From: a virus
Direction: 5' to 3' (one strand)
Virus record (IMG/VR): IMGVR_UViG_3300029260_000512
Coordinates: 1-42,997 of that record
Length of the DNA: 42,997 nt
Part shown: positions 1 to 42,997 of the stretch, in pieces
Position numbering within the stretch: the stretch's first letter is position 1
Layout of the letters: each line of letters opens with the position of its first letter
Notes under the pieces: generated by a model
Seen by the model: the letters and a program-made list of their open reading frames with translations, nothing else
What the model was told of the DNA's origin: nothing
Databases searched by the model: none
Made by a program: the position numbers and the translations under genes

Positions 1-141
1 AGAAAAAGCGCAAGAAAACCTGAAATAACCTTCATCACTCCAGGTAAAAGTTTGGTGGCATACAGCAGCACCACCAAGATTAGAAACAGCAGAAACACCA
101 CCATGACAGCCCCCTAGCGTTATTTGTTGGCAGGTATCCAA
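1..141. repeat. Terminal overlap copy A, identical to 42857..42997 (circular assembly closure)
   Basis: Base-by-base identity of 1..141 with the last 141 bases. The repeat cuts through the 5' end of the 42301..42960 ORF and its upstream region. Confidence 0.9.
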
Positions 142-147
142 TATCAA
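119..147 (-). promoter_or_regulatory. Candidate sigma70 promoter of the moron gene (TTGATA-17-AATAAC)
   Basis: On the minus strand, TTGATA (147..142), a 17-nt spacer and AATAAC (124..119) are followed by a GGGGG Shine-Dalgarno and the ATG at 104 (=42960). The -10 overlaps an ATAACGCT motif copy. Confidence 0.4.
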
Positions 148-181
148 ATTAACGCAGTTAATGGGGCTTGGGTAGAGACCA

Positions 182-924
182 TCACCGCCGCATCACCTCC
201 AACGCCCCCGCTTCAATATGCTGGATTTTGCGCAGCGTGCCGCGCATATCCTCCACGCCTAACATACGCAGGGTGCTTTCTAGCTGGGTGCGTTCGATGC
301 CCATAGGCACGGGCTTGCCCATGGGCGGGGTCAGGTAGCGCCACTGGCTGGCACAATCGCGGAATACATCAAACGCGGTGGCGTTACCCGGCCATATTAC
401 GATGCGTTCAGGCGTTTTATAACGCTCGGGGATGGTGATTCCCCAAGCGTCTACGTCGCTTTTCAGCTCGTTTTTCGTACCACCTTGAGCGCCCGCCCAA
501 GCGCGCCCAAGGTCGTTTAGTTTTTTGCGGTTTCTTCCTGCACCCCGCGTTGCACTTCGCCCCATGCGCGAATGAGCGCCATGTAAACAAAGGGGTCTTG
601 CCAAACGCTATCAATCAGCTCTGGGGTGGCGTTGGCGGTAATTTCATTACCGTTGGCATCAAGCGCGCCGCCGATGCTTAAAATATCTTCACGCACATGG
701 GCGTTACTGTTCTTTGCCGGGGGCACCGGCTTGCCCTCTTCACGCAGCTTTTTCTCTTTCGCCAGCCGGTCTTCAAACTCTTTGGTTTGCTTTTTATTAA
801 GTGCCTCTTGCTCATCCACAGAACGAACGCGAATTTCAGCGGTTAGCGTTTCTTCTTCGCGGCCCGGCTTGTGGATCGTGAGGGTTTTGGTCACTGAGGG
901 AACGCCGATTACATAAGCAGCCAT
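182..924 (-). CDS. Tail assembly chaperone G-T fusion product made by -1 programmed frameshift
   Basis: ORF 182..604 lies in the -1 frame relative to ORF 517..924 and overlaps its 3' end. A slippery heptamer sits just before the G stop codon. The pair lies between the major tail and tape measure genes, as lambda G/T does. Confidence 0.75.
517..924 (-). CDS. Tail assembly chaperone (lambda gpG-like)
   Basis: 135 aa and acidic, directly downstream of the major tail gene. RBS AGGAGA. Ends EETAKN* over the slippery site. Confidence 0.75.
   Translation of the reverse strand: MAAYVIGVPSVTKTLTIHKPGREEETLTAEIRVRSVDEQEALNKKQTKEFEDRLAKEKKLREEGKPVPPAKNSNAHVREDILSIGGALDANGNEITANATPELIDSVWQDPFVYMALIRAWGEVQRGVQEETAKN
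520..526 (-). promoter_or_regulatory. -1 ribosomal frameshift slippery heptamer A AAA AAC
   Basis: The minus strand reads GCA AAA AAC TAA in the G frame. A -1 slip gives AAA AAA CTA AAC = KKLN..., which matches the ORF 182..604 translation (RKKLNDLGRAW). Confidence 0.75.
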
Positions 925-962
925 GGGGTAATTCTCCTGGGGTTCAGTTTTGAAACGCTAGA

Positions 963-1006
963 AACGACGACGCCCGCATTTAGCGGGCGTGGCGTCGTTA
1001 TTTTTT
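963..1006. terminator. 15-bp GC-rich hairpin between the major tail and chaperone genes
   Basis: AACGACGACGCCCGC / GCGGGCGT(GG)CGTCGTT with loop ATTTA. A T6 run follows on the plus strand and only a short U run on the minus strand. Likely an attenuator or mRNA 3' stabiliser after the major tail gene. Confidence 0.5.
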
Positions 1007-1043
1007 ATCGTGAACTTGTCACGGCAATTTGAAGTGCGTGGGT

Positions 1044-2015
1044 TTACTTGAAGTACAGCACCAGCTCATCGTCACCGTCTAACGGCAAGAATCGGGCATC
1101 GCACTGGTAGTGGGTAATGCCGTCGCTGTCCTGCTCGCTCATACCGGCTAGCTGCACCTTAGGGGCGCGCATGCCAACGATGTTGCCGGGCACCGTGCCA
1201 TGCTCAAACGACACCGCGCCCGTGGTCACTACTTCGTGGGACTCTACCTTCTGGTAAACATCAAACTCGGCAATACGCGGTGCCTGAAACGCTACCTGCC
1301 CAGTGGGCTGGCTGTCGGTAATATGCACGCCCTCGTAGTTGGGCAAGTTGCGGTAGGTGACGGTGTTAGCCAGGTCAAAATTAAGATTTTGACCAATCGC
1401 CTCATAGCCAAGCACGGTAAAGGTGCTGGTGTTTTGGAAATTCACCGGCACTTCATCGGCTTGGTTTTCGGTCGTCAGCGTGATGGGCGCAACGGCGGTG
1501 GGCCGCTCATATAGCCCGGTCATGGTGAACGATAGCGTGGGCAACCCTGCCGACTGCCCTGCACCGGTGACCGTCCCGCGCACGCCTTTAATGCACTGCT
1601 GCTGGCCATCGTGCAGGTAGTAAATAGTGACGGAATCGCCTTCTTCACTGGTGCGGGTGTAGGTCACCTCGCCTGCGTCCAGGTCTTCCACTTCCTGCAT
1701 TTGGCAGGCGCGCAATAGCAGGCCAAGCGCCGGGGCGGTGGCAGACGTACCAATCACCGGGGCGGTACCGCTGCCGCTCCACGGCACGGTGAGCTGTAGC
1801 TGCGTGTTGGGGCCGGTGTTGATTTGTGCAAACCCGCCCAGCTCTGGGCGCATCCGGGTACGCTCTACCGTGTTGCCTTGGTAGGGCGTAGGGGTTAGCT
1901 CGGTTACCAGCATCAACACGCCCTCTGAGATTGGGGGCGCGACGCCGTAGGTGGTTTCTAGGCACACCACGGCGGCTTTCTTACGCGTCAGTAGCGGCGT
2001 TGACATCGCTATCAC
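1044..2015 (-). CDS. Major tail (tube) protein, assigned by position
   Basis: 323 aa. Sits upstream of the G/G-T pair and downstream of the Z/U-like genes, and is followed by a strong hairpin. The start may be the internal MSTPLL. Confidence 0.6.
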   Translation of the reverse strand: MIAMSTPLLTRKKAAVVCLETTYGVAPPISEGVLMLVTELTPTPYQGNTVERTRMRPELGGFAQINTGPNTQLQLTVPWSGSGTAPVIGTSATAPALGLLLRACQMQEVEDLDAGEVTYTRTSEEGDSVTIYYLHDGQQQCIKGVRGTVTGAGQSAGLPTLSFTMTGLYERPTAVAPITLTTENQADEVPVNFQNTSTFTVLGYEAIGQNLNFDLANTVTYRNLPNYEGVHITDSQPTGQVAFQAPRIAEFDVYQKVESHEVVTTGAVSFEHGTVPGNIVGMRAPKVQLAGMSEQDSDGITHYQCDARFLPLDGDDELVLYFK

Positions 2016-2211
2016 CTTTCACGGGGGCTTTGGTTTTCGCGCTGCCAGGGGAGACGGCAGGCGCGGCGGTGGGGGCTACGGCAGTGCGCTGGGCGTCTAC
2101 CGTGCTGGGGTGGACCTTGTGCGCGCCGTAGCGCTGCTGTTTGGCTGGCTCGCTGATTTGCTCCAGCTTGCCGTTTTGGCGGCGAAACTTGCCGCCTTGC
2201 TTTGTGGCCAT
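1981..2211 (-). CDS. Small basic, Ala/Pro-rich protein, unknown function
   Basis: The start MATKQGG is preceded by GGAGGAAAT. 76 aa. Overlaps the start of the major tail gene. Confidence 0.4.
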   Translation of the reverse strand: MATKQGGKFRRQNGKLEQISEPAKQQRYGAHKVHPSTVDAQRTAVAPTAAPAVSPGSAKTKAPVKGDSDVNAATDA

Positions 2212-2226
2212 ATTTCCTCCGGGCAT

Positions 2227-2248
2227 AAAAAACCCGCACGGTGGCGGG
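2227..2248 (-). terminator. Weak intrinsic terminator (CCCGC-CACCGT-GCGGG-T6)
   Basis: Read on the minus strand, directly after the U-like gene. Confidence 0.4.
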
Positions 2249-2261
2249 GCTTGGTGTGGGG

Positions 2262-2690
2262 TTAGATGGTGACGGTACGCTGCCGCCCTGAGGTGAGGGC
2301 GCTAGGCGTGGCGAGCTTCCAGTATTCCCGCCACCAGACGTAGCGCCCGCGTATCTCTACCATTTGCCCCGTGTGAAACGACATCACCCCGCTGCTGGCG
2401 GGGGGCTGCCAGCCAAACAGGGCGTTGCGCACCTCTTGGCGTTGGGCGCGGAACACATCGCCGCTTTCGCAAATGATGAACACGCCGTAAACCTGCGTTG
2501 CGGCTTGCCGCTGGCTTAGCTCGTTGACGCCTTCGCCCGCATCCTCCGCTAGGTAGGGGTAGGCGGCGGGGGTTTCTGCGCTGTAGTCGTCTACCGGCTC
2601 GCTGAACCACGCTTCGTCTACCGTGGCAAAACCAGGGCACAGCGCCCTAATGCGCTCTTCCAGCGCTGGGGTTATGTCGTAGTCCTGCAT
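2262..2690 (-). CDS. Tail terminator (lambda gpU position)
   Basis: 142 aa. The gene order capsid-FII-Z-U-major tail mirrors lambda. Confidence 0.5.
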   Translation of the reverse strand: MQDYDITPALEERIRALCPGFATVDEAWFSEPVDDYSAETPAAYPYLAEDAGEGVNELSQRQAATQVYGVFIICESGDVFRAQRQEVRNALFGWQPPASSGVMSFHTGQMVEIRGRYVWWREYWKLATPSALTSGRQRTVTI

Positions 2691-2697
2691 AGGTGCC

Positions 2698-3279
2698 TCA
2701 CTTTTTCTGTCCTAGCAGGTAATCCATACGCCCGCTGAACTGCCGGGGCAGATCCTCACGCACCATTTCTTGCGCGCTATTGATCACGCTTTCATTGGCC
2801 ACCATGCCGGGGATTGAGGGGCCGAACTGTATGCGCGGGTCACTGGCGTTATCCGCTTTATCGGCCCGGCGCAAAATGCGGCCCTTGGCGTACCAGCCGC
2901 CCTTGACCAGCTGCCGCCCGGTGTCTTTACGCACCATGACGCTGGCACCACGCCGCCGGGTTTTGTACTGGTTACCCCGGCGGCTGGCGGCCACCACCAC
3001 GCGGGCGCGGGTGGTGCGGGGCTTGAACTGATCCAACGGCAAGCGCCGCCCCACGTACAGCAGCGAGCGCGACGCATCCCTCCGCGCTCGGTCGATCTTG
3101 AGGCGCTTTTTAATCTCCCCCGCCGTGATGTAGTAGTCGTCGCGCACTTCGCGTGAAATGAACGTGGCAGCTTTAGCCTGGGTGCGGTCTAACGCTTGGC
3201 TAAACGCCTTTTCCACTAGCTTGGGGTCATAGCGATTCTTGAGCGCCTGTAGCTGGTTAATGTCGTATTCGTAGCGCAT
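2698..3279 (-). CDS. Minor tail / tail completion protein (lambda gpZ-like)
   Basis: 193 aa and basic. Size and position match gpZ. The Arg/Lys-rich central region resembles gpZ-family proteins. Confidence 0.5.
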   Translation of the reverse strand: MRYEYDINQLQALKNRYDPKLVEKAFSQALDRTQAKAATFISREVRDDYYITAGEIKKRLKIDRARRDASRSLLYVGRRLPLDQFKPRTTRARVVVAASRRGNQYKTRRRGASVMVRKDTGRQLVKGGWYAKGRILRRADKADNASDPRIQFGPSIPGMVANESVINSAQEMVREDLPRQFSGRMDYLLGQKK

Positions 3280-3584
3280 TACACCACCTCGATACGCACA
3301 AACGCGCCGTCGTCCTCCAACGGCCCGTTATAGCGCCAGCGTTTGCCCTCTACGGTGAACTCAGCGCGCCGATCTACATCGCCCACCATCGCCACCGGCA
3401 GCAGCAGGGTTTTCACCCTGCGGCCTATGCCGTTCTCGTCGATCACTTCAAACTCGTTATCGAACTGATAGGGAACGTCGAGCACGTCCGGCCCGGTGCC
3501 GGGGTGGTAGGTGCATAGGCCATCGCTGAGGTGCTTCACAACCGCCTCATTGAGACGGTTGGCGTACTGGTCAAAGAAGGCCAT
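3279..3584 (-). CDS. Head-tail joining protein (gpFII position)
   Basis: 101 aa. Lies immediately after the major capsid gene, and its stop overlaps the next gene's start by one base. Confidence 0.45.
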   Translation of the reverse strand: MAFFDQYANRLNEAVVKHLSDGLCTYHPGTGPDVLDVPYQFDNEFEVIDENGIGRRVKTLLLPVAMVGDVDRRAEFTVEGKRWRYNGPLEDDGAFVRIEVV

Positions 3585-3591
3585 AGGGCAC

Positions 3592-4596
3592 CTATGGGAC
3601 GGTAGCGCCAGAGACTAGCTTGATGCTGGCTTTCGGGCGGGTGTTGAGGTGCGCCGGGTTAGACTGCGCTTCCAGCTCTACGCCTTTGCCGTGCGGCAAG
3701 CGCTCGGATGAGCTGTAAAACGGAAGACCCAGCGTGTTGACCGTATCGCCATAGTCACCCGGTGCGAAGCGGCTCAAGAAAAGCTCTTCGCTACCCATGG
3801 GGAACGCGTAGGCTTCTTCATCAGCGATAAACTTTGTCGTCCCTACAGTGCCCCGGTAGCGCTCCCACATCAGACCGCCAAACGGGAACGCTTCGCGACC
3901 ATCGGCGCGCAAACGAGAGCCGTTTTCCCAGCGTTCATAAGCCGTTTTGACCGCCTTGTGAGTGATGAACTTGCGCCAGAAATTCTTCCCACATAGCACC
4001 GTCGCACCATCGAAGAACAAGTCCCCAAGCCCCCGCTCCATGGCTTCGAGAATATCCAGGCACTTGCCTTGCAGCTCAGTGGCGGCGGTGCCTAAATCCA
4101 TGGGCACCACGGTCTGAGTCATTCCAAAGGCTTGGAACAGGTCATACAGCACCGCGCCGTTGGCATCGATCACTTGCCCTTTCACAGCACCCACCCGATG
4201 GAACTCATGGGTCACGTCAATGCGGCGGGCCATCTTGGCCAAGCGGTTATTGATCACTACCTGCAGCTGTTCGGCGCTGTCTTGTGAGCCAAAGGCACGC
4301 ACGCCCTGCACTTCATCGGCCAGGATGGTAGCTCGCGTTGGCAGGTGCGCCGTCATAAAGGGCACGCCGGTACGCTTGGAGCCTGCCACGACTTGGCCAA
4401 CGCCGCCGCGCGGCTTGTTTTCCACCAGCGCCAGCTTATCGCCGTCTTTCTCGATGACGACTTGTGTAGTGGTAATGCCTTGGGCGTCAAATACGCCCAT
4501 CTCGCCAAGGCGGCGGGGGGCGTATTCCACTTCGTTAATGGATGCGGTTAGGGATTTAAGGCTAAACGCATCGCTTTCAAAAATACTTCCAGGCAT
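3592..4596 (-). CDS. Major capsid protein (lambda gpE-like family)
   Basis: 334 aa, following the decoration protein and protease as in lambda. The N-terminus (FxSDAFSL..LT..I) is typical of the gpE family. Confidence 0.75.
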   Translation of the reverse strand: MPGSIFESDAFSLKSLTASINEVEYAPRRLGEMGVFDAQGITTTQVVIEKDGDKLALVENKPRGGVGQVVAGSKRTGVPFMTAHLPTRATILADEVQGVRAFGSQDSAEQLQVVINNRLAKMARRIDVTHEFHRVGAVKGQVIDANGAVLYDLFQAFGMTQTVVPMDLGTAATELQGKCLDILEAMERGLGDLFFDGATVLCGKNFWRKFITHKAVKTAYERWENGSRLRADGREAFPFGGLMWERYRGTVGTTKFIADEEAYAFPMGSEELFLSRFAPGDYGDTVNTLGLPFYSSSERLPHGKGVELEAQSNPAHLNTRPKASIKLVSGATVP

Positions 4597-4647
4597 GGGG
4601 TGCCTCTCTCAATAAGGGGTGTACAGGTGGTTTAGCAGTGCGTGGCG

Positions 4648-5013
4648 TTAATCGCGGACGATCACGCCACGGCTTACCAGATCGTTAGTGCCAGCGGTAA
4701 TGGCGGCCTCGTCGGCACCCTCTGGCCAGCCCAGCAGCGCGCCGTGAACCTCGCAGGCGCGGACATGCACGGTAATCGGCTGCGGGGCTTCGGTGGCATC
4801 GGCTGCACCGTAAAGCACGGCTTTAGCTACCTCTGTACCATCGACGGCGGCAGGCGCTAGCGGCACGTAGTTGCCTGCGCCGTTGAGCGCCAGCACAGCA
4901 CCCGCTGGCAGGTTGCCACTGGCCAGGGTGCCCACTTCACGGGAACGGGCACCATTGGCTTCTGATAAAACGTGTTCACCCGTACGGGTGCCTTCGGTGT
5001 AGGTCGTTGGCAT
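4648..5013 (-). CDS. Head decoration protein (gpD-like)
   Basis: 121 aa and Gly/Ala-rich, located between the protease/scaffold and capsid genes. Confidence 0.6.
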   Translation of the reverse strand: MPTTYTEGTRTGEHVLSEANGARSREVGTLASGNLPAGAVLALNGAGNYVPLAPAAVDGTEVAKAVLYGAADATEAPQPITVHVRACEVHGALLGWPEGADEAAITAGTNDLVSRGVIVRD

Positions 5014-5050
5014 GGGAATGCTCCAAGGTTGGGGTTACACCATCACAGGC

Positions 5051-6235
5051 TTACGCCTTGGCTGGCTTGCGGTTAAAACGGGCGTAGGCGTTGGCATAGT
5101 TAACGTTCGCCTGTCTCGCTTGCCCGCCTTCGGGGGAGTGGCTGTTGTGAATGTGCTGGCCTTCGCCGTGGGCGGCGGCAACGTCGAACACGTAGCCGGT
5201 GGCCTGATCGGTATCCATGCCGTTGCTAATCAGCTTTTCCATGAGCTGGTTTTGCCCGGTGGTCTGGCAGGCTTTAATGATGCTGGTCACGCGGGTACGC
5301 TCGGTGGCCAGCACCTGCTCCGGCTGTGCCGCCTGCAGCCGCTGGATAGCCTGAACGGCGCTTTCTGGCGTTTGCTGAATATCAGCAGGGTCTAAGCTGA
5401 GCGCCTTGGCAATCACTGCTAGCGGCTGCCCTTCGGCGTTAGCCGTGGGGGCTTGCTGCCGTAGCGCGATAATCTGATCACCCAGATCAGCGGCTTGGGC
5501 TTCGGCTTCTTCGGGGGTCAGATCGAACGCCAGGGCGAGGGCATCGGCGGCGCTCATGGTGGTTTGCTGCCCGGCTAGCTGGGCGCGCAGGTTGATCAGC
5601 TCGCCATGCTCTTCTAGCTGCTTTTTGAACTTGGACATATCAGCACAGGCCACCGCCTCCAGCTGGGCATCTTTAGCGGTGGCAATGCCCCACGCCAGCG
5701 CTTCATCCGCGCCCATTACCGTGTCGCCCTGATCCAGCAAGCCGTTAATCTCTTCGGCGGTCTTGCCGGTCACCCCTACGAACACATCAACGATGGCATC
5801 ATCGAATTTCGTGAGGTTGGCGGCGGTTTCCTGCATTTCCTTGGCGTTGTAGAAACCCACCATCAGCGAGCTGGCCCGGTGGGTCATTACCGTGGTGCCC
5901 ACGCCCATGGTGCGGGTATCACCCGCCATCATGATCGTTACCGCGATACTGGCCGCCATGCCGGTTACTTTGGTGTGCACCTTGGCACGGTGATTTTTGA
6001 GGTAGTTGTAAATGCGAACGCCGCTGGCCACATCGCCACCAGGGCAATTCAGCTCTATATGGATCTCGTCTAGTTCGCCAAGCGCATCAATCGCGGCGAT
6101 CAACTCACGGGCGGGCTTTTCGCCGGTAAAATCGCTAATCCAATCCGGTGCCCAATCCGAGCCAATCGGGTTATCAATAGCGATATGTGCAATACGCGGG
6201 TTTTCCGCCATTGCTTGAGCTGTAAACCAAGGCAT
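5051..6235 (-). CDS. Prohead protease (ClpP/S49-like) with C-terminal scaffold region
   Basis: The N-terminal half has a ClpP-like fold signature (INCPGGDVASG, MAASIA). The C-terminal half is coiled-coil and Ala/Gln-rich. Follows the portal gene as lambda C/Nu3 does. Confidence 0.75.
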   Translation of the reverse strand: MPWFTAQAMAENPRIAHIAIDNPIGSDWAPDWISDFTGEKPARELIAAIDALGELDEIHIELNCPGGDVASGVRIYNYLKNHRAKVHTKVTGMAASIAVTIMMAGDTRTMGVGTTVMTHRASSLMVGFYNAKEMQETAANLTKFDDAIVDVFVGVTGKTAEEINGLLDQGDTVMGADEALAWGIATAKDAQLEAVACADMSKFKKQLEEHGELINLRAQLAGQQTTMSAADALALAFDLTPEEAEAQAADLGDQIIALRQQAPTANAEGQPLAVIAKALSLDPADIQQTPESAVQAIQRLQAAQPEQVLATERTRVTSIIKACQTTGQNQLMEKLISNGMDTDQATGYVFDVAAAHGEGQHIHNSHSPEGGQARQANVNYANAYARFNRKPAKA

Positions 6236-6237
6236 GG

Positions 6238-7734
6238 TTAGTCGTCCTCGTTGTCTTCGTCGGTGGTGGCCAGGGCTTCAAGGGCTTTTTGCAGCGCCCC
6301 GTTTTTGGCGGTGATACGCGGGTCTGAATCCAGCGCCAGCCCGTGTTGGTCGGCGCTTCGGTTGCCCTTGGCAATCTCGGCATCCAGCAAGTCGAGCGAC
6401 CAGCCGCGCTCCCCCGCTTTCTCGCTGCGCGGGGCAAAACCGGCGCGCACTTCCAGTAGGTCGGCGCTGACTTCTTTGAGCGGGTCTACCCATGCCCACT
6501 TAGGCGCGATCCAATCAATCGCTAACAGCTCCTTACGCCGTTGCCAGTAGCCGGGGATAAGTAGCGCCCCGCTGGTTACGGCCACATCTAGCCATTTGGC
6601 CGCCACGCGGCGGCACCACTGGTGAACCATTAGCGAGGCTTGCAGCATTTCAGCCCGGCGGCGGAACTCTAAAAGCCCGGCCCGTATTGAGCTGTAGTTG
6701 ACGCCTTTTAGGTCGCCGGTCATCTGCTCATAGGTCAGGCCCGCCCCCGCGCCCACCGCCAACAGCTCGGTACGCAGCCACTCGGTGTATTGCCCTTGAA
6801 TATCGGGCGGCGTTGAGAACGTGACCTCTTCGTCATCTTCCAGGTAGTGGACGCCGCCGGGGGTGAACTCTTCAAAGCGGTCAACTTCACCGGGCACTTT
6901 CACAAGCTCGCCAAACGATGGGCCCTCCTCTTCGGGATCTTGGTTTGTCTTACGTTTGACAAACGCGCCGAACAGCTGCGCCAGCTTTTGCCGGGCTAGC
7001 GTGGCGTCCTGCATTTCGTCAATTTCGTACAGCCGCACGATAACGCTGGTTAGCTCAGGCACCCCGCGCAGCTGGCCGGGCCGGGTGCGGCGGTACATGT
7101 GAATCACGTTATCGGCTGGCACCGGCACCCGTTCGTTATACGCGGCGGTCAACTGCTCGTTCGGGTGATAGCGCCATAGGTGGAAGGCGGTTCGTTGGCC
7201 GATGCCGTTAAACTCGATGCCCATTTTGATCATGCGACCGCTAAAGGCTTGCGAGTAGGCGGGGTCGAGGTGTTCGGACTCCACCACCTGCAGCTGCAGG
7301 GGCACGCTTAGGCCGTCGCTTGTGCGCCGGTAGCGAAAGCGCCCCAGTACCTCCCCGGCTTCAAACTGCGCGCCAGCGGCCAGCGCCTGCTGGCCGTAGA
7401 AGTTGTCTACGCCGTCCGCGTCGCTCTCTTCGACCCACTGATCCCAAAGCGCTTGGATGACCGGGTTGCCCCATTGGGGCTTAATGCCGGTGCCCACTAG
7501 GTTGGAGACGTATTTCTCTTTGGCACTGGCGGCGTAGGCGTTGTTTCTAATGGCGTAGTGGCTGCGCGCCTGCAGGATGGGCAGCGAGTTTTCAATAGGC
7601 CCGTTGGGGCCGGTAACCATCGTTCCTTTGCCTGCCATACGACGGCGGGTGCTGCCGCCCTCGTAGTAGGCGCGCACCGGCACTTGCCGCCCGTCCCTCA
7701 CGGTCATACGGATTCGGGGCTTATTGGCGATCAT
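6238..7734 (-). CDS. Portal protein (lambda gpB family)
   Basis: 498 aa, between gpW and the protease. Acidic C-terminus. Confidence 0.8.
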   Translation of the reverse strand: MIANKPRIRMTVRDGRQVPVRAYYEGGSTRRRMAGKGTMVTGPNGPIENSLPILQARSHYAIRNNAYAASAKEKYVSNLVGTGIKPQWGNPVIQALWDQWVEESDADGVDNFYGQQALAAGAQFEAGEVLGRFRYRRTSDGLSVPLQLQVVESEHLDPAYSQAFSGRMIKMGIEFNGIGQRTAFHLWRYHPNEQLTAAYNERVPVPADNVIHMYRRTRPGQLRGVPELTSVIVRLYEIDEMQDATLARQKLAQLFGAFVKRKTNQDPEEEGPSFGELVKVPGEVDRFEEFTPGGVHYLEDDEEVTFSTPPDIQGQYTEWLRTELLAVGAGAGLTYEQMTGDLKGVNYSSIRAGLLEFRRRAEMLQASLMVHQWCRRVAAKWLDVAVTSGALLIPGYWQRRKELLAIDWIAPKWAWVDPLKEVSADLLEVRAGFAPRSEKAGERGWSLDLLDAEIAKGNRSADQHGLALDSDPRITAKNGALQKALEALATTDEDNEDD

Positions 7735-7735
7735 G

Positions 7736-7963
7736 TCAAAGCCCCTTGTTGGTCATCACTAGGCGGGTACGGCTACGGCGGCGCTTGCTGAGCGCCTGCA
7801 GGCGTTCGGCTATTTGATTTTCCAGCGACTGCAGCGCGGGTAAGTCGGCTTGGGCAAACTGCACTTGCCGCCCATTCTGGTTAATGGATACGACGCGCTT
7901 ACCCGTTGCCAGGTCTACGATGGCTTGGCGAACCTCGGCCAGCTGTTCGGGAGTGTTGGCCAT
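7736..7963 (-). CDS. Head-tail joining protein gpW
   Basis: 75 aa. The stretch AIVDLATGKRVVSINQNGRQVQF resembles lambda W ([22 protein letters not shown]). Confidence 0.8.
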   Translation of the reverse strand: MANTPEQLAEVRQAIVDLATGKRVVSINQNGRQVQFAQADLPALQSLENQIAERLQALSKRRRSRTRLVMTNKGL

Positions 7964-7974
7964 GGGTGGGCCTC

Positions 7975-10056
7975 CTAAATTCGGGGCTTAACAACGCGAC
8001 GGCGGCGGCGCGCTGGGGGCGCGGGCTGTGCCTGGGGTGGTGTTTGGCTTGCTTCGGTGCCCGTGGTGGGCGCGCTTAGTAACAAGTTGGCGTCCCAGTG
8101 GTCGGCCCACGTGGGCGGCGCTTGCCAGTTGATCTTCTCGCCCCCCAACAGAATGAAAATGGCGAGGTTGTAAACGAACAGGTCGAACGCTTCGTTTGGC
8201 TTGCTGCCAGGGCGCGCCCATTTGCCGGTGGCGGGGTCGCGCACTTCGTAGGTCAGCTCGTCAAACCACCACATGCCCAACCAATCAGGGGTGTGCATGT
8301 AGCCCGCGCCGGGCTGCTCGCGGTCGATCATCGCCGCTACGGTGTCTTTCAACAGATCGGTGCCCAACAGGTACAACGGCACATCGCCCCGCGCCCCACT
8401 ACTGCGGCTTTTGCGCTTGGTGTTGTCGGGCTCGGTTTTACGGATGCGGCTATTAGTTTTGCTGCTGCCGCCTTTCAGCAGGTAGACGCGGCCTTGCAGA
8501 CCATCGCCCCCGGCTCTTAACCGGCGGTGGTATTCGTACGCCTGCGAGGTGACGCTTTCGGTGCCTTTCCCCTCCCCGCCGGTATCCACGCCCATAGCGA
8601 GAATCGGCATACGCCGCCCGCTGCCATCGCCTAGCTTGTAGGTGCGCTTTAGCACGTCGCTGGTCAGCAAGTCCCAATCTTCGGGCTGCGTCATGGGGTT
8701 GATCTGCCGGGGTGGCTGGTCACCCTCGGGGCCGCGATCCTCTTTGATGTTGAAGCGGTCCACTAACCACGTTTCACGGTTAGGCCCCCAACCATGCACC
8801 TGCACCACGAACCGGCGGTTTTTTCCGCCCTGCACGTCTACCGATGCCGTGAGGAAACGCACCCCGTGGGGCACGGTGCGATGCTGATAGGCTTCGCCCC
8901 GGTCTCTCAGGCGCTGGCCTGAGCGCTTTTCCCCCGGTGTGCGGTTAACGTAGGGGCGGCCCCAGTCAACGTTGGTGACTGACTGCAAATCCTTTTGGTT
9001 GCCGGTGGCTTGGAATGTCTCTTCGGCAGCGCGTAGCTTGCTCACCAGCGATTGCCATGTTTGATCCGATGCCGCCGGACCTTCCATCCAGAATGACGCA
9101 ATCCGCGTTTCACGCGGGGTGCCTATCAGCTCGCCCTCTAACGTCAGCTCGCAGCCCTCGGGCACCCAGCGGCCACGCTGGTTAAGCTCTCGCTTAACTC
9201 GCTGGTCGACCTCAGCGCCACAGTGCGGGCAAAACACACACCCGCTTTCCATGCTGAAATTCTCTTGGATCGGCTGAAACCAGCGGCGGCAGGCGCTTTC
9301 TGGACACTGCCAGTACAAGCGGCGGCGGTCGCCTTGGTTGTAGAGATCCAGTATGCCGGTGGTGGGCGGTGCCCGGTGCGGCTCGTCGTCCGGCTGCTGC
9401 CAATCGGCATCCAGCACCGGCCTACCGGGGGAACTCTCAACCAGCGTCATGCCGGTGCTACCAAAGGTTTGGGTACGTTTGCTAGCAAGCACCCAACCGG
9501 AACCCTCACCGCCTACGTTTTCCGTCATGCGGTCGTAGTCGGTCAGTAGTACAAATTGGTAGTCAGACGATGCAAAAACGTTCTTCGACGGGTGCTTAAT
9601 CGCTAGCATGTTGCCAGCGCGAAAAATGATGTCGTGAACGTTGTTGTCGTGGCCTCGCGGGCTTAACCGCTTGGTAATTTCGGGCGAGGCGTTGAAGCTA
9701 CGGCGCAAGCGTTTTTTGCTGTACTCCGCTGCTTTGGCCTCGGTAATTTGCACGACCAGCCCATCAACGGGGTCGTTGATGATCTTGTAGCAAATGAAAC
9801 CGTCGACAAGGCCGATGGTTTTACCTGTTCGCGCCGGGCCTACAAAAATCACCGCGTCGTATTTGCGGGAGCCCATGCAGTCCATGGGCTCAATCATGTA
9901 GGGGGTTTTGTCGGGCTTCCAAAGCGTCTTAGTGCCGTTGCCGTGTACAACGTACATCGACTCGGCCACCGCTTCGCTAACGCGCACCCGGCGCGGTGGG
10001 CGTAACAGCGTGGCTATGTCATGGCGAATGGCGGCAGCGTTAGCGGTGTTAGCCAT
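7975..10056 (-). CDS. Terminase large subunit (gpA family)
   Basis: 693 aa. Walker A-like GPARTGKT. Zinc-ribbon CPESACRRW...CPHCG. Sits downstream of the Nu1-like gene. Confidence 0.85.
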   Translation of the reverse strand: MANTANAAAIRHDIATLLRPPRRVRVSEAVAESMYVVHGNGTKTLWKPDKTPYMIEPMDCMGSRKYDAVIFVGPARTGKTIGLVDGFICYKIINDPVDGLVVQITEAKAAEYSKKRLRRSFNASPEITKRLSPRGHDNNVHDIIFRAGNMLAIKHPSKNVFASSDYQFVLLTDYDRMTENVGGEGSGWVLASKRTQTFGSTGMTLVESSPGRPVLDADWQQPDDEPHRAPPTTGILDLYNQGDRRRLYWQCPESACRRWFQPIQENFSMESGCVFCPHCGAEVDQRVKRELNQRGRWVPEGCELTLEGELIGTPRETRIASFWMEGPAASDQTWQSLVSKLRAAEETFQATGNQKDLQSVTNVDWGRPYVNRTPGEKRSGQRLRDRGEAYQHRTVPHGVRFLTASVDVQGGKNRRFVVQVHGWGPNRETWLVDRFNIKEDRGPEGDQPPRQINPMTQPEDWDLLTSDVLKRTYKLGDGSGRRMPILAMGVDTGGEGKGTESVTSQAYEYHRRLRAGGDGLQGRVYLLKGGSSKTNSRIRKTEPDNTKRKSRSSGARGDVPLYLLGTDLLKDTVAAMIDREQPGAGYMHTPDWLGMWWFDELTYEVRDPATGKWARPGSKPNEAFDLFVYNLAIFILLGGEKINWQAPPTWADHWDANLLLSAPTTGTEASQTPPQAQPAPPARRRRRVVKPRI

Positions 10057-10549
10057 TGTCTGGGCTCTCCATATCCGCCGTTGCCGCTTGGTACATCTGC
10101 TCGCGTAACGCGTCGATCACGTGTTGCACGCGCTCGATGGCGTCAGGGTCTAGCCCGGCGTCACGCTCCAACGCGTCGGGCAATGAATCCAGGCCCGCCG
10201 CTACCGTCTTGGCCAGGGTGCTTAACTCGCGGGCAAACTCATGTGCCGGTATCAGCTGCTTGATGGCCACCTCAAATTTCAGGCGCTCGTTTTCCGACTG
10301 ATACCAAGCCTTTCGCGCATCGGGGTACTGATCTAAATCCAGCCCGCCCGCGATAGGCGTCTTTTCACCGAACAGCGCCGGGCCAACATCTGAAAGCGCG
10401 TAAGTGGGGTTACCGCGACGCGTGCCAGAAGGCATGACGCCATGCTCTTGCAGGCGCTTAGCCACGGTGCGGCGGTCTAATCCAAACGCTTGGCCAATCC
10501 TGCTCACCGACCAGTTATAGGCATCTTTGCTCTCGACCACTTCACCCAT
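10049..10549 (-). CDS. Terminase small subunit (Nu1-like, N-terminal winged HTH)
   Basis: 166 aa. The N-terminal stretch SRIGQAFGLDRRTVAKRLQEHGV resembles the Nu1 HTH. Overlaps the TerL start. Confidence 0.7.
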   Translation of the reverse strand: MGEVVESKDAYNWSVSRIGQAFGLDRRTVAKRLQEHGVMPSGTRRGNPTYALSDVGPALFGEKTPIAGGLDLDQYPDARKAWYQSENERLKFEVAIKQLIPAHEFARELSTLAKTVAAGLDSLPDALERDAGLDPDAIERVQHVIDALREQMYQAATADMESPDNG

Positions 10550-10791
10550 AGATGCCCACCTCTTGCGGCGCTGATAACCCCCGCTCAGCTGTACATGATT
10601 CGATTAAAAACAAGCTGCTCGATGTACAACTTGCACAGTTAGCGCGCTGAGCAACCACGCGGGATTAACCCCACCTGCGGTGGCACATCCTGAAAACCCG
10701 AAAATTTCCCGAAATCCGGGACTGCCTATCCCCGTGGTCTAGGCATCACTTGCTAGGAAGGACCCGCGTTTTTTTGCACCGCGTTGGTGCA
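10550..10791. other. Candidate cos / terminase recognition region
   Basis: A 240-bp noncoding stretch upstream of the Nu1-like gene. It has inverted TGTACAT...ATGTACA, tandem CCCGAAA(A)T repeats and the palindrome CCACC-TGC-GGTGG. The position is analogous to lambda cos. Confidence 0.3.
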
Positions 10792-11064
10792 TTACTCGGC
10801 CTGCCGATTGCGGAATATCAGCGCGACGGCGCGGCGGTCGGCGTTGAAGCGGATGCGCAGGGCTTCGTAGTCGGCTAGCAGCTGCAGCAGGTCGCGGTTA
10901 GTGTGGATCTCTCGAACGGGTGCGGGGCGTGGCTCAGTCAGGAACCACGGCAGCGCTTGGGGTGTTGGCTCCGCTGGCGTCGGGGCGGGTGAGGCGGCGC
11001 ACCCAATCAGCAACGCCGATAGGCACAGGCTGGCCAGCCCACGCCCTAGAATCTGAATCCGCAT
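10792..11064 (-). CDS. Outer-membrane spanin (Rz1-like lipoprotein)
   Basis: Signal peptide with lipobox LLIGC, followed by a Pro-rich mature part. The ORF overlaps the 3' part of the i-spanin gene in another frame. Confidence 0.75.
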   Translation of the reverse strand: MRIQILGRGLASLCLSALLIGCAASPAPTPAEPTPQALPWFLTEPRPAPVREIHTNRDLLQLLADYEALRIRFNADRRAVALIFRNRQAE

Positions 11065-11356
11065 CGTTCACCCCCAAGGCCTCGGCCTGGGCGCGCAGTC
11101 GGTCGATGCGCTGCGCGCCGTCGTTTAATTCACGTTCGCGCACATCTAACGCTTCAACTAACAGCCGGTTACGCTCTACCTGCACCGCCAACGTCGCGGC
11201 GGTCACATCGAGCGCGGCTTGTGCTTTCGCGTGCTGCTGCTGGGCCTGCTCTAACTCAGCCTGTAACCCACTGAGTCGCCACATCAAACCAATGCCAGCG
11301 ACCAGCGCTATCGCCAGCGACCACGGAATCAGCTTCGTTAGCAGCCTGCTCAGCAT
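10934..11356 (-). CDS. Inner-membrane spanin (Rz-like)
   Basis: N-terminal TM helix (IPWSLAIALVAGIGLMW) followed by a coiled-coil. RBS GAGGGGG. Confidence 0.7.
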   Translation of the reverse strand: MLSRLLTKLIPWSLAIALVAGIGLMWRLSGLQAELEQAQQQHAKAQAALDVTAATLAVQVERNRLLVEALDVRERELNDGAQRIDRLRAQAEALGVNDADSDSRAWAGQPVPIGVADWVRRLTRPDASGANTPSAAVVPD

Positions 11357-11822
11357 CCCGCACCCCCTCTAAACACACATCACGCTCAACGGCGCGGCGT
11401 CTTGCCAGCCCGCGCAACCGCTCACCACCGGCATACACCCAGCGGGACAGCTCATTGCATGCAGCCTCAAGCTCCCCAGCATTCGCCAGCCGGGCCAGCG
11501 TCGAACGCTGCAGGTTGCCCGCGCCCACGTTGAACGTGAACGAAACGAACGCGGCGCGGGTATCATCGGGAAGGGGCGCGGTAATGATGCGATCCACCGC
11601 GTTCAACGCCTCTACCATGTCCTGCTCTAACAACGCCTCACACTCTGCCGGGGTGCGCGTTTGGCCTGGGGCTGCGGTGGCCGTGTGCCCGATGCATACC
11701 GTCCACACGCCTACCGCGTCGCGGTAGCTCTCCAGCTTGGTGCCCTCGAACGGCACGATGATGCCCGCCGCTATCGCCATTACTGCGCCCACTCCGGCGC
11801 TAATCGCTCTCTTGTTGGCCAT
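11256..11822 (-). CDS. SAR endolysin (GH24 lysozyme, lambda R / P21 R type)
   Basis: Catalytic motif EGTKLESYRDAVGVWTVCIGHT. The weakly hydrophobic Gly/Ala N-terminus (AISAGVGAVMAIAAGIIV) suggests a signal-anchor-release domain. The start MANKRAI is preceded by GGAGAG. Confidence 0.8.
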   Translation of the reverse strand: MANKRAISAGVGAVMAIAAGIIVPFEGTKLESYRDAVGVWTVCIGHTATAAPGQTRTPAECEALLEQDMVEALNAVDRIITAPLPDDTRAAFVSFTFNVGAGNLQRSTLARLANAGELEAACNELSRWVYAGGERLRGLARRRAVERDVCLEGVRDAEQAANEADSVVAGDSAGRWHWFDVATQWVTG

Positions 11823-12093
11823 TGCGCTCTCTCCGGCGGTTGTCAAAATGCTTCCAAATATCGAACGCCAAGCGCAGCCCGACGAACACCAAACCGCCCA
11901 CGCTCACCACATCAGCCGTCACCACGTGAACGCCTCCCATCTCAAACCATGGCGCATTCAGTAGCGACACCACCTCACCGGGCGAGGGTGAAATATCCAT
12001 GACGGCGGCCGCGCTGGCCTTGGACGTTTGCGACACAGCAGACACGCCACTGCCGCCCACATACGCGATCACACGGCCAGCGTCGAATTTCAT
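11800..12093 (-). CDS. Putative holin / pinholin
   Basis: 97 aa. It has a hydrophobic segment (VVSVGGLVFVGLRLAF) and a charged C-terminus, and lies directly upstream of the SAR endolysin. ATG at 12093 with GGTGAG as Shine-Dalgarno. Confidence 0.55.
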   Translation of the reverse strand: MKFDAGRVIAYVGGSGVSAVSQTSKASAAAVMDISPSPGEVVSLLNAPWFEMGGVHVVTADVVSVGGLVFVGLRLAFDIWKHFDNRRRERNGQQESD

Positions 12094-12117
12094 AAGCACT
12101 CACCAAATAGCAGACAT

Positions 12118-12142
12118 AAAAAAACCGCCCGGTAAGGGGCGG
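12118..12142 (-). terminator. Intrinsic terminator CCGCCC-CTTACC-GGGCGG-T7
   Basis: Read on the minus strand, between the integrase and the lysis genes. Confidence 0.7.
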
Positions 12143-12340
12143 CATGTCTAAGCAGAGAACATTTAAGGGCTTGCTGCGGGGCTAAGGGAACGGAAAAACC
12201 CCACATGCCATAAACGATAGATCAAACTATCACTGGATGCAACACATAATGTGGACTTATCGCCTTTCGATTGTCACATGAATGCAAGAGCAACGATGCT
12301 AAACCAACCACTGGATACTCTTAACAGATAGGTTTGGCGG
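12143..12340. other. Candidate attP region
   Basis: An AT-richer noncoding stretch adjacent to int. It has direct repeats CACTGGAT(G/A)C at 12231 and 12310 and the palindrome CACAT-A-ATGTG at 12243..12253. Confidence 0.3.
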
Positions 12341-13609
12341 TCAGGTCACCGCGCCTTGCCGCCATTGGGCGTGCGGGCTGTTGTGATAAAACGACAATCT
12401 TGGTTCTGTCTCGGTCAGAAACACGTTAAAACCGCGCTCACGTAGCCACTTATGCCAGCGCTCCAACGCATCGAGAATCTGCCGCTCTGCGTACGTGTGA
12501 ATGTAAGTACGATCTAATTTTGATAGGGCGTGATTTAACAGCAGCTCACCAGCCAGATACTCCACCCCCAAATCGGCCCACGTTGTACGGGCTAGCTTAC
12601 GCAGGTCATGGGAATGCCACCGCCCACCGCTGGCAGTCACTACCAGATCAAACACGGCTGAACGGGATAGCGGCTTACCCTTCGATGCACCTGGGAACAG
12701 ATACACGCCCCGGTAACCATTGGCTTGCTGATAAGCGCGGTAACGGGTTAGCAGCGTCACGGCCATGGGCGTTAACGGCAGGCGGTGCTGTCGTTTTGAT
12801 TTTGTGTTGTCGGTGGGGATAGTCCACGTGCGCGCTTCCAGATCGAATTGAGGCCACTTAGCTAAACGCGTCTCCCCTATGCGAGTGCCAAACAGCAGCA
12901 TTAATAAAAGCAGGAAACACCCCGGCGGCTCGCACGAACGTAGGGCGCTTATCAGATCGGGCACATTGGCAGCGGTCAGCGCCCCCGCTTTAGCCGGGGT
13001 TTTCGCGTCGATGAAATCACCCACATTCACGCCCGCGAAAGGGTCAGCATCCAACAGGTTCAGCTTGCGGGCTTGCTTAAACGCGGCTTTGATCACACCA
13101 AAAATCAGGCGAACGTAAGCAACGGAATAATGCTCTTGCAGCGGCCACACCAAGCCACTGTCGATACACGCCGGGGTAATGCCCGCCAGCGGCCGGGCAC
13201 CGAACAGGGGCAGCAAGTGACGATTAACGGCGGTTTTGATCGATGATTTTCGAGTAGCGGATAAACGGCCATGGGAAGCCGAACGGTCACGATACCAACA
13301 CAGCAGGTCGGCCACGGTTTCCCAAGCATCGACGCCCACCGGCCCGGCAGGATCGAGCGCCAGCTTAGCCTCCAACTCAGGCAAGCGCGCCAGCAAAGCG
13401 CGGGTGGTCAGCTCCGGGTAATTGCCCACCCGGTGCCAGTGGCCACGCCCACCGGCATAGCGCACCACGTACCAGCTGGCACGCTCACGGGAAGCATGAA
13501 AGCGCACCCGCACCGGGTAGCGCGGGTCGCGTAACTGAGTAATTGAGGGGTCTTGAATGTGACGCTTGATAGCCGCGTCAGAAAGGGTAACAGCGAGGGT
13601 TTTAGGCAT
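12341..13609 (-). CDS. int: Tyrosine integrase (P4-like, with N-terminal arm-binding domain)
   Basis: 422 aa. C-terminal catalytic signatures (GTRIGE..., HDLRK, LNHA....TYIHTY) and an N-terminal DUF4102-like region. Confidence 0.85.
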   Translation of the reverse strand: MPKTLAVTLSDAAIKRHIQDPSITQLRDPRYPVRVRFHASRERASWYVVRYAGGRGHWHRVGNYPELTTRALLARLPELEAKLALDPAGPVGVDAWETVADLLCWYRDRSASHGRLSATRKSSIKTAVNRHLLPLFGARPLAGITPACIDSGLVWPLQEHYSVAYVRLIFGVIKAAFKQARKLNLLDADPFAGVNVGDFIDAKTPAKAGALTAANVPDLISALRSCEPPGCFLLLLMLLFGTRIGETRLAKWPQFDLEARTWTIPTDNTKSKRQHRLPLTPMAVTLLTRYRAYQQANGYRGVYLFPGASKGKPLSRSAVFDLVVTASGGRWHSHDLRKLARTTWADLGVEYLAGELLLNHALSKLDRTYIHTYAERQILDALERWHKWLRERGFNVFLTETEPRLSFYHNSPHAQWRQGAVT

Positions 13610-13669
13610 TGGCTCAAACTCCGAGACAGCAACGCCCCCGCCTGGGGGTCAATGCGCCGGGCTGAGCCG

Positions 13670-13710
13670 TTGCGTTATTGCGTTATATCACGCTAGCGTT
13701 ATAGCGTTCT
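13670..13710 (-). promoter_or_regulatory. Degenerate copy of the dispersed ATAACGC module upstream of int
   Basis: The minus strand reads AGAACGCTATAACGCTAGCGTGATATAACGCAATAACGCAA. A TATAAC -10-like hexamer lies at 13687..13682, about 75 nt before the int ATG. Confidence 0.45.
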
Positions 13711-13921
13711 AATTAGTGACAGGGGTTACTCGATGCGCCGGAACGTAGCGAATGCGTGACTTATGCTCCATATCCCTCCAATTCCGGCTACCAAACACCT
13801 TTAGCTTTAAGCGACCATCCGGCATTTCCTTCAAGACGTGACAACGCATGTGATAACGCTTCACCCATCGGCAGCAGTGATAACACTCCAATAAGTGAGT
13901 GGCGTTTTCAGATGTCAGCAT
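13709..13921 (-). CDS. Small Cys/His-rich protein, paralog of 14546..14707
   Basis: The start MLTSENA is preceded by CAGGAG. 70 aa. The C-terminal motif AHRV is shared with the 53-aa ORF. Confidence 0.5.
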   Translation of the reverse strand: MLTSENATHLLECYHCCRWVKRYHMRCHVLKEMPDGRLKLKVFGSRNWRDMEHKSRIRYVPAHRVTPVTN

Positions 13922-13957
13922 TCTAGGCTCCTGACAGTAAAACCAAGGGATAAGGAT

Positions 13958-13973
13958 TGCGTTATTTAACGCC
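13958..13973 (-). promoter_or_regulatory. Palindromic ATAACGC-type site (GGCGTTA-AA-TAACGCA)
   Basis: Lies about 40 nt upstream of the MLTSE start, inside the over-extended track ORF 13709..14011. Confidence 0.4.
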
Positions 13974-14083
13974 AGTGTTACACCCTCAAGGCGGGCCGAT
14001 AGCCTGCCCAATCAACCAGACAAGCAACGCGATACACGCCGCTACAACCCCGGAAAGAAAACCAGCAGCTAAAAAGTGCTTTT

Positions 14084-14470
14084 TCATAAGCCGTCACGTT
14101 CCCGCGTGCGATCCTTTAGCGCTTCAAGCGCCCGCTCAATCCCTAGCAGCGCCTCAGCGTTGTAGCGGTTCGCATGCGGCCCATCTTGAAACCGCTCAAC
14201 GCGATCAGCACATACCGCCAGCACAGCCTCTAAAGTCACTCCATTAACGCCAACCTCTTGCGGATTACCATCTTGAAAACTGACACACCCCAGCACCTGA
14301 GCGCCACCACTTATCAGCTCACAGTCAGCGCCCACACCAATGATGTAATGGTTCTGGGCACCCCCTGGGGAATACGGGCCGTGAGCGATCACTGCTTGGC
14401 CCATGTCACCGCGACCGTTACGGCTCACGGCATGCCCGGTCACTAACCGGGGTTGATTGAGATTAGGCAT
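14084..14470 (-). CDS. Conserved phage protein, unknown function
   Basis: The start MPNLNQ is preceded by AGGAGG. 128 aa. Confidence 0.55.
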   Translation of the reverse strand: MPNLNQPRLVTGHAVSRNGRGDMGQAVIAHGPYSPGGAQNHYIIGVGADCELISGGAQVLGCVSFQDGNPQEVGVNGVTLEAVLAVCADRVERFQDGPHANRYNAEALLGIERALEALKDRTRERDGL

Positions 14471-14524
14471 CTTGTGCCCTCCTACTGTCGGTTTTGAATA
14501 GCGCGCCAACGCTGTTTGCCTTTA

Positions 14525-14557
14525 TTGCGTTATAGCGTGCTAGCGTTATTTAACGCT
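14525..14557 (-). promoter_or_regulatory. Dispersed 33-bp module, reverse orientation
   Basis: The minus strand reads AGCGTTAAATAACGCTAGCACGCTATAACGCAA. This is identical to the copy at 20162..20194 and lies 55 nt upstream of the 14470 start. Confidence 0.55.
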
Positions 14558-14707
14558 TACCACTCGATGCGCCCCAAAGCGGGCGATAACGCTTAGCTTT
14601 GCTGCCTTCTTGGTCGTGCTGGCAGGCACCACCATAGAAAACGTTTTAGGCTCATTGCCTTCCAAAACGGTCACGCGGAACACGCGGTTAACCGCTATGG
14701 AAGTCAT
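14546..14707 (-). CDS. Small protein (53 aa), not in the ORF track
   Basis: The ATG at 14707 overlaps the stop of the Q-like gene (ATGA). I translated it by hand as MTSIAVNRVFRVTVLEGNEPKTFSMVVPASTTKKAAKLSVIARFGAHRVVSVK. Confidence 0.45.
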   Translation of the reverse strand: MTSIAVNRVFRVTVLEGNEPKTFSMVVPASTTKKAAKLSVIARFGAHRVVSVK

Positions 14708-15129
14708 AGCCCCAGTACCTGCTCAACGTGCCCACGCGCCCGCGCCAACCGGCGGCGGTAGGTGGCCACACCCACGCCCAACGCGTGCGCCTTTTGCAGC
14801 TGGCCTATATTGCGATGGTCATAGCCCCGCAGCTGGCGGCGGCTCACCACCCGCGCCACGCCCGCGTTGTACTCCAAGCGCAGCACATCGGCGGTCAACA
14901 GATCCTCACGCGCCAGCGATACCACCGCATACTCGATGCGCTCTTCGAGCGGGTACGACTCTGCACCCATAGGGGCCGACCCGCCTACGGTCGAACGGCT
15001 CACCACCCCGCCGTTATCGATCAACACGCCCAACAGCGACGTGCCCAGCGCAGCGCCGCCACCCTGCAGGCACCAGCGAGCCCAGCGCTCCAGCATCACG
15101 TCCAGATCATTAGCCGCCCGACGCCCCAC
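14704..15129 (-). CDS. Putative antitermination protein Q-like
   Basis: The N-terminal LERWARWC resembles the LERWGAWA of QuuD-type Q proteins. It is the last regulatory-looking gene of the leftward early operon. Confidence 0.45.
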   Translation of the reverse strand: MGRRAANDLDVMLERWARWCLQGGGAALGTSLLGVLIDNGGVVSRSTVGGSAPMGAESYPLEERIEYAVVSLAREDLLTADVLRLEYNAGVARVVSRRQLRGYDHRNIGQLQKAHALGVGVATYRRRLARARGHVEQVLGL

Positions 15130-15131
15130 CG

Positions 15132-15464
15132 CTACGCCTCCACAATCGTCAGCGGGTACATTTCCTCAACCTGCCGCTTTTTGAGCTTATACATATCGGT
15201 ACGCACACCCTTAACGTCGATCCATTCCACCGTGCCGTCAGCGCGGAACACGACAAAATCAACGATGTACTTCACCCCGCCCGGCAGAGCGATAGGGGTT
15301 TGCATTAGGAACATGGTCACGCGGTCGGCTTGCTGCTCACTCAGCAGGTAGAGGTAATAATTCGCCTCTTTTTTCGAGTCGAACGTATGGCCGTGAATGG
15401 TCACCTTTTTGTTGTTGTACTTAGCCGCATTGGGCGGGCGGCGGCGCATCTTATGCCGTTGCAT
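15132..15464 (-). CDS. DUF1064-type protein (putative nuclease/resolvase-like)
   Basis: KYNNKKVTIHGHTFDSKKEANYY...DFVVFRADGTVEWIDVKG matches the DUF1064 pattern. The start was chosen at MQRHK. Confidence 0.55.
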   Translation of the reverse strand: MQRHKMRRRPPNAAKYNNKKVTIHGHTFDSKKEANYYLYLLSEQQADRVTMFLMQTPIALPGGVKYIVDFVVFRADGTVEWIDVKGVRTDMYKLKKRQVEEMYPLTIVEA

Positions 15465-15690
15465 GACGCGCCCCCAGCCAATCGTTAAACCGCTCCACCA
15501 GCGCCAGGTATTCGCGCCCGGCCTGCTCGTTCCCATCTAACTCACGGCGGCTAAGCACCCCACACGCCAGCCGCACCTCTGCCGCTGCCGCATTCGCATC
15601 CGGCACCATGCGCCCAGTGGTAGCCGTGAGATAGTCACGAAATAACGGGTTATTGCACAGCATTGCCGCGCCGCGTGCGCATCTGCTCAC
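15451..15690 (-). CDS. Hypothetical protein
   Basis: 79 aa. Overlapping start/stop junctions with both neighbours in the operon. Confidence 0.4.
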   Translation of the reverse strand: MSRCARGAAMLCNNPLFRDYLTATTGRMVPDANAAAAEVRLACGVLSRRELDGNEQAGREYLALVERFNDWLGARHATA

Positions 15691-16097
15691 GACACCACCT
15701 GCTTAGCCCACAGCTCAGACAGCGCAGCCTCACCATCAATAAAATGCCGGTGGCCACCCTTGGCGGCGGTCGCCAGCAGATCCCCGCGCACAATCGCCAC
15801 CTCCTCGCTGGGCACGCCCTCCACATGCACCACATGGCCACCCAGCTTGCGGATGCGGTCGGCCTCTACCCGATGCACCACGTGGGCCACCACCAAGCAC
15901 TCCGCCCCCTTGGCCGGGGTCGCGCTAATCATCCCCTCCAGGCGCTGCATGCGGCGGGCCACTTCGGTATGAGCGCCAAAGCGCTGCGCAGGCGCATCAA
16001 CGTAAATTGACACGCTGCAAATCTGCGCATCCCGCATCGCCCGCGCCACGCGCTCACGTGCCAGCGGGTTAGCACCAGCGATTCCTATTAGTAGCAT
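15687..16097 (-). CDS. Hypothetical protein
   Basis: 136 aa. Overlapping junctions with neighbours. The N-terminal LLIGIAG is loosely P-loop-like, but no clear Walker A is present. Confidence 0.4.
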   Translation of the reverse strand: MLLIGIAGANPLARERVARAMRDAQICSVSIYVDAPAQRFGAHTEVARRMQRLEGMISATPAKGAECLVVAHVVHRVEADRIRKLGGHVVHVEGVPSEEVAIVRGDLLATAAKGGHRHFIDGEAALSELWAKQVVS

Positions 16098-16654
16098 TCG
16101 ACTGCCTCTTTTAGCTTCTTAGCGCGGTGCGCCTGCAAATGGTCGTGTAAGTCGATAACGGTGGGCGCGCTGCCCTGGGAAAGCGCCGCATCCACCGCCG
16201 CGCTCATTTCCCCCACGGTCACGCGGGAAACGCACCAGCGGGCGAAATAGCGCAGGTTATCGGGGTGGTTCGCCACGTGGGGCGGGTAAGCCAAATCATT
16301 GATAAACCACCCCGCCCACTGCTCAGCGCAGTGGTAAAGGGTGTCGTCGGTGGGTGCCTGGGCAGGGTCTACGCGTTCTAGCGTCGGGCAATGCACCGTG
16401 AGCGCTTCGCCATCGTCTTCAACGATCACCAGCCCCTGCTCTTGGTAAAAGGCCATAAACTCACGGGCGCTATCGTCGTCGGCTTCCATCAGGTCGCCCC
16501 ACTCCACATAAGTTTTTCGTACCGGCCCGGTGGCGGCGGCCAGGGTTTCCAGTACCAGCAAATAGCGGGCATAGCCAATCAACCCATATTCAGCAGCAAT
16601 AGCGCTCACGCCCTCGCTGTGCGCCAGCCCGGCAGGGTGAACAAACGCGCTCAT
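16088..16654 (-). CDS. Hypothetical early protein
   Basis: 188 aa, in the early leftward operon. Confidence 0.45.
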   Translation of the reverse strand: MSAFVHPAGLAHSEGVSAIAAEYGLIGYARYLLVLETLAAATGPVRKTYVEWGDLMEADDDSAREFMAFYQEQGLVIVEDDGEALTVHCPTLERVDPAQAPTDDTLYHCAEQWAGWFINDLAYPPHVANHPDNLRYFARWCVSRVTVGEMSAAVDAALSQGSAPTVIDLHDHLQAHRAKKLKEAVECY

Positions 16655-17517
16655 GCAGCACCCCGCGCAATTTCGTTATCAAAATGGCGCTCCCACTCAG
16701 GCACAGACAAACGCTTGCCGCTGATCGTCTTAGCAAACAAGCGCCCACCTTCGGCCCAGCTATCCCGCCGCCACATGCCTCTAGGGGCTTTACCGCCCTT
16801 GTTAAGAGGCTGGCCAGCGTCAAGCCAAGACTTATGTTTGATGGACGACATTTCCTCAAAGCGCGCTTCTATATCTGCTGCAACCCGCCAATCATCAGGG
16901 TGATTCAGATACATATCGCGTAGCTCTTCCTCGCTCATATACGGGCAAAAAACGCAGCTACTCTTATGCACATCAGGCCAGCCCAAGTGCGCCAGCAACC
17001 CCTCCAGGCGGTCTCGGGTCAGCCCCAAATCAATAAGCGGGTAACGGTATTCGGCTAGGTCGTCTTTAGGAGGAGTGAACCGCTTAGCGCGCTTACCCTC
17101 ATTCGCTTCAATGCCAATAAGCCAAACTGGGTGCGTAATACCTTCATCTTTCGCCCATGCGGCCAACACATCGCCTTTAAATTTCTTACTACAAACATGG
17201 GCACCACCGGGCATGATCGGCACGATACCAAGACGATGACACCACTCAGCGATGCTTTCGCCCGCCTTGCGCGTGATCACCAGGCGATCACCCAGCGCCT
17301 GCTTAACTCGCTCAATGGTGCGATAGGTAACTGCAAACTCAGCACCAGGGTCACTAAACACTGCTTTATCAAACCTTGGCAGGGCTGCATCGAGGTTGGC
17401 GCGGCTTATGCCTAAGTACGCAGCTGCTGCAGCCCGGTGCTGATCCATAGCTATCAGTGCGGTGCTATCCATACCGCCGCCGTAAGAAAGCAGCACTTGT
17501 TTAGCAACCCCACTCAC
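16651..17517 (-). CDS. PP-loop ATPase (PAPS reductase / adenine-nucleotide alpha-hydrolase superfamily)
   Basis: N-terminal SYGGGMDS PP-loop motif and a C-terminal CVFCPY motif. 288 aa. Second gene of the leftward early operon. Confidence 0.6.
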   Translation of the reverse strand: MSGVAKQVLLSYGGGMDSTALIAMDQHRAAAAAYLGISRANLDAALPRFDKAVFSDPGAEFAVTYRTIERVKQALGDRLVITRKAGESIAEWCHRLGIVPIMPGGAHVCSKKFKGDVLAAWAKDEGITHPVWLIGIEANEGKRAKRFTPPKDDLAEYRYPLIDLGLTRDRLEGLLAHLGWPDVHKSSCVFCPYMSEEELRDMYLNHPDDWRVAADIEARFEEMSSIKHKSWLDAGQPLNKGGKAPRGMWRRDSWAEGGRLFAKTISGKRLSVPEWERHFDNEIARGAA

Positions 17518-17735
17518 GCCGCCCCCTCACGCGCACTAATAGCGGCCACGTACGGGGCATAGATCCCGTTGTAATCCAGCTTGCCCGCCGCTGCTTTCAC
17601 GATGCGGCCAGCAGCTTTCGCGGTGGGGGCGCGGTCTAGGTAATACCAGCTACGCACCGTGCGGTATTTCTCGCCCAGCAGCGTAGCGGCAACATCCATC
17701 CCGCCTACATCATCAATCCAGCGGCTTAAATCCAC
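17514..17735 (-). CDS. Cro-like small HTH regulator
   Basis: Divergent from the CI-like gene. TLLGEKYRTVRSWYYL resembles Cro/YdaS-type HTH proteins. The start is uncertain (GTG at 17735 or ATG at 17699). Confidence 0.5.
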   Translation of the reverse strand: MDLSRWIDDVGGMDVAATLLGEKYRTVRSWYYLDRAPTAKAAGRIVKAAAGKLDYNGIYAPYVAAISAREGAA

Positions 17736-17913
17736 GGCTTATACACTCATTGACACATATTGTGGACAAAACTAGCGCAATTTAACCGACCTAACAACGG
17801 TTTTTCATCGTCGCGGCCACAAAAAGTGTATTATTATTCCAATAACCGCTATCAAACTGTGGCGCAACCGCACACCCACAGACGGCCACCGCCGGGCAAA
17901 AAAGGGTTAAACC

Positions 17914-18546
17914 ATGCAAGAGAACATCACAGGCCAACGCCTACGCGAACTCAGAGCGCGGCGCGGTATGAAAGCCGTCGATTTAGCCAAAGCGCTAGGC
18001 ATTCAGCGCACCCGCGTAAGCAACTGGGAAACCGGCATACGCAACCCCCAGCGTGAAGAGCTGGTAAAGCTGGCCAGCGTGCTAGATGTAAGCCCCGCCT
18101 ACCTGATCGGCTGGATTAACGAAGAGATTTACTCCACCCACCAGCCCATAGAACGCAACAGCCTAACGCTCAACAACGGCGAAACCGTCACGCTAGAAAG
18201 CGCCACCAGCGCCCACGCCTATAGCGAGCAATTTCTAAACGCCCGCGACCTAAAGGCTCAGCAGCTCATGGCCCTAACGGTAGACGACGACGCCATGAAC
18301 GACGTGATATGCAAAGGCGACACCGTGCTAGTGGATATGCAGCGCAAACGCAGCGGCGGGCGCGACCTCTTCGCCATGCTAGTGAACGGCAGTATATGGG
18401 TGCGGTGGGTACGGCCTGAGCTAAACGGCACGTTTACCGTCAGCGCCGAAAACAGCACCCAATACCCCGACCAAACGCTAACCGAAAAGCAGCTAGAAGC
18501 ACTTGATATTATTGGACGAATCACACGAATAGAGCGCGACCGCTAA
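17914..18546 (+). CDS. CI-like repressor (XRE HTH plus S24 LexA-like peptidase domain)
   Basis: N-terminal HTH (LRELRARRGMKAVDLAKALGIQRTRVSNWETG). The C-terminal S24-like half contains MNDVICKGDTVLVD and a Lys downstream. Confidence 0.85.
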   Translation: MQENITGQRLRELRARRGMKAVDLAKALGIQRTRVSNWETGIRNPQREELVKLASVLDVSPAYLIGWINEEIYSTHQPIERNSLTLNNGETVTLESATSAHAYSEQFLNARDLKAQQLMALTVDDDAMNDVICKGDTVLVDMQRKRSGGRDLFAMLVNGSIWVRWVRPELNGTFTVSAENSTQYPDQTLTEKQLEALDIIGRITRIERDR

Positions 18547-18610
18547 CCCGCTAGCGGTAGCCAGCAACGCACCAGGGGGAAAATAAACCATCATTTTGTG
18601 ACTTTTTACA

Positions 18611-18666
18611 TTGCTAGATGCCACTTTAAGTGTACACTTTAACCATCAAGTGACCACTTCAAGGTG
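18611..18666 (+). promoter_or_regulatory. Candidate rightward promoter with three CACTT/AAGTG operator-like palindromes
   Basis: TTGCTA (18611)-16-TACACT (18633). Palindromes are CACTTTAAGTG at 18622..18632, CACTT-N8-AAGTG at 18635..18652 and an imperfect CACTTCAAGGTG at 18655..18666. Confidence 0.4.
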
Positions 18667-18936
18667 CCCATCATGGCAAGCCAGACCCCCATCGCCGCCA
18701 CCAGCGGCCTACCCTCGGTTACCGGCAAAGACCAAATCATCCTGCTGCTACGCCTGCCCCGCGCCCAAGCGGCAGGCATAGACGCGCTAGTACAACGCGG
18801 CCTAGACGAAGGCGAGCTACCCCCCGACCAACTCGAACACCTGGGCGTACTCACCGCCAACCTAGCCAACGACCTAGAACAGCTGGCCGCTTTTTTAGAT
18901 GAAATCGGCGTCACCCACGGTGGCCGCCGTGGCTAA
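18664..18936 (+). CDS. Hypothetical protein
   Basis: 90 aa. The start may be the ATG at 18673. Confidence 0.4.
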   Translation: MPIMASQTPIAATSGLPSVTGKDQIILLLRLPRAQAAGIDALVQRGLDEGELPPDQLEHLGVLTANLANDLEQLAAFLDEIGVTHGGRRG

Positions 18937-19375
18937 CGTACAGCGCCAGCCATGGCGCGACGACGACGCCCTAGCCCAACCCGGCCAAGCGCTCAGCGCC
19001 CAAGAGCTAGCCCATCTAACGGCGCTGGCCAACGGCAACGCCCCCAGCGCGATCACCGCGATCAACGGCACCAGCCGCATCGAACAGCAGCAGCTAGAAA
19101 GCACCCTACGGGCCAAGCTGGGCGCGTTCAGCAAAGCGCACCTCATCACCCGCGCATTCGTGCTAGGCGTGCTAGTACCCCGTGCGCTCTGCCTGCTTCT
19201 GGCCGCGCTCAGCATCAACGCCAGCCCCGGCGATCTCATGGCCACCCGCGCCCCGCGCCCCTCGCGCAGCCCGGTTAGCTCGCAACGCAACGTGCGCAGC
19301 CACCGCGCCATAGCCGACGCCTACGCGCTGCCCAGCATCACCCTGCACGCGCAAAAAGCGAAAGAGGCCGCGTAA
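18899..19375 (+). CDS. Putative LuxR-type HTH protein
   Basis: LSAQELAHLTALANGNAPSAITAINGTSRIEQQQLESTLRAKLG resembles the LuxR C-terminal HTH pattern. The start is uncertain. Confidence 0.4.
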   Translation: MKSASPTVAAVANVQRQPWRDDDALAQPGQALSAQELAHLTALANGNAPSAITAINGTSRIEQQQLESTLRAKLGAFSKAHLITRAFVLGVLVPRALCLLLAALSINASPGDLMATRAPRPSRSPVSSQRNVRSHRAIADAYALPSITLHAQKAKEAA

Positions 19376-19677
19376 TGAAACCGCACATCCTCACAGGCCC
19401 GCGCCGTAGGCACTGCCGCTGTCGCGTCTGTCGTGGGCGGCAAGTGAAAGCAAAGCACCCGGACGACTACGCCCGGCGCATCCGCTGCAAACACTGCGGC
19501 CAATTCAACACGCTGGTAGTCGACAAATGGGCAGATAACCGGGGCTGGCGAAAGTACACCTGCTATTGCGATGGCTACCACTTCCCGCACCGCATCCGCT
19601 CAGAATTTTGTTTTGAAAACCCAAACTACGGCGAACAAGAAGAACGCCGGTTAATGGCCTACGGGGTGATGGCATGA
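19375..19677 (+). CDS. Cys-rich zinc-finger-like protein
   Basis: CRCRVC...CKHCG...CYCDGYH. The ATG overlaps the upstream stop. Confidence 0.45.
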   Translation: MKPHILTGPRRRHCRCRVCRGRQVKAKHPDDYARRIRCKHCGQFNTLVVDKWADNRGWRKYTCYCDGYHFPHRIRSEFCFENPNYGEQEERRLMAYGVMA

Positions 19678-20189
19678 AGATTATGGCGACCGACCTACCG
19701 CTAAAACACTGGCAGCGCATCGCAGAGCAAAACGGCATTCAGCGCAGAACGTTTCTCTATCGCCTGAAAACCATGGACGCGAAAAAAGCCGCCACCAAGC
19801 CACTCAAAAAAGGCGGCATAAAGCCCAGCGCCACAAGCCTACGCCAAAAGAGCCTAGCCGCCGGGCTAGATGAATGCGCCCTAAGCCGCTACCGCCGCGA
19901 ACACCCCGAAAGCCAGCTAAGCGACGAAGCCGCTTTAGCCTTTCTGCAAGCGCGCAAAGCCAAACTGCAAAACACCGTACGCGAACGCGCCCTTGCAGCA
20001 GGGCTAAGCCCCCAGCTGGTGTACAGCCGCATTAGCCGCAACTGGCCGCTAGATAAAGCGCTCAACACCCCAGCAATGCCCACTAGCCACGCGGCCCGCA
20101 TCGGTGGCAAAGCCCGCGCCCAGCAAAAGCGCGAACGCCGCCAGCAGCGGCTCCAGCAGGTAGCGTTAAATAACGCTAGCACGCTATAA
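19674..20189 (+). CDS. Hypothetical basic protein with repeated HTH-like segments
   Basis: 171 aa. Its 3' end runs into the 33-bp module. Confidence 0.45.
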   Translation: MKIMATDLPLKHWQRIAEQNGIQRRTFLYRLKTMDAKKAATKPLKKGGIKPSATSLRQKSLAAGLDECALSRYRREHPESQLSDEAALAFLQARKAKLQNTVRERALAAGLSPQLVYSRISRNWPLDKALNTPAMPTSHAARIGGKARAQQKRERRQQRLQQVALNNASTL

Positions 20190-20194
20190 CGCAA
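20162..20194 (+). promoter_or_regulatory. Dispersed 33-bp module AGCGTTAAATAACGCTAGCACGCTATAACGCAA
   Basis: A 7-bp-arm palindrome AGCGTTA-AA-TAACGCT plus a TATAAC -10-like hexamer (20185..20190), 27 nt before the rdgC-like ATG. Confidence 0.55.
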
Positions 20195-20220
20195 ACAAAA
20201 CCGACACAGGAAGCCCCGCC

Positions 20221-21396
20221 ATGTTTTTCAAAAGCGCCAACGTCTACCGTTTACACGACGCCCCCGAACACACCGCCGAAACCCTCAACGACATGCTAAA
20301 AGGCGATGCCGCTAAACCGCTGGGCAATGCCGACGCCAAGCGCCACGGCTGGACACCGCCCGCCAGCCGCAACGCAGAGCTATTCATGCACGAAGTGCAG
20401 GGCCACCGCCTGTTTAGCATGCTCAAACAAGAGCGCCTACTACCCGGCAGCGTGATTAAAGACGCGGTAGAGGAACAGGTAGAAGCGCTAGAAGAGGAGG
20501 AAGGCCGCTTTCTCACGCGCAAAGAAAAGACCGCGATCAAAGAGCAAGTAACGGAATCGCTACTCCCCCGCGCCTTTGTTAAAACCACCAAAGTGTTCGC
20601 ATGGTGGGACGTAAAGCGCGGGCGCATCACCGTCAACAGCGCCAGCCGCTCGGTGTGCGAGGATCTATTAGACCTGCTACGCGAAACCCTGGGCAGCCTC
20701 AAAGCCACCCCGCACAGCACCCAAACGCTACCCGTACGCGCCATGACCACATGGCTAAACGACAAACCCAGCCGCCCCGCCAACCTAGCGCTTGGCGACG
20801 TGATCACCCTCAAAGATAAAGGCGATGATGGCGTATGGCGTGGCCGTCAGATCGACCCCGACAGCGACGAGATACAGCAAATGCTCGAAACCGGGCGGCA
20901 AGCGGTAGAACTGGCGATGACCGTCAACGACAACGTTTCATTCACCCTCAACGACGGCCTAACCCTCAAAAGCCTGCGCTTTGGTGACAAGCTGCTGGAA
21001 GAGGCAGACGCCCAAGACGACGGCGACGACGCCACCGCCCGCCTAGAAACCGACTTCTACCTAATGGCCAACGCCCTAGCCGAAGCGATCGACAGCCTAA
21101 CCGCCATGATGGGCGGGCCAGCTCAGCGCAGCGAGAACAGCGAGCGCGCCGTTCCCGTATCGCTCGATGAACCAGACACCGGCACCCACCCCGGCGAACA
21201 TATCGGCGGCTTTGAGAACGGCTTTGAACAAGAAGAGCCGTTATTGAAAGAGGCCATCGAGCTAGCCAAAACGAACAACTGTGACACGTTCACGGTTACG
21301 AAATTGCAGCGGCATTTCAAAATTGCGTACGACCGTGCCCAGCAGCTGCAAGCGCGACTAGAAAACGCCAACCCTCGCGGGCTACCTACCCCATGA
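20221..21396 (+). CDS. rdgC: RdgC-like recombination-associated protein with C-terminal FtsK-gamma-like winged helix
   Basis: The N-terminal 300 aa are colinear with E. coli RdgC (FFKSANVYRL, GWTPP, LLPGSVIK, SLLPRAF, LRETLGSL). The C-terminal TKLQRHFKIAYDRAQQLQARLE resembles the FtsK gamma motif (QRxxxIGYxRAxxxxxxLE). Confidence 0.75.
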   Translation: MFFKSANVYRLHDAPEHTAETLNDMLKGDAAKPLGNADAKRHGWTPPASRNAELFMHEVQGHRLFSMLKQERLLPGSVIKDAVEEQVEALEEEEGRFLTRKEKTAIKEQVTESLLPRAFVKTTKVFAWWDVKRGRITVNSASRSVCEDLLDLLRETLGSLKATPHSTQTLPVRAMTTWLNDKPSRPANLALGDVITLKDKGDDGVWRGRQIDPDSDEIQQMLETGRQAVELAMTVNDNVSFTLNDGLTLKSLRFGDKLLEEADAQDDGDDATARLETDFYLMANALAEAIDSLTAMMGGPAQRSENSERAVPVSLDEPDTGTHPGEHIGGFENGFEQEEPLLKEAIELAKTNNCDTFTVTKLQRHFKIAYDRAQQLQARLENANPRGLPTP

Positions 21397-21545
21397 ACAC
21401 CACCATCAACTACCGCTGCTACAACCCCAAATGCGACCAGGGCAACGCCCCCGGCTGGATGCTAGGCGCTAACGCCATTTGCCCCAAGTGCGGCCACTGG
21501 CTCACGCACCAGCCCAACGATAACGCCAGCGTTAAAAAACGCTAG
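21393..21545 (+). CDS. Zinc-ribbon mini-protein (50 aa), not in the ORF track
   Basis: ATGA overlap with the rdgC stop. Translates as MNTTINYRCYNPKCDQ...CPKCGHW. Confidence 0.45.
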   Translation: MNTTINYRCYNPKCDQGNAPGWMLGANAICPKCGHWLTHQPNDNASVKKR

Positions 21546-21560
21546 CACGCTATAACGCAA
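21528..21560 (+). promoter_or_regulatory. Dispersed 33-bp module (one arm mismatch)
   Basis: AGCGTTAAAAAACGCTAGCACGCTATAACGCAA. TATAAC lies at 21551..21556, 19 nt before the next ATG. Confidence 0.5.
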
Positions 21561-21578
21561 CCAACAGGAACCGATGCC

Positions 21579-21710
21579 ATGCCCACCCCGCTAATGCTAC
21601 TGATCGGGCTAGCCGCTGCCGCCATCGCCTACGCCGGGTGGCGGTGCAAACGCGAAATGGAACAGCTCGACCACAACGGCGACCCCATCGACCAGGACGA
21701 ACAGCCATGA
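21579..21710 (+). CDS. Small single-pass membrane peptide, copy A (43 aa)
   Basis: MPTPLMLLIGLAAAAIAYAGWRCKREMEQLDHNGDPIDQDEQP. About 92 percent nucleotide identity to 22412..22543. Confidence 0.5.
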   Translation: MPTPLMLLIGLAAAAIAYAGWRCKREMEQLDHNGDPIDQDEQP

Positions 21711-21952
21711 TCATCGACCACCGCGCCAAAAACGCCCAGCGCATTCCCTGCAAAGAGTTTCGCGGTGAATGCCGCATGTGCCAAAGCGGGTTTATTGCCC
21801 GCAGCGGGGTATGCTCGGGCGTCAACCCTGACACCGCCAGCCCGCCCGACTGCCTGCGTGACGAAGTGCCAGAACACCTCTGCCAGCCCAACGGCCTACC
21901 GCTGGGATGGGGCAAATTCACGCAGGATAGCGCCAGCGAGGCCGCCCAATGA
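21707..21952 (+). CDS. Cys-rich protein (81 aa)
   Basis: Start MIIDHR by ATGA overlap. Ends SASEAAQ*, like 22540..23016. Confidence 0.45.
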   Translation: MIIDHRAKNAQRIPCKEFRGECRMCQSGFIARSGVCSGVNPDTASPPDCLRDEVPEHLCQPNGLPLGWGKFTQDSASEAAQ

Positions 21953-22007
21953 TATTCATCACCCTTACCCGCGACGACATCGCCAAGGCCCGCCAGGAGA
22001 GCCAGGT

Positions 22008-22427
22008 ATGAGCTACGAATCATGGCGAATCAGCTACCAATCCAGCGAACAGGCCGCGCAAGCGGCCTATGCCCAGCTGCAGGCCGTTAGCGCTGCCGCC
22101 AAGGCACTCAGCGAGGCCACCAACGAACGCGATGCCGACGACGCCCAAGAGCGTTTAGACGCCGCCATAGGTGGGCAGCTAGAAAAAGCCATCGCCCTCA
22201 ACAACCTGCACGCCGCGCAGCACGCCATGCAGCAGTACGCCGAAGCCTGCAAAACCAACCACCACCCCGGCGAAACTTTCGGTATGTCGGTATCCGGGCC
22301 AACCGGATGCGCCAGCGCTCCACACTGCCTACGGGCCGCCAGGCTGGTGTTTTTAGACGCGGCGCGTCTGATCGAACACCGCATTGAAGAAGCCAAGCAG
22401 GAAACCACCCCATGCCCACCCCGCTAA
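22008..22427 (+). CDS. Hypothetical helical protein (139 aa)
   Basis: Start MSYESWR by ATGA overlap with a 20-codon mini-ORF (21949..22011). Confidence 0.45.
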   Translation: MSYESWRISYQSSEQAAQAAYAQLQAVSAAAKALSEATNERDADDAQERLDAAIGGQLEKAIALNNLHAAQHAMQQYAEACKTNHHPGETFGMSVSGPTGCASAPHCLRAARLVFLDAARLIEHRIEEAKQETTPCPPR

Positions 22428-22543
22428 TACTACTCATCGGCCTAGCCGTTGCCGCCGTCGCCTACGCCGGGTGGCAGTGCAAGTGCGAAATAGAACAGCT
22501 CGACCAGAACGGCGACCCCATCGACCAGGACGAACAGCCATGA
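22412..22543 (+). CDS. Small single-pass membrane peptide, copy B (43 aa)
   Basis: MPTPLILLIGLAVAAVAYAGWQCKCEIEQLDQNGDPIDQDEQP. Confidence 0.5.
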   Translation: MPTPLILLIGLAVAAVAYAGWQCKCEIEQLDQNGDPIDQDEQP

Positions 22544-23016
22544 CAGGAAACAGCACACGCACCCCCATACGCCCAAGCGGCGAAGAGTGGCAAGAGCTGG
22601 TCAACATGCTGTGCCTCATGTGCCACAAAATGGGCAACTGCGACGTAATAGAAGGGATGATAGAAATGAAGCACGGCGGCGCGTGGCCATCGGGCGGTTG
22701 GGTCACTGATCCAGGCTCGGGCGCTACCTGCCTGAGCTACGAACCTCGCCCGGTTCGCCAGCTGGAAGACAGCGAGCTAACCGACGCGCTCACAAGCGCC
22801 GTGCCCATGTGCCAAGGGTGCGCAGCCCGCAAAGGTAGCGACGCCTCGCAAAGCCTGCACACCCAACGCGACTTTAACTCAGCCGTTAACCGTGGCGGAT
22901 TGTTTGTATGCCATGAAGAAGGCAACCAAGGAAAGCCCTGCGGCGGCTGGTGTCACGCCGTGAAGCGCAAACGCGCCAGCCTGATCACCACCAGCGCCAG
23001 CGAGGCCGCCCAATGA
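22540..23016 (+). CDS. Cys-rich protein (158 aa)
   Basis: CLMCHKMGNC...CQGCAARKGS...FVCHEEGNQGKPCGGWCH. Ends SASEAAQ*. Confidence 0.5.
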   Translation: MTGNSTRTPIRPSGEEWQELVNMLCLMCHKMGNCDVIEGMIEMKHGGAWPSGGWVTDPGSGATCLSYEPRPVRQLEDSELTDALTSAVPMCQGCAARKGSDASQSLHTQRDFNSAVNRGGLFVCHEEGNQGKPCGGWCHAVKRKRASLITTSASEAAQ

Positions 23017-23249
23017 TATTCATCACCCTAAGCGGCATCGCCATCGGCATCGCCGTAGTGGGCCTAGTGTTCATCCACACGCGGACCATATCGCCTCACA
23101 TCATGCGCGCCTGCCGCATCATGCACGTCATCACCCTGACGATAAGCACCGCCACCATTACCACCGCCCTCGCCCACCTGGGCGAGCCACAAGCCTGCTG
23201 GCTGGTGGTGGATCTTATGGGGGTGGCCATTGACCCCCACCCGCACTAG
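23013..23249 (+). CDS. Small membrane protein (78 aa)
   Basis: The start MIFITL is shared with the 20-codon ORF at 21949. It has hydrophobic segments. Confidence 0.45.
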   Translation: MIFITLSGIAIGIAVVGLVFIHTRTISPHIMRACRIMHVITLTISTATITTALAHLGEPQACWLVVDLMGVAIDPHPH

Positions 23250-23501
23250 CGCTACTCTCCCCCTGTCGCTGCAAAATCAGCGACCGGGTTTGGAAGCCCG
23301 AACGGATATTGGCGCACTAGCGCCCCCTTTCATCGTGTAGGCGCTATTTTTGTGCCCGCATGATGCACTATGGCGGGCCGTGCGTGGGGCGCTTCGGCGC
23401 GCCGGGTTTCCAATGTCCTCGGTCTTCCAACCCGCGTACGGTTCGCCTCCATTGTTTGGAAGCAATGTGGCGAACTCCAACAGACTTGGAGATCCACTAA
23501 A
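23250..23501 (+). ncRNA. Highly structured leader or candidate regulatory RNA upstream of the ORF6N-like gene
   Basis: At least eight hairpins. They include two with identical loops TTTGGAAG (23285..23300 and 23450..23467), an antiterminator/terminator-like alternative (23311..23324 versus 23318..23351) and an SD-sequestering stem (23476..23490). Confidence 0.4.
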
Positions 23502-24284
23502 ATGAACATCCCCACCATTTCAGTTTCTGGCGTTCAGCTACCCTATATCGAGCACCAGCAACAACCCGTCGTCACTTTCACAATGATAGACACAGCGCAT
23601 GGCCGCCCAAGCGGTACAGCAAGAAAGCGCTTTAACGACAACAAGCGCCATTTTGTTGAAGGCGAAGACTACTATCCTATTGATTCTGATAGATTGTCCG
23701 AAATTCGGACAATCTATCCAGGCCTGTTTCCCGATGCCATGAAGCGCGTCACTTTCTTCACCGAAACCGGCTACCTCATGTTGGTCAAATCGTTTACCGA
23801 CGACCTCGCTTGGCAAGTGCAGCGCCAGCTCGTCAAAAGCTATTTCCGCGTAAAAGGGGCGATGCAGCCCACCGCCGCCGAGCCCATCCCCGCGCCCATC
23901 GACCACCGCCAGCGCGAACAGCTTACCAACGCCGCTAACGCCGTGTTTCGCAATTTCGGCGGCATGCGCCAAAGCGCCACCGGCTGGTTTTACAACGGCG
24001 TACGCACCGACTACTGCCTAAAGCGCATCGAAGATCTAAGCCAAGACGACTTCCCGGCAGTGATGGACCGCCTCCAAGCCCTACGTAACAACGTGCGCCA
24101 ATACGAAGATTTCCGGCACGATATCCAGCAGTCGTTTTTTAAAGAGGTGGTAGGCGAAGGCCACCCGTACACGGCCTGGGTCAGCAAGCTAGCCGGTGGC
24201 CAACACCACATCGGTAAGCGCCCGGACTGGAAAGCGATAGCCAAACAAGTGCTAATCCACAACGGTTTACTCACCAAACAGTAA
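23502..24284 (+). CDS. ORF6N/KilA-N-like DNA-binding protein (possible antirepressor)
   Basis: The N-terminal region FFTETGYLMLVKSFTDDLAWQVQRQLVKSYF resembles ORF6N-type domains. The start is at MNIPT. Confidence 0.5.
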   Translation: MNIPTISVSGVQLPYIEHQQQPVVTFTMIDTAHGRPSGTARKRFNDNKRHFVEGEDYYPIDSDRLSEIRTIYPGLFPDAMKRVTFFTETGYLMLVKSFTDDLAWQVQRQLVKSYFRVKGAMQPTAAEPIPAPIDHRQREQLTNAANAVFRNFGGMRQSATGWFYNGVRTDYCLKRIEDLSQDDFPAVMDRLQALRNNVRQYEDFRHDIQQSFFKEVVGEGHPYTAWVSKLAGGQHHIGKRPDWKAIAKQVLIHNGLLTKQ

Positions 24285-24307
24285 GCCCACCCGCGCCAGC
24301 AAGCCCA

Positions 24308-24331
24308 AGCCCGCCACCGTGCGGGCTTTTT
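24308..24331 (+). terminator. Intrinsic terminator AGCCCGC-CACCGT-GCGGGCT-T4
   Basis: Directly after the ORF6N-like gene. Confidence 0.7.
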
Positions 24332-24346
24332 GCTGCCTGAACATTC

Positions 24347-24469
24347 AGCGTTAAATAACGCTAGCGTTATAGCGTTTTATCTTGCACCCCTAGCGGCGCT
24401 TTTCTATACTAGCGTTATTGCGTGCTAGCGTTATTTCACGCTTTGACGCCAGCGCGCAATAACGCAACG
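24347..24469 (+). promoter_or_regulatory. par promoter flanked by ATAACGC/GCGTTAT heptads (candidate operator/centromere)
   Basis: TTGCAC (24382)-17-TATACT (24405). A forward module lies at 24347..24381 and a reverse module at 24408..24442. A further ATAACGC lies at 24459..24465. Confidence 0.55.
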
Positions 24470-24488
24470 ATCAACTAAGGGGAAACCA

Positions 24489-25133
24489 ATGGGATACAAG
24501 ATAGGGGTAGTCAGCCAAAAAGGGGGCGTGAGCAAAACCACCATTAGCCGCGCCATCGCTACCACGTTTGCCGCCGATGGCTGGAATGTAAAAATTGCCG
24601 ACCTCGATATTAACCAGGCATCATCGTTTTCATGGCTGCAACGACGCCTTAGCCGCAGCATCACGCCCACCGTGGCCGTTGAGCAATTTGGCAACGTGGC
24701 CAGCGCACTCAAGATGGCCGATAACTACGACCTTATGATTTTCGACGGTGCGCCCCATGCCTCCAAGGCCACCGCCGAAGTGGCCCGCCAGTCGGATTTA
24801 ATCATTCTGCCCACCGCCACCAGCGTTGACGATTTAGAGCCGCAAGTGCGCCTAGCCAACAAGCTCACCAGTGAAGACGGCGTACCCGCTGAACGCATCG
24901 CCTTTGCGCTCAGCAAAGTAGGCAACAGCCCGCTGCAGATCAAAGAAGCCCGCAACTACCTAAGCGCCACACCCTACTTTGTGCTGAGCGGCCAAGTACC
25001 CGAAAAAACCGCGTTTATACGCGCTCAAGATACCGGGCTTTCCATCGTCGAAACCCCCTTTAAAGGCCCGCGTAAACAAGCCGAAGAGCTGATAGAAAGC
25101 ATCATCGAACGCTTTAGCCAGCTGACTCAATAA
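24489..25133 (+). CDS. parA: ParA-family partition ATPase (small, type Ib-like)
   Basis: Deviant Walker A KGGVSKTT. 214 aa. Confidence 0.85.
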   Translation: MGYKIGVVSQKGGVSKTTISRAIATTFAADGWNVKIADLDINQASSFSWLQRRLSRSITPTVAVEQFGNVASALKMADNYDLMIFDGAPHASKATAEVARQSDLIILPTATSVDDLEPQVRLANKLTSEDGVPAERIAFALSKVGNSPLQIKEARNYLSATPYFVLSGQVPEKTAFIRAQDTGLSIVETPFKGPRKQAEELIESIIERFSQLTQ

Positions 25134-25150
25134 CGAAAGGAACCGCCCAC

Positions 25151-25399
25151 ATGGTGAAGAAGATCAACATACCCAAACCCAGCAGCAAAGGTGCACCGCC
25201 CACGGTAGACGCACCCGGCCCGGTAGTAGGCAACAACACCAGTAAGCCGGAAAGCGGCGAAAAGGTGCCGCTTAATTTCCGCGTTGATCCTGAAATGCGC
25301 CGTGAATTTAAAGCCTTCGCCGTAGAGCATGACATGCAAATGGTGGACGTACTCAAGGAAGCCTGGGCGGCGTACAAGCGGGAAAAAGGGAAGGGCTAG
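25151..25399 (+). CDS. Ribbon-helix-helix partner protein (ParG/omega-like)
   Basis: 82 aa. It has a disordered basic N-terminus followed by VPLNFRVDPEMRREFKAFAVEHDMQMVDVLKEAW, a typical RHH pattern. Lies immediately downstream of parA. Confidence 0.6.
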   Translation: MVKKINIPKPSSKGAPPTVDAPGPVVGNNTSKPESGEKVPLNFRVDPEMRREFKAFAVEHDMQMVDVLKEAWAAYKREKGKG

Positions 25400-25401
25400 C
25401 C

Positions 25402-25761
25402 GTGAATAATGAGATCCAGCAGTTTGACCGCCTGATACCTAGCTATGAGCTTGCACTGTGCGCCATTGCTGAACTTATGTCGCACCACTATAAGAGCGTG
25501 CTAGAAAGCACCTCGATAGGCCCATGCGAGGGTGGCTATACCGTCGCGGTCAACTGCGAAACCGGCACTGACACGGTGGGCTTCACCCTGCAGGAAGCGC
25601 CGTACAAAAGCTATCAGGAAGCGCTAAGCGCCTTTGGCGCGATGCTAGACGACATTACCGCCCGCTACGAAGGCCGGGCATCATGGAAAGATGAGGAGTG
25701 GTGGGACCAGCACCACGAAGACCTCAAAGCCCGCTACGGCTTTGAGCTGGTGAGCTTCTGA
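25402..25761 (+). CDS. Hypothetical protein
   Basis: 119 aa with a GTG start. The start is uncertain. Confidence 0.4.
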   Translation: MNNEIQQFDRLIPSYELALCAIAELMSHHYKSVLESTSIGPCEGGYTVAVNCETGTDTVGFTLQEAPYKSYQEALSAFGAMLDDITARYEGRASWKDEEWWDQHHEDLKARYGFELVSF

Positions 25762-25846
25762 AAGTGAGCCACACTAAAACGCCCACCCGGTGGCTAGACC
25801 GGGCGGGCGTTACGCAACGACATAATACCAATGGGGATTAGCTATC

Positions 25847-26002
25847 ATGTCAGCAACAGAATATACCACGATTGCACGCACACCGTTAAACCAGCTGCAT
25901 ACGCTGCCGCTGCACCTGCTGTGCGCCTACCTATACCAATGCCCAGCCATCAGCCGCCGTGCGCTAGAACGCATCGTGCGTATCCATGAGGAGGTCGTAT
26001 GA
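25847..26002 (+). CDS. Small protein (51 aa), not in the ORF track
   Basis: MSATEYTTIARTPLNQ... Its stop overlaps the next ATG (ATGA). Confidence 0.35.
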   Translation: MSATEYTTIARTPLNQLHTLPLHLLCAYLYQCPAISRRALERIVRIHEEVV

Positions 26003-26298
26003 TTAATTACTTCCAAGACAACCCAATGGAGGCGCTAACGCGCCTCATTAAAGCGGCCCAAGGAGACAGCCACCAAAGCCACCACGTGCGTCGATTCCTG
26101 CTTGGTTTGTACAACGCTGAAGAATGGCCCTTTGAAATGAATCGCCTCAGGGCGCTGGATCGTCAGCTGCAAATGGCCTGCTTTCGGGTGTTAGAGCTTG
26201 ATGTCGTGACATGTGAGCGTGATATACACGAGTACCTGGAAAATGGCGGCACTATTTTTCAGCAATTCTGGCAGCAGGAAAGCGCCAGCAGTGATTGA
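25999..26298 (+). CDS. Hypothetical protein
   Basis: 99 aa. RBS GAGGAG. Followed by a strong terminator. Confidence 0.5.
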   Translation: MINYFQDNPMEALTRLIKAAQGDSHQSHHVRRFLLGLYNAEEWPFEMNRLRALDRQLQMACFRVLELDVVTCERDIHEYLENGGTIFQQFWQQESASSD

Positions 26299-26316
26299 CC
26301 TTTTAGCGGCAAGCAA

Positions 26317-26345
26317 TAGCCCGGCCAATGAGCCGGGCTATTTTT
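26317..26345 (+). terminator. Intrinsic terminator TAGCCCGGC-CAATGA-GCCGGGCTA-T5
   Basis: A 9-bp stem plus a T-run after 25999..26298. Confidence 0.8.
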
Positions 26346-26359
26346 ATGTCTGAGCAACG

Positions 26360-26451
26360 AAAAAGCCCCAATCCGGGCAGACTGGGGCTTTATGTGTATG
26401 AGGCATTGGCGTGCCTTCATACAAAGGTAAAAACCTATCGATAAAGCTAAC
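26360..26451 (-). ncRNA. Candidate ~90-nt small RNA with a CGCCAA loop
   Basis: Minus-strand promoter TTGATC (26485..26480)-16-TAATTT (26463..26458). An 11-bp stem-loop at 26395..26423 has loop CGCCAA on the minus strand (TTGGCG on the plus). The terminator is AAGCCCCA...TGGGGCTT-U5 (26390..26360). Confidence 0.35.
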
Positions 26452-26564
26452 AAGAAAAAATTAACACAATGAGCGGCAGGATCAAGCCTGTTTCCTCCTC
26501 GCATGTAATCAGGTTAATGACCTGACTAAGCAGCGGGCCGCGATTGATAACGGTATATAAAATT

Positions 26565-26588
26565 AAAAACCCCACCGGTAAGGCGGGG
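26565..26588 (-). terminator. Intrinsic terminator after the GNAT toxin gene
   Basis: The minus strand reads CCCCGCC-UUACC-GGUGGGG-U5. Confidence 0.65.
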
Positions 26589-26597
26589 TAGGTTTTG

Positions 26598-27110
26598 CTA
26601 TCGCAACGATTTAACCAGTGTCAGCTCATCGCTGGGCAAAGGCTTAAAACCGTATCGCTTATAAAAATCCACCGCATCAGGCAACGCGTTTATCATCAGG
26701 GCCACAGACCCCACTAAACGCGACTGATCGGCTGCAGTTTGCCAAGCAGCCAGTAGCAAACGGCAACCGACCCCCTTGCCTTTTAGTCGGCTATCGACGG
26801 CTAAACGCCCTAACGTGGTCACTGGAACGCTTCGGGGCATGTTCTTTTTTAACTTGCCCATCATTTTTTCGCGGTCCACTGCACCAGATGCAAGCGCAAA
26901 ATATCCTAGCACTAGCTTTGTGCCTGGGGCGCACACTACATAGACCGTAGTAGCACCACTTTGATGGTTGCCTAACGCTTCACTGGCTAAAAACTTATTT
27001 AGCGTGAACACGCCACAATCGAAGTGGCTTAGGTCGTGCTGAGGCGTTAAGAGCTCTGGGGCTGCGACGACGCCCAAATCGGTGTTTTGTTGAGAAGTTT
27101 CTGAAAGCAT
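26598..27110 (-). CDS. GNAT acetyltransferase toxin (TacT/KacT-like)
   Basis: 170 aa. HDLSHFDCG motif and acetyl-CoA site LKGKGVG. RBS GGAGGA. Paired with a DUF1778-type antitoxin. Confidence 0.8.
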   Translation of the reverse strand: MLSETSQQNTDLGVVAAPELLTPQHDLSHFDCGVFTLNKFLASEALGNHQSGATTVYVVCAPGTKLVLGYFALASGAVDREKMMGKLKKNMPRSVPVTTLGRLAVDSRLKGKGVGCRLLLAAWQTAADQSRLVGSVALMINALPDAVDFYKRYGFKPLPSDELTLVKSLR

Positions 27111-27355
27111 GGGTCCTCCGATGCTGGCTGTTTAATAGCCTCTTCGAAGAACGCGTAGTCGGTTTCATTCAGCATGTAGAATCGTCGGTTCAGCAGTACC
27201 TCTTCGGCTTTTCGACATGCGGCTTCCACCACGAAACTGGTTCGATCCCCCCCCAGCTCCGCTACGGCTCTATCGATCAAGGCGCGTTTTTTAGGGTCAA
27301 CACGCATATTGAGGGCCAGTGGCTTAGCCACTGCCTCAGCAGCTGTGCTTTTCAT
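27047..27355 (-). CDS. DUF1778 RHH antitoxin (TacA/KacA-like)
   Basis: LNMRVDPKKRALIDRAVAELGGDRTSFVVEAACRKAEEVLL is the classic DUF1778 pattern. The ORF overlaps the toxin start by 64 nt. Confidence 0.8.
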   Translation of the reverse strand: MKSTAAEAVAKPLALNMRVDPKKRALIDRAVAELGGDRTSFVVEAACRKAEEVLLNRRFYMLNETDYAFFEEAIKQPASEDPCFQKLLNKTPIWASSQPQSS

Positions 27356-27434
27356 GATGTATGTCCTATCGCTGTTTAAGGGTGTTTCGCTCCTTAGCCT
27401 TGCTCAGCAGCTTGTTGCTGCCTGCAAGGCGCGT

Positions 27435-27476
27435 TTAGTTTATGGGTTCTGTTGTGCCTTTGGTTGGGTTGGCCAT
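27435..27476 (-). CDS. 13-codon mini-ORF with a strong Shine-Dalgarno (possible leader peptide)
   Basis: AAGGAGATAACAC-ATG, translating as MANPTKGTTEPIN. It is followed by a ~12-bp hairpin, about 80 nt upstream of the antitoxin start. Confidence 0.2.
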   Translation of the reverse strand: MANPTKGTTEPIN

Positions 27477-27763
27477 GTGTTATCTCCTTGGTTTTTTAGT
27501 GATGGTTTTGCTTTTTTTGCTTTTTGCCTGTGTTGGTTGCCACGACATATAGCGCAATACATGCGGCAACAATTTCAGTATAACATATTATGTAGCTCAA
27601 ACCTACACAATGTAGCACAGAGCGTTACGTTGCTTTAGGTATTCCCTAAGCGCCCACTGGTGGCCCGCCTGATCAATCAGGCGTTTTAGCCAAAACCCCA
27701 CCCAAAACACCCACCTGCTAAACTGCCCACCCAAAACGCCCACAACACCGCCAGGGGGAACGC

Positions 27764-28411
27764 ATGTACGTCAGGGGATACCTACGCGCCAGCACGGCAG
27801 AACAGAACGCCCAGCGGGCACGCAGTACGCTAGAACACTTCGCCGCTGAACATCGCCGTGAGGTAGTGAGCTGGTATATCGAGAATGTGAGCGGCGCTAG
27901 CAGCCAGCGCCCAGAACTCAGGAGGCTTCTGGAAGATGCCAAGCAAGGTGATGTGCTGCTGATAGAATCGGTAGACCGCCTTTCCCGCCTGGGGGCGGCA
28001 GAGTGGCGGCACCTGCGGGGGCAGATTGAGGCGCTAGGGTTACGGGTGGTGTCGCTGGACCTTCCCACTAGCTACGCAGCCATGGCCATGCCCACCCAAG
28101 GCGAGGATTTTACCGCCCGCATGCTCGATGCGCTGAATACCATGATGCTAGACGTACTCGCAGCGGTAGCCCGCAAAGACTACGACGACCGGCGAACGCG
28201 CCAGCGCCAGGGGATAGAGCAAGCAAAGAAGGAAGGCAAATACCAGGGCAAGCGGCCCAACAAGGCACTACACCAGCGAATTGAAGCGCTATTGAACGCC
28301 CGCGACGGTGAAGGCAAACCGTTCACCACGGCGCGCATTTGCGAACTAGCCGGGTGCGGTGAAACCACTGTGAAAAAGGTAAAGCGGGCTATGCGCGAAA
28401 AGGCACACTAA
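27764..28411 (+). CDS. Serine recombinase (resolvase/invertase family)
   Basis: N-terminal YLRASTAEQ catalytic Ser motif, SVDRLSR, and a C-terminal HTH. Confidence 0.85.
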   Translation: MYVRGYLRASTAEQNAQRARSTLEHFAAEHRREVVSWYIENVSGASSQRPELRRLLEDAKQGDVLLIESVDRLSRLGAAEWRHLRGQIEALGLRVVSLDLPTSYAAMAMPTQGEDFTARMLDALNTMMLDVLAAVARKDYDDRRTRQRQGIEQAKKEGKYQGKRPNKALHQRIEALLNARDGEGKPFTTARICELAGCGETTVKKVKRAMREKAH

Positions 28412-28689
28412 GCGCCACGTGAACGCCGCTTTCTTACCCGGCCTTGCAGCCGTTCCCACCATTCGCCGGGTAGCCAGATCGACACCCAGCGCAATAGCAA
28501 TTCAGCCCGGCGTGTGTCCGGGTAATCGTCGGGGTAGTGGGTAAAGTCGCTGGCCAGCGCCAGCAGTTGGTCCTTGCCTTGCTGTTGCACGGCATGGTGG
28601 GCGGGATCAAACGCGGCATCCAGCAGCACGGCCAACCACGTGGCCACTTCATCGGCGTTCATTTTGCGGGGGCGGGGCATGGCGGGCAC
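28408..28689 (-). CDS. Hypothetical protein
   Basis: 93 aa, convergent with the resolvase gene. Confidence 0.35.
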   Translation of the reverse strand: MPAMPRPRKMNADEVATWLAVLLDAAFDPAHHAVQQQGKDQLLALASDFTHYPDDYPDTRRAELLLRWVSIWLPGEWWERLQGRVRKRRSRGA

Positions 28690-28724
28690 CTATTAGCGTG
28701 ACATATTCCCCACTACAGCAGCCG

Positions 28725-29009
28725 CTAATCGCCCCGGAAATTGTTTTTCAGTATCCAGTTATCCGGCGTGCCGGTGTTTTGACGCCGGGCGTGGGCCGCT
28801 GCCTGCTGTGATCGGGTGCGGGCAATCACGCGAATGGCCAAGCGATCTAACCGGCGGCTGCCTGGGTGTTGCACATAGCCCACCTCGCCACACGCAGCGC
28901 AGGGGAACCGATGAAACATGCCGTGCGTAAAGCCGTGGCCGTTGCAGTGTTTGCAAGTGGTGGCCTGCAACTGCGCAAGGGTGCGGGGGAGTGATGGCGG
29001 TAACGTCAT
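28725..29009 (-). CDS. DnaJ-type zinc-finger-like small protein
   Basis: Two CxxCxGxG motifs (CKHCNGHG and CAACGEVG). Confidence 0.45.
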   Translation of the reverse strand: MTLPPSLPRTLAQLQATTCKHCNGHGFTHGMFHRFPCAACGEVGYVQHPGSRRLDRLAIRVIARTRSQQAAAHARRQNTGTPDNWILKNNFRGD

Positions 29010-29239
29010 GCGGTTAGTTTACCGGGGGTTGTGGGTTATGTCGCGCTAGCGACATGCAAGCCGCCCACTGAACTATAAGCAGGCATTATAGGTGCGCGGC
29101 GAACGGGCGTTAGCCCGCCCAACTATGCGGAACCCCTTGCCACTGCTAAACGGGGTTTGGGGTGGTTTTTAGCGGGGTCCAGGGGTGCAACCCCTGGGAC
29201 AACCAGCCCGGCAGGGCTGGGCGTCAGTGTAGAGCGGTT

Positions 29240-29450
29240 CTGCGCTTGCGCAGGCATTTAAAGCCCTTGACCTTGTGCCCTTAAAAGAGCATCCGCGCTT
29301 GCGCGGGCATTGTGGATAAACCCCACGCTAGTGGGGGTTAGCTGAACCTATTTAACTACATAAGAGAAGCATATTAACGGTGTACAGCTAATTTATTCTC
29401 ATATTACCTAATTCTATTTCTAAATCACTTAATTTTACATCTTTAAAGGG
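29240..29450. other. Candidate plasmid-type replication origin
   Basis: Two 19-bp palindrome-containing repeats C(T/C)GCGCTTGCGC(A/G)GGCATT lie at 29240 and 29293. A perfect DnaA box TGTGGATAA (complement of TTATCCACA) lies at 29311..29319. An AT-rich stretch at 29341..29450 carries internal repeats. The region lies downstream of repA, as in IncFII oriR. Confidence 0.5.
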
Positions 29451-29631
29451 GAGTCGAATCATCGGCGGGGGTTGGGCTTTTCGGGGGTGGTGTTTGGCTT
29501 AGATCGGGGAGATTTTGCGCCAGCGCGGCGCTAAAACGGGCGGGGAAATGGGGCAGGGCTACCGATTAGCCACGGGCTTAGCGCCCGGCGTGGGGCGCTG
29601 CGTGGCGTTCTGGGGTGGGGTTGGCGGCGGG

Positions 29632-30696
29632 CTAGTGTCGTCGCTGCCGGTCTAAATGCTCTTCCCATGGCGGGTACTTAATGCGCGCCAGCTGGCGTAT
29701 CTCGGCATAGCTCGCGCCGGGGTTGTTGTCGGAAACCTCTTTAATGTACGCGATCATAGCGAGGTTATAGCGGCGCTGAGCCTCGGCGCTCTCGTCAACG
29801 TCGGGTAGATCGGCCTTGCCCCGGCGCTGCTTCTGCATCGCTTTCGGGCCGCTGCCTGCCATCGCTAGGCGGCTGCGTGCTTCGGCGGCGTCGTGCGCCT
29901 TGGGGAACTGCTCGCGGTGCTTACGGCGGGCTTTCTTAATGCGGTTGCTGCACCAGTCGCGGAACTCCTTAAATTTCTGGTAGCCCACACGCCCCAGCGC
30001 CAGCAGAAAATCCGGGTTGAGTAGCTTCACAGCAGGCCGGGCGCGCTTCGTACCGTCGACTTTCACCTCATGCTGCAAATGCACCGTAAACGCGCCAGCG
30101 AGCTTTAAGCGCCGGAAGGCGCGCCAAAAGCGTTGGCTAGGCTCGGGGGCTTCTGGGGTGCTGCCGGGTGCCAGCAGGCCCGCCACGCGGGCAATTTCCG
30201 CACAGCTACGGTGTTTAAAACCACCATCCGCTAGTGGGGTGCCCACGCGCAAACTGGCGAACTCGGTAAACTGAATGATGGCAGAAAGCACCAGCGACTC
30301 AGCAGCGCGGGCCTCAGATCGGTTACAGCGGGGGTTGCCATCGGCGTTGGCCTTGCCGTTCAGGTTGGCCAGCGTGGGCAATAGGCCGGGGCTGGTGTAG
30401 TAGGCTTTGGCACCGTCTACCAGCGCTTGCAGTGTGGCGGGTAGCCGCCCCTTTTTAACGGGCTGGCAATAGCGCTCAAACTCGCCTTTAGCGGGGTTAT
30501 GCCCGCACCGGTTACCGGTGCCCCACCACTTGCCGTGGTGTTCGTATGGCACGCGCCCCCACGTGAGGGGCTGCGCGTTCTCTGCTGCAGCATCCATTTG
30601 CAAAATCTCGCTTGAGACTTGCCCGCGCCTTGTGCAGCAGTTAAACTCTGGGGAGTCGGTTTTGGTTCCCAGTCGTTTGTTCTGCTGCCAAAACAT
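29632..30696 (-). CDS. repA: Plasmid replication initiator (IncFII RepA-like)
   Basis: 354 aa. The central region (ESLVLSAIIQFTEFASLRVG...SCAEIARVAGL...RFWRAFRRLKLAGAFTV) and the basic C-terminal part resemble the IncFII RepA family as I recall it. The adjacent origin-like region and antisense-control hairpin support the call. Confidence 0.6.
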   Translation of the reverse strand: MFWQQNKRLGTKTDSPEFNCCTRRGQVSSEILQMDAAAENAQPLTWGRVPYEHHGKWWGTGNRCGHNPAKGEFERYCQPVKKGRLPATLQALVDGAKAYYTSPGLLPTLANLNGKANADGNPRCNRSEARAAESLVLSAIIQFTEFASLRVGTPLADGGFKHRSCAEIARVAGLLAPGSTPEAPEPSQRFWRAFRRLKLAGAFTVHLQHEVKVDGTKRARPAVKLLNPDFLLALGRVGYQKFKEFRDWCSNRIKKARRKHREQFPKAHDAAEARSRLAMAGSGPKAMQKQRRGKADLPDVDESAEAQRRYNLAMIAYIKEVSDNNPGASYAEIRQLARIKYPPWEEHLDRQRRH

Positions 30697-30732
30697 CCGA
30701 GAAGCCCCAGCGCCAACTGGGGCTTTTCTTTT
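30654..30732 (+). ncRNA. Candidate antisense copy-control RNA (CopA/Inc-like)
   Basis: Plus-strand promoter TTGCCC (30619)-17-TAAACT (30642). The terminator-like hairpin AAGCCCCAG-CGCCAA-CTGGGGCTT is followed by TTTTCTTTT (30702..30732). The RNA would be antisense to the repA start region. Confidence 0.4.
30702..30725 (-). promoter_or_regulatory. repA leader stem-loop with a 5'-UUGGCG-3' loop
   Basis: A 9-bp stem. On the repA mRNA strand the loop reads UUGGCG, and the structure ends 5 nt before the annotated ATG. Confidence 0.6.
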
Positions 30733-30889
30733 GGGTGTCTATCTAGTTAATTTGTAAGCGTTTTCTATTTCTGGCTTAGCGCCGCCCGGCGCTAAGCATC
30801 GCGTCACTGAGTGCTAATCCTAACACCCACGCCACTTTTTGCCACTATTTGTGAACAAAAAATTTAACTGCTGTCTGCCTGTCCAGCGG

Positions 30890-31123
30890 TTAATGCGGCT
30901 TGACCTCTTCCTCGTCATCGCTTTTTTTAGCGGCCTCTGCCAGCTCATGCCCCAACGCACCGCGAATAAACGCGATGTTGGTACTAAGCCCTTGGTGCAT
31001 CCCCTCGCACGTTAACGCCAAATACTCTAAGTGCTCCAAACAGTTAGCCAGCGTTTCCTCTGCACTCACGCCCACCAGCGGGTTTGCTTGATAGCCTTGC
31101 GTCGTTCCCTGCTGCTCGCTCAT
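30890..31123 (-). CDS. Small acidic protein in the CopB position upstream of repA
   Basis: The start MSEQQG is preceded by GGAGG. 77 aa. A LexA box lies upstream. Confidence 0.5.
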   Translation of the reverse strand: MSEQQGTTQGYQANPLVGVSAEETLANCLEHLEYLALTCEGMHQGLSTNIAFIRGALGHELAEAAKKSDDEEEVKPH

Positions 31124-31163
31124 TGTGTCGCCTCCCCGGTGCGCGTTTGCGCACACCTAAAAA

Positions 31164-31179
31164 CTGTTTATACATACAG
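31164..31179. promoter_or_regulatory. LexA (SOS) box CTGTTTATACATACAG
   Basis: A perfect CTGT-N8-ACAG with an AT-rich core. It lies 41-56 nt upstream of the 31123 start, abuts a TATGAT -10-like hexamer on the minus strand and itself contains a TATAAA. Confidence 0.65.
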
Positions 31180-31534
31180 CATCATACTACACCGCATGAC
31201 GCTATTGGAAAATTGCTAAGCGGGTTTATGCGCTTGGCCGTGATCCTACTGGGCACCGCCGCTTACCCGAAATAACGCTCAACCCAGCACACCTCTATAA
31301 AAACACGGCGCACGCGCAGGGCAAGAATCCGAGCGACTTCTATGCAGAATGGGCCGCTATCGTTTCGCCTACCCCTTTATTAAAACACGCATTCTCAAAG
31401 CGCAACCTAAAACCAAACTGATGAATTTATTCATAATCTTAGGCGCAAACAGCAGACGCTTAGGCAACATATAAGCGACACTTACCAGCAACGGCAATCA
31501 CCGCCCCGGCACCCACCTGGGCATTTTTCACGCA

Positions 31535-31556
31535 CAAAAAAACCGCTGATTAGCGG
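31535..31556 (-). terminator. Intrinsic terminator ending the late operon (CCGCT-AATC-AGCGG-T8)
   Basis: Read on the minus strand, 28 nt after the 31584 stop. Confidence 0.65.
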
Positions 31557-31583
31557 CCCGTGTGCTATTGCGCTTTGTTGCCC

Positions 31584-32165
31584 TTATACCTCCCAGCTCA
31601 GCTCCTCGATGCTGTCGATCTCGCCCGCTTGCAGCTGCGCGGCGTATCGCCCCTCTAGCGCGATCAGCGCGCTGCGCCGGTAGCCAATTTGCTCGTATGC
31701 CGCTTGCACATCGGAAACCGGGTGGTCATCGTGAAACACCCCATCCGAGTCTTTCCATCCCGTGAATGTCGTCATGTTTGCAGCGGCGGCGAATTGTAGG
31801 GATTCGTTGAGGGCTTGGCGGTTGTCGGGGTCACCTGCGTACCGAATGCCGTTGATCGTCACGCCCTGTGCTTCGGCGGCTTTGCGCTGCGGCTCGATCA
31901 GCGCGGCCAGCTCAGCCCGGCGGCGTTGCTCTTTCGCTTGCTCATCCGCTAGTAACTCGACGCTCCGCAGCTTTTGCCCACCGCTGCCAGGGTAGACCGG
32001 GCGTGGCTCACCGGGCTTCTGAACGCCCGCCCACAGTCCGGCGGGGGTAGCGTAAGCGTGAACGATGGTATCAACGGCTAACGCAGGCAGCGGGATTTGC
32101 TGCCCATCGTGCTCAAGGGCGCGCCCGTCAGGCGTAGTGACAATCTGCAAATTCGACATCGGCAA
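31584..32165 (-). CDS. DUF4376-like protein (tail fibre assembly/chaperone-like)
   Basis: The C-terminal half (INGIRYAGDPDNRQALNESL...WKDSDGVFHD...VSDVQAAYEQIGYRRSALIALEGRY) resembles the DUF4376 pattern. It is the last gene of the late operon. Confidence 0.5.
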   Translation of the reverse strand: MPMSNLQIVTTPDGRALEHDGQQIPLPALAVDTIVHAYATPAGLWAGVQKPGEPRPVYPGSGGQKLRSVELLADEQAKEQRRRAELAALIEPQRKAAEAQGVTINGIRYAGDPDNRQALNESLQFAAAANMTTFTGWKDSDGVFHDDHPVSDVQAAYEQIGYRRSALIALEGRYAAQLQAGEIDSIEELSWEV

Positions 32166-33201
32166 AATCTCTCTTCAGAGTGAGTTGGTCCACTAGGTGG
32201 TTAACGGTATTCCAGCTATCGCAGTGCTTGGCGTAAGCCAGGAAGGCGTGTAGATGTTGCTGCACTTCGTCCAGGCTGGCATCACCTCTGGTATAACGGC
32301 GCTGCAGAATTTTCAGGCGGCGTTTAAAGCGCTGAATGTTGCGCTTGCGGGGCAGTATGTGGGTGGCCCATATGCGGTAGCCGCACCAATCCACGCCCGC
32401 GCTGGCAGGGCGTACTTGGGTTTTAGGGTTGAGTGATAGACCGCGCCGCTCTAGCGCCGCTTGCAGCTGGTGTAGCCGCTGCCAGGCTTCGGCTTTGCTT
32501 GGGCAAACGATCACTATGTCATCCATATAGCGCACGTATTGCCCTGCGCCGTGGTCGTCGGTCATCTCGTGATCGACGCCATCTAGGGTGGCGTTAGCGT
32601 TTAGCTGACTGCTAAGCGCGCCAACCGGTTGTCCGATGCCGTCATCATGGCCATAGCCGCGTATCATGGCGCGCCACAGTTGCAGTGTATCTGGGCAGTC
32701 AATCGTCTGAGAAATACTGTCTAGTACGGCATCATGGGGCAGCGAGTCGAAAAACTTGCTTACGTCTGCCTGTACGACGTACACACTATCCCAGCGCCGC
32801 TTAGCCTTTCTGAGCATGCGTTGCAGAGCAAGCACCCCTGCTTGGGTACCCTTTCCCTTGCGACAGGCGTAGCTGTGATAGATAAACCTGCGCTCAAATA
32901 GTGGTTCTACCAAGTCCACCACGGCGTGATGCAGCACCCGATCTTTAAACGGTGGGGCTTGAATCATCCGCATTTTAGGCTCCAGCACCACAAACTCTCT
33001 GGCGCGGCCCGGCTGCCATGTTTTGTGAACCAAGTGGTTGTGAAGGTTTAGGAGGTTTTCTTCCAGGTTGGCGGTGTATTTCACCACCTCTGGCCGGTAG
33101 CGCTTGCGCTTTCTGGCGGCATGATAGCCGCGCATGAGGTTATCGAAATCAATAATGTCTTGATAAAGCGACACCGCATTGTCCTTATGCAGTTCGTGCA
33201 A
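32128..33201 (-). CDS. DGR reverse transcriptase
   Basis: 357 aa. YMDD catalytic box (VRYMDDIVIV). PVGALSSQLNAN matches the DGR-specific (I/L/V)GxxxSQ motif. Lies immediately downstream of the TR. Confidence 0.9.
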   Translation of the reverse strand: MHELHKDNAVSLYQDIIDFDNLMRGYHAARKRKRYRPEVVKYTANLEENLLNLHNHLVHKTWQPGRAREFVVLEPKMRMIQAPPFKDRVLHHAVVDLVEPLFERRFIYHSYACRKGKGTQAGVLALQRMLRKAKRRWDSVYVVQADVSKFFDSLPHDAVLDSISQTIDCPDTLQLWRAMIRGYGHDDGIGQPVGALSSQLNANATLDGVDHEMTDDHGAGQYVRYMDDIVIVCPSKAEAWQRLHQLQAALERRGLSLNPKTQVRPASAGVDWCGYRIWATHILPRKRNIQRFKRRLKILQRRYTRGDASLDEVQQHLHAFLAYAKHCDSWNTVNHLVDQLTLKRDFADVEFADCHYA

Positions 33202-33333
33202 AATGAAACGCGGCCACCCGTAGGCCGCCGCGCTCTATTGATGTTTCGCCGTGAAGCGAGGAAAGCCGCCCCGAGGGATGTGGCACTGCCCGCCAACCCG
33301 TAGGCGGGCGGTTTCTGGCCGGTAAAGCGGTCG

Positions 33334-33444
33334 CTCGCGAGACGCGCCCCGATGTTGCTGTTCGAGTTCGACGCCGAATTGTTGCAGTTCACGTACCAAA
33401 GCCCGGCATTCGCGCCATTGCTCCAGTTGCCGCCGACGTAGGGG
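33334..33444 (-). repeat. DGR template repeat (TR)
   Basis: 111 bp, aligned without gaps to 33900..34010. It carries 24 coding-strand adenines. It would encode nine AAC (Asn) codons in the frame that corresponds to the VR reading frame. Confidence 0.9.
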
Positions 33445-33476
33445 CACATCGAAATAAGCGACTTCCCTTTCTTGCT

Positions 33477-33890
33477 CTACTTGCTGTTACTTTGCTTGCT
33501 GCGCTCGTGGCGCAGCCAGCCACCTAATATGGAGCCAAGGTCATTGATGTGCTGCGCCCAATCACGATATTGGCCGCCGGAAATATAGCCGTAGCGCTGC
33601 GCTTTTCGCACCTTGCGGCGTAGTATCTCTATCTCAATATCCAAGTCGGTGAGGGTGGTTTTCTTCTGATAGCGCTTCCAGGCAGTGAGCGTGATCCGCT
33701 CGATACGCTCAATACACAGCCGCACCTCCGCGCTGAGCAAGTGTCGCTCACTTTTCGGAAAATTCACCAGGGCTCGACGACTGTAATCTTCCAGCTCTTC
33801 CACCTTAGTGAGCATGCCCTCAAAGGGTCGAAGGTGTTGGTACGGGGCGCTACCGCGCCCCTGAGCTTGACGCTGATTTGCCTGACTCAT
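33477..33890 (-). CDS. avd: DGR accessory variability determinant (Avd-like four-helix-bundle protein)
   Basis: 137 aa and basic. Its ATG overlaps the target gene stop (ATGA). It sits between VR and TR, as in the Bordetella phage BPP-1 DGR. Confidence 0.8.
   Translation of the reverse strand: MSQANQRQAQGRGSAPYQHLRPFEGMLTKVEELEDYSRRALVNFPKSERHLLSAEVRLCIERIERITLTAWKRYQKKTTLTDLDIEIEILRRKVRKAQRYGYISGGQYRDWAQHINDLGSILGGWLRHERSKQSNSK
33844..33861 (-). promoter_or_regulatory. GC hairpin downstream of the VR (candidate DGR target-recognition cruciform)
   Basis: GGGGCGC-(4 nt)-GCGCCCC, a 7-bp stem with a 4-nt loop. It lies 38 nt 3' of the VR end, within avd. Confidence 0.5.
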
Positions 33891-35881
33891 GACACGACCC
33901 TCGCGAGACGCGCCCCGAAGAAGCTGAACGAGGCCGACGCCGAATAGCTGCAGTACACGGACCAAAGCCCGGCAATCGCGCCACCGCTCCAGTAGCCGCC
34001 GACGAAGGGGTAATACTCCCCAGCATCACGCCACCGCACGTAGTCCGGCAGCGTGGCGGTGCTGTCGTTACTGGTTGAATAGGTGTCGGGGATAAATTCT
34101 AGCGGGGCTGAATTGCGGAACGTGATGGGGTAAGTGGCGGCACCAGCGTTAGGAACGCTCTCGCCCGTACTTTGCCACGCGCCGTTATAGTCACGCCGCT
34201 CAATGACACTATTGAGCGTACGGGCTCCGTCCATCCACTGATAGACGTTACCCCATAGCCCAACGATGCCGCGATACGTCGCTTGGGCTACGTCAGCGGC
34301 ATCGACAGCGGCGGCGCTGGACTGATTAACGCGGCCCTCGCCCGTTTTCGTTTGGCTATCCATCGTCGCGTTTTCGACCAGGTATAACCACTGAATGGCC
34401 AGCCACATGTCGTAGTGGTGCAGCCTAAAGCCAGCGACGCCGCCCACGTTACGGGCCTCGGCATCTGCCAGGAACTGCGTCAAGCTGCGCGATGCCGTTG
34501 GCGTAACGCCCGGCACAGACTGCAGCTTGCCGCCGCTGAGCGATGCCTGATACTTGCCGTACTGGAATGCGGGCACCTCAGAGCCATTGAGCAAAAACGC
34601 AGGGTGCACCTCATACCCCGCCAGCGGTTGGTCGCTAATCCACCACGCGGGGTCGCCGCCTGCGGTGCCGCGCTTTACGTAGAACTTCGGCACCTCGACC
34701 ATCGCTTGGCCGTCTACCGTCACCTCCTGCATGCCGCCGAATATCGGGTGAGCGTTAAACCAAGAGGTGCTAGGAGTGGCAATGGTTGCGCCGGTATCGT
34801 CGATATGATCCCACGTACCGCCAGGGCCGCCGGTGGCGCGCAGCGCAACACCAATGACTTGGGCAGCTAGCACAGTGACGGCCTTGGTGTAGGTTGAGGT
34901 GGCCGCGCCCTTGTCGTCCACGGCGCGCACGCTAAAGGTGGCGGCTGTGTCGTCCGTCACGTCCGGGGCGGTAACGTCGATAATCTCACCCTCCGTAATG
35001 CCGGTCATTTTGGCAAACGACAGCCCGCCCGCGTCAGTGATCTGATACGTGACCGGATCGCCGTCTGGGTCACTAGCGCCGCTGAGCGATACCTGAAACA
35101 CGCTGTTCTTGGCTGCCTGCGTCGGGGCATTGATCGTAATAGGCCCGACAGGCGGGCGATTGCCCACCACTTCTGCGCTGATCGTTTGCGGGCGGCTACG
35201 GTTGCCCGCGTCATCGTACGCCCACGCTTTAGCGGTAACCGTTGAGCCAATCGGCTCGCCCACAGTGCGCGAGAGCGTGGCGCTGCCTGCCGTGGCAGTA
35301 AACTGCTGGGTCACGCCATCCCACCATCGCACAATAAAAAACGCGATGCTGCCGCCTGTGTGACGAGAGGTGCCCGATGCCGAAACCTCCCAGCTGAACG
35401 TAGCCGCTGTTTGCGCGGCGCTGCTCAGCGCCACCTCAACGGCGGTCGTCGGTGCCTGCCAGCTAAACCCACCCTCATCATCGTCCACCGTGAGAACGTA
35501 GCCCTCATTGCCGCTCAGTGCGGGCAGTGCCAGCTCTCCCGCCGCCTGATTCGCCCAGAACTCGGCCTCATTGCGCAGGGTCTGGGTTTGGTCTCTTAGC
35601 GTATTAGCGGCCTGCGCTTGCTGCTGAGCGGTGACCGCATCGTTAGCGGCATCCTCTGCGCGCTGCTCGGCTTGACGCTGCGCCTCTTCGGCCTGCTGCC
35701 GCGCTTGGTCGGTCGCATCAAATACCAGCGCCGCCCAGGTTAGCGAGCTTTGCAGGTCTTCCGAAAACTGAGGCAGTTTGCCAAAAAACGCATTGGCCGC
35801 AGGCTCGAACGCTTCGTCACCCATTTCGCGATTCGGGGCCGGGCCGGGGTTAATGATCGTGGGGGTTTCTGGAATGCTCAT
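33887..35881 (-). CDS. DGR target: tail fibre / receptor-binding protein with C-terminal C-type-lectin (FGE-like) fold
   Basis: 664 aa. It has an N-terminal coiled-coil, a middle Ig/cadherin-like segment (DPDGDPVTYQITD) and a C-terminal GLWGNVYQWMDG...GGYWSGG...FGARLA, typical of Mtd-like CLec variable proteins. Confidence 0.85.
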   Translation of the reverse strand: MSIPETPTIINPGPAPNREMGDEAFEPAANAFFGKLPQFSEDLQSSLTWAALVFDATDQARQQAEEAQRQAEQRAEDAANDAVTAQQQAQAANTLRDQTQTLRNEAEFWANQAAGELALPALSGNEGYVLTVDDDEGGFSWQAPTTAVEVALSSAAQTAATFSWEVSASGTSRHTGGSIAFFIVRWWDGVTQQFTATAGSATLSRTVGEPIGSTVTAKAWAYDDAGNRSRPQTISAEVVGNRPPVGPITINAPTQAAKNSVFQVSLSGASDPDGDPVTYQITDAGGLSFAKMTGITEGEIIDVTAPDVTDDTAATFSVRAVDDKGAATSTYTKAVTVLAAQVIGVALRATGGPGGTWDHIDDTGATIATPSTSWFNAHPIFGGMQEVTVDGQAMVEVPKFYVKRGTAGGDPAWWISDQPLAGYEVHPAFLLNGSEVPAFQYGKYQASLSGGKLQSVPGVTPTASRSLTQFLADAEARNVGGVAGFRLHHYDMWLAIQWLYLVENATMDSQTKTGEGRVNQSSAAAVDAADVAQATYRGIVGLWGNVYQWMDGARTLNSVIERRDYNGAWQSTGESVPNAGAATYPITFRNSAPLEFIPDTYSTSNDSTATLPDYVRWRDAGEYYPFVGGYWSGGAIAGLWSVYCSYSASASFSFFGARLARVVS
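33900..34010 (-). repeat. DGR variable repeat (VR) at the 3' end of the tail-fibre gene
   Basis: There are 16 mismatches to the TR, all at TR adenines. The VR ends 11 nt before the stop codon. Confidence 0.9.
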
Positions 35882-36819
35882 GTCAGCCCTACTATATCGA
35901 GTGTGCAGTTATGAAAGTGCAGGTGCGGGTACACCAAGCGCCAGTCTTCGTAAAATCCATAAATGATGGTGGGCTCGTACTGCTCTGCCCCGATCCACAA
36001 CAGCGGCTCGGAATCCCACTTAGCCAGGTAGCGCGCCAGGGCGTTGCTGCGATTGCCGTCAACGGACACCTCGAACGACGCCAGCTTGGCGTTATCGCGC
36101 TTTAGCAGGCGCACGCGCCCAAATTCGTCGCGCACGCGACGGGAAAACGACATGATGCCGGTACTAAACCCCCAGTAGAGCAAGCCAAGATCCCGCATGC
36201 GGCCCACCACGCAAAGCCCGCAACGCACTACGTCCACCTGCGCGGGCACCGTGATCCGAATATCAGCGTTGTAGCTGGGCAGCCCGGTAAATACCGCATC
36301 AGTGTCCTGCTCTACCGGCTCAAAAAAATAGGCGTAGTAGCTGTTAATGCCGACCGTGCTGCGCAAACTGCGGGTCGTGTCGTACACCACGTCGCCTCCC
36401 GAGATCACTTCAACCCGCACTTCGTTGGCCCCCTCAATGCCCAGTAGCGCCACGGCATTAACAACACGGCCAGGGCGTATCACGAACTGCAGGCCATTAC
36501 CGCCATGCACCGGCATCGGCTCGCCAGATTCGGTAGGGTCGCCAATGATGCCGTTGAACACCGCCCACTGGTTGAGGCTGCCCACTAAGATCCATTTCTT
36601 GGGTTCTTGCTGCTCACCCTCGCTAGGCAGTACGCCCGTGACCTCTGCCACTGCCTCATAGATCTCAGTACCCTCTACCACCCTATCCCCTTGTGCGCCA
36701 TTCGCGCCGGGGCTATACGCGGCGTTTGGGTCGTACTCAGGGATAGTGTCGATAGGGGCGTTAGAGCTGACTAAGCGGTCGCCAGTGATGGGGCGCGGCT
36801 CTATCACTTTAATGCTCAT
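35878..36819 (-). CDS. Tail tip / distal tail protein, assigned by position
   Basis: 313 aa, between the tape measure and the DGR target. ATGA overlap with the next gene. Confidence 0.45.
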   Translation of the reverse strand: MSIKVIEPRPITGDRLVSSNAPIDTIPEYDPNAAYSPGANGAQGDRVVEGTEIYEAVAEVTGVLPSEGEQQEPKKWILVGSLNQWAVFNGIIGDPTESGEPMPVHGGNGLQFVIRPGRVVNAVALLGIEGANEVRVEVISGGDVVYDTTRSLRSTVGINSYYAYFFEPVEQDTDAVFTGLPSYNADIRITVPAQVDVVRCGLCVVGRMRDLGLLYWGFSTGIMSFSRRVRDEFGRVRLLKRDNAKLASFEVSVDGNRSNALARYLAKWDSEPLLWIGAEQYEPTIIYGFYEDWRLVYPHLHFHNCTLDIVGLT

Positions 36820-36822
36820 GCC

Positions 36823-39800
36823 TTACTCCATGGTTTCGCGCCGCATCCGGTCAACGGTGCTGGCAATTTTGCTAGTGTGAGACGCCGTACCTTTATTGAT
36901 CGACTTCAGCTCGCCAACCTCCTTCTCCAAGTTTTCGACGTGCTTGATGAGCTGCTGAAAGGCTTTAAGCATTTCGCCACCACCACCGCCGCTACCTGCA
37001 AAATCGCGGAACGCCTGCGCCGCCGGGGCGGGCAATACGGTTTCGCTTCGGTGCAGCTCTGCCCGGTAGCCGTCAAACGGCACCGACCACAGGCCATCGG
37101 CATGACTGCCATCTAGCTGATTGGCGTAGGTTCTTCGCAGCAGGTCAGCCGCACCTGAGCCCTGCACGGTGTGCGAGCCACCCCCAGGCGTGAAGTACGT
37201 GGCCGAATCACCGTTATCTACCACCCGGTACCCGCTGCTTGATGATGACGCGGCGCTAGCACGAGAAGCCTCTGAGGCCGCCTTTGCTGCCGATGCCGCT
37301 GACGCCGCCGCCGAGGAAATGGCCGATGAAATAGCCGACTGCAGCCCGCCGATAGCCTCACCCACGCCCAGCACGCTGCCGTTGATGCTTTCCAGCCACG
37401 CCATTTGCCCTAGCTCGTTTTCAATTTGCAGCTGTTGCTGAACCAGCATTGAGTCCAGCGACTCCATTTCGCGGGCATACTGACGCTCAGCCGCTTGCAG
37501 CTGATTTTCTAGGGCCTTTAGGGACTGCTCTTCTACGCTCACTTGCGCTTCGGCGCGCTCCTCCAGCGCCGCAATCACGTTGGCGGTTTGGTAGAAATCG
37601 CGCTGGTAATCCGTAAACGACGAGAACAATCCCTCTGAGGGCTCAGATACCACCCCCAGCGCCTGCTCTAATTGCGCAGAATCACCCAGACCGCCGCTTG
37701 CCAGCGTGGACTGCAGGTAGTCTTGAGCGGCGCGGCGTGAGGCCATGCTTTCACGTCGGCGGGCATTCAGCAGCGTATCGAGCGAGTTGCTCAGCGTGTC
37801 GGCCACTGCAGTGCTTTCCTGCATCGCCTGCTGAACGGTTGAGATGTTGGCGTTAATAGAGGCGGTCGTGGCGCGGTAGGCGTTTTCCAGAATCTGCCGC
37901 TCTGCATTGACCGCCTTTTCCACCTGCTGATACGCACTCTGCACATCACCCAATGCCCAGATATGCGACTGCAATGCTTGGTTACTCGGGTCCAGGCTAG
38001 CCAGCTCGCGGCGGCGTAGCTCTGCCGTATTGCCCTGCAGAGATAACAGCTCACGTTCCAATCCGGCCCGCTCGCGGGCAATATCCGCCATGGCGCGCAT
38101 GGATTCGGCGTTGTCATCTATCGCCTCGCCTGACTCCACCGCCGCCGCCCGCTGCTCTTCCATCGCCGCGATGTACTGCGCTAGCGGCCCATTCAGTTGC
38201 AGGATTGTTGCTAGCTGCTCTTGCCCAGCCGCGCCCATCAGCTCCAGGCTTTCGACCACGTCCCGCACGCCCTCGCGGGTGGTGGGCAGCTCGCGACCCA
38301 TGCTGGCAAACGTGCTGGAAAGATCTTCGGCAAGGTGCCGCAGCTTCTCCTCTTCGGTGTAGAACGCGTCGTAGAAACTACCCAGCGAAGCGTTCAGGTT
38401 GCCGACGCCACCCATGAGCTGCGCCATGCCATCGGCGGCGCGCATAGCCCCGGCGGCGCTGGCGTCGAACTGCAAATTAAGGCGGGCGCTATTGCTGTCG
38501 AGGAGTTGCATGGCGTTAGCGGCCTGCACCACGCGCCCGGTGATTTGCTCGGCATTCAGCCCTAGGCCGCGCAGAGACGCGGAAAAATCACCGTCGATAA
38601 CATCAACGACCGCCAATGTGCGCGTGGCAAGCTGGTTAGCGATCCCGGCGGCGTCGCTGGCGTTGAGCCGCACAGCACGCACTGCCTCTGTCATCGCGTC
38701 AAGCTCTTGTTCGCTGCCCGCCACCGCTGCCAGGGCGTTATCCATCGCGGTGATGGAGTCGAGAAATGCTGTGGCATTCTCAAATCCGCCGAACGTCTCT
38801 TCTAGTCGTGCTGTCCCCTCGTCGGTAAAGCCCACCGCGCCAAACGCTCCACGGGAAACAACACCTGAACCATAGTCTTCAAAAACACCATGACCGCGAG
38901 TGTTAGAATCAACTGTAGCCAGCTCGAATTTAGGGGCGGTTTTACCGCCACCAAACAGGCTGCTAATGCCCTTAACGATGCCGTCAGTAATGCCCAGCCC
39001 TAGCACGTTATCGACCAGCAACGCGCCACCTACCCACGGCATGGCGGCGCTGGCGGCACCCATCAGGCCACCACCGCCCGCCGCTGCCGCGCCAGCAGCT
39101 GCGCTGCCAGCAAAGCCGGTATACGTGCCGGTGGCAGCAGCAGCACCAAAGCCGCTTGCATAACCAATCGGTGCGGCGGCTGAGGCACCAAAGCCCAACG
39201 CACTACCAATGCCACTAATGGCATCGCCCACGTAGGGCAGCTTTTTAGCGCCGTTGAATAGCGAGCCCATACCGTTAAGGTTGAAGCCACCGCCGCCCCC
39301 ACCGGACATGCCGGTTACCTGCTGGCCTAACAGCCCCTGCAGTTGCCCGGTAATTTGCACCGTCAGCGGGCGCAATAGCAGCGCGTTGCCAATTTCTGCA
39401 ATGCTGCTAATCAGCAAATCCTCTAGCTGATCCATCGCGTTGCCCGCGCCGGTCAGCAGCCCCTTGAACATTTCCACGCCCGCGTCATCTAGGCGTTGGC
39501 CGGTGTTCTCCACCATGTCGTCAAGAATTTGGGCAAGGTCGTTCGTTTCTAGCGCTAGCTCGTACTGCGCTTCACGCACGCCCTCTACCATGCGGGCGTA
39601 TTGGGCCGCGCCCATTTCACCCGCTGCGTAGCGTTCGTTAATCTGTTGTAGCTCAGCAGCCAGCGCCTCCACTTTCTGCCGGTGGCTGTCGTACTTGCCC
39701 ACCAGGGCGGCGGTCTGTTTTTCGTACTCTTCGGCACCGGTAGCGGCGCGCTGGTACTGCTCAGCGCTCCAGCGCACCGCTTCGCCGTAGGCTTCTTCGC

Positions 39801-42213
39801 TAATGGTTCCTTCGGCCAAGGCGCGATCCAGCACCGCTAGGCGTTCGATGTATTCCGCGTGGTCAGCCAGAAGCGGGTCCATCTCCTGCTGAACGCCTAC
39901 CAGGGCTTTTGCTTGGGCTTCGGCGGCTTGCTGGGCGGCTTGGGCTTGGCGTTGCGCGGTGCGCTCGGCTTCCTCGGCAGCGCGGCGTGATTCGGCGGCG
40001 GCTTCCTGCTGGGCTTTGCGCTGGTCTTTCAGCGCTTCATCCTGCACGGCCAAAAATACACTAACGCCACGCAGGTAGGCGGGCACATCCTCGCCCATCG
40101 CGTCTAGTGCGCGGTTAGCCGCGCCCATAGCTGAGCCACCGTCACGGGTGGCGGCGATGCTTTCGCGTAGGCGGTCGTTGTATTTCTTCCACGCATCCAG
40201 GGTGGTAGCTGAGGGCGCGCCACCGTTGACGGCTTGGCCGCTATTCTCGGCACCTTGGGCCACATCGTTAAACGCTGTTTCAAGCGTCTGCAGCAGCCCG
40301 CCAAGCTCTTCTACCGTAATGCTGCCTTCGCTGTATTCTGCTGCCCACAAGCGAATTTGACGCAGCGCACTATCGGGAACACCTAACTGATCCTGCAAGC
40401 CATTCAGCAGCTCATCAAGGCTTTGCGCGCCGCTCTCTACCGCCTCAAATCCGGCATTCACTTCATCAAAAAACGCACGCGCTTCGGCACCGCTAGCACC
40501 CTCAAAGCCGATGCTTAACACCTCTTCGCGGATTTTAGACAGCGCGCTACGGGCTTTTTCGACTTCCTCTTGGTAGCGGTCGCCCCACTTGATCATTGCC
40601 GCCCGCTGGCTTTCCACGCTCAGCTCTTTAAAGTCCGCAATCACTGTTTCAAGCGGGGCGTTCATATCGGTTAGCGAGCTGCTAACGTCGTCGCTGCTAT
40701 CGCGGAACAGGAAAAACGCCGTAGCGGCCAGCGTGGCCACGCCAAGGGGGCCACCCACTAACGCCATTGCACCAGCCGCGCCACGGCTAACCGCCGTTAG
40801 CGTGCGCTGGGTAGCCGTGTTCGCGGCCACCGCTGCCGTGTTGGCTGTCGCGGCGGCAGTGGTGGCGGTGGTGGCCCGCGCAAGATCCACCTTAGCAGCG
40901 GATAGCGTGCGGGCACTGGCGGCGCTTTGCACTTCGGCAGCATTCAAGGCGCGCTGAGCGGCGGCAGACTGAGTAGTTAACGCCATTTCAGTACGGCGAA
41001 TTTCCGCTAACCGCGTGAGCGATTGCTGCCGCCCGGTCGCGCTAATCTGTGCTTGCAGGCGCTGGGTTTCCAGCACGCGCTCTGCGGCCATTTGCTGCTG
41101 TGTGAGCTGAATAGAGCGCAGCTGAGAAGCCGCCTGCACCTGCGCTGCCTGCGCACGCTGTGCCGCATTCGCGGCGCTATTCAATGCCGCGACGCGCTCA
41201 GCCTCGGCACGGCGGGCCGTGGCCAGCGCCGCCCCGGCTTCACGCTCGGCGGTGATGCCTGCTTGAATGGCTACGGCGCGGTCTGCCTGCACTTTTTTGA
41301 TGCTGGCCAACGCAGAAGCGCCAAGAGCGTTTACCAGCCTTACGCCCAAAACAGTGCTTAACAACACCGCGCCATTGGCAACAGATCCCACAACTTCTTC
41401 AATGCCGCCATAGGCGGAAACTACCGTTACAGCACTTTCAGATAACGACACCAGAGAGGGCGCAAGATCTACTGCAACGGTATTAGCAAAGCCAGACGCT
41501 ATTGCATTTAAATTGTTTAATGCCTGATTGGCCTCTTTAAGGCTCTCAATATCAGACTGAGAAACAGTAATTCCAAGTTGCTCAGCTAATAGAATTTGCT
41601 GTCGTAGAGCCTCAGCATTGTCATCTAAGAGGGGTATTAGCAGGCTGGCATCATTAGCCAGCGACTCCATGAAAAAGATTTTTTCGCCCTGAGTGGCAAC
41701 GTCATCAAGAGCCTTGCCAATAGCCAGCAGCTGCTGGTCTGGGCTCATGCCCATTAGCTCATCAATGTTGAGGGTCAGGCGCTCAAAAAGGTCAGCAGCC
41801 TCACCCCCGCCAGTCGCGACAAAATCACCGATTTTTTCTGATACATCTTTGAAGATGTCGCCCATCTTCCCAGCGCCAAGGTTGACGCTTTGAGCTGCAA
41901 ATTCCCACTGCTGCAGAGTTTGCAAGCTAACGCCAATGGATCGAGAAAGAGCATCTTGCTCGGCAATATTGCGGGTTTGGCTAATAGCCATAGTGGCCAT
42001 AGCAGCCGCTGAAGCAGCAGTAAACGTAGCAAGGCGCTGAGCATGCACACCAACGCTTTCGTAGCTTGACGCCATTTCCTCACTTTGCCGCTGGGCGCGC
42101 TGCATTTCCTGCGTTAATTCTGCGTTGGCCTGCTCTAAATCACGGGTGGCCTTTACGCCACTAGAACTGTCGCCCTTAATAACAAACTCAGTGGTGTATT
42201 GCTTTGACGACAT
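36823..42213 (-). CDS. Tape measure protein
   Basis: 1796 aa. It has an Ala/Gln-rich coiled-coil and an internal Gly-rich hydrophobic block (GGGGGGFNLNG...GFGASAAAPIGY...). Lies downstream of G/G-T. Confidence 0.85.
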   Translation of the reverse strand: MSSKQYTTEFVIKGDSSSGVKATRDLEQANAELTQEMQRAQRQSEEMASSYESVGVHAQRLATFTAASAAAMATMAISQTRNIAEQDALSRSIGVSLQTLQQWEFAAQSVNLGAGKMGDIFKDVSEKIGDFVATGGGEAADLFERLTLNIDELMGMSPDQQLLAIGKALDDVATQGEKIFFMESLANDASLLIPLLDDNAEALRQQILLAEQLGITVSQSDIESLKEANQALNNLNAIASGFANTVAVDLAPSLVSLSESAVTVVSAYGGIEEVVGSVANGAVLLSTVLGVRLVNALGASALASIKKVQADRAVAIQAGITAEREAGAALATARRAEAERVAALNSAANAAQRAQAAQVQAASQLRSIQLTQQQMAAERVLETQRLQAQISATGRQQSLTRLAEIRRTEMALTTQSAAAQRALNAAEVQSAASARTLSAAKVDLARATTATTAAATANTAAVAANTATQRTLTAVSRGAAGAMALVGGPLGVATLAATAFFLFRDSSDDVSSSLTDMNAPLETVIADFKELSVESQRAAMIKWGDRYQEEVEKARSALSKIREEVLSIGFEGASGAEARAFFDEVNAGFEAVESGAQSLDELLNGLQDQLGVPDSALRQIRLWAAEYSEGSITVEELGGLLQTLETAFNDVAQGAENSGQAVNGGAPSATTLDAWKKYNDRLRESIAATRDGGSAMGAANRALDAMGEDVPAYLRGVSVFLAVQDEALKDQRKAQQEAAAESRRAAEEAERTAQRQAQAAQQAAEAQAKALVGVQQEMDPLLADHAEYIERLAVLDRALAEGTISEEAYGEAVRWSAEQYQRAATGAEEYEKQTAALVGKYDSHRQKVEALAAELQQINERYAAGEMGAAQYARMVEGVREAQYELALETNDLAQILDDMVENTGQRLDDAGVEMFKGLLTGAGNAMDQLEDLLISSIAEIGNALLLRPLTVQITGQLQGLLGQQVTGMSGGGGGGFNLNGMGSLFNGAKKLPYVGDAISGIGSALGFGASAAAPIGYASGFGAAAATGTYTGFAGSAAAGAAAAGGGGLMGAASAAMPWVGGALLVDNVLGLGITDGIVKGISSLFGGGKTAPKFELATVDSNTRGHGVFEDYGSGVVSRGAFGAVGFTDEGTARLEETFGGFENATAFLDSITAMDNALAAVAGSEQELDAMTEAVRAVRLNASDAAGIANQLATRTLAVVDVIDGDFSASLRGLGLNAEQITGRVVQAANAMQLLDSNSARLNLQFDASAAGAMRAADGMAQLMGGVGNLNASLGSFYDAFYTEEEKLRHLAEDLSSTFASMGRELPTTREGVRDVVESLELMGAAGQEQLATILQLNGPLAQYIAAMEEQRAAAVESGEAIDDNAESMRAMADIARERAGLERELLSLQGNTAELRRRELASLDPSNQALQSHIWALGDVQSAYQQVEKAVNAERQILENAYRATTASINANISTVQQAMQESTAVADTLSNSLDTLLNARRRESMASRRAAQDYLQSTLASGGLGDSAQLEQALGVVSEPSEGLFSSFTDYQRDFYQTANVIAALEERAEAQVSVEEQSLKALENQLQAAERQYAREMESLDSMLVQQQLQIENELGQMAWLESINGSVLGVGEAIGGLQSAISSAISSAAASAASAAKAASEASRASAASSSSSGYRVVDNGDSATYFTPGGGSHTVQGSGAADLLRRTYANQLDGSHADGLWSVPFDGYRAELHRSETVLPAPAAQAFRDFAGSGGGGGEMLKAFQQLIKHVENLEKEVGELKSINKGTASHTSKIASTVDRMRRETME

Positions 42214-42239
42214 AGCGGCTTACCTCAAATTTCAGGCAT

Positions 42240-42262
42240 AAAAAACCCGCCAAGTGGCGGGC
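42240..42262 (-). terminator. Intrinsic terminator CCCGCC-ACTT-GGCGGG-T6 between the moron and the tape measure gene
   Basis: Read on the minus strand, 27 nt upstream of the tape measure ATG. Confidence 0.75.
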
Positions 42263-42300
42263 TGTTTGAATGTTTGCTGTGAAGGGCTAAAACATAAGGG

Positions 42301-42960
42301 TTACACCAACTGCAAAAGCGCCCCTCTAAGGGCTTCTATCCGGGTGTAGTCTGCGGGGTTAACCTGTTGCCCATTACCTGAACTGGCAATATGGCCCTTG
42401 ATACGATCCACCATAAACATCTTCATAGAGCCGCTTTTCAGGCACTGCGCTTTTAAAAACACACGGCCACCCTTAGTGCTTATACGTTGGATGCTCACAT
42501 GCTGCTTTCGCGGGGCCGGGTCGCTTTGGCCTTGATAACTGAAAAACACCTCTACCGGCTGCTCTAAGTCGTCAGCCATCGGCTTAGCAATAGGCTTTGA
42601 CGGCCTAGCCGCTGGCATCGGCTGGGCGGGCAGATCAGGCGGTGCAGGGTCTGATTTTTCAGCCTCTCTTTTCAGCTTTTCCTCTGCATTCACTTTCTCT
42701 AATTGCCGATGAATATCGTCTTGATCAAAGCGCTTCTTCTTGCTCTGATTAGAGCTAAATACAGATAACCAAACGCCAAGCCCAACAATAGCCAGTGCGC
42801 CGAAAAAGACACCTAAGACCTCAAGCCATCCATATAAGCTCACACCCAAAAGCAATAGAAAAAGCGCAAGAAAACCTGAAATAACCTTCATCACTCCAGG
42901 TAAAAGTTTGGTGGCATACAGCAGCACCACCAAGATTAGAAACAGCAGAAACACCACCAT
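42301..42960 (-). CDS. Moron: polytopic membrane protein with a C-terminal WYL-like domain
   Basis: 219 aa. It has three predicted TM helices at the N-terminus, a charged linker and a C-terminal VEVFFSYQG...RKQHVSIQRI...RVFLKAQCLKSGSMKMFMVDRIKG resembling the WYL-domain pattern. It has its own promoter-like and terminator elements. Confidence 0.6.
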   Translation of the reverse strand: MVVFLLFLILVVLLYATKLLPGVMKVISGFLALFLLLLGVSLYGWLEVLGVFFGALAIVGLGVWLSVFSSNQSKKKRFDQDDIHRQLEKVNAEEKLKREAEKSDPAPPDLPAQPMPAARPSKPIAKPMADDLEQPVEVFFSYQGQSDPAPRKQHVSIQRISTKGGRVFLKAQCLKSGSMKMFMVDRIKGHIASSGNGQQVNPADYTRIEALRGALLQLV

Positions 42961-42997
42961 GACAGCCCCCTAGCGTTATTTGTTGGCAGGTATCCAA
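42857..42997. repeat. Terminal overlap copy B, identical to 1..141
   Basis: Same 141-bp string as the window start. Confidence 0.9.

Follow-up and report, generated by a model that had tools for sequence, protein, structure and literature searches.

Four boxes make up the 33-bp module that recurs in the window, by which we mean the whole stretch of 42,997 nt analysed, and they most likely serve as docking sites for the small ribbon-helix-helix (RHH) protein that partners the element's plasmid-partition ATPase. The window is a closed-circle genome whose ends overlap (positions 1-141 equal 42857-42997), and it is a temperate Halomonas phage-plasmid; a relative of it exists in H. qaidamensis as a complete circular plasmid. 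Judging from the sequence, we consider it probable that the module is an RHH-bound array of a type Ib partition cassette, of which extra copies precede other genes. On this view it most likely adds one more case to an already known type of partition-protein regulon and does not form a new class of promoter.

An earlier sequence-only reading of this DNA had pointed to a repeated 33-bp module, and the repetition is real. The 33-mer AGCGTTAAATAACGCTAGCACGCTATAACGCAA is present exactly at 20162-20194 (+) and at 14525-14557 (-), with one mismatch at 21528-21560 (+) and with three mismatches at 24410-24442 (-), against 0 copies expected by chance (100 shuffles). The core hexamer TAACGC/GCGTTA occurs 65 times in the window, where about 32 are expected; 18 of these 65 hexamers are clustered (0.9 expected), and there are 7 phased TAACGC clusters (0.12 expected), a number reached in 0 of 200 simulations. 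The degenerate copies listed in that reading at 13670-13710, 13958-13973, 24347-24381 and 24408-24442 are true arrays of the same boxes, but those at 116-125 and 31270-31279 are single hexamers, indistinguishable from background.

The module consists of 4-bp boxes (GCGT/ACGC) separated by AT-rich spacers with an 8-bp period, in the arrangement GCGT-6-ACGC-4-ACGC-4-ACGC, and the boxes occur in direct as well as inverted orientation (Table 1). Palindrome arms of 7 bp had been ascribed to each full copy; this is correct except for the 21528 copy, in which the arms are 6 bp. The run of ACGC boxes faces the adjacent gene start at rdgC (20221), the 21579 ORF and parA (24489) on the plus strand, and at 14470, 13921 and int (13609) on the minus strand. 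The claim that copies are always oriented toward the downstream gene holds for all dispersed copies and fails at the par promoter, where both orientations are combined in one symmetric array. Copies do overlap the last codons of the preceding ORF, as had been noticed, with stop codons at 20187-20189, 21543-21545 and 14546-14548. The dispersed arrays lie inside operons and have no recognisable promoter of their own. The two-box palindrome upstream of 13921 is a weak or partial site, and the H. qaidamensis plasmid has an array at the position matching that upstream of int.

Table 1. Arrays and par-locus features in the window
Feature	Position	Strand	Description
Five-box array	13672..13707	-	Plus strand reads GCGT-4-GCGT-6-ACGC-2-GCGT-4-GCGT; ~60 nt upstream of int start 13609
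Two-box palindrome GCGTTATTTAACGC only	13959..13972	-	~35 nt upstream of ATG 13921
Exact four-box module	14525..14557	-	Over stop of ORF 14546-14707; 54 nt upstream of ATG 14470 of a gene encoding 141 aa
Exact four-box module	20162..20194	+	Over last codons of ORF 19674-20189; 26 nt upstream of rdgC ATG 20221
Five-box array	21523..21560	+	Extra ACGC box, then 1-mismatch module; over end of ORF 21393-21545; Shine-Dalgarno 6 nt past the array, ahead of small membrane-peptide ORF 21579
Intrinsic terminator-like hairpin and T-run	24310..24331	+	Ends upstream ORF6N operon just before par control region; conserved in relatives
Upstream par operator array	24348..24375	.	GCGT-6-ACGC-2-GCGT-4-GCGT; ends 6 nt before -35
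Putative par promoter	24382..24410	+	TTGCAC-17 nt-TATACT
Downstream par operator array	24412..24465	.	Symmetric: three GCGT, 6-bp centre, four ACGC-type boxes (one degenerate, GCGC)
parA	24489..25133	+	Small 214-aa Walker-type ParA; CbiA, AAA_31, ParA, MipZ; phrog_164 ParA-like
RHH protein, putative ParB/centromere-binding protein	25151..25399	+	82 aa; disordered N-terminal tail 1-38, then strand-helix-helix

The largest and densest arrays of the element bracket the putative promoter that immediately precedes parA and the RHH gene. This promoter agrees with the consensus in 8 of 12 positions, which is under the scan threshold, and is conserved in relatives; the downstream array begins at its -10 and extends through the leader to about 12 nt before the parA Shine-Dalgarno. 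The ParA has no N-terminal DNA-binding domain (type Ib). An array in the gap between parA and the RHH gene, present in most relatives, is absent from the window.

We propose that all the boxes are bound by the 82-aa RHH protein encoded next to parA, which had been among the candidates put forward before; that the copies form one class of cis-acting site with one DNA-binding protein, as had also been suggested, is very probable. The assignment of the 82-aa protein to the RHH fold draws on a sub-threshold Pfam match (RHH_10, E = 7.7e-4), an AlphaFold monomer model of medium confidence (pLDDT 66) and a Foldseek search in which nearly all matches, including the top 21 and ParG 1p94, were RHH proteins with non-significant E-values. 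Among 15 homologues the beta-strand VPLNFRV shows little or no variation, and the boxes are invariant in the contigs carrying them. The type of the N-terminal tail tracks the type of ParA.

Every phage relative also has a LuxR-like protein, an ORF6N protein and several unknown proteins, so the discrimination between possible binders depends on comparison with plasmids. The ordinary Halomonas plasmids pZM3H1 and pTHAF12_c have only ParA (66-68% identity) and the RHH protein (54%) in common with the window, yet in both of them TAACGC arrays lie ahead of parA and again between parA and the RHH gene; in pTHAF12_c, 8 of 10 TAACGC hexamers are at par. The boxes accompany the ParA-RHH gene pair in unrelated plasmids, and the sites are not phage-specific as had been supposed. 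Homologues of the LuxR-like, ORF6N and CI proteins were looked for in these two plasmids and none was found, which disfavours each of the three as binder. Across the wider family the array architecture is retained, and the sequence of the boxes varies along with the beta-strand of the RHH protein. The strand NFRV goes with an ACGC (CGC) box in Halomonas and in X. citri pXAG81, whose protein has only 38% identity; a CGAA box accompanies NFKV or NFKR in Aeromonas, Vibrio and P. aeruginosa, and TATAGA/TATATA accompanies AFNV in E. coli pECO-b75. Arrays away from par, far above chance, were also found in pZM3H1 (ahead of a toxin-antitoxin operon of RelE/HTH type), in a P. aeruginosa phage-plasmid and, with the cognate variant box, upstream of a recombinase gene in an Aeromonas phage-plasmid.

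The TATAAC of the module had been read as a -10 element with the palindrome in the -35 position. Each module would then be a regulator-controlled promoter, for which the RHH protein could be the repressor, like omega at Pdelta, Pomega and PcopS. The modules do lie near gene starts and in the same direction; the module is copied in one block with its leader, Shine-Dalgarno and ATG (in L019 the copies at 5864 and 9957 share 98% identity over 47 nt); the second position of the hexamer is A in 31 of 33 distinct modules from relatives; and omega arrays overlap real promoters, including omega's own (PMC9499535). The gene-facing orientation of the dispersed arrays and their fixed proximity to the Shine-Dalgarno, neither of which a centromere needs, would also fit a promoter-associated role. 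However, the final C of the hexamer is part of the last ACGC box and T is never present at -7, the last spacer varies among the 33 modules (AATA in 13, TATA in 12, other in 8), and the hexamer of pTHAF12_c here is TTTAAC. The modules have neither a -35 match nor a TG extension, none is reported by the sigma-70 scan, and they are flanked upstream by GC-rich coding sequence. The palindrome would span about -35 to -20, a position for a repressor and not for an activator. Starts had been placed 15-50 nt before a Shine-Dalgarno; for the 21528 copy, a start placed some 7 nt past TATAAC would leave only about 3 nt to the Shine-Dalgarno. In the copies before the relatives' RHH genes, the last box directly adjoins the Shine-Dalgarno at a distance of 13-14 nt from the ATG, and the predicted start would lie in or after the Shine-Dalgarno, giving a transcript without one. 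We regard this explanation as unlikely.

Binding of the 7-2-7 palindrome by another phage regulator, mainly the LuxR/CsgD-type HTH protein (18899-19375), otherwise ORF6N or an unknown early protein, appears quite improbable. The LuxR-like protein is conserved in all phage relatives (59-96% identity) and has a weak PHROG 'sigma factor' match reflecting a sigma-4-like HTH, and 7-2-7 inverted repeats are classic targets of NarL/GerE-type HTH dimers; but it has no Pfam match, the direct ACGC repeats with their 8-bp period and the covariation of box and beta-strand suit an RHH protein and not an HTH dimer, and the two plasmids have the boxes without a homologue of it. Their lack of an ORF6N homologue likewise speaks against ORF6N, whose gene lies behind a C4 antisense RNA with a1/b1 targets and which is, from this setting, probably an antirepressor. 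In cluster A mycobacteriophages the stoperators (L5 gp71) are dispersed, asymmetric, intergenic and co-oriented with transcription, as the arrays are here, and the element encodes a CI-like S24 repressor (17914-18546) that could block elongation at such sites. The binder of stoperators is the immunity repressor, whereas the boxes of the element are independent of CI: they are unchanged in relatives whose CI is just 41-58% identical, they are carried by plasmids without CI, and no array is found in the cI / 17514-17735 divergent region, the expected place of the primary operator. A role as stoperators bound by CI is hence extremely unlikely. Nor does a module without protein partner, acting as an mRNA hairpin in processing or translation control or as a conserved linker favouring cassette recombination, seem other than very improbable. 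The 16-nt palindrome could form a hairpin of 6-7 bp and the arrays are located at mosaic junctions, but folding energies are ordinary (z from -0.7 to -1.4), arm changes are uncompensated (AGCGTG...AACGCT, AGCGTTATTTCACGCT), a hairpin leaves the direct ACGC repeats and the inverted par-promoter copies unexplained, and the boxes covary with the beta-strand of a protein. A role in recombination is compatible with binding of the partition protein and is probably secondary to it.

The best reading, in our inference, is that the arrays serve the type Ib partition system of this Halomonas phage-plasmid as an operator/centromere of the ParG/omega kind. RHH dimers would bind cooperatively and cover the arrays, each box taking one dimer as in ParG and omega; over the par promoter, such binding would autoregulate parA and the RHH gene and form the partition complex. 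Probably by copying from the par promoter, together with leader and Shine-Dalgarno, the extra arrays of 4-5 boxes have come to lie before several other early genes, namely int, the 141-aa gene, rdgC and the membrane-peptide cassette. Identity to relatives falls from 93-97% to 59-73% just downstream of the 20162..20194 module, from about the rdgC start, and the position of arrays at mosaic junctions suggests that recombination at their common sequences spread them. The most likely effect of the dispersed arrays would be repression or a roadblock of read-through transcription during the plasmid state, and they may double as additional centromere sites. We know of no direct precedent for a roadblock by an RHH array.

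Among known systems, the type Ib ParF-ParG of TP228 (parH, OF) likewise has a small ParA followed by an RHH protein of about 80 aa with a flexible N-terminal tail, and 4-bp boxes with 4-bp AT-rich spacers, direct and inverted, which lie ahead of the operon and cover its promoter (PMC3130281). Its box is ACTC instead of ACGC, ParG is a structural match only to the element's protein, without detectable sequence similarity, and its 20 boxes form one contiguous region, whereas the element also has 4-5-box arrays dispersed before other genes. Omega of pSM19035, an RHH ParB working with the ParA delta, binds short mixed-orientation repeats at several loci and controls its own gene as well as those for partition and other maintenance functions; four contiguous repeats, the box count of our module, are the minimum functional unit of its parS (PMC9499535). 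The arrays of pZM3H1 before a toxin-antitoxin operon resemble this control of maintenance genes. Omega repeats are heptads with a period of 7 bp against 8 bp here, and lie over mapped promoters, whereas the dispersed arrays of the element abut the Shine-Dalgarno within operons; unlike pSM19035, the element is a phage-plasmid of a gammaproteobacterium.

A counterpart with homologous proteins is the PAR module of pZM3H1 from Halomonas sp. ZM3, with a ParA 68% identical, an 80-aa ParB candidate 54% identical and TAACGC boxes. Dziewit et al. (2013) predicted in silico that the repeats near its par promoter are parS and described them as 7-bp imperfect inverted repeats, the RHH fold and the 8-bp box array being unrecognised (PMC3606827). 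pZM3H1 is a mobilisable plasmid and the element a phage-plasmid. Work by Ravin and Lane (1999) and Ravin et al. (2008) is said to have found the sites of N15 scattered over the genome and an influence of Sop on phage gene expression. N15 is, like the element, a plasmid-prophage with dispersed centromere sites, its four SopAB ParB sites IR1-IR4 being separate and not in a single array (PMC7205306). It is of type Ia, with a large spreading HTH ParB and single 14-16-bp palindromes, whereas the element, of type Ib, has an RHH protein and arrays of several boxes.

The dispersed repetition of the 33-bp module, which the sequence-only reading had pointed out, was confirmed. The sequence AGCGTTAAATAACGCTAGCACGCTATAACGCAA occurs in two exact copies and in one copy with a single mismatch, as had been claimed, and also in a copy with 3 mismatches at the par locus, which comprises parA and the gene of a ribbon-helix-helix (RHH) protein; by chance, 0 copies are expected at each of these levels. 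The four degenerate copies proposed at the int and par ends of the region are real, and arrays of short boxes were located at all of them, while two further proposed copies are lone hexamers indistinguishable from background. The window contains 65 copies of the core hexamer TAACGC/GCGTTA, where about 32 are expected, and the hexamer forms 7 phased clusters against 0.12 expected, a number reached in 0 of 200 simulations. The dispersed arrays do cover the final codons of the preceding ORF, as had been stated for several copies. The interpretation given to the module is only partly supported. It had been described as a palindrome followed by a -10 hexamer; it consists instead of 4-bp boxes in a phased array, GCGT-6-ACGC-4-ACGC-4-ACGC, in which the spacers are AT-rich and the period is 8 bp.

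Positions of the box arrays and of the other features discussed
Feature	Position	Strand	Remark
Module, exact copy	20162-20194	+	rdgC start at 20221
Module, exact copy	14525-14557	-	
Module, one mismatch	21528-21560	+	
Module, 3 mismatches	24410-24442	-	
Degenerate copies	13670-13710, 13958-13973, 24347-24381, 24408-24442		box arrays
Lone hexamers	116-125, 31270-31279		background
Array before int			GCGT-4-GCGT-6-ACGC-2-GCGT-4-GCGT; int start at 13609
Three-box cluster	404-425		GCGT-4-GCGT-6-ACGC, GATGCGTTCAGGCGTTTTATAACGCTCG
DUF1799 tail gene	182-604	-	contains the three-box cluster
Leader motif CAAAACCGACA	20197-20212	+	
Leader motif CAAAACCGACA	~14480-14495	-	
Cassette duplication	21565-21710/22398-22543		90%
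Cassette duplication	21929-21990/22993-23054		85%
CI-like gene	17914-18546		
LuxR-like gene	18899-19375		
a1/b1 targets	23252-23304	+	Rfam, gathering level
isrK	23265-23351	+	Rfam, gathering level
C4 antisense RNA	23366-23453	+	Rfam, gathering level
ORF6N gene	23370-24284		
Terminator	24310-24331		ahead of the whole par control region
Upstream par array	24348-24375		ends 6 nt 5' of TTGCAC
Putative par promoter	TATACT at 24405-24410		TTGCAC-17 nt-TATACT
Downstream par array	24412-24465		symmetric: three GCGT boxes, 6-bp centre, four ACGC-type boxes
parA	24489-25133		
RHH gene	25151-25399		N-terminal tail region 25151-25180
TacA-like antitoxin and GNAT toxin	26598-27355	-	
Serine resolvase	27764-28411	+	
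Window ends	1-141, 42857-42997		100% identical

Several smaller observations were made around the modules. A leader motif, CAAAACCGACA, followed by a Shine-Dalgarno sequence, is common to the downstream sides of two modules, and it also precedes rdgC in one related contig (L022). The membrane-peptide cassette 3' of the one-mismatch module is duplicated in two stretches. The three-box cluster within the DUF1799 tail gene could be a weak extra site or a chance occurrence; arrays in the tail region were also observed in Aeromonas and P. aeruginosa phage-plasmids. Scanning of the GTDB genomes for GCGTTAAATAACGCTNNNACGC gave two matches only, both on low-GC MAG contigs unrelated to the window, and megablast of the 13-26 kb region of the window against GenBank phages gave no match. 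The scan thus indicated no host; the host assignment came from protein names and from PLSDB.

The densest box region of the window lies upstream of parA, where short repeats in direct and inverted orientation overlap the putative parA promoter. The downstream array spans the leader and stops just short of the parA Shine-Dalgarno sequence. Every relative keeps this arrangement, and so do distant members of the family. The product of parA is a Walker-type ParA of 214 aa that lacks an N-terminal DNA-binding domain; its Pfam matches (CbiA, AAA_31, ParA and MipZ) begin at residue 4-5, and the PHROG ParA-like family also matches. Immediately downstream, an 82-aa protein is encoded that shows a weak Pfam RHH_10 match (E = 7.7e-4, below the curated cut-off). 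In its AlphaFold model, residues 1-38 are disordered, 39-46 are extended, and 47-59 and 64-79 form helices. Foldseek with this model returned RHH proteins as the top 21 and nearly all matches, with ParG (1p94) at rank 5; with so small a domain, the E-values do not reach significance. When PDB sequences were searched with a profile of the RHH alignment, all matches stayed below threshold, some of them being to RHH proteins. The product is predicted to have an RHH fold with a flexible N-terminal tail.

In its remaining part the element is a lambda-like siphovirus, carrying genes for gpA terminase, portal, tail tube and lysozyme, and it also encodes a CI-like S24 repressor, an integrase, RdgC, a TacA/GNAT toxin-antitoxin pair and a resolvase. 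Since its two ends are identical, the window forms a closed circle, 42,856 bp in length. One of its relatives, at 75% DNA identity, is a complete circular 45.9-kb 'plasmid' of Halomonas qaidamensis XH36 (NZ_CP080628.1), and therefore the element belongs to a phage-plasmid family; it nevertheless encodes a 422-aa tyrosine integrase. The toxin-antitoxin pair and the resolvase lie in an accessory region adjoining par and are typical plasmid-maintenance cargo; in the H. qaidamensis relative, a reverse transcriptase/maturase gene is located in the equivalent region.

Related contigs from IMG/VR and metagenomes share the early region of the window, and the same boxes recur in it at corresponding places: ahead of int, the 141-aa gene and rdgC, behind the 50-aa gene, and around the par promoter. 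Most of them have in addition a four-box array in the parA-RHH gap, which the window lacks. Their CI proteins are only 41-58% identical to that of the window, whereas identity is 68-96% for their RHH proteins, in which the beta-strand, VPLNFRV, hardly varies. Among the window and the relatives P0001-P0012, two types of N-terminal tail of the RHH protein, MxxK(V/I)NIxKP and MAKPxxKP, track two types of ParA (at least 84% and at most 74% identical to that of the window), which suggests co-adaptation of tail and ParA. Such matching is expected of a tail that stimulates ParA.

The most telling comparison was with pZM3H1 and pTHAF12_c, ordinary mobilisable Halomonas plasmids that have nothing in common with the window but ParA (66-68%) and an RHH protein (54%; beta-strand VPCNFRV). 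Both carry TAACGC arrays of 8-bp period that flank the par promoter on both sides and also occupy the parA-RHH gap, where they end at the Shine-Dalgarno sequence; in pTHAF12_c, 8 of the plasmid's 10 TAACGC hexamers lie at par. The boxes are thus co-inherited with the ParA-RHH pair, even by plasmids that are otherwise unlike the window. The authors of the pZM3H1 study had earlier proposed, in silico, that repeats near the par promoter are parS (PMC3606827). An iteron or origin function of the repeats was rejected, as RepA and the oriV repeats are separate from them in pZM3H1.

The RHH family is found in 169 plasmid records, many of them non-mobilisable plasmids of 36-50 kb, and both members annotated in full (from Aeromonas and P. 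aeruginosa) are phage-plasmids. Across the family the architecture of the arrays is constant and the box varies with the beta-strand, the core being CGC with NFRV, CGAA with NFKV and TATAGA with AFNV. Arrays outside par, all far above chance, were also found in pZM3H1 (two, at 21701-21722 and 21968-21989 of that plasmid, upstream of a RelE/ParE-HTH toxin-antitoxin operon), in the Aeromonas phage-plasmid (one ahead of its recombinase gene, the other behind the tape-measure gene) and in the P. aeruginosa phage-plasmid (two).

RHH beta-strand and box in members of the family
Beta-strand	Box	Source
NFRV	ACGC	Halomonas elements
NFRV	GCACGC	X. citri pXAG81 (38% identity)
NFKV	TAACGAA	Aeromonas
NFKR	ACGAA	Vibrio
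NFKV	AGCGAA	P. aeruginosa
AFNV	TATAGA/TATATA	E. coli pECO-b75

The sequence-only reading took the module for a phage-specific promoter/operator, with TATAAC as the -10 element and the palindrome at -35; that the modules are weak promoters of this sigma-70-like kind now appears improbable. The hexamer invariably closes with the C of the last box, in place of the T at -7 of a -10 element, and the last spacer is variable (AATA in 13, TATA in 12 and other sequences in 8 of 33 distinct modules); the counterpart in pTHAF12_c is TTTAAC. A TG extension is lacking because CGC precedes the hexamer, and AGCGTT or GCGTTA, at 16-18 nt, match TTGACA in at most 1 of 6 positions. A sigma-70 consensus scan reported no module as a promoter, and it also missed the par promoter (8 of 12 positions). 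Where a module precedes the RHH gene, its last box directly adjoins the Shine-Dalgarno sequence, 13-14 nt from the ATG, and therefore a transcript starting about 7 nt past the hexamer would lose this sequence; the geometry likewise speaks against a start site downstream of the copies that lie 13-15 nt from the ATG. The idea that the module is read by a phage sigma factor, to which a weak PHROG 'sigma factor' match of the LuxR-like product had pointed, was dropped after the plasmid comparison; no Pfam sigma domain was found in this product, and its homologues are named LuxR/CsgD-type HTH proteins in the source records.

Binders other than the RHH protein had also been put forward, and the comparison with pZM3H1 and pTHAF12_c disfavours them. 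If the boxes were stoperator-type sites of the CI immunity repressor, they would hardly stay unchanged in the relatives with divergent CI, or be present in plasmids without CI. A 7-2-7 activator site of LuxR/NarL type is disfavoured likewise, as a homologue of the LuxR-like gene is absent from both plasmids though both carry the boxes. The same comparison disfavours the ORF6N protein; moreover, the Rfam matches for C4 antisense RNA, its targets and isrK lie directly upstream of the ORF6N gene and overlap its start, and C4 with its targets marks it as a probable antirepressor gene, in what looks from sequence like an antisense control similar to P1/P7 immI. The module is not likely to be an RNA hairpin either, because folding z-scores are not significant and changes in the arms are uncompensated; no Rfam family was found over the modules.

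The arrays coincide with mosaic junctions. Identity to three related contigs (L014, L015 and L018) falls from 93-97% to 59-73% just 3' of the module before rdgC (20195-20221), from about the rdgC start, and in another relative (L019) the module, Shine-Dalgarno sequence and ATG are present in two copies, 98% identical over 47 nt; thus the arrays coincide with cassette crossover points. Around par (24470-25220), identity is 93-98% in the arrays, 65-80% in parA and again 93% in the RHH gene, and therefore parA behaves as an exchangeable cassette.

The element has a small ParA, a predicted RHH protein encoded downstream, repeats at the par promoter, and co-inheritance and covariation of repeat and protein. 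We concluded that the arrays most probably constitute a type Ib RHH-ParB operator/centromere regulon in a phage-plasmid, in the manner of ParG and omega, in which the RHH protein would bind the boxes and regulate the adjoining genes. The dispersed arrays lie within operons and are followed by a leader and a Shine-Dalgarno sequence, with no recognisable promoter nearby; therefore they most likely repress or roadblock read-through, and they may possibly serve as extra centromere sites. More tentatively, and with doubt, we suggest that the partition protein doubles as a second, plasmid-state repressor, that four-box arrays within early operons, immediately before ribosome-binding sites, are orientation-specific roadblocks and also portable crossover points at which relatives exchange cassettes along with the site that controls them, and that this holds for a widespread phage-plasmid group of Halomonas, Aeromonas, Pseudomonas and possibly 46-50-kb E. 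coli plasmids. If so, expression of rdgC, integrase/recombinase and accessory cassettes would be tied to the partition system.

These results assign to one particular protein and system a repeat that is conspicuous and far from random. They suggest that in these phage-plasmids the partition protein is wired into the control of early phage genes and integrase, which would couple the maintenance of the plasmid with the life cycle of the phage; no literature on RHH-ParB regulons of phage-plasmids was found. A family of 'hypothetical proteins' becomes one of predicted RHH ParBs with a readable recognition rule, in which Arg or Lys in the beta-strand would correspond to C or A in the box. A caution also follows, that AT-rich spacers in operator arrays may be misread as -10 elements.

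The design of the arrays matches that of two known systems. The ACTC boxes of ParG, separated by 4-bp AT-rich spacers, cover the parFG promoter in both direct and inverted orientation (PMC3130281), and the repeats of pSM19035 omega sit at several promoters, with at least 4 contiguous repeats as the functional unit (PMC9499535). From this match we infer that RHH dimers may coat the arrays, that at 24348-24465 they would both autoregulate par and form the partition complex, and that they would also fill the dispersed arrays of 4-5 boxes. The pZM3H1 arrays before the toxin-antitoxin operon likewise recall the control of epsilon-zeta by omega in pSM19035.

Follow-up and report, generated by a model that had tools for sequence, protein, structure and literature searches.

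A lambda-like phage genome with an Aeromonas pAsa-type replication gene and a partition module: a probable phage-plasmid

The viral genome analysed here (the window, 42,997 nt) has plasmid maintenance and replication genes embedded in a lambda-like phage, and also encodes a tyrosine recombinase. This raises the question of whether the prophage is held as a plasmid, in the chromosome, or in both states, as a first, sequence-only reading had proposed. The block described by that reading was found in full: ParA and a small partner, a GNAT/TacA pair, a serine resolvase, a Rep open reading frame and a downstream origin-like region (Table 1). The ends of the window overlap exactly by 141 bp, which marks a circularly closed assembly, and the unit genome is 42,856 bp once the overlap is removed. 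The window represents a lambda-like cos siphophage genome, complete and circular, and the prophage is most likely kept as a low-copy circular plasmid rather than as an integrated element. The host is probably of the Halomonas type. The element belongs to the already known class of phage-plasmids and is a fairly ordinary addition to it.

Table 1. Positions of features in the window
Feature	Position	Strand	Evidence or remark
Terminal direct repeat	1-141 = 42857-42997	.	Identical; exact 141-bp overlap of window ends
Tyrosine recombinase, 422 aa, diverged P4-family relative	12341-13609	-	PF00589 8.8e-15
Conserved winged-helix early protein, 188 aa	16088-16654		'O position'
cro-like ORF	17514-17735	-	Divergent from CI-like repressor gene
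CI-like repressor, HTH + S24 autopeptidase	17914-18546	+	HTH_3 6e-16; Peptidase_S24 3e-12
P1/P7-type immI-like element	23252-23453	+	a1/b1 target sites 23252-23304; C4 antisense RNA 23366-23453
ORF6N-type antirepressor	23502-24284	+	Downstream of C4; PF10543 1.4e-11; phrog_4608 anti-repressor 1.6e-39
Heptamer array GCGTTAT/ATAACGC, direct and inverted	24345-24470	.	Dense, just upstream of parA; candidate centromere/operator
ParA, 214 aa, small Walker-type ATPase, Type Ib kind	24489-25133	+	CbiA 9e-12; phrog_164 4e-36
ParA partner, 82 aa, putative ribbon-helix-helix centromere-binding protein	25151-25399	+	phrog_6024 1e-12
Accessory insert	25975-28410	.	DUF7673, GNAT toxin, TacA antitoxin, serine resolvase; missing from H. 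qaidamensis relative
DUF7673	25999-26298	+	Pfam
GNAT toxin	26598-27110	-	Pfam
TacA/DUF1778 antitoxin	27047-27355	-	PF08681 1.1e-18
Serine recombinase (resolvase)	27764-28411	+	PF00239 5e-25
Two small conserved ORFs, 93 aa and 94 aa	28408-29009	-	Downstream of ori
Origin-like region	29010-29631	.	Repeats, DnaA box, AT-rich trough downstream of rep
Replication initiator RepA, 321 aa from Met34	29632-30597	-	pAsa5/pAsa6/pAsa9 type; remote IncFII RepA relative
Structured rep leader	30598-30745	-	Invariant hairpin 30699-30728
Small ORF, about 77 aa	30890-31123	-	Upstream of rep, position conserved; candidate RepB or copy-number regulator

The initiator had been presented as a 354-aa protein. This open reading frame is present (29632-30696, minus strand), but homologs are 316-325 aa in length and their alignments begin at Met34; the start is therefore most likely Met34 (window position 30597), and the probable product has 321 aa. 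Profile searches against Rep families yield no Pfam or NCBIfam match for Rep or 36 relatives, even at E<=10, and neither PF02387 nor NF040977 matches Rep or its close relatives. Full-length homologs are present among plasmid RepA proteins. A tblastn search with Rep finds 177 plasmid records, of which 61 match over the full length. The latter are annotated 'plasmid replication protein repA', and many of the records are numbered with the gene at bases 4-951. Sequence homology places Rep in the Aeromonas replicon type of pAsa5, pAsa6 and pAsa9 (MOB-suite rep_cluster_1169), with whose RepA it shares full-length homology at ∼42% identity (E ∼1e-74, 97-99% coverage). In pAsa6 (18.5 kb), which is itself typed as rep_cluster_1169, the Rep homolog is the only plausible rep gene, and the replication locus of pAsa5 and pAsa9 has been termed 'repBA' (PMC5508783). 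The basis found for initiator function in this family consists of annotation. The AF2 model of Rep (pLDDT 86) has a winged helix at its centre. Neither sequence searches nor whole-chain fold searches significantly matched an initiator of known structure. The dN/dS of Rep is 0.19.

The origin-like region had been placed within 29.0-31.2 kb; the non-coding stretch downstream of Rep is confirmed, but it covers 29010-29631 and not the whole of that interval. It contains two 20-nt repeats with the 10-bp palindrome GCGCTTGCGC (29239-29258 and 29292-29311), the sole perfect DnaA box of the window (29311-29319) and an AT-rich trough (∼29340-29450, 25% GC). Mean column identity over three elements is 91%, with a near-invariant core, against ∼80% for flanking genes. 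In each of the 20 family members compared, pAsa6 among them, the trough lies 150-210 nt past the rep stop codon, and its position is kept down to 37% Rep protein identity. The origin architecture is conserved from the Aeromonas plasmids to the phage. RepA would bind the palindromic repeats just 3′ of its own gene and, aided by host DnaA acting at the neighbouring perfect box, would open the AT-rich tract and start theta replication. The pAsa-type replicons share with the window the small open reading frame upstream of rep, and pAsa6 also has a ParA-like ATPase nearby. Unlike the window, the Aeromonas elements lack phage genes and are virulence or conjugative plasmids, and pAsa6 and pK533-strA have no perfect DnaA box adjoining the trough.

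Upstream of rep, the leader RNA has a predicted fold of -56.1 kcal/mol (z = -4.7), and none of 200 shuffled sequences folds as well. Its hairpin is kept in the H. qaidamensis relative (L001) and in L003, and the plus strand of the hairpin reads as a terminator. The small upstream open reading frame is weakly conserved (24-47% identity) at this site in L001, L003, L004, PARCL1pr and an Aeromonas phage-plasmid, and pAsa9 has an 80-aa open reading frame at the equivalent site. Together with the highly structured leader, this small frame would probably control RepA synthesis. On the other side of the origin, the 94-aa frame has a CxxC zinc-ribbon-like motif (phrog_5085), and syntenic frames after Rep/ori in L001, L003 and L004 match the position of the 93-/94-aa pair.

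The IncFII (R1/R100) replicon comprises CopB, the CopA antisense RNA, RepA and a downstream oriR. The window has a similar layout of small upstream frame, structured leader, rep and downstream origin, the last containing a DnaA box and an AT-rich region and lacking a tandem array of iterons. In R1 the DnaA box and the AT tract are ordered differently with respect to rep than in the window. RepA1 of R100 aligns with the combined Rep profile at an hhalign probability of 61% (E 7.9e-5, 137 columns) and with the close-family profile at 1.2%, while 44 of 97 distant family members match NF040977 (RepA_IncFII_LM). The proposed IncFII-RepA likeness thus survives as remote, transitive homology that stays below IncFII RepA thresholds.

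Purifying selection acts on Rep, ParA and the ParA partner alike (dN/dS 0.09-0.20). The parA gene is common to L001 and other relatives (dN/dS 0.20), and its product matches ParA_partition NF041546 at 2.5e-29, below the cut-off. The partner gene adjoins parA in relatives too (dN/dS 0.085); both genes are where they had been noted, but the ribbon-helix-helix identity of the partner is weak (RHH_10 7.7e-4, PrgO 4.5e-4, both below cut-off). The heptamer GCGTTAT/ATAACGC occurs 25 times in the window compared with 6.2±2.4 expected, a number that none of 100 shuffles reaches, and the array is kept in L001 at 19940-20060. The Type Ib ParA and its partner would segregate plasmid copies via this array. 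From the comparison of relatives, ParA, Rep and ori are core and the toxin-antitoxin pair and resolvase accessory. Pfam supports the identities given to the latter genes. The insert that carries them has no counterpart in L001 by blastn, GC content drops to 0.50 across it, and Salinicola elements have a resolvase at the same position. The acquired TacT/TacA-type pair and resolvase would add post-segregational killing and multimer resolution in this genome.

The closest evidence on replicon state comes from NZ_CP080628.1, a 45,853-bp circular 'plasmid unnamed' in the closed genome of Halomonas qaidamensis XH36. It is colinear with the window genome-wide; shared modules have 73-83% DNA identity, and identity is 84% for Rep and 82% for the recombinase. 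The origin, par array and DGR position are the same. The record differs in its immunity region and tail-fibre/DGR target, lacks the DUF7673/TA/resolvase insert, and has extra genes, e.g. one for a WYL-domain protein. Close Rep relatives in species-representative genomes are all (15 of 15) on contigs of at most 42.7 kb; seven of these are isolates of Salinicola, Kushneria, Aeromonas and Pseudomonas (contigs of 36.5-42.7 kb). Contigs with relatives in IMG/VR group at 36.5-44.6 kb, and no contig above ∼110 kb was found across 120 clusters. Close relatives were found as the circular record or on phage-sized contigs, and no integrated copy of one was found. An episomal prophage is favoured because of the circular assembly, the circular plasmid record and the restriction of relatives to small contigs. 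The phage-plasmid reading is further upheld by the plasmid Rep family, the conserved origin architecture and the repeat array before parA. The analysis establishes what the genes are, how their families are related, what is conserved, that the assembly is circular and in which replicon state relatives occur; DNA binding, origin firing, partition and an episomal state in the element's own host are inferred. A circular assembly can also arise from replicating or packaged cos-phage DNA, and the H. qaidamensis record could in principle represent an induced phage that was assembled as a circle of its own.

The tyrosine recombinase had been described as a P4-like integrase next to an attP-like region. 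Remote homology to a genuine P4-type integrase is evident (hhalign probability 98.1% over 315 columns), but the arm-binding domain was not detected by Pfam and the NF007246 score of 54 bits falls short of the cut-off, 434. As in P4-family integrases (Arm-DNA-bind_3 + Phage_int_M + Phage_integrase), the catalytic R-K-H-R-H-Y set is intact (R243, K270, H334, R337, H360 and Y369, all invariant), and the enzyme is predicted to be catalytically competent; its dN/dS relative to L001 is 0.11. Unlike the P4 case, neither attP-like nor tRNA/tmRNA-derived sequence was found beside the gene. Homologs of at least 50% identity are absent from contigs >43 kb, and in four chromosomal elements (integrated relatives) the homolog is interior and not at the edge; in one of the four, the edge is occupied by a different, true P4-type integrase. 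The proposed attP-like region is therefore not upheld, and of the two states the episomal one is backed by a circular relative while the signals for integration are not borne out. An integrating phage would carry just such an enzyme, P4-related, intact, under selection and with an N-terminus that resembles an arm domain, and this counts against a plasmid-only reading. Phage-plasmids are said typically to lack integrases, which also counts against the phage-plasmid reading here.

A role other than integration, e.g. dimer resolution, is at least as likely for this enzyme as integration. In a plasmid lifestyle the conserved recombinase would be dispensable; it may resolve multimers, integrate the element from time to time or do something different. 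Perhaps it is no integrase but an enzyme devoted to multimer resolution or cyclisation, with a Cre-/ResD-like function, or a regulator tied to the early-to-late switch; this is a serious, if tentative, possibility. The gene has a fixed slot at the end of the early genes, immediately before a conserved promoter-terminator pair and the lysis and late genes. It belongs to the core of the episomal lineage, and integrated prophages have its homologs in their interior. The serine resolvase is accessory, such that without the recombinase the core would lack a resolution function. However, the sequence beside the gene showed no inverted repeat of the lox or dif kind, and the multi-domain build matches heterobivalent integrases rather than Cre or Xer. 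For the regulatory variant no precedent was found in the literature, nor do we know of one for such a recombinase.

Less likely is a dual lifestyle, in which the prophage is normally a plasmid and also integrates and excises via the recombinase, as suggested for some phage-plasmids, P88 among them. The intact and selected catalytic set, homology that spans the arm-domain end, core-binding and catalytic domains, and direct heptamer repeats upstream of the gene are compatible with it, and recombinases that alternate between states are allowed by the literature (PMC7969092); but the heptamers occur beyond this locus and are not specific to it, and the missing attP-like core and tRNA/tmRNA fragment, the contig sizes and the interior homologs all speak against it. 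That the element is an ordinary integrative prophage, with Rep/ori as a lytic replication module, ParA in another role and circles from induced or packaged DNA, is very improbable: a recombinase gene is present, phage DNA in metagenomes such as that behind the window can assemble as a circle and homologs of the Rep N-terminal domain occur in deposited Aeromonas phages, but isolates of four genera hold the element as a separate 36-43 kb contig and never within a chromosomal contig, a relative is listed as a circular plasmid in a closed genome, plasmids that are not phages, pAsa6 and pAsa9 among them, use the same Rep as replicon, and the partition operon with its centromere-like array is core and selected.

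The phage-plasmid reading, which remains the preferred one, places the element beside P1, N15, SSU5 and the heterogeneous VP882 community (including Halomonas elements), which are likewise temperate phages that encode functions for plasmid replication, partition and addiction. It differs from this group in its lambda-like cos head and packaging genes on a circular replicon without a protelomerase, its Rep family, and an S24 CI-type repressor instead of P1 C1. P1 retains Cre; the window retains a P4-related recombinase instead. The earlier reading recognised no other phage replication initiator, and none was found in the window by Pfam, PHROGs or fold search; the 188-aa winged-helix protein, however, could be an unrecognised phage initiator or a lytic-origin binder. 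In integrated prophages with a homologous recombinase, the replication slot of the early operon is filled by HTH_36, DnaC-like or DnaB genes.

The CI/Cro-like switch that had been noted is present as a divergent pair, and this arrangement recurs in relatives. The CI-like repressor would hold lysogeny, and a C4 antisense RNA with antirepressor, an immunity element also known from P1, would modulate it. The immI-like element scores 68.1 bits with Rfam RF03163 and 64.4 bits with RF01695, both above gathering scores. The antirepressor frame was listed as 23370-24284, and its likely start is near 23502; the L001 homolog has 260 aa. An isrK match (56.6 bits) overlaps the immI-like element.

The window carries a genuine phage-plasmid signature. 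The temperate-phage gene set is complete: the window is colinear with NZ_CP080628.1, a syntenic 45,853-bp circular 'plasmid' within the closed genome of Halomonas qaidamensis XH36 that is annotated with terminase, portal, protease, decoration and capsid proteins, gpW, holin and lysozyme, and an S24 repressor is present. Nu1 and GpA terminase are found in relatives. A replication initiator and origin would be provided by a gene homologous to repA of the Aeromonas salmonicida pAsa plasmids and by a conserved origin-like region downstream of it, and partition by ParA, its small partner and a heptamer array 5′ of parA. The sequence-only reading had described a plasmid maintenance and replication block in a phage with a P4-type integrase. 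The genes it listed are all present, but the IncFII and P4 family labels have to be loosened. Phage-plasmids form a recognised class that is common (PMC7969092), and because the class is well established, another member is unsurprising. Two properties are mildly unusual here: a core integrase-like gene is kept, though phage-plasmids are stated in the literature to 'typically lack integrases', and the Rep family is large but has no curated model.

Features of the replication block and of neighbouring regions, with positions in the window
Feature	Position	Strand	Evidence or remark
Late-control-like region	12119-12260	-	conserved sigma-70-like promoter TTGCAT-N17-TATCGT, ~100 nt transcribed, strong intrinsic terminator 12119-12146
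Tyrosine recombinase	12341-13609	-	catalytic domain PF00589
ParA	24489-25133	+	CbiA 9e-12; NF041546 ParA_partition 2.5e-29 (below cut-off); phrog_164 4e-36
ParA partner, 82 aa	25151-25399	+	RHH_10 7.7e-4, PrgO 4.5e-4, both sub-threshold
GNAT toxin	26598-27110	-	Acetyltransf_10 3e-9
TacA/DUF1778 antitoxin	27047-27355	-	TacA1 PF08681 1.1e-18
Serine recombinase	27764-28411	+	PF00239 5e-25
Origin-like region	29010-29631		620-bp non-coding stretch 3′ of rep
354-aa ORF (Rep)	29632-30696	-	no Pfam or NCBIfam match; sole PHROG without assigned function
DGR RT	32128-33201	-	YMDD
Avd-like ORF	33081-33449	-	DGR part
DGR TR	33334-33444	-	111 nt
DGR VR	33900-34010	-	3′ end of 664-aa tail gene (33887-35881)

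A homolog search with Rep, the product of the 354-aa open reading frame, gave 124 clusters, nearly all of them 316–325 aa long and aligned from Met34; on this alignment the gene most likely comprises positions 29632–30597 and encodes 321 aa. The motif GNRCGH is invariant in the family, and the central segment is winged-helix-like. An AlphaFold model of Rep is confident (pLDDT 86, pTM 0.81) and predicts a winged helix. PDB sequence and profile searches with Rep revealed no characterised initiator. The same is true of whole-chain Foldseek searches against the PDB, where the best matches (E 0.11) are generic winged-helix-turn-helix (wHTH) proteins, and against BFVD, where one unnamed homolog was found.

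Plasmid sequences are more informative. By tblastn, Rep has matches in 177 plasmid records, 61 of them full-length, and pAsa5, pAsa6 and pAsa9 are among them. RepA of the pAsa5/pAsa6/pAsa9 type is 41.6–42.4% identical to the window Rep over 96–99% of the query (E ∼1e-72 to 1e-74), and the GNRCGH and wHTH motifs are kept. At the sequence level, the window Rep is pAsa5-type, with full-length homology to RepA of all three plasmids. Homologs are usually annotated as 'plasmid replication protein repA', and in many records the numbering begins at this gene. pAsa6 (18.5 kb, 15 genes; type rep_cluster_1169) has no second candidate rep gene. The Aeromonas literature terms the locus 'replication-associated repBA genes' (PMC5508783); a functional replication assay for pAsa-type RepA was not found in the Aeromonas plasmid literature, where the assignment consists of annotation and the 'repBA' label.

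An uncharacterised family of 829 cluster representatives, which has neither a Pfam model nor a structural relative, may in this way be linked to a function. pAsa5, pAsa6 and pAsa9 thereby share the family with a lineage of lambda-like phage-plasmids that spans marine and halophilic Gammaproteobacteria. Rep would give tools for replicon typing and phage-plasmid detection a marker that they now miss, as with the H. qaidamensis record, to which no replicon type is assigned. At least 14 distantly homologous copies of the N-terminal domain of Rep are present in the gammaproteobacterial MAG CBDALO01 (L031–L048 and L065), with ∼29–30% identity over Rep residues 27–227 and on many contigs, some of 130–384 kb. 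This suggests a different multi-copy mobile element that uses the Rep N-terminal domain.

The origin-like region proposed 3′ of the initiator gene is present, and it displays an AT trough, a DnaA box and palindromic repeats. The trough, at ∼29340–29450, has 25% GC against a background of 59%. The DnaA box (29311–29319) is perfect and is the sole one in the 43-kb window. Two 20-nt repeats are spaced 53 nt apart and both have the palindrome GCGCTTGCGC. Among three elements compared, the region shows 91% mean column identity with a nearly invariant core, as against ∼80% DNA identity in the flanking genes. An AT trough is found 150–210 nt past the rep stop in all 20 family members tested, which include pAsa6 and pK533-strA at ∼42% protein identity, and a DnaA box, perfect or with one mismatch, lies beside it in most closer relatives. 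A search for tandem iterons found none, and G-rich 11-mers (six copies; shuffle maximum five) barely exceed shuffled sequence.

On the 5′ side of rep there is a small open reading frame of ∼77 aa, and every relative compared has one in the corresponding place. The 148-nt rep leader (30598–30745, − strand) folds far better than shuffled sequences (z = −4.7) and has an invariant first hairpin. Read on the + strand, this hairpin is a terminator with a T-run, which would suit a countertranscript; an antisense promoter for such a transcript was not identified. The repB-repA-ori fragment of ∼2.5 kb is a compact candidate replicon for vectors in Halomonas, an industrial chassis.

This layout resembles that of the IncFII plasmid R1, which has a small open reading frame, a structured leader, rep and, downstream, a DnaA-dependent origin. 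The window has candidate counterparts of these, its 3′ origin-like region having a DnaA box and an AT tract, whereas an antisense RNA and CopB, which control IncFII replication, would be hypothetical here; the likeness draws on established knowledge of the R1 replicon. The initiator had initially been termed IncFII-RepA-like. Membership in that family is rejected: neither PF02387 nor NF040977 matches the window Rep or any of 36 relatives, even at E ≤ 10, while genuine RepA1 of the IncFII plasmid R100, a positive control, matches PF02387 at 1.1e-24. The hhalign probability between the close-family Rep profile and R100 RepA1 is 1.2%.

The more distant part of the family gives a different view. 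An exhaustive profile search recruited the 829 representatives, and 97 distant ones were scanned. NCBIfam NF040977 'RepA_IncFII_LM' is matched by 44 of the 97 (best E 2.6e-9, all of them far under the 70-bit cut-off), and PF02387 by two. These matches are colinear with the corresponding region of the window's family profile, and the link is therefore made without domain hopping. The hhalign probability with RepA1 is 50% for the distant-member profile. For the combined profile, in which the window Rep is the lead sequence, it is 61% (E 7.9e-5, 137 columns), with window residues 49–214 aligned to RepA1 residues 24–170. Remote homology of Rep to IncFII RepA is plausible, though not proven, and is distinct from family membership.

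In Type Ib partition systems, ParA is a small Walker-type protein that lacks an N-terminal HTH; a small ribbon-helix-helix (RHH) protein that binds the centromere comes next, and repeats are found 5′ of parA. The window system was compared with these. ParA, which is 214 aa in length and has the motif KGGVSKTT, was correctly recognised at the outset, whereas the RHH character given to its partner rests on sub-threshold matches. A dense GCGTTAT/ATAACGC heptamer array is found directly 5′ of parA and is kept in the relative from H. qaidamensis. Across the window there are 25 copies of the heptamer where 6.2 ± 2.4 are expected, a fourfold excess, and none of 100 shuffles reaches 25. Beyond the parA array (24355–24465) it also clusters in several intergenic regions (sites at 13672–13702, 13853, 13959, 14527–14592, 20170–20192 and 21520–21558), with syntenic sites conserved in the same relative. 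None is found in the CI/Cro intergenic region of the window. GCGTTAT is a candidate for a dispersed motif that acts as operator or centromere. Purifying selection acts on Rep, ParA, the partner and the recombinase (dN/dS 0.09–0.20).

By whole-genome comparison with the H. qaidamensis record, parA and its partner, Rep and the origin, and the tyrosine recombinase are core. Positions 25975–28410, with DUF7673, the toxin-antitoxin pair and the resolvase, are accessory; they are missing from that relative and have a lower GC content. The predicted GNAT/DUF1778 pair and serine resolvase are both confirmed here, the GNAT and TacA genes being adjacent and co-oriented as in TacT/TacA-type systems.

An exact 141-bp direct repeat is found at the window ends, the assembly is therefore circular, with a unit of 42,856 bp, and the phage genes are uninterrupted around the recombinase gene. 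Taken by itself, circular assembly does not distinguish plasmid DNA from phage DNA in replication. The 15 close relatives found in species-representative genomes are all on contigs of at most 42.7 kb; seven of these are cultured isolates (36.5–42.7 kb). Large contigs there carry distant matches only, restricted to the Rep N-terminal domain. Contigs of 120 Rep protein clusters are at most ∼110 kb long, and IMG/VR contigs cluster in size at 36.5–44.6 kb. The circular assembly, the H. qaidamensis relative deposited as a circular plasmid and the restriction of close relatives to contigs of 43 kb or less are indirect evidence for a prophage that may persist outside the chromosome in lysogens. Pseudomonas phage PARCL1pr, a 39.6-kb circle, has the same order of Rep, gap and ParA. 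In this record (L097, MZ496292.1), deposited as 'phage', the layout is at 3642–6369 and the ParA-like ATPase is labelled 'bchL, protochlorophyllide reductase', a name almost certainly given in error. This element is probably a further phage-plasmid.

Integrated prophages with a homologous recombinase have HTH_36, DnaC-like or DnaB genes in the early-operon slot. In the window's early operon, neither a phage-type initiator nor a helicase or its loader can be recognised, in keeping with the claim that Rep is the element's only recognisable initiator. A 188-aa protein (16088–16654, − strand) was considered as a hidden phage initiator and judged an improbable one; its N-terminal domain matches ArsR/SmtB-class wHTH regulators only. 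It has just 13 detectable homologs, and its model (pLDDT 66) has a confidently predicted N-terminal winged helix. The protein is conserved; its gene comes just after cro and a PAPS-reductase-like gene, in what corresponds to the 'O position' of lambda. Other early proteins of the window gave no informative matches.

The tyrosine recombinase has an intact active site, with R, K, H, R, H and Y invariant. It had been called a P4-like integrase. There is no Pfam match to Arm-DNA-bind_3 (PF13356) at E ≤ 0.01, and NCBIfam NF007246, whose cut-off is 434 bits, gives a score of 54. A reading of the protein as not P4-type rested on the absent Pfam arm domain; it is overturned by hhalign with a genuine P4-type integrase (probability 98.1%, 315 columns). 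That alignment starts at residue 49 of the P4-type integrase, the end of its arm domain. The recombinase is, from these profile comparisons, a diverged P4-family member.

The signals for an integrated state, among them an attP-like region next to the recombinase gene, are unsupported. ARAGORN detects no tRNA or tmRNA near the gene, and a permissive Rfam search of 11800–14200 (E ≤ 10) gives no tRNA-like match. No lox- or dif-like inverted repeat with arms of at least 9 nt is conserved beside the gene across eight loci. Homologs of at least 50% identity share their phage-sized contigs with Rep. Homologs of ∼45% identity are interior, and never at the element edge, in four chromosomal elements (L083, L084, L085 and L086). 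Three of these are prophages, from P. protegens and Vibrio, where the homolog separates early from lysis genes and is flanked on either side by 10 kb or more of phage DNA. L086, a P4-like island of P. guineae, has its own PF13356-bearing P4-type integrase at the edge and a Toprim/DUF927 primase.

The slot is fixed in integrated prophages as well as in a widespread group of plasmid prophages (Halomonas, Salinicola, Vibrio and Pseudomonas). Genomes ranging from Halomonas to Vibrio parahaemolyticus show the synteny repressor, cro, early genes, DUF1064, recombinase, lysis genes and Nu1/GpA terminase. The constant place of the gene inside the element hints at a role distinct from integration, an idea that is experimentally testable. 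The promoter-terminator unit between the recombinase and lysis genes is conserved in three relatives (L001, L087 and L088), and the layout is like that of lambda PR′-tR′, the recombinase gene taking the 'Q position'; the open reading frames scanned (12341–31156) yielded no identified Q-family protein. The recombinase may serve in multimer resolution, occasional integration or a function tied to the late switch. The stricter proposal, that the enzyme of this lineage is no integrase and has a phage-internal role, either in resolving DNA topology before packaging or in controlling the early-to-late switch, is improbable. Literature searches on vB_Alvi_H905, PARCL1pr and recombinase roles in phage-plasmids gave nothing specific.

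A region at 23252–24284 (+ strand) resembles P1/P7 immI in having a C4 antisense RNA with a1/b1 targets (RF01695 and RF03163, above gathering) and an ORF6N antirepressor directly downstream. A match to isrK overlaps the C4 region, and this P1/P7-type element coexists with the S24 CI-type repressor.

A diversity-generating retroelement (DGR) at 31584–35881 (− strand) adjoins the replication block. The TR and VR are 86% identical, and the core mismatches are at TR adenines (A>T 13, A>G 5, A>C 2). In a related 44,530-bp contig (L003; GCA_048265265.1, JBLXBX010000028.1), of which one protein bears the label Stutzerimonas xanthomarina, the sequence begins within the RT gene. Putative contig ends near DGR repeats in several drafts would fit circles broken at the repeat.

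Follow-up and report, generated by a model that had tools for sequence, protein, structure and literature searches.

A conserved SOS-type box and a small gene upstream of repA in a Halomonas phage-plasmid: a candidate LexA-controlled switch

Introduction

Why should a LexA-type box stand in front of a very short gene at the edge of the replication region of a plasmid-prophage, and by what route might DNA damage reach such an element? This question is raised by a ~43-kb Halomonas phage-plasmid, the whole 42,997-nt stretch of which was analysed and is referred to below as the window. A first-pass annotation of this DNA placed a gene of 77 codons under the control of the box and compared its location with that of copB in IncFII plasmids. 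As it also credited the CI-like repressor of the element with self-cleavage, the box was regarded as a second SOS input, acting through an antirepressor similar to Tum of phage 186, or through SOS-driven read-through into repA. Here, we examine these proposals using the window and related loci. The features of the region are listed in Table 1.

Table 1. Features of the candidate SOS-responsive region and of the CI-like repressor gene (window coordinates)
Feature	Coordinates	Strand	Details
CI-like repressor	17914..18546	+	HTH_3 and S24-like domain (Pfam); catalytic dyad lost
repA	29632..30597	-	321 aa from MDAAAE; phrog_20951
repA leader	30598..30889	-	target hairpin GCCCCAG-TTGGCG-CTGGGGC at ~30706-30725
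Predicted antisense ctRNA gene	30619..30735	+	promoter TTGCCC (30619-30624), 17-nt spacer, TAAACT (30642-30647)
Predicted ctRNA structure	RNA ~30654-30735	+	stem-loop 30651-30670; terminator hairpin 30699-30728, then T-run
Candidate constitutive repA promoter (weak)	30817..30845	-	GTGGCA-17-TAGGAT, between small ORF and leader; read from sequence
Small ORF, 77 aa (MSEQQG...)	30890..31123	-	ATG at 31123, stop at 30890; family alignments
LexA (SOS) box CTGTTTATACATACAG, candidate	31164..31179	.	arms CTGT/ACAG palindromic; 8-nt spacer AT-rich
Candidate SOS-repressed promoter	31181..31210	-	-35 TTCCAA (31205-31210), 18-nt spacer, -10 TATGAT (31181-31186); read from sequence
Intrinsic terminator	31540..31559	-	terminator scan; closes upstream tail/DGR operon

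Results

The SOS-type box and its promoter

A pattern search of the entire window for CTGT-N8-ACAG returned one perfect match, CTGTTTATACATACAG, which bears out both the exact fit claimed in the first-pass annotation and its by-eye impression that there is no second site. Taken by itself, this lone match is weak evidence and is not significant: 0.39 perfect boxes are expected per window, and at least one was present in 31 of 100 shuffled sequences. Sites with a single mismatch numbered six (12.6 expected). The window contains 11 CTG-N10-CAG sites, among which only CTGTTTATACATACAG has an AT-rich spacer, with A or T at nine of the ten bases between CTG and CAG. Counted by hand, it agrees with TACTGTATATATATACAGTA at 16 of 20 positions.

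The location of the box in related elements carries more information. Within the fetched repA loci (425,661 nt), 33 of the 39 perfect boxes fell 300-900 nt upstream of repA, an interval which makes up 9% of the sequence, and all of these 33 closely precede the small ORF. A perfect box was found at most 200 nt upstream of a homologue of this ORF in 23 of 32 non-redundant lineages, the calculated chance expectation being ~0.003 per 200 nt; six further lineages have one arm mismatch with CTG-N10-CAG retained. Position and arms are thus kept in 29/32 lineages, from at least five host genera, and the hosts of box-bearing lineages include Halomonas, Aeromonas, Edwardsiella, Vibrio and Pseudomonas. 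Because the box is enriched upstream of repA and recurs upstream of small-ORF homologues, it is more than a chance occurrence. The complete sequences of Edwardsiella ictaluri pEI-2083-2, Pseudomonas phage PARCL1pr and Vibrio phage VPHZ6 also contain a single perfect box each.

The arms of the box are constant in the 23 of 32 relatives with a perfect match, which nevertheless display at least nine spacer variants. Moreover, the arms are invariant in hosts of several orders, while the repressor of the element itself has diverged to 27-44% identity, and this pattern fits a host factor better than an element-encoded one. The box is also present in elements of P. aeruginosa and V. parahaemolyticus, and CTGT-N8-ACAG is the LexA motif of both species; a literature search for the LexA specificity of Halomonas found no paper. 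The conservation of the site supports the view that it behaves as an SOS-type operator on the small-ORF promoter and is a candidate LexA site. Its identification as an operator of CI was considered and rejected, since the inverted repeats in the CI-cro intergenic region are unrelated sequences. Other boxes were noticed in two of the relatives: in pPAC1.3b, a further AT-rich box precedes a different small gene, and in locus L129 a LexA box precedes a umuD-like operon.

On the minus strand, the hexamer TATGAT stands one base from the box, on its upstream side, and an alternative -10 hexamer, TATAAA (31167-31172), lies inside it. The box is situated 41-56 nt upstream of the ATG of the small ORF, which is preceded at a distance of 7 nt by a GGAGG Shine-Dalgarno sequence (31131-31135). 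All of these elements had been correctly recognised in the first-pass annotation. The block ATGCGGTGTAGTATGATGCTGTAT at the promoter is invariant across Halomonas lineages in which the flanks and the ORF have diverged. A consensus scan called no promoter at the box (score below threshold), because the -35 hexamer TTCCAA is weak, with three of six positions matched. The intrinsic terminator located upstream insulates the putative LexA-controlled promoter, a layout reminiscent of the antirepressor units of the Gifsy prophages, in which a terminator is followed by a LexA box (PMC3121763).

The 77-aa gene

The small ORF is a real gene; its product is a member of a family, small and without annotation, whose proteins are acidic helical hairpins. 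A protein search identified 31 representatives among 1.84 billion proteins. In family members, which are 60-80 aa in length, a conserved NPL[IV] motif at the N-terminus precedes the helical hairpin; the net charge ranges from -2 to -9, i.e. all 35 aligned members are acidic, and the protein of the window (pI 4.6) has a net charge of -9. Its AlphaFold2 model (pLDDT 77) is a hairpin composed of helices 21-38 and 44-72. Neither the single protein nor the 35-member profile matched anything in Pfam, PHROGs, NCBIfam or the PDB sequences. Foldseek searches with the model retrieved generic helical hairpins only from the PDB (best E 1.4) and, from BFVD, a viral 70-aa homologue 44% identical to the query (best E 0.017).

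We detected no sequence or fold similarity of the 77-aa protein to Tum/DinI, to the anti-repressor families of PHROGs or to solved structures, and the idea of an antirepressor of the Tum kind therefore has no counterpart in homology to Tum. The Pfam and structure searches also gave no DinI, PsiB, RHH/CopB or Rop match. Given the acidity of all members and the lack of an RHH/CopB or Rop match, DNA binding by the small protein is unlikely. When the small ORF of the window was used as a tblastn query against the phage collection, no match was obtained, and a query of the Aeromonas type found Vibrio phage VPHZ6. A 14-member alignment of the family, used to search for related loci, recovered close relatives only.

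All of the well-supported small ORFs examined are located directly upstream of the rep leader, between the leader and the box. Two marginal members, L105 (beside an integrase gene) and L109 (between HTH genes), both without a box, were excluded as evidence. In the window, the small ORF is separated from the CI gene by ~12.6 kb, and so lies outside the immunity region.

repA, its leader and the antisense RNA

As originally described, the small ORF is co-oriented with repA and directly precedes the repA leader. The start codon adopted here (MDAAAE) is the one called in relatives and is conserved among genes of the Aeromonas type; an in-frame ATG further upstream, at 30696, would give a protein of 354 aa. 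RepA is 55% identical to the products of Aeromonas and Edwardsiella plasmid genes, some of which are annotated as repA, and the scan of the ORFs of the element revealed no second replication initiator. It has no Pfam match at E<=1 (PF02387 included) and no NCBIfam match, and an hhalign comparison of its family with the Rep alignment of L130, L134, L135, L136 and L142 gave a probability of 0.3%, i.e. no relationship. At the level of sequence, the RepA of the window is not detectably an IncFII RepA. In the relatives L136 and L142, the gene behind the same box and small ORF encodes a PF02387 (IncFII_repA) protein, and in L134 and L135 it belongs to a third family; with the window type, at least three Rep families are found behind them. 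Loci with a repA related to that of the window were recovered using an alignment of RepA as the query, whereas a single RepA query found none.

The repA leader is more conserved than the flanking coding DNA and is opposed by a predicted antisense ctRNA, recognisable by a promoter, stem-loop and terminator of its own. The ctRNA promoter and hairpin are present in 27 of 34 lineages, and seven of the 10 pairs predicted by RNAalifold show compensatory changes; an Rfam scan of the leader gave sub-threshold matches only (ctRNA_p42d and BjrC68). No sense-strand terminator was found after the small ORF in the window, and in 26/30 lineages the ORF is not followed by a sense terminator with a stem of at least 7 bp. 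Between the small ORF and the leader we tentatively place a weak constitutive promoter of repA, whose TAGGATT and GTGnCAAAA sequences are conserved in Halomonas lineages; it was not called by the promoter scan.

The CI-like repressor and its co-occurrence with the small gene

The S24 domain ascribed to the CI-like repressor in the first-pass annotation is indeed present (Pfam), but the associated capacity for self-cleavage appears to have been lost. In an alignment with S24 reference sequences, the nucleophilic Ser is replaced by Ala (DDDAM where G-x-S-M is expected) and the general-base Lys by Arg (VRW where V/F-K-R/K is expected), and the aligned linker contains no Ala-Gly cleavage site. Arg occupies the Lys position in every alignable member of this CI family, as retrieved with search patterns biased to the Arg-containing motif, and at the Ser position the residue varies (S, A or L). 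A repressor without the Ser/Lys dyad would be unable to cleave itself, and CI appears, from its sequence, to be non-self-cleaving. With the dyad lost, the box is more likely to be the only SOS input of the element than a second one, contrary to what had been proposed. This repressor also illustrates a trap in annotation: a protein labelled “S24 family peptidase” or “LexA family regulator” need not undergo RecA-dependent cleavage. Elsewhere in the same element (23370-24284) an ORF6N/Ant-like protein is encoded, which is an anti-repressor according to PHROGs.

On 13 contigs, a CI gene of this family is found together with repA. The small ORF with its box is present in 12 of them, and in the remaining one the region upstream of repA is off the contig. 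Loci found with CI as the anchor include some (L134, L135, L136 and L142) in which the Rep gene behind box and small ORF is a non-homologous one. A distant repA clade devoid of the small ORF is also devoid of the box and gave no match to this CI family, and no lineage was found to have the box without the small ORF. The co-occurrence of CI and the small ORF could be a result of shared ancestry.

Discussion

It is highly probable that the palindrome is an operator bound by host LexA, overlapping the -10/+1 region of the candidate promoter of the 77-aa gene. In the plasmid-prophage state, LexA would keep this promoter shut. Following DNA damage, LexA would be cleaved and the small acidic helical-hairpin protein produced, which might act as an antirepressor, binding and inactivating its presumed target, the CI-like repressor. 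The SOS-induced transcript would also run into repA, where it would out-titrate the ctRNA and raise replication for lytic growth. Since the main repressor lacks the residues required for self-cutting, the small gene is probably the route by which DNA damage wakes the virus.

The two halves of this scheme deserve separate assessment. By analogy with the Gifsy, 186 Tum and N15 AntC systems, the chances that the 77-aa protein is a LexA-controlled antirepressor, and the only SOS input, seem to us about even. In its favour, the protein is small and acidic, its gene lies outside the immunity region, behind a candidate LexA box preceded by a terminator, and gene and box occur together with a CI family that seems unable to cleave itself; against it, an anti-repressor of a PHROGs type (ORF6N/Ant-like) is already encoded by the element, and there is no likeness to Tum/DinI. 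Read-through into repA is made probable by the lack of a terminator between the small gene and the leader, and whether SOS read-through would boost replication is, in our judgement, evenly balanced. Both possibilities are viable and they are not mutually exclusive; a replication function would explain the strict position next to the rep leader equally well as an antirepressor.

Among the closest known systems are GfoA, GfhA and GftA of the Gifsy prophages, LexA-controlled small antirepressors whose cognate repressor remains uncleaved on induction (PMC3121763). These small proteins are likewise encoded outside the immunity region, from a LexA-box promoter preceded by a terminator (PMC3121763). 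They differ in that they share no sequence similarity with the 77-aa protein, whose function we infer; in that the Gifsy repressors are short and lack a C-terminal domain, while the present repressor retains a complete S24-like domain in which the dyad is mutated; and in that the gene described here stands at the head of a plasmid-prophage rep operon under predicted ctRNA control. As cited in two further reports (PMC10432266, PMC11652158), Tum of coliphage 186 and AntC of N15, a linear phage-plasmid, are LexA-repressed antirepressors which provide the SOS input for a non-proteolytic repressor. The putative antirepressor of the window would share this role, and with N15 also the phage-plasmid lifestyle, but it has no DinI/Tum or PHROG anti-repressor match and its gene is positioned differently. 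The TF-smORF/Qtip modules of linear plasmid-like phages encode proteins of ~60-80 aa beside repA, which inactivate the cI repressor (PMC10432266). Size and gene location in a phage-plasmid are therefore similar; however, the protein families are unrelated, those modules are SOS-independent and rely on a dedicated transcription factor, while host LexA would be the regulator here, and they act on an autoproteolytic cI, while the cI of the window looks non-proteolytic.

The comparison with the IncFII copB-repA arrangement, made at the outset, holds for geometry and not for homology. The term “CopB position” is geometrically apt, since the small ORF lies between the box and a rep leader that is predicted to be controlled by antisense RNA. 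As in the copB-copA/copT-(tap)-repA region of R1/R100, a co-oriented small ORF directly precedes such a leader; the leader hairpin of the window has the loop TTGGCG/CGCCAA, which is known from CopT and RepZ mRNA, and a PF02387 RepA is encoded downstream in L136 and L142. In contrast, its acidity and the lack of any RHH or Pfam match set the small protein apart from CopB, LexA would gate the promoter of its gene whereas that of copB is constitutive, and the RepA of the window has no PF02387 match.

This geometry leads to an alternative which we consider unlikely, namely that the LexA promoter mainly drives the repA leader, as an SOS copy-up device, and that the small protein acts on replication control and not on CI. 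It might repress the internal repA promoter, as CopB does, or modulate the ctRNA-leader kissing complex in the manner of ColE1 Rop. In every well-supported case, whichever the Rep family, the small ORF lies between the box and the ctRNA-controlled leader, the cassette of antisense promoter and hairpin travels with it, most lineages have no terminator between ORF and leader, and the modelled helical hairpin is of Rop-like size; it is also well established for IncFII R1 that an upstream promoter causes runaway replication. On the other hand, relatives with repA of the same family replicate with the same ctRNA cassette in the absence of both small ORF and box, and if transcription alone mattered, lineages with a box and no small ORF would be expected, which were not found. 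The acidity of all members and the lack of an RHH/CopB or Rop match also argue against this role, as does the distribution of the small ORF, which follows that of the CI family whose S24 domain is dead.

It appears improbable that the gene is induced by SOS to supply an accessory effector with no bearing on the lysis switch or on replication, e.g. a DinI/PsiB-like modulator of RecA, a cell-division inhibitor, a toxin or a defence factor. A small acidic protein under putative LexA control would be DinI-like in this respect, prophages often bear dinI homologues behind LexA boxes (PMC3121763), and boxes precede other genes as well (the small gene of pPAC1.3b and the umuD-like operon of L129). Such an effector would, however, leave unexplained the strict rep-leader position and the co-occurrence with a non-cleavable CI family, and no DinI, PsiB or other Pfam match was obtained. 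Moreover, the predicted all-helical hairpin differs from the fold of DinI, which is alpha/beta.

Finally, it is very improbable that the palindrome matches by chance or serves an element-encoded regulator as its operator: a single match per 43 kb, the frequency of matches in shuffled sequences, the negative promoter scan and the fruitless search for a paper on Halomonas LexA specificity are compatible with this, whereas the conservation of position and arms across lineages and host genera (including P. aeruginosa and V. parahaemolyticus, with their matching LexA motif), the constancy of the motif while the regulators of the element diverge, and the different sequences of the CI-region repeats speak against it.

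Returning to the LexA-controlled antirepressor with read-through into repA, both activities might be united in a two-in-one switch, a speculative extension which we consider unlikely. One LexA-gated transcript would then encode a member of a new antirepressor family, whose NPL[IV] peptide would occupy the vestigial S24 cleft of the pseudo-protease CI in the manner of a pseudo-substrate, and would by read-through override antisense copy control, bringing about derepression and runaway replication together. Box, small ORF and ctRNA would form a cassette portable among at least three unrelated Rep families, in a broad set of phage-plasmids of Halomonas, Aeromonas, Vibrio, Pseudomonas and Enterobacterales.

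The analysis adds a candidate family of small antirepressors which is missing from Pfam, PHROGs and NCBIfam. Some of the elements carry cargo, including DGRs, toxin-antitoxin systems and, in Aeromonas, beta-lactamase genes. Our literature search found no papers on PARCL1pr, VPHZ6 or the blaVCC-1 phage-plasmids; members from tractable hosts include P. aeruginosa pPAC1.3b, V. parahaemolyticus phage VPHZ6 and Pseudomonas phage PARCL1pr. Our data suggest a design in which a single LexA operator would govern both induction and the escape from control of plasmid copy number. If true, it would explain how DNA damage is sensed by widespread, unstudied phage-plasmids whose repressor merely resembles the self-cleaving type.

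The LexA-type box and the element that carries it

The first-pass annotation had reported a perfect LexA-type box, CTGTTTATACATACAG, and no second CTGT-N8-ACAG in the intergenic regions scanned by eye. The match is exact, and a pattern search found it to be the only one in the 42,997-nt window. Its surroundings also proved to be as first described: a TATGAT hexamer abuts the box, a TATAAA lies inside it (minus strand) and a GGAGG stands 7 nt ahead of the small-ORF ATG. A weak TTCCAA is present on the same strand, 18 nt further upstream of TATGAT; a consensus promoter scan called no promoter at the box, because the -35 is too weak. By chance 0.39 perfect boxes are expected per window and at least one occurred in 31 of 100 shuffles, and the single match, taken alone, is unremarkable; near-matches are, if anything, depleted.

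At about 43 kb the window represents a nearly complete phage-plasmid. Among annotated relatives the circular plasmid (45.9 kb) of Halomonas qaidamensis XH36 comes closest, and a Halomonas MAG contig of 43.9 kb is close as well. Genes for head, terminase, lysis and tail functions are accompanied by ParA, a resolvase, a toxin-antitoxin pair, a CI/Cro-type immunity region and a diversity-generating retroelement; repA is the one replication initiator that could be recognised. The retroelement, aimed at a tail-fibre-like gene, is apparently active; TR and VR differ at 16 positions in 111 nt, every one of them a template adenine. The toxin-antitoxin pair is of the TacA/TacT type (DUF1778 antitoxin, GNAT acetyltransferase toxin), a call resting on Pfam matches of same-length genes in a related locus (L002).

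Coordinates of features in the window and in fetched loci of related elements (L-numbers)
Locus	Feature	Position	Strand	Remark
Window	Tyrosine recombinase	12341-13609
Window	Cro-like gene	17514-17735	-	divergent from CI
Window	Inverted repeats	17753-17829		intergenic
Window	CI-like repressor gene	17914-18546	+
Window	ORF6N/Ant-like gene	23370-24284	+
Window	Toxin-antitoxin pair	26598-27355	-
Window	Serine resolvase	27764-28411		adjoins toxin-antitoxin pair
Window	Candidate oriV gap	29010-29631
Window	DnaA box	29311-29319	-
Window	repA	29632-30597	-
Window	Antisense ctRNA gene (predicted)	30619-30735	+	promoter, two stem-loops, terminator
Window	Antisense promoter TTGCCC-17-TAAACT	30619-30647	opposite repA leader
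Window	Strong terminator hairpin (T-run after it)	30699-30728	ctRNA strand	follows first stem-loop
Window	Small ORF	30890-31123	-	ATG at 31123
Window	LexA-type box	31164-31179
Window	TATGAT (-10-like)	31181-31186	-	abuts box
Window	Good terminator	31540-31559	-	closes upstream tail operon
Window	Retroelement	32128-35881	-	RT 32128-33201, TR 33334-33444, Avd 33477-33965
Window	VR	33900-34010	-	3' end of target gene 33887-35881
L105; L109	Marginal small ORFs	163-381; 2782-2991		no LexA box
L068; L069; L070; L146	CI-family genes	12627-13280; 35084-35731; 12201-12857; 6177-6836
L146	Second LexA box	2161-2176		gene at 2230-2475
L147	Repressor homologue	25649-26167	-

Conservation of the box and of the small protein

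The H. qaidamensis plasmid encodes a small protein only 43% identical to that of the window and has an unalignable upstream flank; despite these diverged surroundings, it retains the block ATGCGGTGTAGTATGATGCTGTAT...ACAG around an altered spacer. The repA homologues of Aeromonas and Edwardsiella P2-like phage-plasmids, 55% identical to that of the window, are preceded by a 69-aa small-ORF homologue (26-27% identity), and each locus has one perfect box upstream of the latter. When 58 further repA loci were fetched and boxes counted over 425,661 nt, 33 of the 39 perfect boxes lay 300-900 nt upstream of repA (9% of the sequence), each time just ahead of the small ORF. Dereplication at 90% identity left 32 small-ORF lineages. 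A perfect box stands no more than 200 nt from the start codon in 23 of them; in six more a single arm mismatch leaves CTG-N10-CAG intact, and in one the site has decayed. The box is absent in the other two, both marginal members found in unrelated settings: one overlaps an integrase gene at its start, beside a tRNA end, and the other is flanked by a divergent HTH repressor and a cro-like gene on a plasmid that has an IncFII RepA and ParAB.

Whole elements usually carry this one box only, as do E. ictaluri pEI-2083-2, Pseudomonas phage PARCL1pr and Vibrio phage VPHZ6. Across hosts of the Oceanospirillales, Aeromonadales, Enterobacterales, Vibrionales and Pseudomonadales the arms are constant and the spacer variable, while the element's own repressor has diverged to about 30% identity, which points to a host factor of conserved specificity, namely LexA. 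We presume LexA to be the binding protein, in Halomonas as elsewhere, from the established gammaproteobacterial SOS box. On this comparative evidence, the box is very probably a functional LexA operator.

Other boxes were also seen in relatives. P. aeruginosa pPAC1.3b (L146), into which a Tn3-family transposon has inserted, has a second, AT-rich perfect box, CTGTATATGCAAACAG, upstream of another small hypothetical gene. In IMGVR_UViG_3300021410_000001 (L129, same CI family), a LexA box at about 12920 is followed by an 80-aa ORF and a umuD-like gene with an intact Ser/Lys dyad (GDSM ... CKRL).

The small protein has no relative in Pfam, PHROG, NCBIfam or PDB. Its family comprises 13 clusters in a 5.8-billion-protein index; an exhaustive HMM search over 1.84 billion proteins gave 31 representatives, of which three, long proteins aligned through several short segments, are probably spurious. 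The members (60-80 aa) are uniformly acidic (median pI 4.9, net charge -2 to -9), share an N-terminal NPL[IV]...DT[IL] motif and have a loop with many acidic residues, which frequently ends in HPG. The AlphaFold2 model (pLDDT 77) consists of an extended N-terminus and a helical hairpin; fold searches with it were uninformative.

A repressor with a vestigial S24 domain

The CI-like protein contains HTH_3 and Peptidase_S24 domains, and had been assumed to cleave itself. When the S24 domain is aligned to LexA, lambda CI and UmuD, however, Ala (DDDAM) stands in for the nucleophile Ser and Arg (VRW) for the general-base Lys, and the alignment shows no Ala-Gly site. LexA S119A is non-cleavable, and the window repressor, predicted from its own Ala, should likewise not self-cleave, which removes the premise that the box is a "second" SOS input. 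Arg takes the Lys position wherever a family member could be aligned, namely in H. qaidamensis, E. ictaluri, PARCL1pr, P. aeruginosa pPAC1.3b and some 25 metagenomic contigs; as the motif was built into one of the two search patterns, this invariance is partly ascertainment. The Ser position is S, A or L, a drift that would be expected once catalysis is no longer selected.

Public records name proteins of this family "S24 family peptidase" or "LexA family regulator", and they are probably non-proteolytic. The homologue in VPHZ6 (L147), a phage isolated as free virions, has only 172 aa, lacks the segment bearing the Lys/Arg strand and may be truncated; truncation may fit a derivative locked into lytic growth. 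In the window, a 73-aa Cro-like regulator (phrog_409) is divergently oriented to CI, and the inverted repeats ACACATATTGTGG/CCACAAAAAGTGT are candidate CI/Cro operators, unrelated to the LexA box.

Replicon context

The repA leader is better conserved than the surrounding coding DNA. The antisense promoter and hairpin occur in 27 of 34 lineages, with compensatory changes in seven of ten hairpin pairs and TTGGCG/CGCCAA or a close variant as the loop; in some lineages, e.g. PARCL1pr, this motif is flipped. The promoter, stem-loops and conserved hairpin identify a predicted ctRNA-controlled replicon of the IncFII/IncI style. The copB-repA comparison of the first-pass annotation stands as geometry, the small ORF holding the CopB position ahead of a ctRNA-controlled leader, but not as IncFII membership: the window RepA does not match PF02387, nor does the small protein resemble CopB.

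Among loci retrieved via the repressor gene, the box and small ORF precede a true PF02387 RepA in L136 and L142 and a third Rep family in L134 and L135, both unrelated to the window RepA by hhalign. The cassette is therefore portable between Rep families; an antisense hairpin or promoter also lies downstream of it in L130 and L134. The 620-nt non-coding gap directly downstream of repA is a candidate oriV and contains a perfect DnaA box, TTATCCACA, a pattern whose window-wide count is not above chance.

Possible role of the small protein

The small ORF is the sole gene of the window element that is predicted to be LexA-gated. It was found in 12 of 13 contigs with the CI family and repA (the upstream region of the 13th is off the contig), and also in elements combining this CI family with other Rep families. 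Both small ORF and box are absent from a remote branch of the window's repA family, in which repA follows spanin genes and a search found no member of this CI family; the box never occurs in a lineage that lacks the small ORF. This co-occurrence, the joint absence and the coupling of box to ORF favour an antirepressor, as does the presence of a single LexA-gated gene beside a repressor predicted to be unable to respond to RecA. The features match the LexA-controlled antirepressor paradigm of the Gifsy prophages (PMC3121763) and, as cited in two further papers, of 186 Tum and N15 AntC (PMC10432266; PMC11652158); small antirepressor ORFs beside repA in other phage-plasmids (PMC10432266) are matched as well. 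We rate an antirepressor function at about an even chance. The LexA-gated small protein would then act on a CI predicted to be unable to answer RecA. From the strict placement of the small ORF directly before the rep leader, its transcript may also run on into repA, an advantage if the lytic cycle replicates from that initiator; we consider the likelihood of this read-through evenly balanced. No terminator with a stem of at least 7 bp follows the small ORF in 26 of 30 lineages, window included.

A 304-aa ORF6N/Ant-like protein (PHROG "anti-repressor" families, E 1.6e-39) is encoded in the CI-side operon upstream of ParA, with no LexA box nearby. It is a second antirepressor candidate, a caveat to the antirepressor reading of the small ORF, and a possible second, SOS-independent induction input.

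The main rival, that the small protein acts on replication control itself, is in keeping with its CopB position and is considered fairly unlikely. LexA gating would also suit an unrelated SOS effector, which the association with CI makes improbable. That the box is not a LexA site, as its chance frequency in one window might suggest, is very improbable given its constant arms.

LexA-controlled antirepressors are already known. New here are the small-protein family, whose function is predicted from sequence, the joining of its gene to a rep operon under ctRNA control, an arrangement common to several Rep families and virion types, and its partnership with a repressor in which the S24 domain persists as a vestige.

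Follow-up and report, generated by a model that had tools for sequence, protein, structure and literature searches.

The window analyzed in this work (42,997 nt, the whole of IMG/VR virus record IMGVR_UViG_3300029260_000512) assembled as a 42.9-kb circle, with ends that overlap by 141 nt, and is a siphovirus-like element of lambda head type. Its minus strand carries the parts of a diversity-generating retroelement (DGR) in the order VR-avd-TR-Sp-RT. The target (variable protein) gene (33887..35881; 664 aa), an open reading frame located in the tail module after the tape measure gene and one small gene, contains VR at its 3′ end, and its TGA is overlapped by the ATG (ATGA) of avd, the accessory variability determinant (33477..33890; 137 aa). 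TR is intergenic, with avd on one side and the reverse transcriptase (RT) gene on the other, and the spacer (Sp) fills the interval from TR to the RT gene (32128..33201; 357 aa, TTG start).

Downstream of the RT, also on the minus strand, the last gene of the operon encodes a DUF4376 protein (31584..32159; 191-193 aa; Pfam DUF4376, 2.9e-11). The first-pass annotation had located the cassette at the late operon's 3′ end; it does lie near that end, but it is not the last unit, because the DUF4376 gene sits between the RT and a terminator-like site at 31540-31559. The first ~70 codons of this gene move with the cassette, with a mosaic border at 31953, and the C-terminal domain of its product is conserved in a Halomonas plasmid. 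The protein shares 44.5% identity with the product of the post-RT gene in contig L024; it could be associated with the fibre and is not among the known components of DGRs.

Repeat pair and adenine-only mismatches

A repeat finder identified one direct repeat pair of 111 nt (33334-33444 and 33900-34010; spacing 566; 86% identity), reproducing exactly the ungapped pair at an offset of 566 that had been described in the first-pass annotation. TR (33334..33444, minus strand) contains 24 adenines, and VR (33900..34010, minus strand) spans target codons 625-661, with the stop codon 10 nt past its end. Base-by-base, ungapped comparison yields 16 mismatches, 16/16 at positions with T on the plus strand, that is, A on the coding minus strand; 16 of the 24 TR adenines are changed in VR, 8 are kept, and no mismatch occurs at the remaining 87 non-adenine positions. 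The adenine-only pattern had been claimed with these same counts, and it withstood realignment. The probability of all 16 mismatches falling on adenines by chance is minute (hypergeometric P = 9e-14). On the coding strand the substitutions comprise ten A>T, four A>G and two A>C, and a 55-nt core of the repeat with its adenines masked has exactly two matches in the window, against zero occurrences expected from 100 shuffles.

Retranslation returned the same TR/VR peptide pair as initially proposed. Among the 14 in-frame TR codons with adenine, 12 are altered in VR and the remaining two are AGC. Nine changed Asn codons had been reported, all of them as AAC; the number stands, but the set comprises six AAC and three AAT codons. 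No stop codon can be reached through adenine substitution in TR, and the accessible diversity amounts to ~3.9e13 protein variants (2.8e14 DNA variants).

Protein components, spacer RNA and cis elements

Profile searches match the 137-aa protein, previously described as Avd-like, to Pfam bAvd (7.9e-19) and to the NCBIfam DivGenRetAVD model (80.0 bits, for a cut-off of 80 bits); a phmmer comparison with bAvd in PDB gave no match. The RT (Pfam RVT_1, 3.4e-24) presents the YMDD motif and, as VGALSSQ, the VGxxxSQ motif of the DGR-type enzyme noted earlier, and its nearest solved relative is bRT.

The target protein belongs to PHROG 5302, 'tail protein' (7e-40), and has no match in Pfam or NCBIfam, FGE-sulfatase included. 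Its AF2 model (pLDDT 84.7) predicts an N-terminal helical/coiled-coil region, FN3/Ig-like domains at ~145-350 and a C-type-lectin-fold domain at ~380-664 with VR at the end. The C-terminal domain finds its best Foldseek match in TaqVP (5e-14, prob 1.0, TM 0.51 normalised to the target), to which the protein also shows a weak phmmer match (5vf4; 1.2e-5) that includes the VR segment, so that the C-type-lectin fold proposed from the letters alone is supported by the AF2 model together with this weak match. The middle region yields Foldseek matches to FN3 domains, the lambda central tail fibre among them. The tape measure gene is separated from the target by the gene for a 313-aa protein (35878..36819, minus strand; PHROG 6278, unknown function), a possible distal-tail or tail-tip protein as judged from gene context.

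The spacer RNA region (33202..33333, minus strand) was folded with RNAalifold using 8 relatives and compared with the features described by Handa et al. 2024. The predicted structure includes a UACG-capped stem-loop (33289-33311), a segment expected to form pairs with the 3′ end of TR (~33260-33278), one small hairpin and, at the end, a terminator-like hairpin with a UACG cap, immediately 5′ of the RT start codon (33210-33228). Covariation supports this fold, with 90.7% of cells paired and 14 pairs showing double changes, against no equally good structure in 500 shuffles and 40-54% pairing in slid controls. No equivalent of the priming adenosine Sp A56 can be mapped by alignment to BPP-1, because BPP-1 aligns poorly across the spacer.

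Two candidate cis elements were located on the minus strand. At the 3′ end of VR, comparison with BPP-1 suggests a GC-rich IMH-like element, GGGGCGCGTCTCGCGAG (33900..33916), with an identical copy in TR at 33334-33350; BPP-1 has ATCGGGGCGCG in common at this position. Directly past the element the VR and TR flanks show no similarity, which would be the equivalent of IMH versus IMH*. The second is a putative DNA hairpin or cruciform, GGGGCGC-GGTA-GCGCCCC (33844..33861), with a 7-bp GC stem and a 4-nt loop fitting the GRNA consensus, placed 38 nt downstream of the TR/VR homology end, within avd codons ~10-15. Compensatory changes maintain its stem in relatives (GGGGCGT-GATA-ACGCCCC and GCGGCC-GGTA-GGCCGC; in BPP-1, CGGGGCC-GAAA-GGCCCCG). 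The function of the IMH-like element (Guo et al. 2011, PMC3240598) and the role of the hairpin (PMC3240598) would follow those established for BPP-1.

The cassette resembles the prototype BPP-1 DGR (mtd-avd-TR-brt) in its identical gene order and strand logic, VR-TR offset (566 nt here, 556 nt in BPP-1), full-length alignment of the RT with bRT (4.2e-49), the AACATCGGGGCGCG shared by both TR 3′ ends, a GC-rich hairpin with a GRNA loop downstream of VR, a spacer with UACG-capped stem-loops, a C-type-lectin-fold target and an AAY-rich TR. It differs in having a shorter TR (111 against 134 nt), no partial IMH/IMH* homology past the GC element, a hairpin 38 nt from the homology end and inside avd rather than within a few bases of the annotated VR (21-bp IMH element included), an avd start overlapping the target stop codon, and a 664-aa target with FN3 domains instead of the 381-aa Mtd; the phage itself is siphovirus-like, with lambda-type head genes and a probable Halomonadaceae host, whereas BPP-1 is a podovirus. 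The only GenBank phage parts matching the cassette at the DNA level are the TRs of VHML, VP585 and ACA1, P2-like phages of marine Vibrio and Pseudoalteromonas (77-82% identity), with no nucleotide similarity outside TR. They share the target-avd-TR-RT order, but are myoviruses with P2-type baseplates whose targets, unlike the one in the window, carry a recognisable FGE/SUMF1-type annotation. TaqVP, the variable protein of a Thermus aquaticus DGR (PDB 5VF4), is only ~19-20% identical to the target despite being its best structural match, is chromosomal and non-phage, and lacks the coiled-coil and FN3 extension.

Natural variation and competing explanations

An RT-based search, not conditioned on VR, and an A-masked pattern search retrieved the same five close IMG/VR relative contigs. 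TR is identical to that of the window (111/111) in four of the five and VR differs in every one; TR is again 111/111 identical in contigs L029, L032 and L033, with flanks up to 15.6% diverged. Relatives with 3.6-15.6% different target and avd flanks present no differences across 275 nt that comprise the avd-TR gap, TR and spacer (0/132 differences in the spacer of relatives with avd 9-16% different), and their VRs differ at adenine sites only. Four cluster members are 100% identical across 628 non-VR residues and show 1-10 differences among 36 VR residues, every one at an adenine-containing TR codon, and contigs from sister samples, three versions of one phage over 5,936 nt, differ at 13 sites (all VR), at 7 VR sites plus 1 in RT, and at 15 VR sites plus 1 in RT. 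One relative contig holds an exception, a synonymous, non-adenine T>G difference in VR. Natural VR turnover is thus observed in relatives with the same TR and cassettes ~93-96% identical to that of the window; since near-identical phages of other samples differ almost only in VR, it argues that the DGR is recently active.

This turnover evidence comes from relatives of the contig, and the RT has a TTG start with a terminator-like hairpin ahead, which might mean low RT expression. The cassette could accordingly be a recently inactivated fossil recording past activity, but we regard this as very improbable: every ORF is intact, catalytic motifs are present, relatives with VR turnover between isogenic genomes have exactly the same TR, spacer and cis elements, and VR equals TR at 87/87 non-adenine positions, so that no drift has occurred since the last homing event. 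That the RT belongs to a retron, group II intron or defence-associated system (DRT), with the repeats an unrelated duplication, has a negligible chance of being correct. The RVT_1 domain is generic, and weak scores below threshold came from the Drt2-5 models, from retron St85 (42 bits where 235 are required) and from group II (136.6 bits where 300 are required). Yet all NCBIfam group II, retron and DRT scores fall far under the curated cut-offs, the best PDB match is bRT (8ub7_A; 4.2e-49, 170.8 bits), ahead of the best group II RT (5.2e-24, 88.3 bits), an Rfam search found no intron RNA or retron family, avd adjoins the RT gene, and an unrelated duplication cannot yield 16/16 adenine-only mismatches by chance. 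Granting a genuine DGR, its target might instead be another virion or surface protein, with an outcome other than tropism switching. The target lacks any curated family match, and the tail-tip module is unusually small, with just the 313-aa protein (AF2 pLDDT 69) between tape measure and target, no recognisable hub or Tal protein and only weak Foldseek matches for that protein (E≥5e-3; tail-tube folds of Mu baseplate, lambda tail tip and GTA). This reading appears improbable given the gene's position directly past the tape measure region, the PHROG assignment, and a fibre-like layout of coiled coil, FN3 and C-type lectin. In addition, the same C-terminal module is fused in an unrelated phage, L006, to an N-terminus matching PHROG tail-fibre families (8e-18), the N-terminal ~235 aa are phage-specific and the distal part is exchanged, as is typical of fibres, and the homologous targets in VHML and ACA1 either bear an antireceptor annotation or lie among tail-fibre genes. 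From synteny and homology, we infer a tail fibre and a tropism-switching DGR.

The nature of the element is a separate question. Its lambda-type head genes (gpD, gpE-like major capsid protein, TerL and portal) bear out the lambda-like siphovirus initially claimed, and its host is probably a member of the Halomonadaceae. The plasmid replicon that had also been claimed is backed by genes for a RepA homologue, ParA and TacAT. That the element is just the genome of an integrating prophage or of a phage in the lytic cycle is nonetheless conceivable, if unlikely: it encodes a tyrosine recombinase of 422 aa (Phage_integrase), the circular assembly with its overlap could equally derive from a lambda-type genome that is circularised or concatemeric, and one cluster member lies on a 74-kb contig. 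Against it, annotated RepA proteins of Aeromonas plasmids share 42-54% identity with the RepA-like protein, ParA and a TacA/GNAT toxin-antitoxin pair are encoded, and most relatives assemble as ~37-44 kb contigs. Moreover, a syntenic relative is a complete circular plasmid of cultured Halomonas qaidamensis XH36 (NZ_CP080628.1; 45.8 kb; ~75-80% nucleotide identity over ~24 kb), which shares lambda-type head genes, the same integrase, S24 repressor, RdgC, ORF6N, ParA and RepA (84% aa) and makes a phage-plasmid plausible on synteny and homology. A DGR occupies the corresponding place in this plasmid too, and its TR and VR likewise differ at 16 sites, all of them TR adenines. The two DGRs are not orthologs, however: identity is 31% for the RT and 28% for Avd, the plasmid TR is unrelated and has 99 nt, and the plasmid target has 349 aa. 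The five genes of the plasmid's tail-tip module show no similarity to the two in the window. VHML, a member of the VP882 phage-plasmid community (PMC7969092), provides an earlier case of a DGR in a phage-plasmid.

Proposed mechanism

We conclude with high confidence that the locus is a complete BPP-1-type DGR, carried in the last part of the late operon by a temperate phage of Halomonadaceae and diversifying the VR of its target. It is a standard BPP-1/VHML-type phage DGR: a further instance of a system already well known, rather than a novel type. Following the BPP-1 literature for priming, retrohoming and tropism switching, transcription would cover the avd-TR-spacer region, probably along with the late operon, and the structured spacer RNA would be bound by the RT and the Avd barrel. 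Pairing of the spacer with the TR 3′ end would allow self-priming, and the RT would then make TR cDNA with misincorporation opposite adenines only. The GC-rich, IMH-like end common to TR and VR, together with the GC hairpin past VR, would direct this cDNA to the 3′ end of the target gene, where it would replace VR. As many as 15 codons, including the nine for Asn (AAY), would be randomised as a result; their residues would lie on the face that binds ligand in a C-type-lectin-fold domain, located distally on a tail fibre or receptor-binding protein, and the phage would gain access to ~4e13 possible variants with an intact scaffold and no stop codons.

Repeat pair, reverse transcriptase, accessory protein and target

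The window contains a single 111-nt direct repeat pair, composed of a template repeat (TR, 33334-33444) and a variable repeat (VR, 33900-34010) spaced by 566 nt, and a base-by-base comparison upholds the adenine-only mismatches reported in the first-pass annotation. All 16 mismatches (16/16) fall where TR has a T on the plus strand, that is, an A on the coding minus strand, leaving 8 of the 24 TR adenines unchanged, and realignment yielded no mismatch at any of the remaining positions (0/87); the chance of all 16 falling on adenines is P = 9e-14 (hypergeometric). With its adenines masked, the repeat core is found at exactly two places in the window and in none of 100 shuffles, and a search of the window with this core for a second VR found none, indicating that there is one VR. 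It spans codons 625-661 of the 664 in the target gene. Among the in-frame adenine-containing TR codons, 12 of 14 are altered, namely each of the nine for Asn, the two TAC codons and the ATC codon; this agrees with the codon changes previously described, except that the Asn codons are six AAC and three AAT, not nine AAC. No stop codon can be reached by adenine substitution, and some 3.9e13 protein variants are accessible. TR itself is non-coding and occupies part of the intergenic stretch separating avd from the gene for the reverse transcriptase (RT), whose start is 133 nt further downstream.

The RT gene (32128-33201, minus strand) is a 357-aa ORF with a TTG start, an RVT_1 domain and the motifs YMDD and VGALSSQ. 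Its best solved relative is bRT, the RT of the prototype diversity-generating retroelement (DGR) of Bordetella phage BPP-1, which aligns over its full length (8ub7_A; E = 4.2e-49, 170.8 bits), versus 5.2e-24 and 88.3 bits for the best group II RT in the PDB, and its scores lie far under the curated NCBIfam cut-offs for group II, retron and DRT models. The possibility that the RT is of retron or group II type was considered and dropped, since the match to bRT is far stronger and the curated models stay below cut-off. Sequence comparison thus points to an RT of the DGR clade and not to a group II, retron or DRT enzyme. The avd gene (33477-33890, minus strand) is a 137-aa ORF with an ATG overlapping the TGA of the target gene; its product matches Pfam bAvd (7.9e-19) and the NCBIfam equivalog DivGenRetAVD at 80.0 bits, exactly at the cut-off of 80, and a phmmer search of the PDB returned nothing relevant and no match to bAvd.

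The target (33887-35881, minus strand; 664 aa) carries VR at its 3′ end and has no match in Pfam or NCBIfam, FGE-sulfatase being undetected, so that its fold was determined with AF2 and Foldseek. It matches PHROG 5302 ‘tail protein’ (7e-40) and, weakly by phmmer, PDB 5vf4, the Thermus aquaticus DGR variable protein TaqVP. The AF2 model, built from 48 homologues, reaches a pLDDT of 84.7 overall and >90 across the C-terminal domain, and is laid out as an N-terminal helical region followed by FN3/Ig-like domains and the C-terminal domain, for which TaqVP is the top Foldseek match (5e-14, prob 1.0). The modelled target is hence predicted to display VR on a C-type-lectin scaffold. These results bear out the three protein assignments of the first-pass annotation: a DGR-type RT through its bRT match, motifs and sub-cut-off rival models, an Avd-like gene through Pfam and NCBIfam, and a CLec-fold target through structure prediction. 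That the cassette is a genuine DGR is well supported, all the defining features tested having been found.

The tail-tip module adjoining the target is unusually small: a 313-aa protein (35878-36819) is all that separates the target from the 1796-aa tape measure, and none of the genes in the tail module of the window could be recognised as hub, Tal or gpJ-like. The 313-aa protein, whose family is unknown, has no match by sequence in the PDB, and its AF2 model, of middling quality (pLDDT 69), gives weak Foldseek matches to tail-tube-fold proteins (E≥5e-3).

Turnover of the variable repeat in natural relatives

Two IMG/VR searches, one with the adenine-masked pattern and the other RT-based and independent of VR, retrieved the same five close relatives, four of which have a TR identical to that of the window (111/111). 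The VRs of these relatives differ from one another at 10-15 sites, every one a TR adenine position. Relative to the window, the target upstream of VR and avd diverge by 3.6-15.6%, the 275 nt covering the avd-TR gap, TR and the spacer show no differences, and VR differences are confined to adenine sites. A conserved TR thus keeps overwriting VR, whose non-adenine sites are homogenised to TR as the flanks diverge.

In the target’s 90% protein cluster, where P0071 is the window’s own protein, four other members show 100% identity across the 628 non-VR residues and differ at 1-10 of 36 VR residues, with all 13 variable VR residues (13/13) mapping to adenine-containing TR codons. Isogenic contigs from sister samples of one study, compared over 5,936 nt of DNA, differ by 13 VR sites, by 7 VR sites and 1 RT site, and by 15 VR sites and 1 RT site, with TR identical throughout. 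Close relatives carrying the window’s TR therefore provide direct natural evidence of mutagenic retrohoming in this lineage.

Two irregular repeats were noted among the relatives. The VR of one contig that shares the window’s TR (L032; ERZ23487420 scaffold_1330) has one non-adenine difference from TR, a synonymous CTT>CTG, the rest being adenine-only; ordinary mutation, a mistake in sequencing or a rare error at a non-adenine base might each account for it. On a 5.6-kb contig (L002; IMGVR_UViG_3300003702_000891), the ‘TR’ at 1514-1624 is chimeric, its 3′ half bearing the substitutions of the contig’s own VR. Conversion of TR by VR could conceivably generate such a repeat, and the contig is otherwise identical over 2,274 nt to its sister-sample counterpart (L019), from which it departs by 7 mismatches and one gap, the two TRs differing at 7 positions; we regard the chimeric TR as probably a repeat-induced assembly chimera.

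Putative cis-acting elements and the spacer RNA

TR and VR share the 3′ end GGGGCGCGTCTCGCGAG, beyond which their flanks are unrelated, and BPP-1 has ATCGGGGCGCG in common with them at the equivalent place. A hairpin, GGGGCGC-GGTA-GCGCCCC (33844-33861, minus strand), lies 38 nt downstream of VR, inside avd. Its loop agrees with the GRNA consensus needed for target recognition in BPP-1 (Guo et al. 2011, PMC3240598), although the spacing from VR is unlike that of the BPP-1 hairpin. Relatives keep the hairpin with altered, compensatorily changed stems (GGGGCGT-GATA-ACGCCCC and GCGGCC-GGTA-GGCCGC), and Vibrio phage 1F273_PE002 has CTGCGC-GGTA-GCGCAG. By analogy with BPP-1, VR thus ends in a GC-rich IMH-like sequence and is followed by a GC hairpin with a GRNA loop, both with putative roles.

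The TR 3′ end and the spacer (Sp) that separates it from the RT gene were aligned from 8 relatives belonging to 2-3 clades, and structure was predicted with RNAalifold. The prediction comprises a long-range helix in which the TR 3′ end pairs with spacer sequence ~60 nt downstream (about 33325-33345 with 33260-33278), carrying double compensatory changes (GCGAG:CUCGG to GCAAA:UUUGG), as well as UACG-capped stem-loops and a terminal hairpin just ahead of the RT start. Within this predicted structure 90.7% of cells pair and 14 pairs are changed on both sides, compared with 40-54% pairing in slid controls and 0/500 shuffles matching the observed values, the same 8-sequence alignment having yielded both the structure and its covariation test. 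When the whole TR+Sp RNA is folded by minimum free energy (MFE), it does no better than shuffles (z = -0.7), so that the spacer RNA signal comes from comparative analysis alone. The predicted helix and UACG stem-loops resemble the spacer RNA of the Handa et al. 2024 preprint, and we infer that TR-3′/Sp pairing may serve cis-priming in the window; no equivalent of the priming adenosine (A56) could be mapped in the window spacer, where BPP-1 aligns poorly.

No Rfam family covers the DGR RNA of the window, which has no tRNA genes. A promoter scan of 31000-36900 found no sigma-70-like site, and no dedicated DGR promoter is therefore proposed. A UACG-capped hairpin at 33210-33228 is followed by the terminator-like GTTTCATTTT, ending 8 nt before the TTG start of the RT. 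The RT frame is open from the start of TR to a TAG at 33235-33237, and in relatives gene callers give a 439-aa ‘RT’ running through TR.

BPP-1 is the closest system for architecture, RT and cis elements, sharing the order VR-avd-TR-spacer-RT with a VR-TR offset of 556 nt, against 566 nt in the window. The only GenBank phage sequences matching the cassette at the DNA level are the marine DGR TRs of VHML, VP585 and ACA1; when GenBank phages and PLSDB plasmids were searched by blastn, the cassette gave just short TR matches and one distant RT, and for the head region the matches, to Pseudomonas, Ralstonia and Bordetella phages, stood at only 68-72%. Across the GenBank phages and PLSDB plasmids covered by blastn, no named close relative of the window phage was found.

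Plausible phage-plasmid context and cassette exchange

Positions 1-141 are repeated exactly at 42857-42997, indicating a circular assembly with a unique length of ~42,856 bp (~42.86 kb), and the late operon crosses the circular junction. The window encodes lambda-type TerL, portal, ClpP-type protease, gpD decoration and major capsid proteins, along with a DUF1441 protein, lysozyme, a tail-completion protein and the tape measure (36823-42213). The lambda-type head genes and the lack of a sheath-sized gene in the window point to a lambda-head phage of probable siphovirus-like morphology. A 219-aa WYL-domain protein (42301-42960; 8.7e-5) is encoded among the tail genes, immediately upstream of the one for the tape measure. 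Homologues of the target are found in Halomonas, Vreelandella, Bisbaumannia and Terasakiispira, which makes a member of the Halomonadaceae the probable host.

Lysogeny and plasmid genes include an S24 CI-like repressor, RdgC, an ORF6N antirepressor, ParA, a TacA/GNAT toxin-antitoxin pair, a resolvase, a tyrosine recombinase and a 354-aa RepA homologue with 42-54% identity to annotated Aeromonas plasmid RepA and 84% to a protein of the Halomonas qaidamensis XH36 plasmid. Rfam places c4-a1b1 target, isrK and C4 antisense RNA at 23252-24284 (68, 57 and 64 bits, above gathering scores), directly upstream of the ORF6N (KilA-C-type antirepressor) gene and overlapping its start; a phage with a lambda-type head thus has an antisense immunity module in the style of P1/P7. 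At 26598-27355, beside the ParA/RepA region, the genes for a GNAT acetyltransferase (170 aa) and a TacA1-like antitoxin (102 aa) overlap, forming a TacAT-type toxin-antitoxin pair that would fit plasmid addiction.

As judged from gene content, one replicon thus combines a phage gene set with plasmid replication and partition genes, and a phage-plasmid reading is plausible. Such a context has precedent, since VHML is classed in a phage-plasmid community (PMC7969092) and DGRs have long been known on phages and plasmids (PMC5758913). The element, which also encodes an integrase, might instead integrate. Its syntenic relative, the 45.8-kb H. qaidamensis XH36 plasmid (NZ_CP080628.1), which has ~75-80% nucleotide identity over ~24 kb, is a closed circular plasmid, which bears indirectly on possible maintenance outside the chromosome. 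The XH36 plasmid, which also has a longer WYL-domain homologue at the corresponding position, carries its own DGR at the same locus (25638-28420), not annotated as such in the record. This DGR is non-orthologous to that of the window (RT, 25638-26696, 31% identity; Avd, 26960-27319, a four-helix bundle, 28% identity); its 99-nt TR (26863-26961), unrelated in sequence to the window TR, differs from its VR (27395-27493) by 16 adenine-only mismatches, its target has 349 aa, and the tail-tip genes are unrelated to those of the window.

Homology between the window and several otherwise unrelated viral contigs begins or ends at two points, 31953 and 35111-35176, and four contigs (L006, L007, L008 and L012) share only 31953-35176, at 74-93% identity and without flank similarity. 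The junctions fall inside the target gene (~codon 235-257) and inside the DUF4376 gene after the RT (~codon 70), whose N-terminus is linked to the cassette and whose C-terminus to the backbone; a terminator-like site (31540-31559) follows that gene. The ~3.2-kb shared unit holds the distal half of the fibre, with its FN3 and C-type-lectin parts, together with avd, TR, spacer, RT and the first ~70 DUF4376 codons. In L006 the distal module is joined to an N-terminus matching PHROG tail-fibre families, which supports the tail-fibre assignment of the target, and neighbours an internal virion protein gene and more tail-fibre genes. With common junctions in unrelated contigs, distal fibre and DGR behave as a ~3.2-kb recombination module that moves as one. 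We consider it possible, if rather unlikely, that 31953-35176 is a self-contained portable ‘tropism module’ that enters unrelated phages by recombination at these two junctions, here replaced a non-orthologous DGR and, if episomal, diversifies VR in lysogeny. Its recipients would include the lambda-head phage-plasmid of the window as well as a phage that has genes for tail fibres and an internal virion protein, and the DGR would diversify VR during the plasmid prophage state; were this so and the element episomal, a single lysogen lineage could pre-stock many receptor specificities.

The finding leaves the understanding of how DGRs work unchanged; what it contributes is a well-documented DGR in a temperate phage of the Halomonadaceae that resembles a phage-plasmid. 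Unusually for a result obtained by computation, public assemblies hold natural isogenic variants differing almost only at adenine-templated VR positions, which shows that the system is active in the environment. With its syntenic plasmid and own DGR, the cultured H. qaidamensis XH36 could make this lineage a tractable marine or halophile model in which to study DGR dynamics, how phages swap cassettes and diversification in episomal lysogeny.

What the first reader, a model, noticed from the sequence alone, without database searches (positions are those of the whole stretch)
42240..42997. Self-contained moron between the G/G-T chaperones and the tape measure gene: a membrane-anchored WYL-like protein
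A 219-aa ORF is inserted exactly between the tail chaperone genes and the tape measure gene.

It has its own sigma70-like promoter, TTGATA-17-AATAAC (147..119 after the circular junction). It also has its own strong terminator, CCCGCC-ACTT-GGCGGG-T6 (42262..42240), 27 nt before the tape measure ATG. That is unusual inside a late operon.

The protein has three predicted TM helices and a charged linker. Its C-terminal ~85 aa follow the WYL-domain pattern (FSY...R..V.I.RI...FLKA.C......FMVDRI).

As I recall, the HK97 gp15 moron occupies the equivalent slot and is a membrane superinfection-exclusion protein acting on tape-measure-dependent DNA entry. A membrane-tethered WYL-type sensor domain in this slot is, to my knowledge, not a described combination.
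Basis: partly seen in the sequence, partly recalled or inferred. Interest (0 to 1): 0.65.

Follow-up and report, generated by a model that had tools for sequence, protein, structure and literature searches.

The report
Membrane-tethered WYL protein in tail-gene moron slot
A temperate phage carries, between its tail-chaperone and tape-measure genes, an add-on gene for an inner-membrane protein whose cytoplasmic end is a WYL nucleic-acid-sensing domain; this combination was not found described, it recurs in prophages, and it most likely guards the cell against incoming DNA.

Summary
ORF 42301..42960 (-) encodes a conserved 219-aa protein. It has three N-terminal TM helices (predicted N-out, C-in), a charged helix, a Pro-rich tether and a C-terminal WYL domain. 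The WYL call rests on Pfam PF13280 above its cut-off, a profile hit to PafBC (E 7e-13), and an AF2 model (pLDDT 91.5) whose top 19 PDB matches are all WYL proteins.

The gene lies between the G/G-T chaperones and the tape measure gene. It is followed by a strong terminator that is conserved in relatives. Its GC is 48.8% against 58.6% for the genome. This layout matches the HK97 gp15 moron, but there is no homology to gp15 or to P22 SieA.

The claimed promoter is present as sequence but weak and unproven. The terminator belongs to the slot rather than to this gene.

New findings:
- The TM module and the WYL domain are separate adjacent genes in sister phages, a Rosetta-stone link.
- The slot is never empty in 10 relatives and always encodes envelope proteins.
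- Other membrane-anchored WYL proteins sit just downstream of the repressor gene in P2-like prophages.

Best reading: a prophage entry guard (superinfection exclusion or defence) with a membrane-tethered nucleic-acid-binding domain. The function is inferred. I rate it a new variant of a known kind.

The parts
42301..42960 (-). CDS of the 219-aa membrane-tethered WYL protein (ORF219), stop codon included
   Evidence: ORF list. Homologues at 50-61% identity over 89-94% of its length. An identical protein occurs on IMG/VR contig L018.
42757..42960 (-). TM module, residues 1-68: three TM helices (2-17, 27-46, 49-68). TM1 and the following GLLPG turn are highly conserved. Predicted N-out, C-in.
   Evidence: Hydropathy and charge distribution. 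AF2 helices 2-16, 23-43 and 45-101. The family occurs as stand-alone 85-166-aa proteins.
42652..42756 (-). Juxtamembrane basic patch (KKKR) and charged helix, residues 69-103, with the conserved motif QLEK-N-AE
   Evidence: Alignments A1 and A3. AF2 shows a continuous helix to about residue 101.
42553..42651 (-). Pro-rich flexible tether, residues 104-136
   Evidence: Sequence. pLDDT below 50 for residues 103-152 in the full-length model. This stretch varies between homologues.
42304..42552 (-). Cytoplasmic WYL domain (beta-barrel, residues 137-193) plus a short strand and a C-terminal helix (to residue 219). Net basic: 12 K/R against 5 D/E.
   Evidence: Pfam PF13280 at 22.9 bits against a cut-off of 21.8. 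PADLOC WYL model E 3e-5. The subfamily profile hits PafBC 6sj9 at E 6.7e-13, and also PafC, BrxR and CapW. AF2 pLDDT 91.5. The top 19 Foldseek PDB hits are all WYL proteins.
42240..42263 (-). Intrinsic terminator (8-bp GC-rich stem, 4-nt loop, T6) between ORF219 and the tape-measure ribosome-binding site
   Evidence: Scan and fold. It is conserved upstream of the tape-measure gene in 12 other loci. The outer stem pair varies as A-U, G-C or G-U and the loops differ.
42961..42997 (-). 5' leader: GGGGG Shine-Dalgarno (42966..42970) and the claimed -10 AATAAC (42975..42980). It continues across the junction into 142..181.
   Evidence: Sequence. The promoter scan does not accept it.
119..181 (-). 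The same leader seen at the window start. It holds the claimed -10 (119..124), the claimed -35 TTGATA (142..147) and two palindromes, TATTGG-N7-CCAACA (125..143) and TTAAC-N3-GTTAA (149..161), up to the T stop codon at 182.
   Evidence: Sequence. The palindromes are unique in the window. The leader is conserved in L004, L013, L014, L015, L016 and L021.
1..141 (.). Terminal redundancy of the circular assembly (identical to 42857..42997). It contains the first 104 nt of ORF219.
   Evidence: Exact-overlap test.
182..924 (-). Tail assembly chaperone genes: G (517..924) and the T frame (ends at 182; carries DUF1799), joined by a -1 slippery heptamer A AAA AAC at 520..526
   Evidence: ORFs. Pfam DUF1799 E 6e-11. 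The heptamer and the downstream frame were read from the sequence.
36823..42213 (-). Tape measure protein gene (1796 aa), immediately downstream of the slot
   Evidence: ORF. PHROG tape-measure families, E down to 2e-48.

Best explanation
ORF219 is the cargo of a hyper-variable accessory slot between tail chaperone T and the tape measure gene of a temperate, lambda-like siphophage. The host is probably in Halomonadaceae (Vreelandella/Halomonas).

The protein sits in the inner membrane through a three-helix module predicted to be N-out, C-in. From there it projects a charged helical stalk, a Pro-rich tether of about 30 residues and a basic WYL beta-barrel into the cytoplasm.

The most likely role is protection of the lysogen, or of the already infected cell, against incoming DNA, that is superinfection exclusion or defence acting at the inner membrane. 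On this reading the TM module is the membrane-acting core, working like HK97 gp15 or P22 SieA on the DNA-delivery conduit formed by the tape measure. The tethered WYL domain binds a nucleic-acid ligand at the inner face of the membrane. By family precedent the ligand is single-stranded DNA, for example the cohesive end or another single-stranded stretch of the entering genome. Binding would either hold that DNA or sense its arrival.

Shown here: the gene, its architecture, the WYL fold, the slot, the terminator, the mosaic and low-GC origin, the genetic linkage of the TM and WYL modules, and the lysogeny-operon position of related membrane-anchored WYL genes.

Inferred only: expression in lysogens, the exclusion phenotype, the ligand and any contact with the tape measure.
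For: - Architecture and fold.
- Temperate phage: integrase and a CI-like HTH+S24 repressor.
- Same layout as the HK97 gp15 moron, namely chaperones, a small membrane protein, a terminator and the tape measure. gp15 is a prophage-expressed inner-membrane exclusion protein whose block depends on the tail region of the incoming phage (PMC3594210; PMC10883804).
- Moron signatures: GC 48.8% against 58.6%. Similarity to sister phages breaks inside the gene and resumes about 40 nt past its stop.
- Slot census: in 10 relatives the slot is never empty, is always low in GC and always encodes envelope proteins, either lipoproteins, signal-peptide proteins or the TM module. Envelope proteins are the class to which the characterised exclusion proteins cited belong.
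- In L033 the TM-module gene lies antisense to the late operon, so late read-through cannot express it.
- Rosetta stone: in L015, L016 and L020 a 458-472-aa protein (SAP-like segment, WYL, C-terminal amphipathic helix) and a 122-aa TM protein are adjacent genes in the same slot. ORF219 combines the TM module (about 56% identity) with that WYL domain (59% identity, E 9e-37).
- The WYL subfamily is membrane-targeted in nearly every architecture found. The devices are N-terminal TM helices, C-terminal tail anchors or an amphipathic helix.
- In P2-like prophages such genes lie 3-35 nt downstream of the repressor gene.
- Precedents for membrane-localised DNA binders acting on entering phage DNA: SNIPE (PMC13190303) and Kiwa (PMC11785009).
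- WYL domains of CapW and DriD bind ssDNA (PMC11662680).
Against: - There are no expression or phenotype data.
- The claimed promoter is weak, so lysogenic expression of this copy is unproven. The gene is co-oriented with the late operon and could be a late gene only.
- There is no homology to gp15/YebO, SieA, SNIPE or Kiwa components.
- Two canonical WYL arginines are replaced in this clade (Q153, M183), so the ligand may not be ssDNA.
- There is no effector domain, so it is unclear how binding would stop infection.
- The family is tiny: 28 representatives at E<=1e-3 among 1.84 billion proteins. Generalisation therefore rests on few lineages.
Confidence: 0.42

Rival explanations
1. Abortive-infection sensor-effector. 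The WYL domain senses an infection or damage signal (ssDNA, RNA or a nucleotide). It then drives oligomerisation of the three-helix module, which permeabilises or depolarises the inner membrane and kills the infected cell before progeny form.
For: - In characterised proteins the WYL domain is a ligand sensor that controls an output domain (PMC11662680; PMC4012209). Here the usual HTH output is replaced by a TM module.
- The TM module has the layout of a class I holin (my own knowledge of lambda S105): three TM helices, N-out and C-in, with a charged C-terminal tail. TM3 is rich in Gly and Ala.
- Three family members give weak hits to the SLATT_1 2TM effector domain, best E 0.017.
- Sensor and TM partner occur as two adjacent genes in sister phages, as in many two-gene defence systems.
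Against: - TM-only versions exist with no WYL partner in the slot (L021, L006, L033). That would be hazardous for an unregulated pore-former.
- The SLATT hits are not significant.
- The protein matches no PADLOC effector model.
- Other cargo of the slot is lipoproteins and secreted proteins, which fits surface or entry exclusion better than suicide modules.
Confidence: 0.2
2. A lytic-cycle function for the phage itself. The protein would be a membrane tether for phage DNA, comparable to phi29 p16.7 (a membrane protein that binds ssDNA and recruits replicating DNA to the membrane). Alternatively it would help tape-measure or tail assembly or DNA ejection. It would be expressed simply as part of the late transcript.
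For: - The gene has the same orientation as the late operon and a good Shine-Dalgarno, and no convincing promoter of its own.
- The plan of TM anchor, helical stalk and nucleic-acid-binding domain resembles p16.7 (PMC4974454).
- The gene is always next to the tape-measure gene in the full-length forms.
Against: - The slot content differs between near-identical phages: a fusion, two genes, TM only, or only a lipoprotein or secreted protein. No single cargo is therefore needed for virion production.
- GC is low and the gene is mosaic.
- A terminator follows the gene.
- The antisense copy in L033 cannot be a late-operon gene.
- Related WYL genes sit in the repressor operon of P2-like prophages.
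Confidence: 0.12
3. A lysogeny or induction regulator. The WYL domain senses ssDNA from DNA damage and modulates the prophage switch, acting like an antirepressor or as a partner of the repressor. Membrane tethering would keep it inactive or localised.
For: - WYL regulators such as DriD, PafBC and CapW are ssDNA-activated DNA-damage sensors.
- In P2-like prophages the membrane-anchored WYL gene directly follows the HTH_3 repressor gene.
- In relatives the same tail slot carries antirepressor-like (P22_AR_N, ORF6N, pRha) and Arc genes.
Against: - ORF219 has no DNA-binding output domain and no antirepressor domain.
- The window phage already has an S24-type, presumably RecA-sensitive repressor and a C4-RNA/antirepressor module elsewhere.
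- This model does not explain the highly conserved TM module.
Confidence: 0.08

Closest known systems
HK97 gp15 moron (YebO-like superinfection exclusion protein)
   Same: The genomic slot and layout are identical: chaperone G/G-T, a small inner-membrane protein gene, an intrinsic terminator, then the tape measure. Both are add-on genes. Both have TM segments followed by a charged cytoplasmic helix.
   Different: No homology is detectable: BLASTP E 0.92, hhalign probability 1.9% and no YebO Pfam hit in 17 family members. gp15 has 62 aa and one TM helix; ORF219 has 219 aa, three TM helices and a WYL domain. The promoter and the exclusion phenotype were shown for gp15 but not here.
P22 SieA
   Same: SieA is a prophage-encoded inner-membrane protein with three predicted TM helices that blocks DNA delivery. 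It is encoded inside the virion-gene region, next to an Arc/antirepressor (immI) module. The slot in relative L006 likewise mixes the TM module with Arc and antirepressor-like genes.
   Different: There is no homology (hhalign probability 0.2%). SieA has no WYL or other nucleic-acid-binding domain. The P22 sieA record annotates its own promoter.
SNIPE (PD-lambda-1; membrane-bound nuclease, Saxton et al. 2026, PMC13190303)
   Same: Both have an N-out TM anchor with cytoplasmic domains held at the inner face of the membrane. SNIPE has a DNA-binding domain, acts on DNA during injection and associates with tape measure proteins.
   Different: ORF219 has neither DUF4041 nor a GIY-YIG nuclease. Its binding domain is WYL, and no catalytic effector is present.
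Kiwa (KwaA membrane protein plus KwaB DNA binder; PMC11785009)
   Same: Kiwa is a two-component design, a small multi-TM protein plus a DNA-binding protein assembled at the membrane, and it binds ejected phage DNA. The two-gene version in L015 and L020 (TM122 plus a 458-472-aa SAP/WYL protein) has the same logic.
   Different: There is no match to KwaA or KwaB models in PADLOC. The folds differ. ORF219 is prophage-borne and fuses both parts.
wHTH-WYL-WCX transcription factors (CapW, BrxR, DriD, PafBC)
   Same: They share the WYL beta-barrel. These proteins are the best sequence-profile and structural matches. Basic residues flank the W-Y-L strand: R163-VFL-K167 here against RWHVR in CapW.
   Different: ORF219 has no HTH and no full WCX domain. 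Its output is a membrane module, not DNA-binding transcriptional control. Two canonical arginines are replaced (Q153, M183).
phi29 p16.7
   Same: It is a phage integral membrane protein that binds ssDNA and brings it to the membrane.
   Different: From my own knowledge, p16.7 is an early replication-module gene with one TM helix and a different DNA-binding fold. No comparison was run because no sequence was at hand.

Membership tests
WYL domain (Pfam PF13280) | Score at or above the curated Pfam gathering threshold | tested here: met
   22.9 bits against a cut-off of 21.8, E 8.7e-5, residues 138-188. Relatives score 25.6-49.4 bits. PADLOC WYL model E 3e-5.
WYL domain (Pfam PF13280) | Sequence-profile relationship to experimentally solved WYL domains | tested here: met
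   The profile of 14 subfamily domains hits PafBC 6sj9 at E 6.7e-13, PafC 7p5x at 2.3e-6, CapW 7tb5 at 1.1e-3 and BrxR 7t8k at 2.9e-3.
WYL domain (Pfam PF13280) | Sm/SH3-like five-stranded beta-barrel fold | tested here: met
   AF2 model with pLDDT 91.5 and pTM 0.79, showing five strands. The top 19 Foldseek PDB hits are CapW, BrxR, PafBC and DriD, with probability 1.00 and TM-score 0.52-0.61.
WYL domain (Pfam PF13280) | Conserved basic ligand-contact residues (arginines around the W-Y-L strand and in the F-R-x-D-R motif) | tested here: inconclusive
   R163, K167, K180 and R186 are retained. Q153 and M183 replace canonical arginines (alignments; CapW contacts from PMC11662680).
WYL domain (Pfam PF13280) | Binds a nucleic-acid or nucleotide ligand | not testable with these tools
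   This needs EMSA or anisotropy with the purified domain.
wHTH-WYL-WCX transcription factors (CapW/BrxR/DriD/PafBC) | N-terminal winged-HTH DNA-binding domain | tested here: not met
   No HTH family appears in Pfam or NCBIfam at E<=10. The N-terminus is three TM helices.
Moron (Juhala/Hendrix sense) | Own terminator downstream | tested here: met
   Note that the terminator is conserved at the end of the slot for every kind of cargo.
Moron (Juhala/Hendrix sense) | Own promoter upstream | tested here: inconclusive
   TTGATA-17-AATAAC is present, but the consensus scan rejects it and it lies too close to the ATG. The leader is conserved as a whole. An antisense homologue in L033 must have its own promoter.
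Moron (Juhala/Hendrix sense) | Nucleotide composition different from neighbours, and presence or absence among otherwise similar phages | tested here: met
   GC 48.8% against 58.6% for the genome and 59.5% for the tape-measure gene. Flanks are 91-95% identical to L021 while the cargo differs. Slot census.
Moron (Juhala/Hendrix sense) | Expressed from the repressed prophage | not testable with these tools
   This needs lysogen RNA-seq or 5'-RACE.
HK97 gp15 / YebO family | Sequence homology to gp15/YebO (Pfam YebO) | tested here: not met
   BLASTP E 0.92. hhalign probability 1.9%. No YebO hit in 17 members at E<=10.
HK97 gp15 / YebO family | Blocks DNA entry of tape-measure-dependent phages | not testable with these tools
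   This needs plating and DNA-entry assays.
P22 SieA family | Sequence homology to SieA | tested here: not met
   hhalign probability 0.2%.
SNIPE | DUF4041 domain plus GIY-YIG nuclease domain | tested here: not met
   Pfam and PADLOC scans at E<=10 return only WYL.
Kiwa | KwaA and KwaB (DUF4868) homologues | tested here: not met
   PADLOC returns only generic WYL hits for ORF219 and the 472-aa WYL protein. The TM122 protein (P0009) gives only a weak LeoBC hit (E 3.6e-4). None matches a Kwa model.
Class I holin | Three TM helices, N-out and C-in, with a charged C-terminal tail | tested here: inconclusive
   The predicted layout is compatible, but there is no holin family hit in Pfam or PHROGs.
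Class I holin | Encoded in the lysis cassette with endolysin and spanins | tested here: not met
   The lysis cassette (endolysin, Rz/Rz1 and a 99-aa upstream ORF) is at 10792..12099 (-), about 11.7 kb away around the circle.

The most novel reading that the evidence does not exclude
Membrane-tethered WYL proteins may form an undescribed class of prophage-encoded guards of DNA entry. The tether can be an N-terminal TM module, a C-terminal tail anchor or an amphipathic helix, and the protein can be fused or split into two genes. On this reading they recognise single-stranded DNA, such as cohesive ends or conjugative or replicative ssDNA, at the cytoplasmic face of the inner membrane. They would block or signal its arrival without a nuclease, a self/non-self discrimination by location like SNIPE and Kiwa but built on a WYL sensor.
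Probability: 0.2. Interest if true: 0.8.

Novelty: new variant of a known kind. Interest (0 to 1): 0.6.

Why it matters
WYL domains are known almost only as soluble ligand sensors that switch transcription factors or CRISPR accessory proteins. Here a WYL domain is wired to a conserved membrane module. It sits in the classical exclusion-gene slot next to the tape measure gene, and the two parts are genetically linked as split and fused versions.

Related membrane-anchored WYL genes lie in the repressor operon of P2-like prophages. If the function is confirmed, it would add a new sensing or binding module to the few understood mechanisms of injection-stage exclusion. It would also give a small, tractable system of 219 aa, or of 122 plus about 460 aa. 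That system could address how cells distinguish entering DNA by location, and what ligand a WYL domain sees at the membrane.

The slot census also shows that in this phage group the chaperone/tape-measure junction is a dedicated, terminator-bounded landing pad for envelope-protein cargo.

Tried and rejected
- The full-length AF2 model from the 10-sequence alignment was poor (pLDDT 51). I used it only for secondary structure.
- tblastn and megablast against 50,697 GenBank phages found nothing for the protein or for the 6-kb region.
- NCBIfam gave only noise. PHROGs gave only a marginal 'membrane protein' hit, phrog_944 at E 0.016.
- The PDB sequence search with the full-length profile gave only noise. 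The domain profile was needed.
- The word-indexed search with the WYL-domain alignment added only 4 proteins.
- A scan of viral contigs with alignment A2 failed because no stretch was conserved enough. A scan with P0039 found nothing.
- Homology of the TM module to gp15/YebO or to SieA is rejected.
- 'ORF219 is the phage holin' is rejected, because a separate lysis cassette exists.
- I looked for a better sigma-70 promoter in the 200 nt upstream by eye and by scan and found none.
- I asked whether the leader palindromes are repeated at the immunity region. They are unique in the window.
- Literature searches for membrane-bound WYL proteins or WYL in superinfection exclusion found nothing relevant.
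- Rfam and tRNA scans found nothing in the finding's region.
Full report
**1. What is in the sequence**

The window is a circular assembly. Bases 1..141 repeat 42857..42997 exactly, so the genome is 42,856 bp and features near the window end continue at base 142.

On the minus strand the gene order is as follows:
- major tail tube, 1044..2015 (Phage_tube_2);
- a G-like ORF, 517..924;
- a T-frame ORF ending at 182 that carries DUF1799;
- a 77-nt leader;
- ORF219, 42301..42960, ATG start, 219 aa;
- an 87-nt spacer with a hairpin and T6 at 42263..42240;
- the 1796-aa tape measure gene, 36823..42213 (PHROG tape-measure families).

G ends in GCA AAA AAC TAA. After a -1 slip on A AAA AAC (520..526), reading continues into the T frame as ...KKLNDLGRAW.... 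The G/G-T assignment is therefore sound.

The phage is temperate. It has an integrase at 12341..13609 and a CI-like HTH plus S24 repressor at 17914..18546. Its lysis cassette lies elsewhere, at 10792..12099.

**2.

The ORF, its position, the terminator and the three hydrophobic helices are all as described.

The promoter string TTGATA-17-AATAAC is present at 147..119. Three points count against it as evidence:
- Its -10 lacks the near-invariant final T, and the consensus scan does not call it.
- The -10 ends only 14 nt before the ATG, so a usual start site would fall in or beyond the GGGGG Shine-Dalgarno.
- The whole 80-nt leader is conserved among relatives, so conservation says nothing specific about the hexamers.

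The leader also contains two palindromes, TTAAC-N3-GTTAA and TATTGG-N7-CCAACA. Both are unique in the window. I cannot explain them.

**3. The protein**

Hydropathy and charge and the AF2 secondary structure give the following plan.

| Residues | Feature |
|---|---|
| 2-17 | TM1 |
| 18-26 | basic loop (K18, K25) |
| 27-46 | TM2 |
| 49-68 | TM3 |
| from 69 | KKKR patch, then a charged helix to about residue 101 |
| 104-136 | Pro-rich, low-confidence tether |
| 137-219 | beta-rich domain ending in a helix |

By the positive-inside rule the N-terminus is outside and the C-terminal domain is cytoplasmic. This is an inference, not a measurement.

The C-terminal domain is a WYL domain by every test available:
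- Pfam PF13280 scores above its gathering threshold.
- The PADLOC WYL model hits at E 3e-5.
- A profile of 14 subfamily domains hits solved WYL domains: PafBC at E 6.7e-13, and also PafC, CapW and BrxR.
- The AF2 model of residues 127-219 has pLDDT 91.5. Its 19 best PDB matches are all WYL proteins, namely CapW, BrxR, PafBC and DriD.

The domain is basic, with 12 K/R against 5 D/E. It keeps R163 and K167 flanking the 'VFL' strand, matching RWHVR in CapW, where those arginines contact ssDNA (PMC11662680). It also keeps R186. In this clade Q153 and M183 replace two canonical arginines, so the ligand is uncertain.

**4. Relatives**

The family is very small. The word-indexed search of 5.8 billion proteins found 10 members. 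An exhaustive HMMER search of 1.84 billion representatives found 28 at E<=1e-3. These fall into two separable modules.

*The TM module.* It occurs alone as 85-166-aa proteins. TM1 and the following turn (LLFLILVVLLYxxGLLPG) are strikingly conserved, and the cytoplasmic helix carries a QL-K-N-AEQ motif. It matches no Pfam, PHROG or PADLOC family convincingly.

*The WYL subfamily.* It occurs in other architectures, and nearly all of them are membrane-targeted too:
- one N-terminal TM helix plus WYL, 148-161 aa;
- TM plus WYL plus BRCT;
- zinc ribbon plus TM plus WYL;
- an N-terminal SAP-like region plus WYL plus a C-terminal TM tail anchor;
- a SAP-like region plus WYL plus a C-terminal amphipathic helix, KKPGFISRLLAKLGG. 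From my own knowledge this resembles the MinD membrane-targeting sequence.

**5. Genomic context**

All four full-length homologues lie immediately upstream of the tape-measure gene, between it and the chaperone genes. One of them is in a Vreelandella venusta prophage.

In sister phages L015, L016 and L020 the same slot holds two genes: a 458-472-aa SAP/WYL/amphipathic-helix protein, followed by a 122-aa TM-module protein. ORF219's WYL domain is 59% identical to the former (E 9e-37). Its N-terminus is about 56% identical to the latter. This split-versus-fused relationship argues that the membrane module and the WYL protein work together.

L021 has tail genes 91-95% identical to the window at the nucleotide level. 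It carries the TM-only gene plus a lipoprotein gene instead.

BLASTN breakpoints show that ORF219 is mosaic:
- Similarity to L021 runs through T, the leader and the first 115 nt of the gene. It then vanishes until about 40 nt past the stop codon.
- Similarity to L013 is interrupted between codons of about 38 and 131.

Remnants of the T 3' end and a duplicated tape-measure 5' end separate cassettes in L015, L016, L021 and L004. This suggests that cassettes are exchanged by recombination in the flanking homology.

**6. Slot census**

I looked at ten IMG/VR relatives found through the T protein, at 54-99% identity.
- The slot is never empty. It spans 361-2018 nt.
- Its GC is always lower than that of its flanks, 0.43-0.56 against 0.58-0.64.
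- It always encodes envelope proteins: lipoproteins, signal-peptide proteins, the TM module, or the TM and WYL combinations.

In nine of the ten, and in L001, L004 and L013-L015, the slot ends with the same terminator hairpin and T-run just before a conserved tape-measure ribosome-binding site. The outer stem pair varies as A-U, G-C or G-U, and the loops differ. The terminator is thus a fixture of the slot rather than of ORF219. How late transcription passes it is unknown; antitermination is an inference.

In L033 the TM-module gene lies on the strand opposite to the late operon. There it must be transcribed from its own promoter.

**7. Independent support for prophage-phase use**

In P2-like prophages, membrane-anchored WYL genes of three different architectures (148 aa, 161 aa, and 323 aa with BRCT) lie 3-35 nt downstream of the HTH_3 repressor gene. 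They sit between it and tail gene D (L008-L011, L035). That is the position of a lysogeny operon.

These are distant relatives, at 26-32% identity in the WYL domain only. The argument is therefore supportive, not decisive.

**8. Comparison with known systems**

- **HK97.** The HK97 record shows the same layout: gp13/14, then Gp15 'moron product' (62 aa), a putative terminator and the tape measure. gp15 is a prophage-expressed inner-membrane exclusion protein whose block depends on the incoming phage's tail and tape-measure region (PMC3594210; PMC10883804). ORF219 is not homologous to gp15/YebO.
- **P22 SieA.** SieA is a three-TM inner-membrane protein next to immI. ORF219 is not homologous to it either.
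- **SNIPE.** It lacks SNIPE's DUF4041 and GIY-YIG domains.
- **Kiwa.** It lacks Kiwa's components.

SNIPE and Kiwa nevertheless show that membrane-localised DNA binders can act on phage DNA as it is injected. ORF219 therefore works, at most, like these systems. It is a member only of the WYL domain family.

**9. Mechanism**

My preferred explanation (confidence about 0.4) is an inner-membrane entry guard. The TM module acts at the site where the tape-measure conduit delivers DNA. The tethered, basic WYL barrel binds a nucleic-acid ligand at the inner face of the membrane.

The rivals are:
- an abortive-infection sensor-effector, in which WYL gates a holin-like three-TM module (about 0.2);
- a lytic-cycle DNA-membrane tether like phi29 p16.7 (about 0.12);
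- a damage-sensing modulator of the lysogenic switch (about 0.08).

The variable, dispensable nature of the slot and its all-envelope cargo argue against an essential lytic function. The existence of TM-only versions argues against an unregulated pore-former. No expression or phenotype data exist, so function remains inferred.

**10. Novelty and score**

The slot, the moron concept, membrane exclusion proteins and WYL domains are all known. I did not find three things described in the searchable literature or in PADLOC or PHROGs:
- the fusion of a WYL domain to a conserved membrane module;
- its split-gene counterpart;
- the recurrent membrane targeting of this WYL subfamily in prophage accessory positions.

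I rate it a new variant of a known kind, with interest 0.6.

Noticed in passing
window 23252..23453 (+), next to ORF 23370..24284 (+): Rfam gathering-level hits to c4-a1b1 targets (68 bits), isrK (57 bits) and C4 antisense RNA (64 bits). They lie at the 5' end of an ORF6N antirepressor-like gene. This is a P1/P7-type immI (C4 RNA/ant) module in a lambda-like Halomonas-type phage.
   Followed up: no
window 1..141 and 42857..42997: An exact 141-nt terminal redundancy. The window is a circularly closed assembly of 42,856 bp, and ORF219's first 104 nt appear twice.
   Followed up: yes
L028-L034 and L026 (IMG/VR relatives), slot between T and the tape-measure gene: In 10 relatives the slot is never empty. 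It always holds low-GC genes for envelope proteins (lipoproteins, signal-peptide proteins, the TM module), bounded by a conserved terminator before the tape-measure ribosome-binding site.
   Followed up: yes
L033 7220..7483 (-): An 87-aa TM-module homologue sits in the same slot but antisense to the late operon, so it needs its own promoter.
   Followed up: partly
L008/L009 7001..7447; L010 5330..5776; L011 7001..7486; L035 4749..5720: In P2-like prophages, membrane-anchored WYL genes (148 aa, 161 aa, and 323 aa with BRCT) lie 3-35 nt downstream of the HTH_3 repressor gene, between it and tail gene D.
   Followed up: partly
L004 7638..7961; L015 about 6590..6700; L021 6340..6410: Recombination scars lie between cassettes. 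L004 has a 107-aa duplicated tape-measure N-terminus with its own upstream terminator. L015, L016 and L021 carry remnants of the T 3' end.
   Followed up: partly
tape-measure genes of L004 (8749..14997), L015 (7147..12729), L020 (7032..12698): The tape measure proteins of these relatives carry EF-hand calcium-binding loops (Pfam EF-hand_7; motifs such as DVNGDGIITKQE). The window's tape measure has none by a regex check.
   Followed up: partly
window 125..161: Two palindromes in the ORF219 leader, TATTGG-N7-CCAACA and TTAAC-N3-GTTAA, are unique in the genome and conserved in six related loci. No regulator has been identified.
   Followed up: partly
window 520..526 (-): A canonical -1 slippery heptamer A AAA AAC lies at the last codons of G and gives the G-T fusion.
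   Followed up: yes
window 12100..12340: The integrase gene (12341..13609, -) lies directly upstream, on the same strand, of the lysis/terminase/head/tail gene string. The plus-strand early genes (about 18899..26298), which include rdgC and parA-like genes, run the opposite way, unlike the lambda layout. attP and the late promoter were not located.
   Followed up: no
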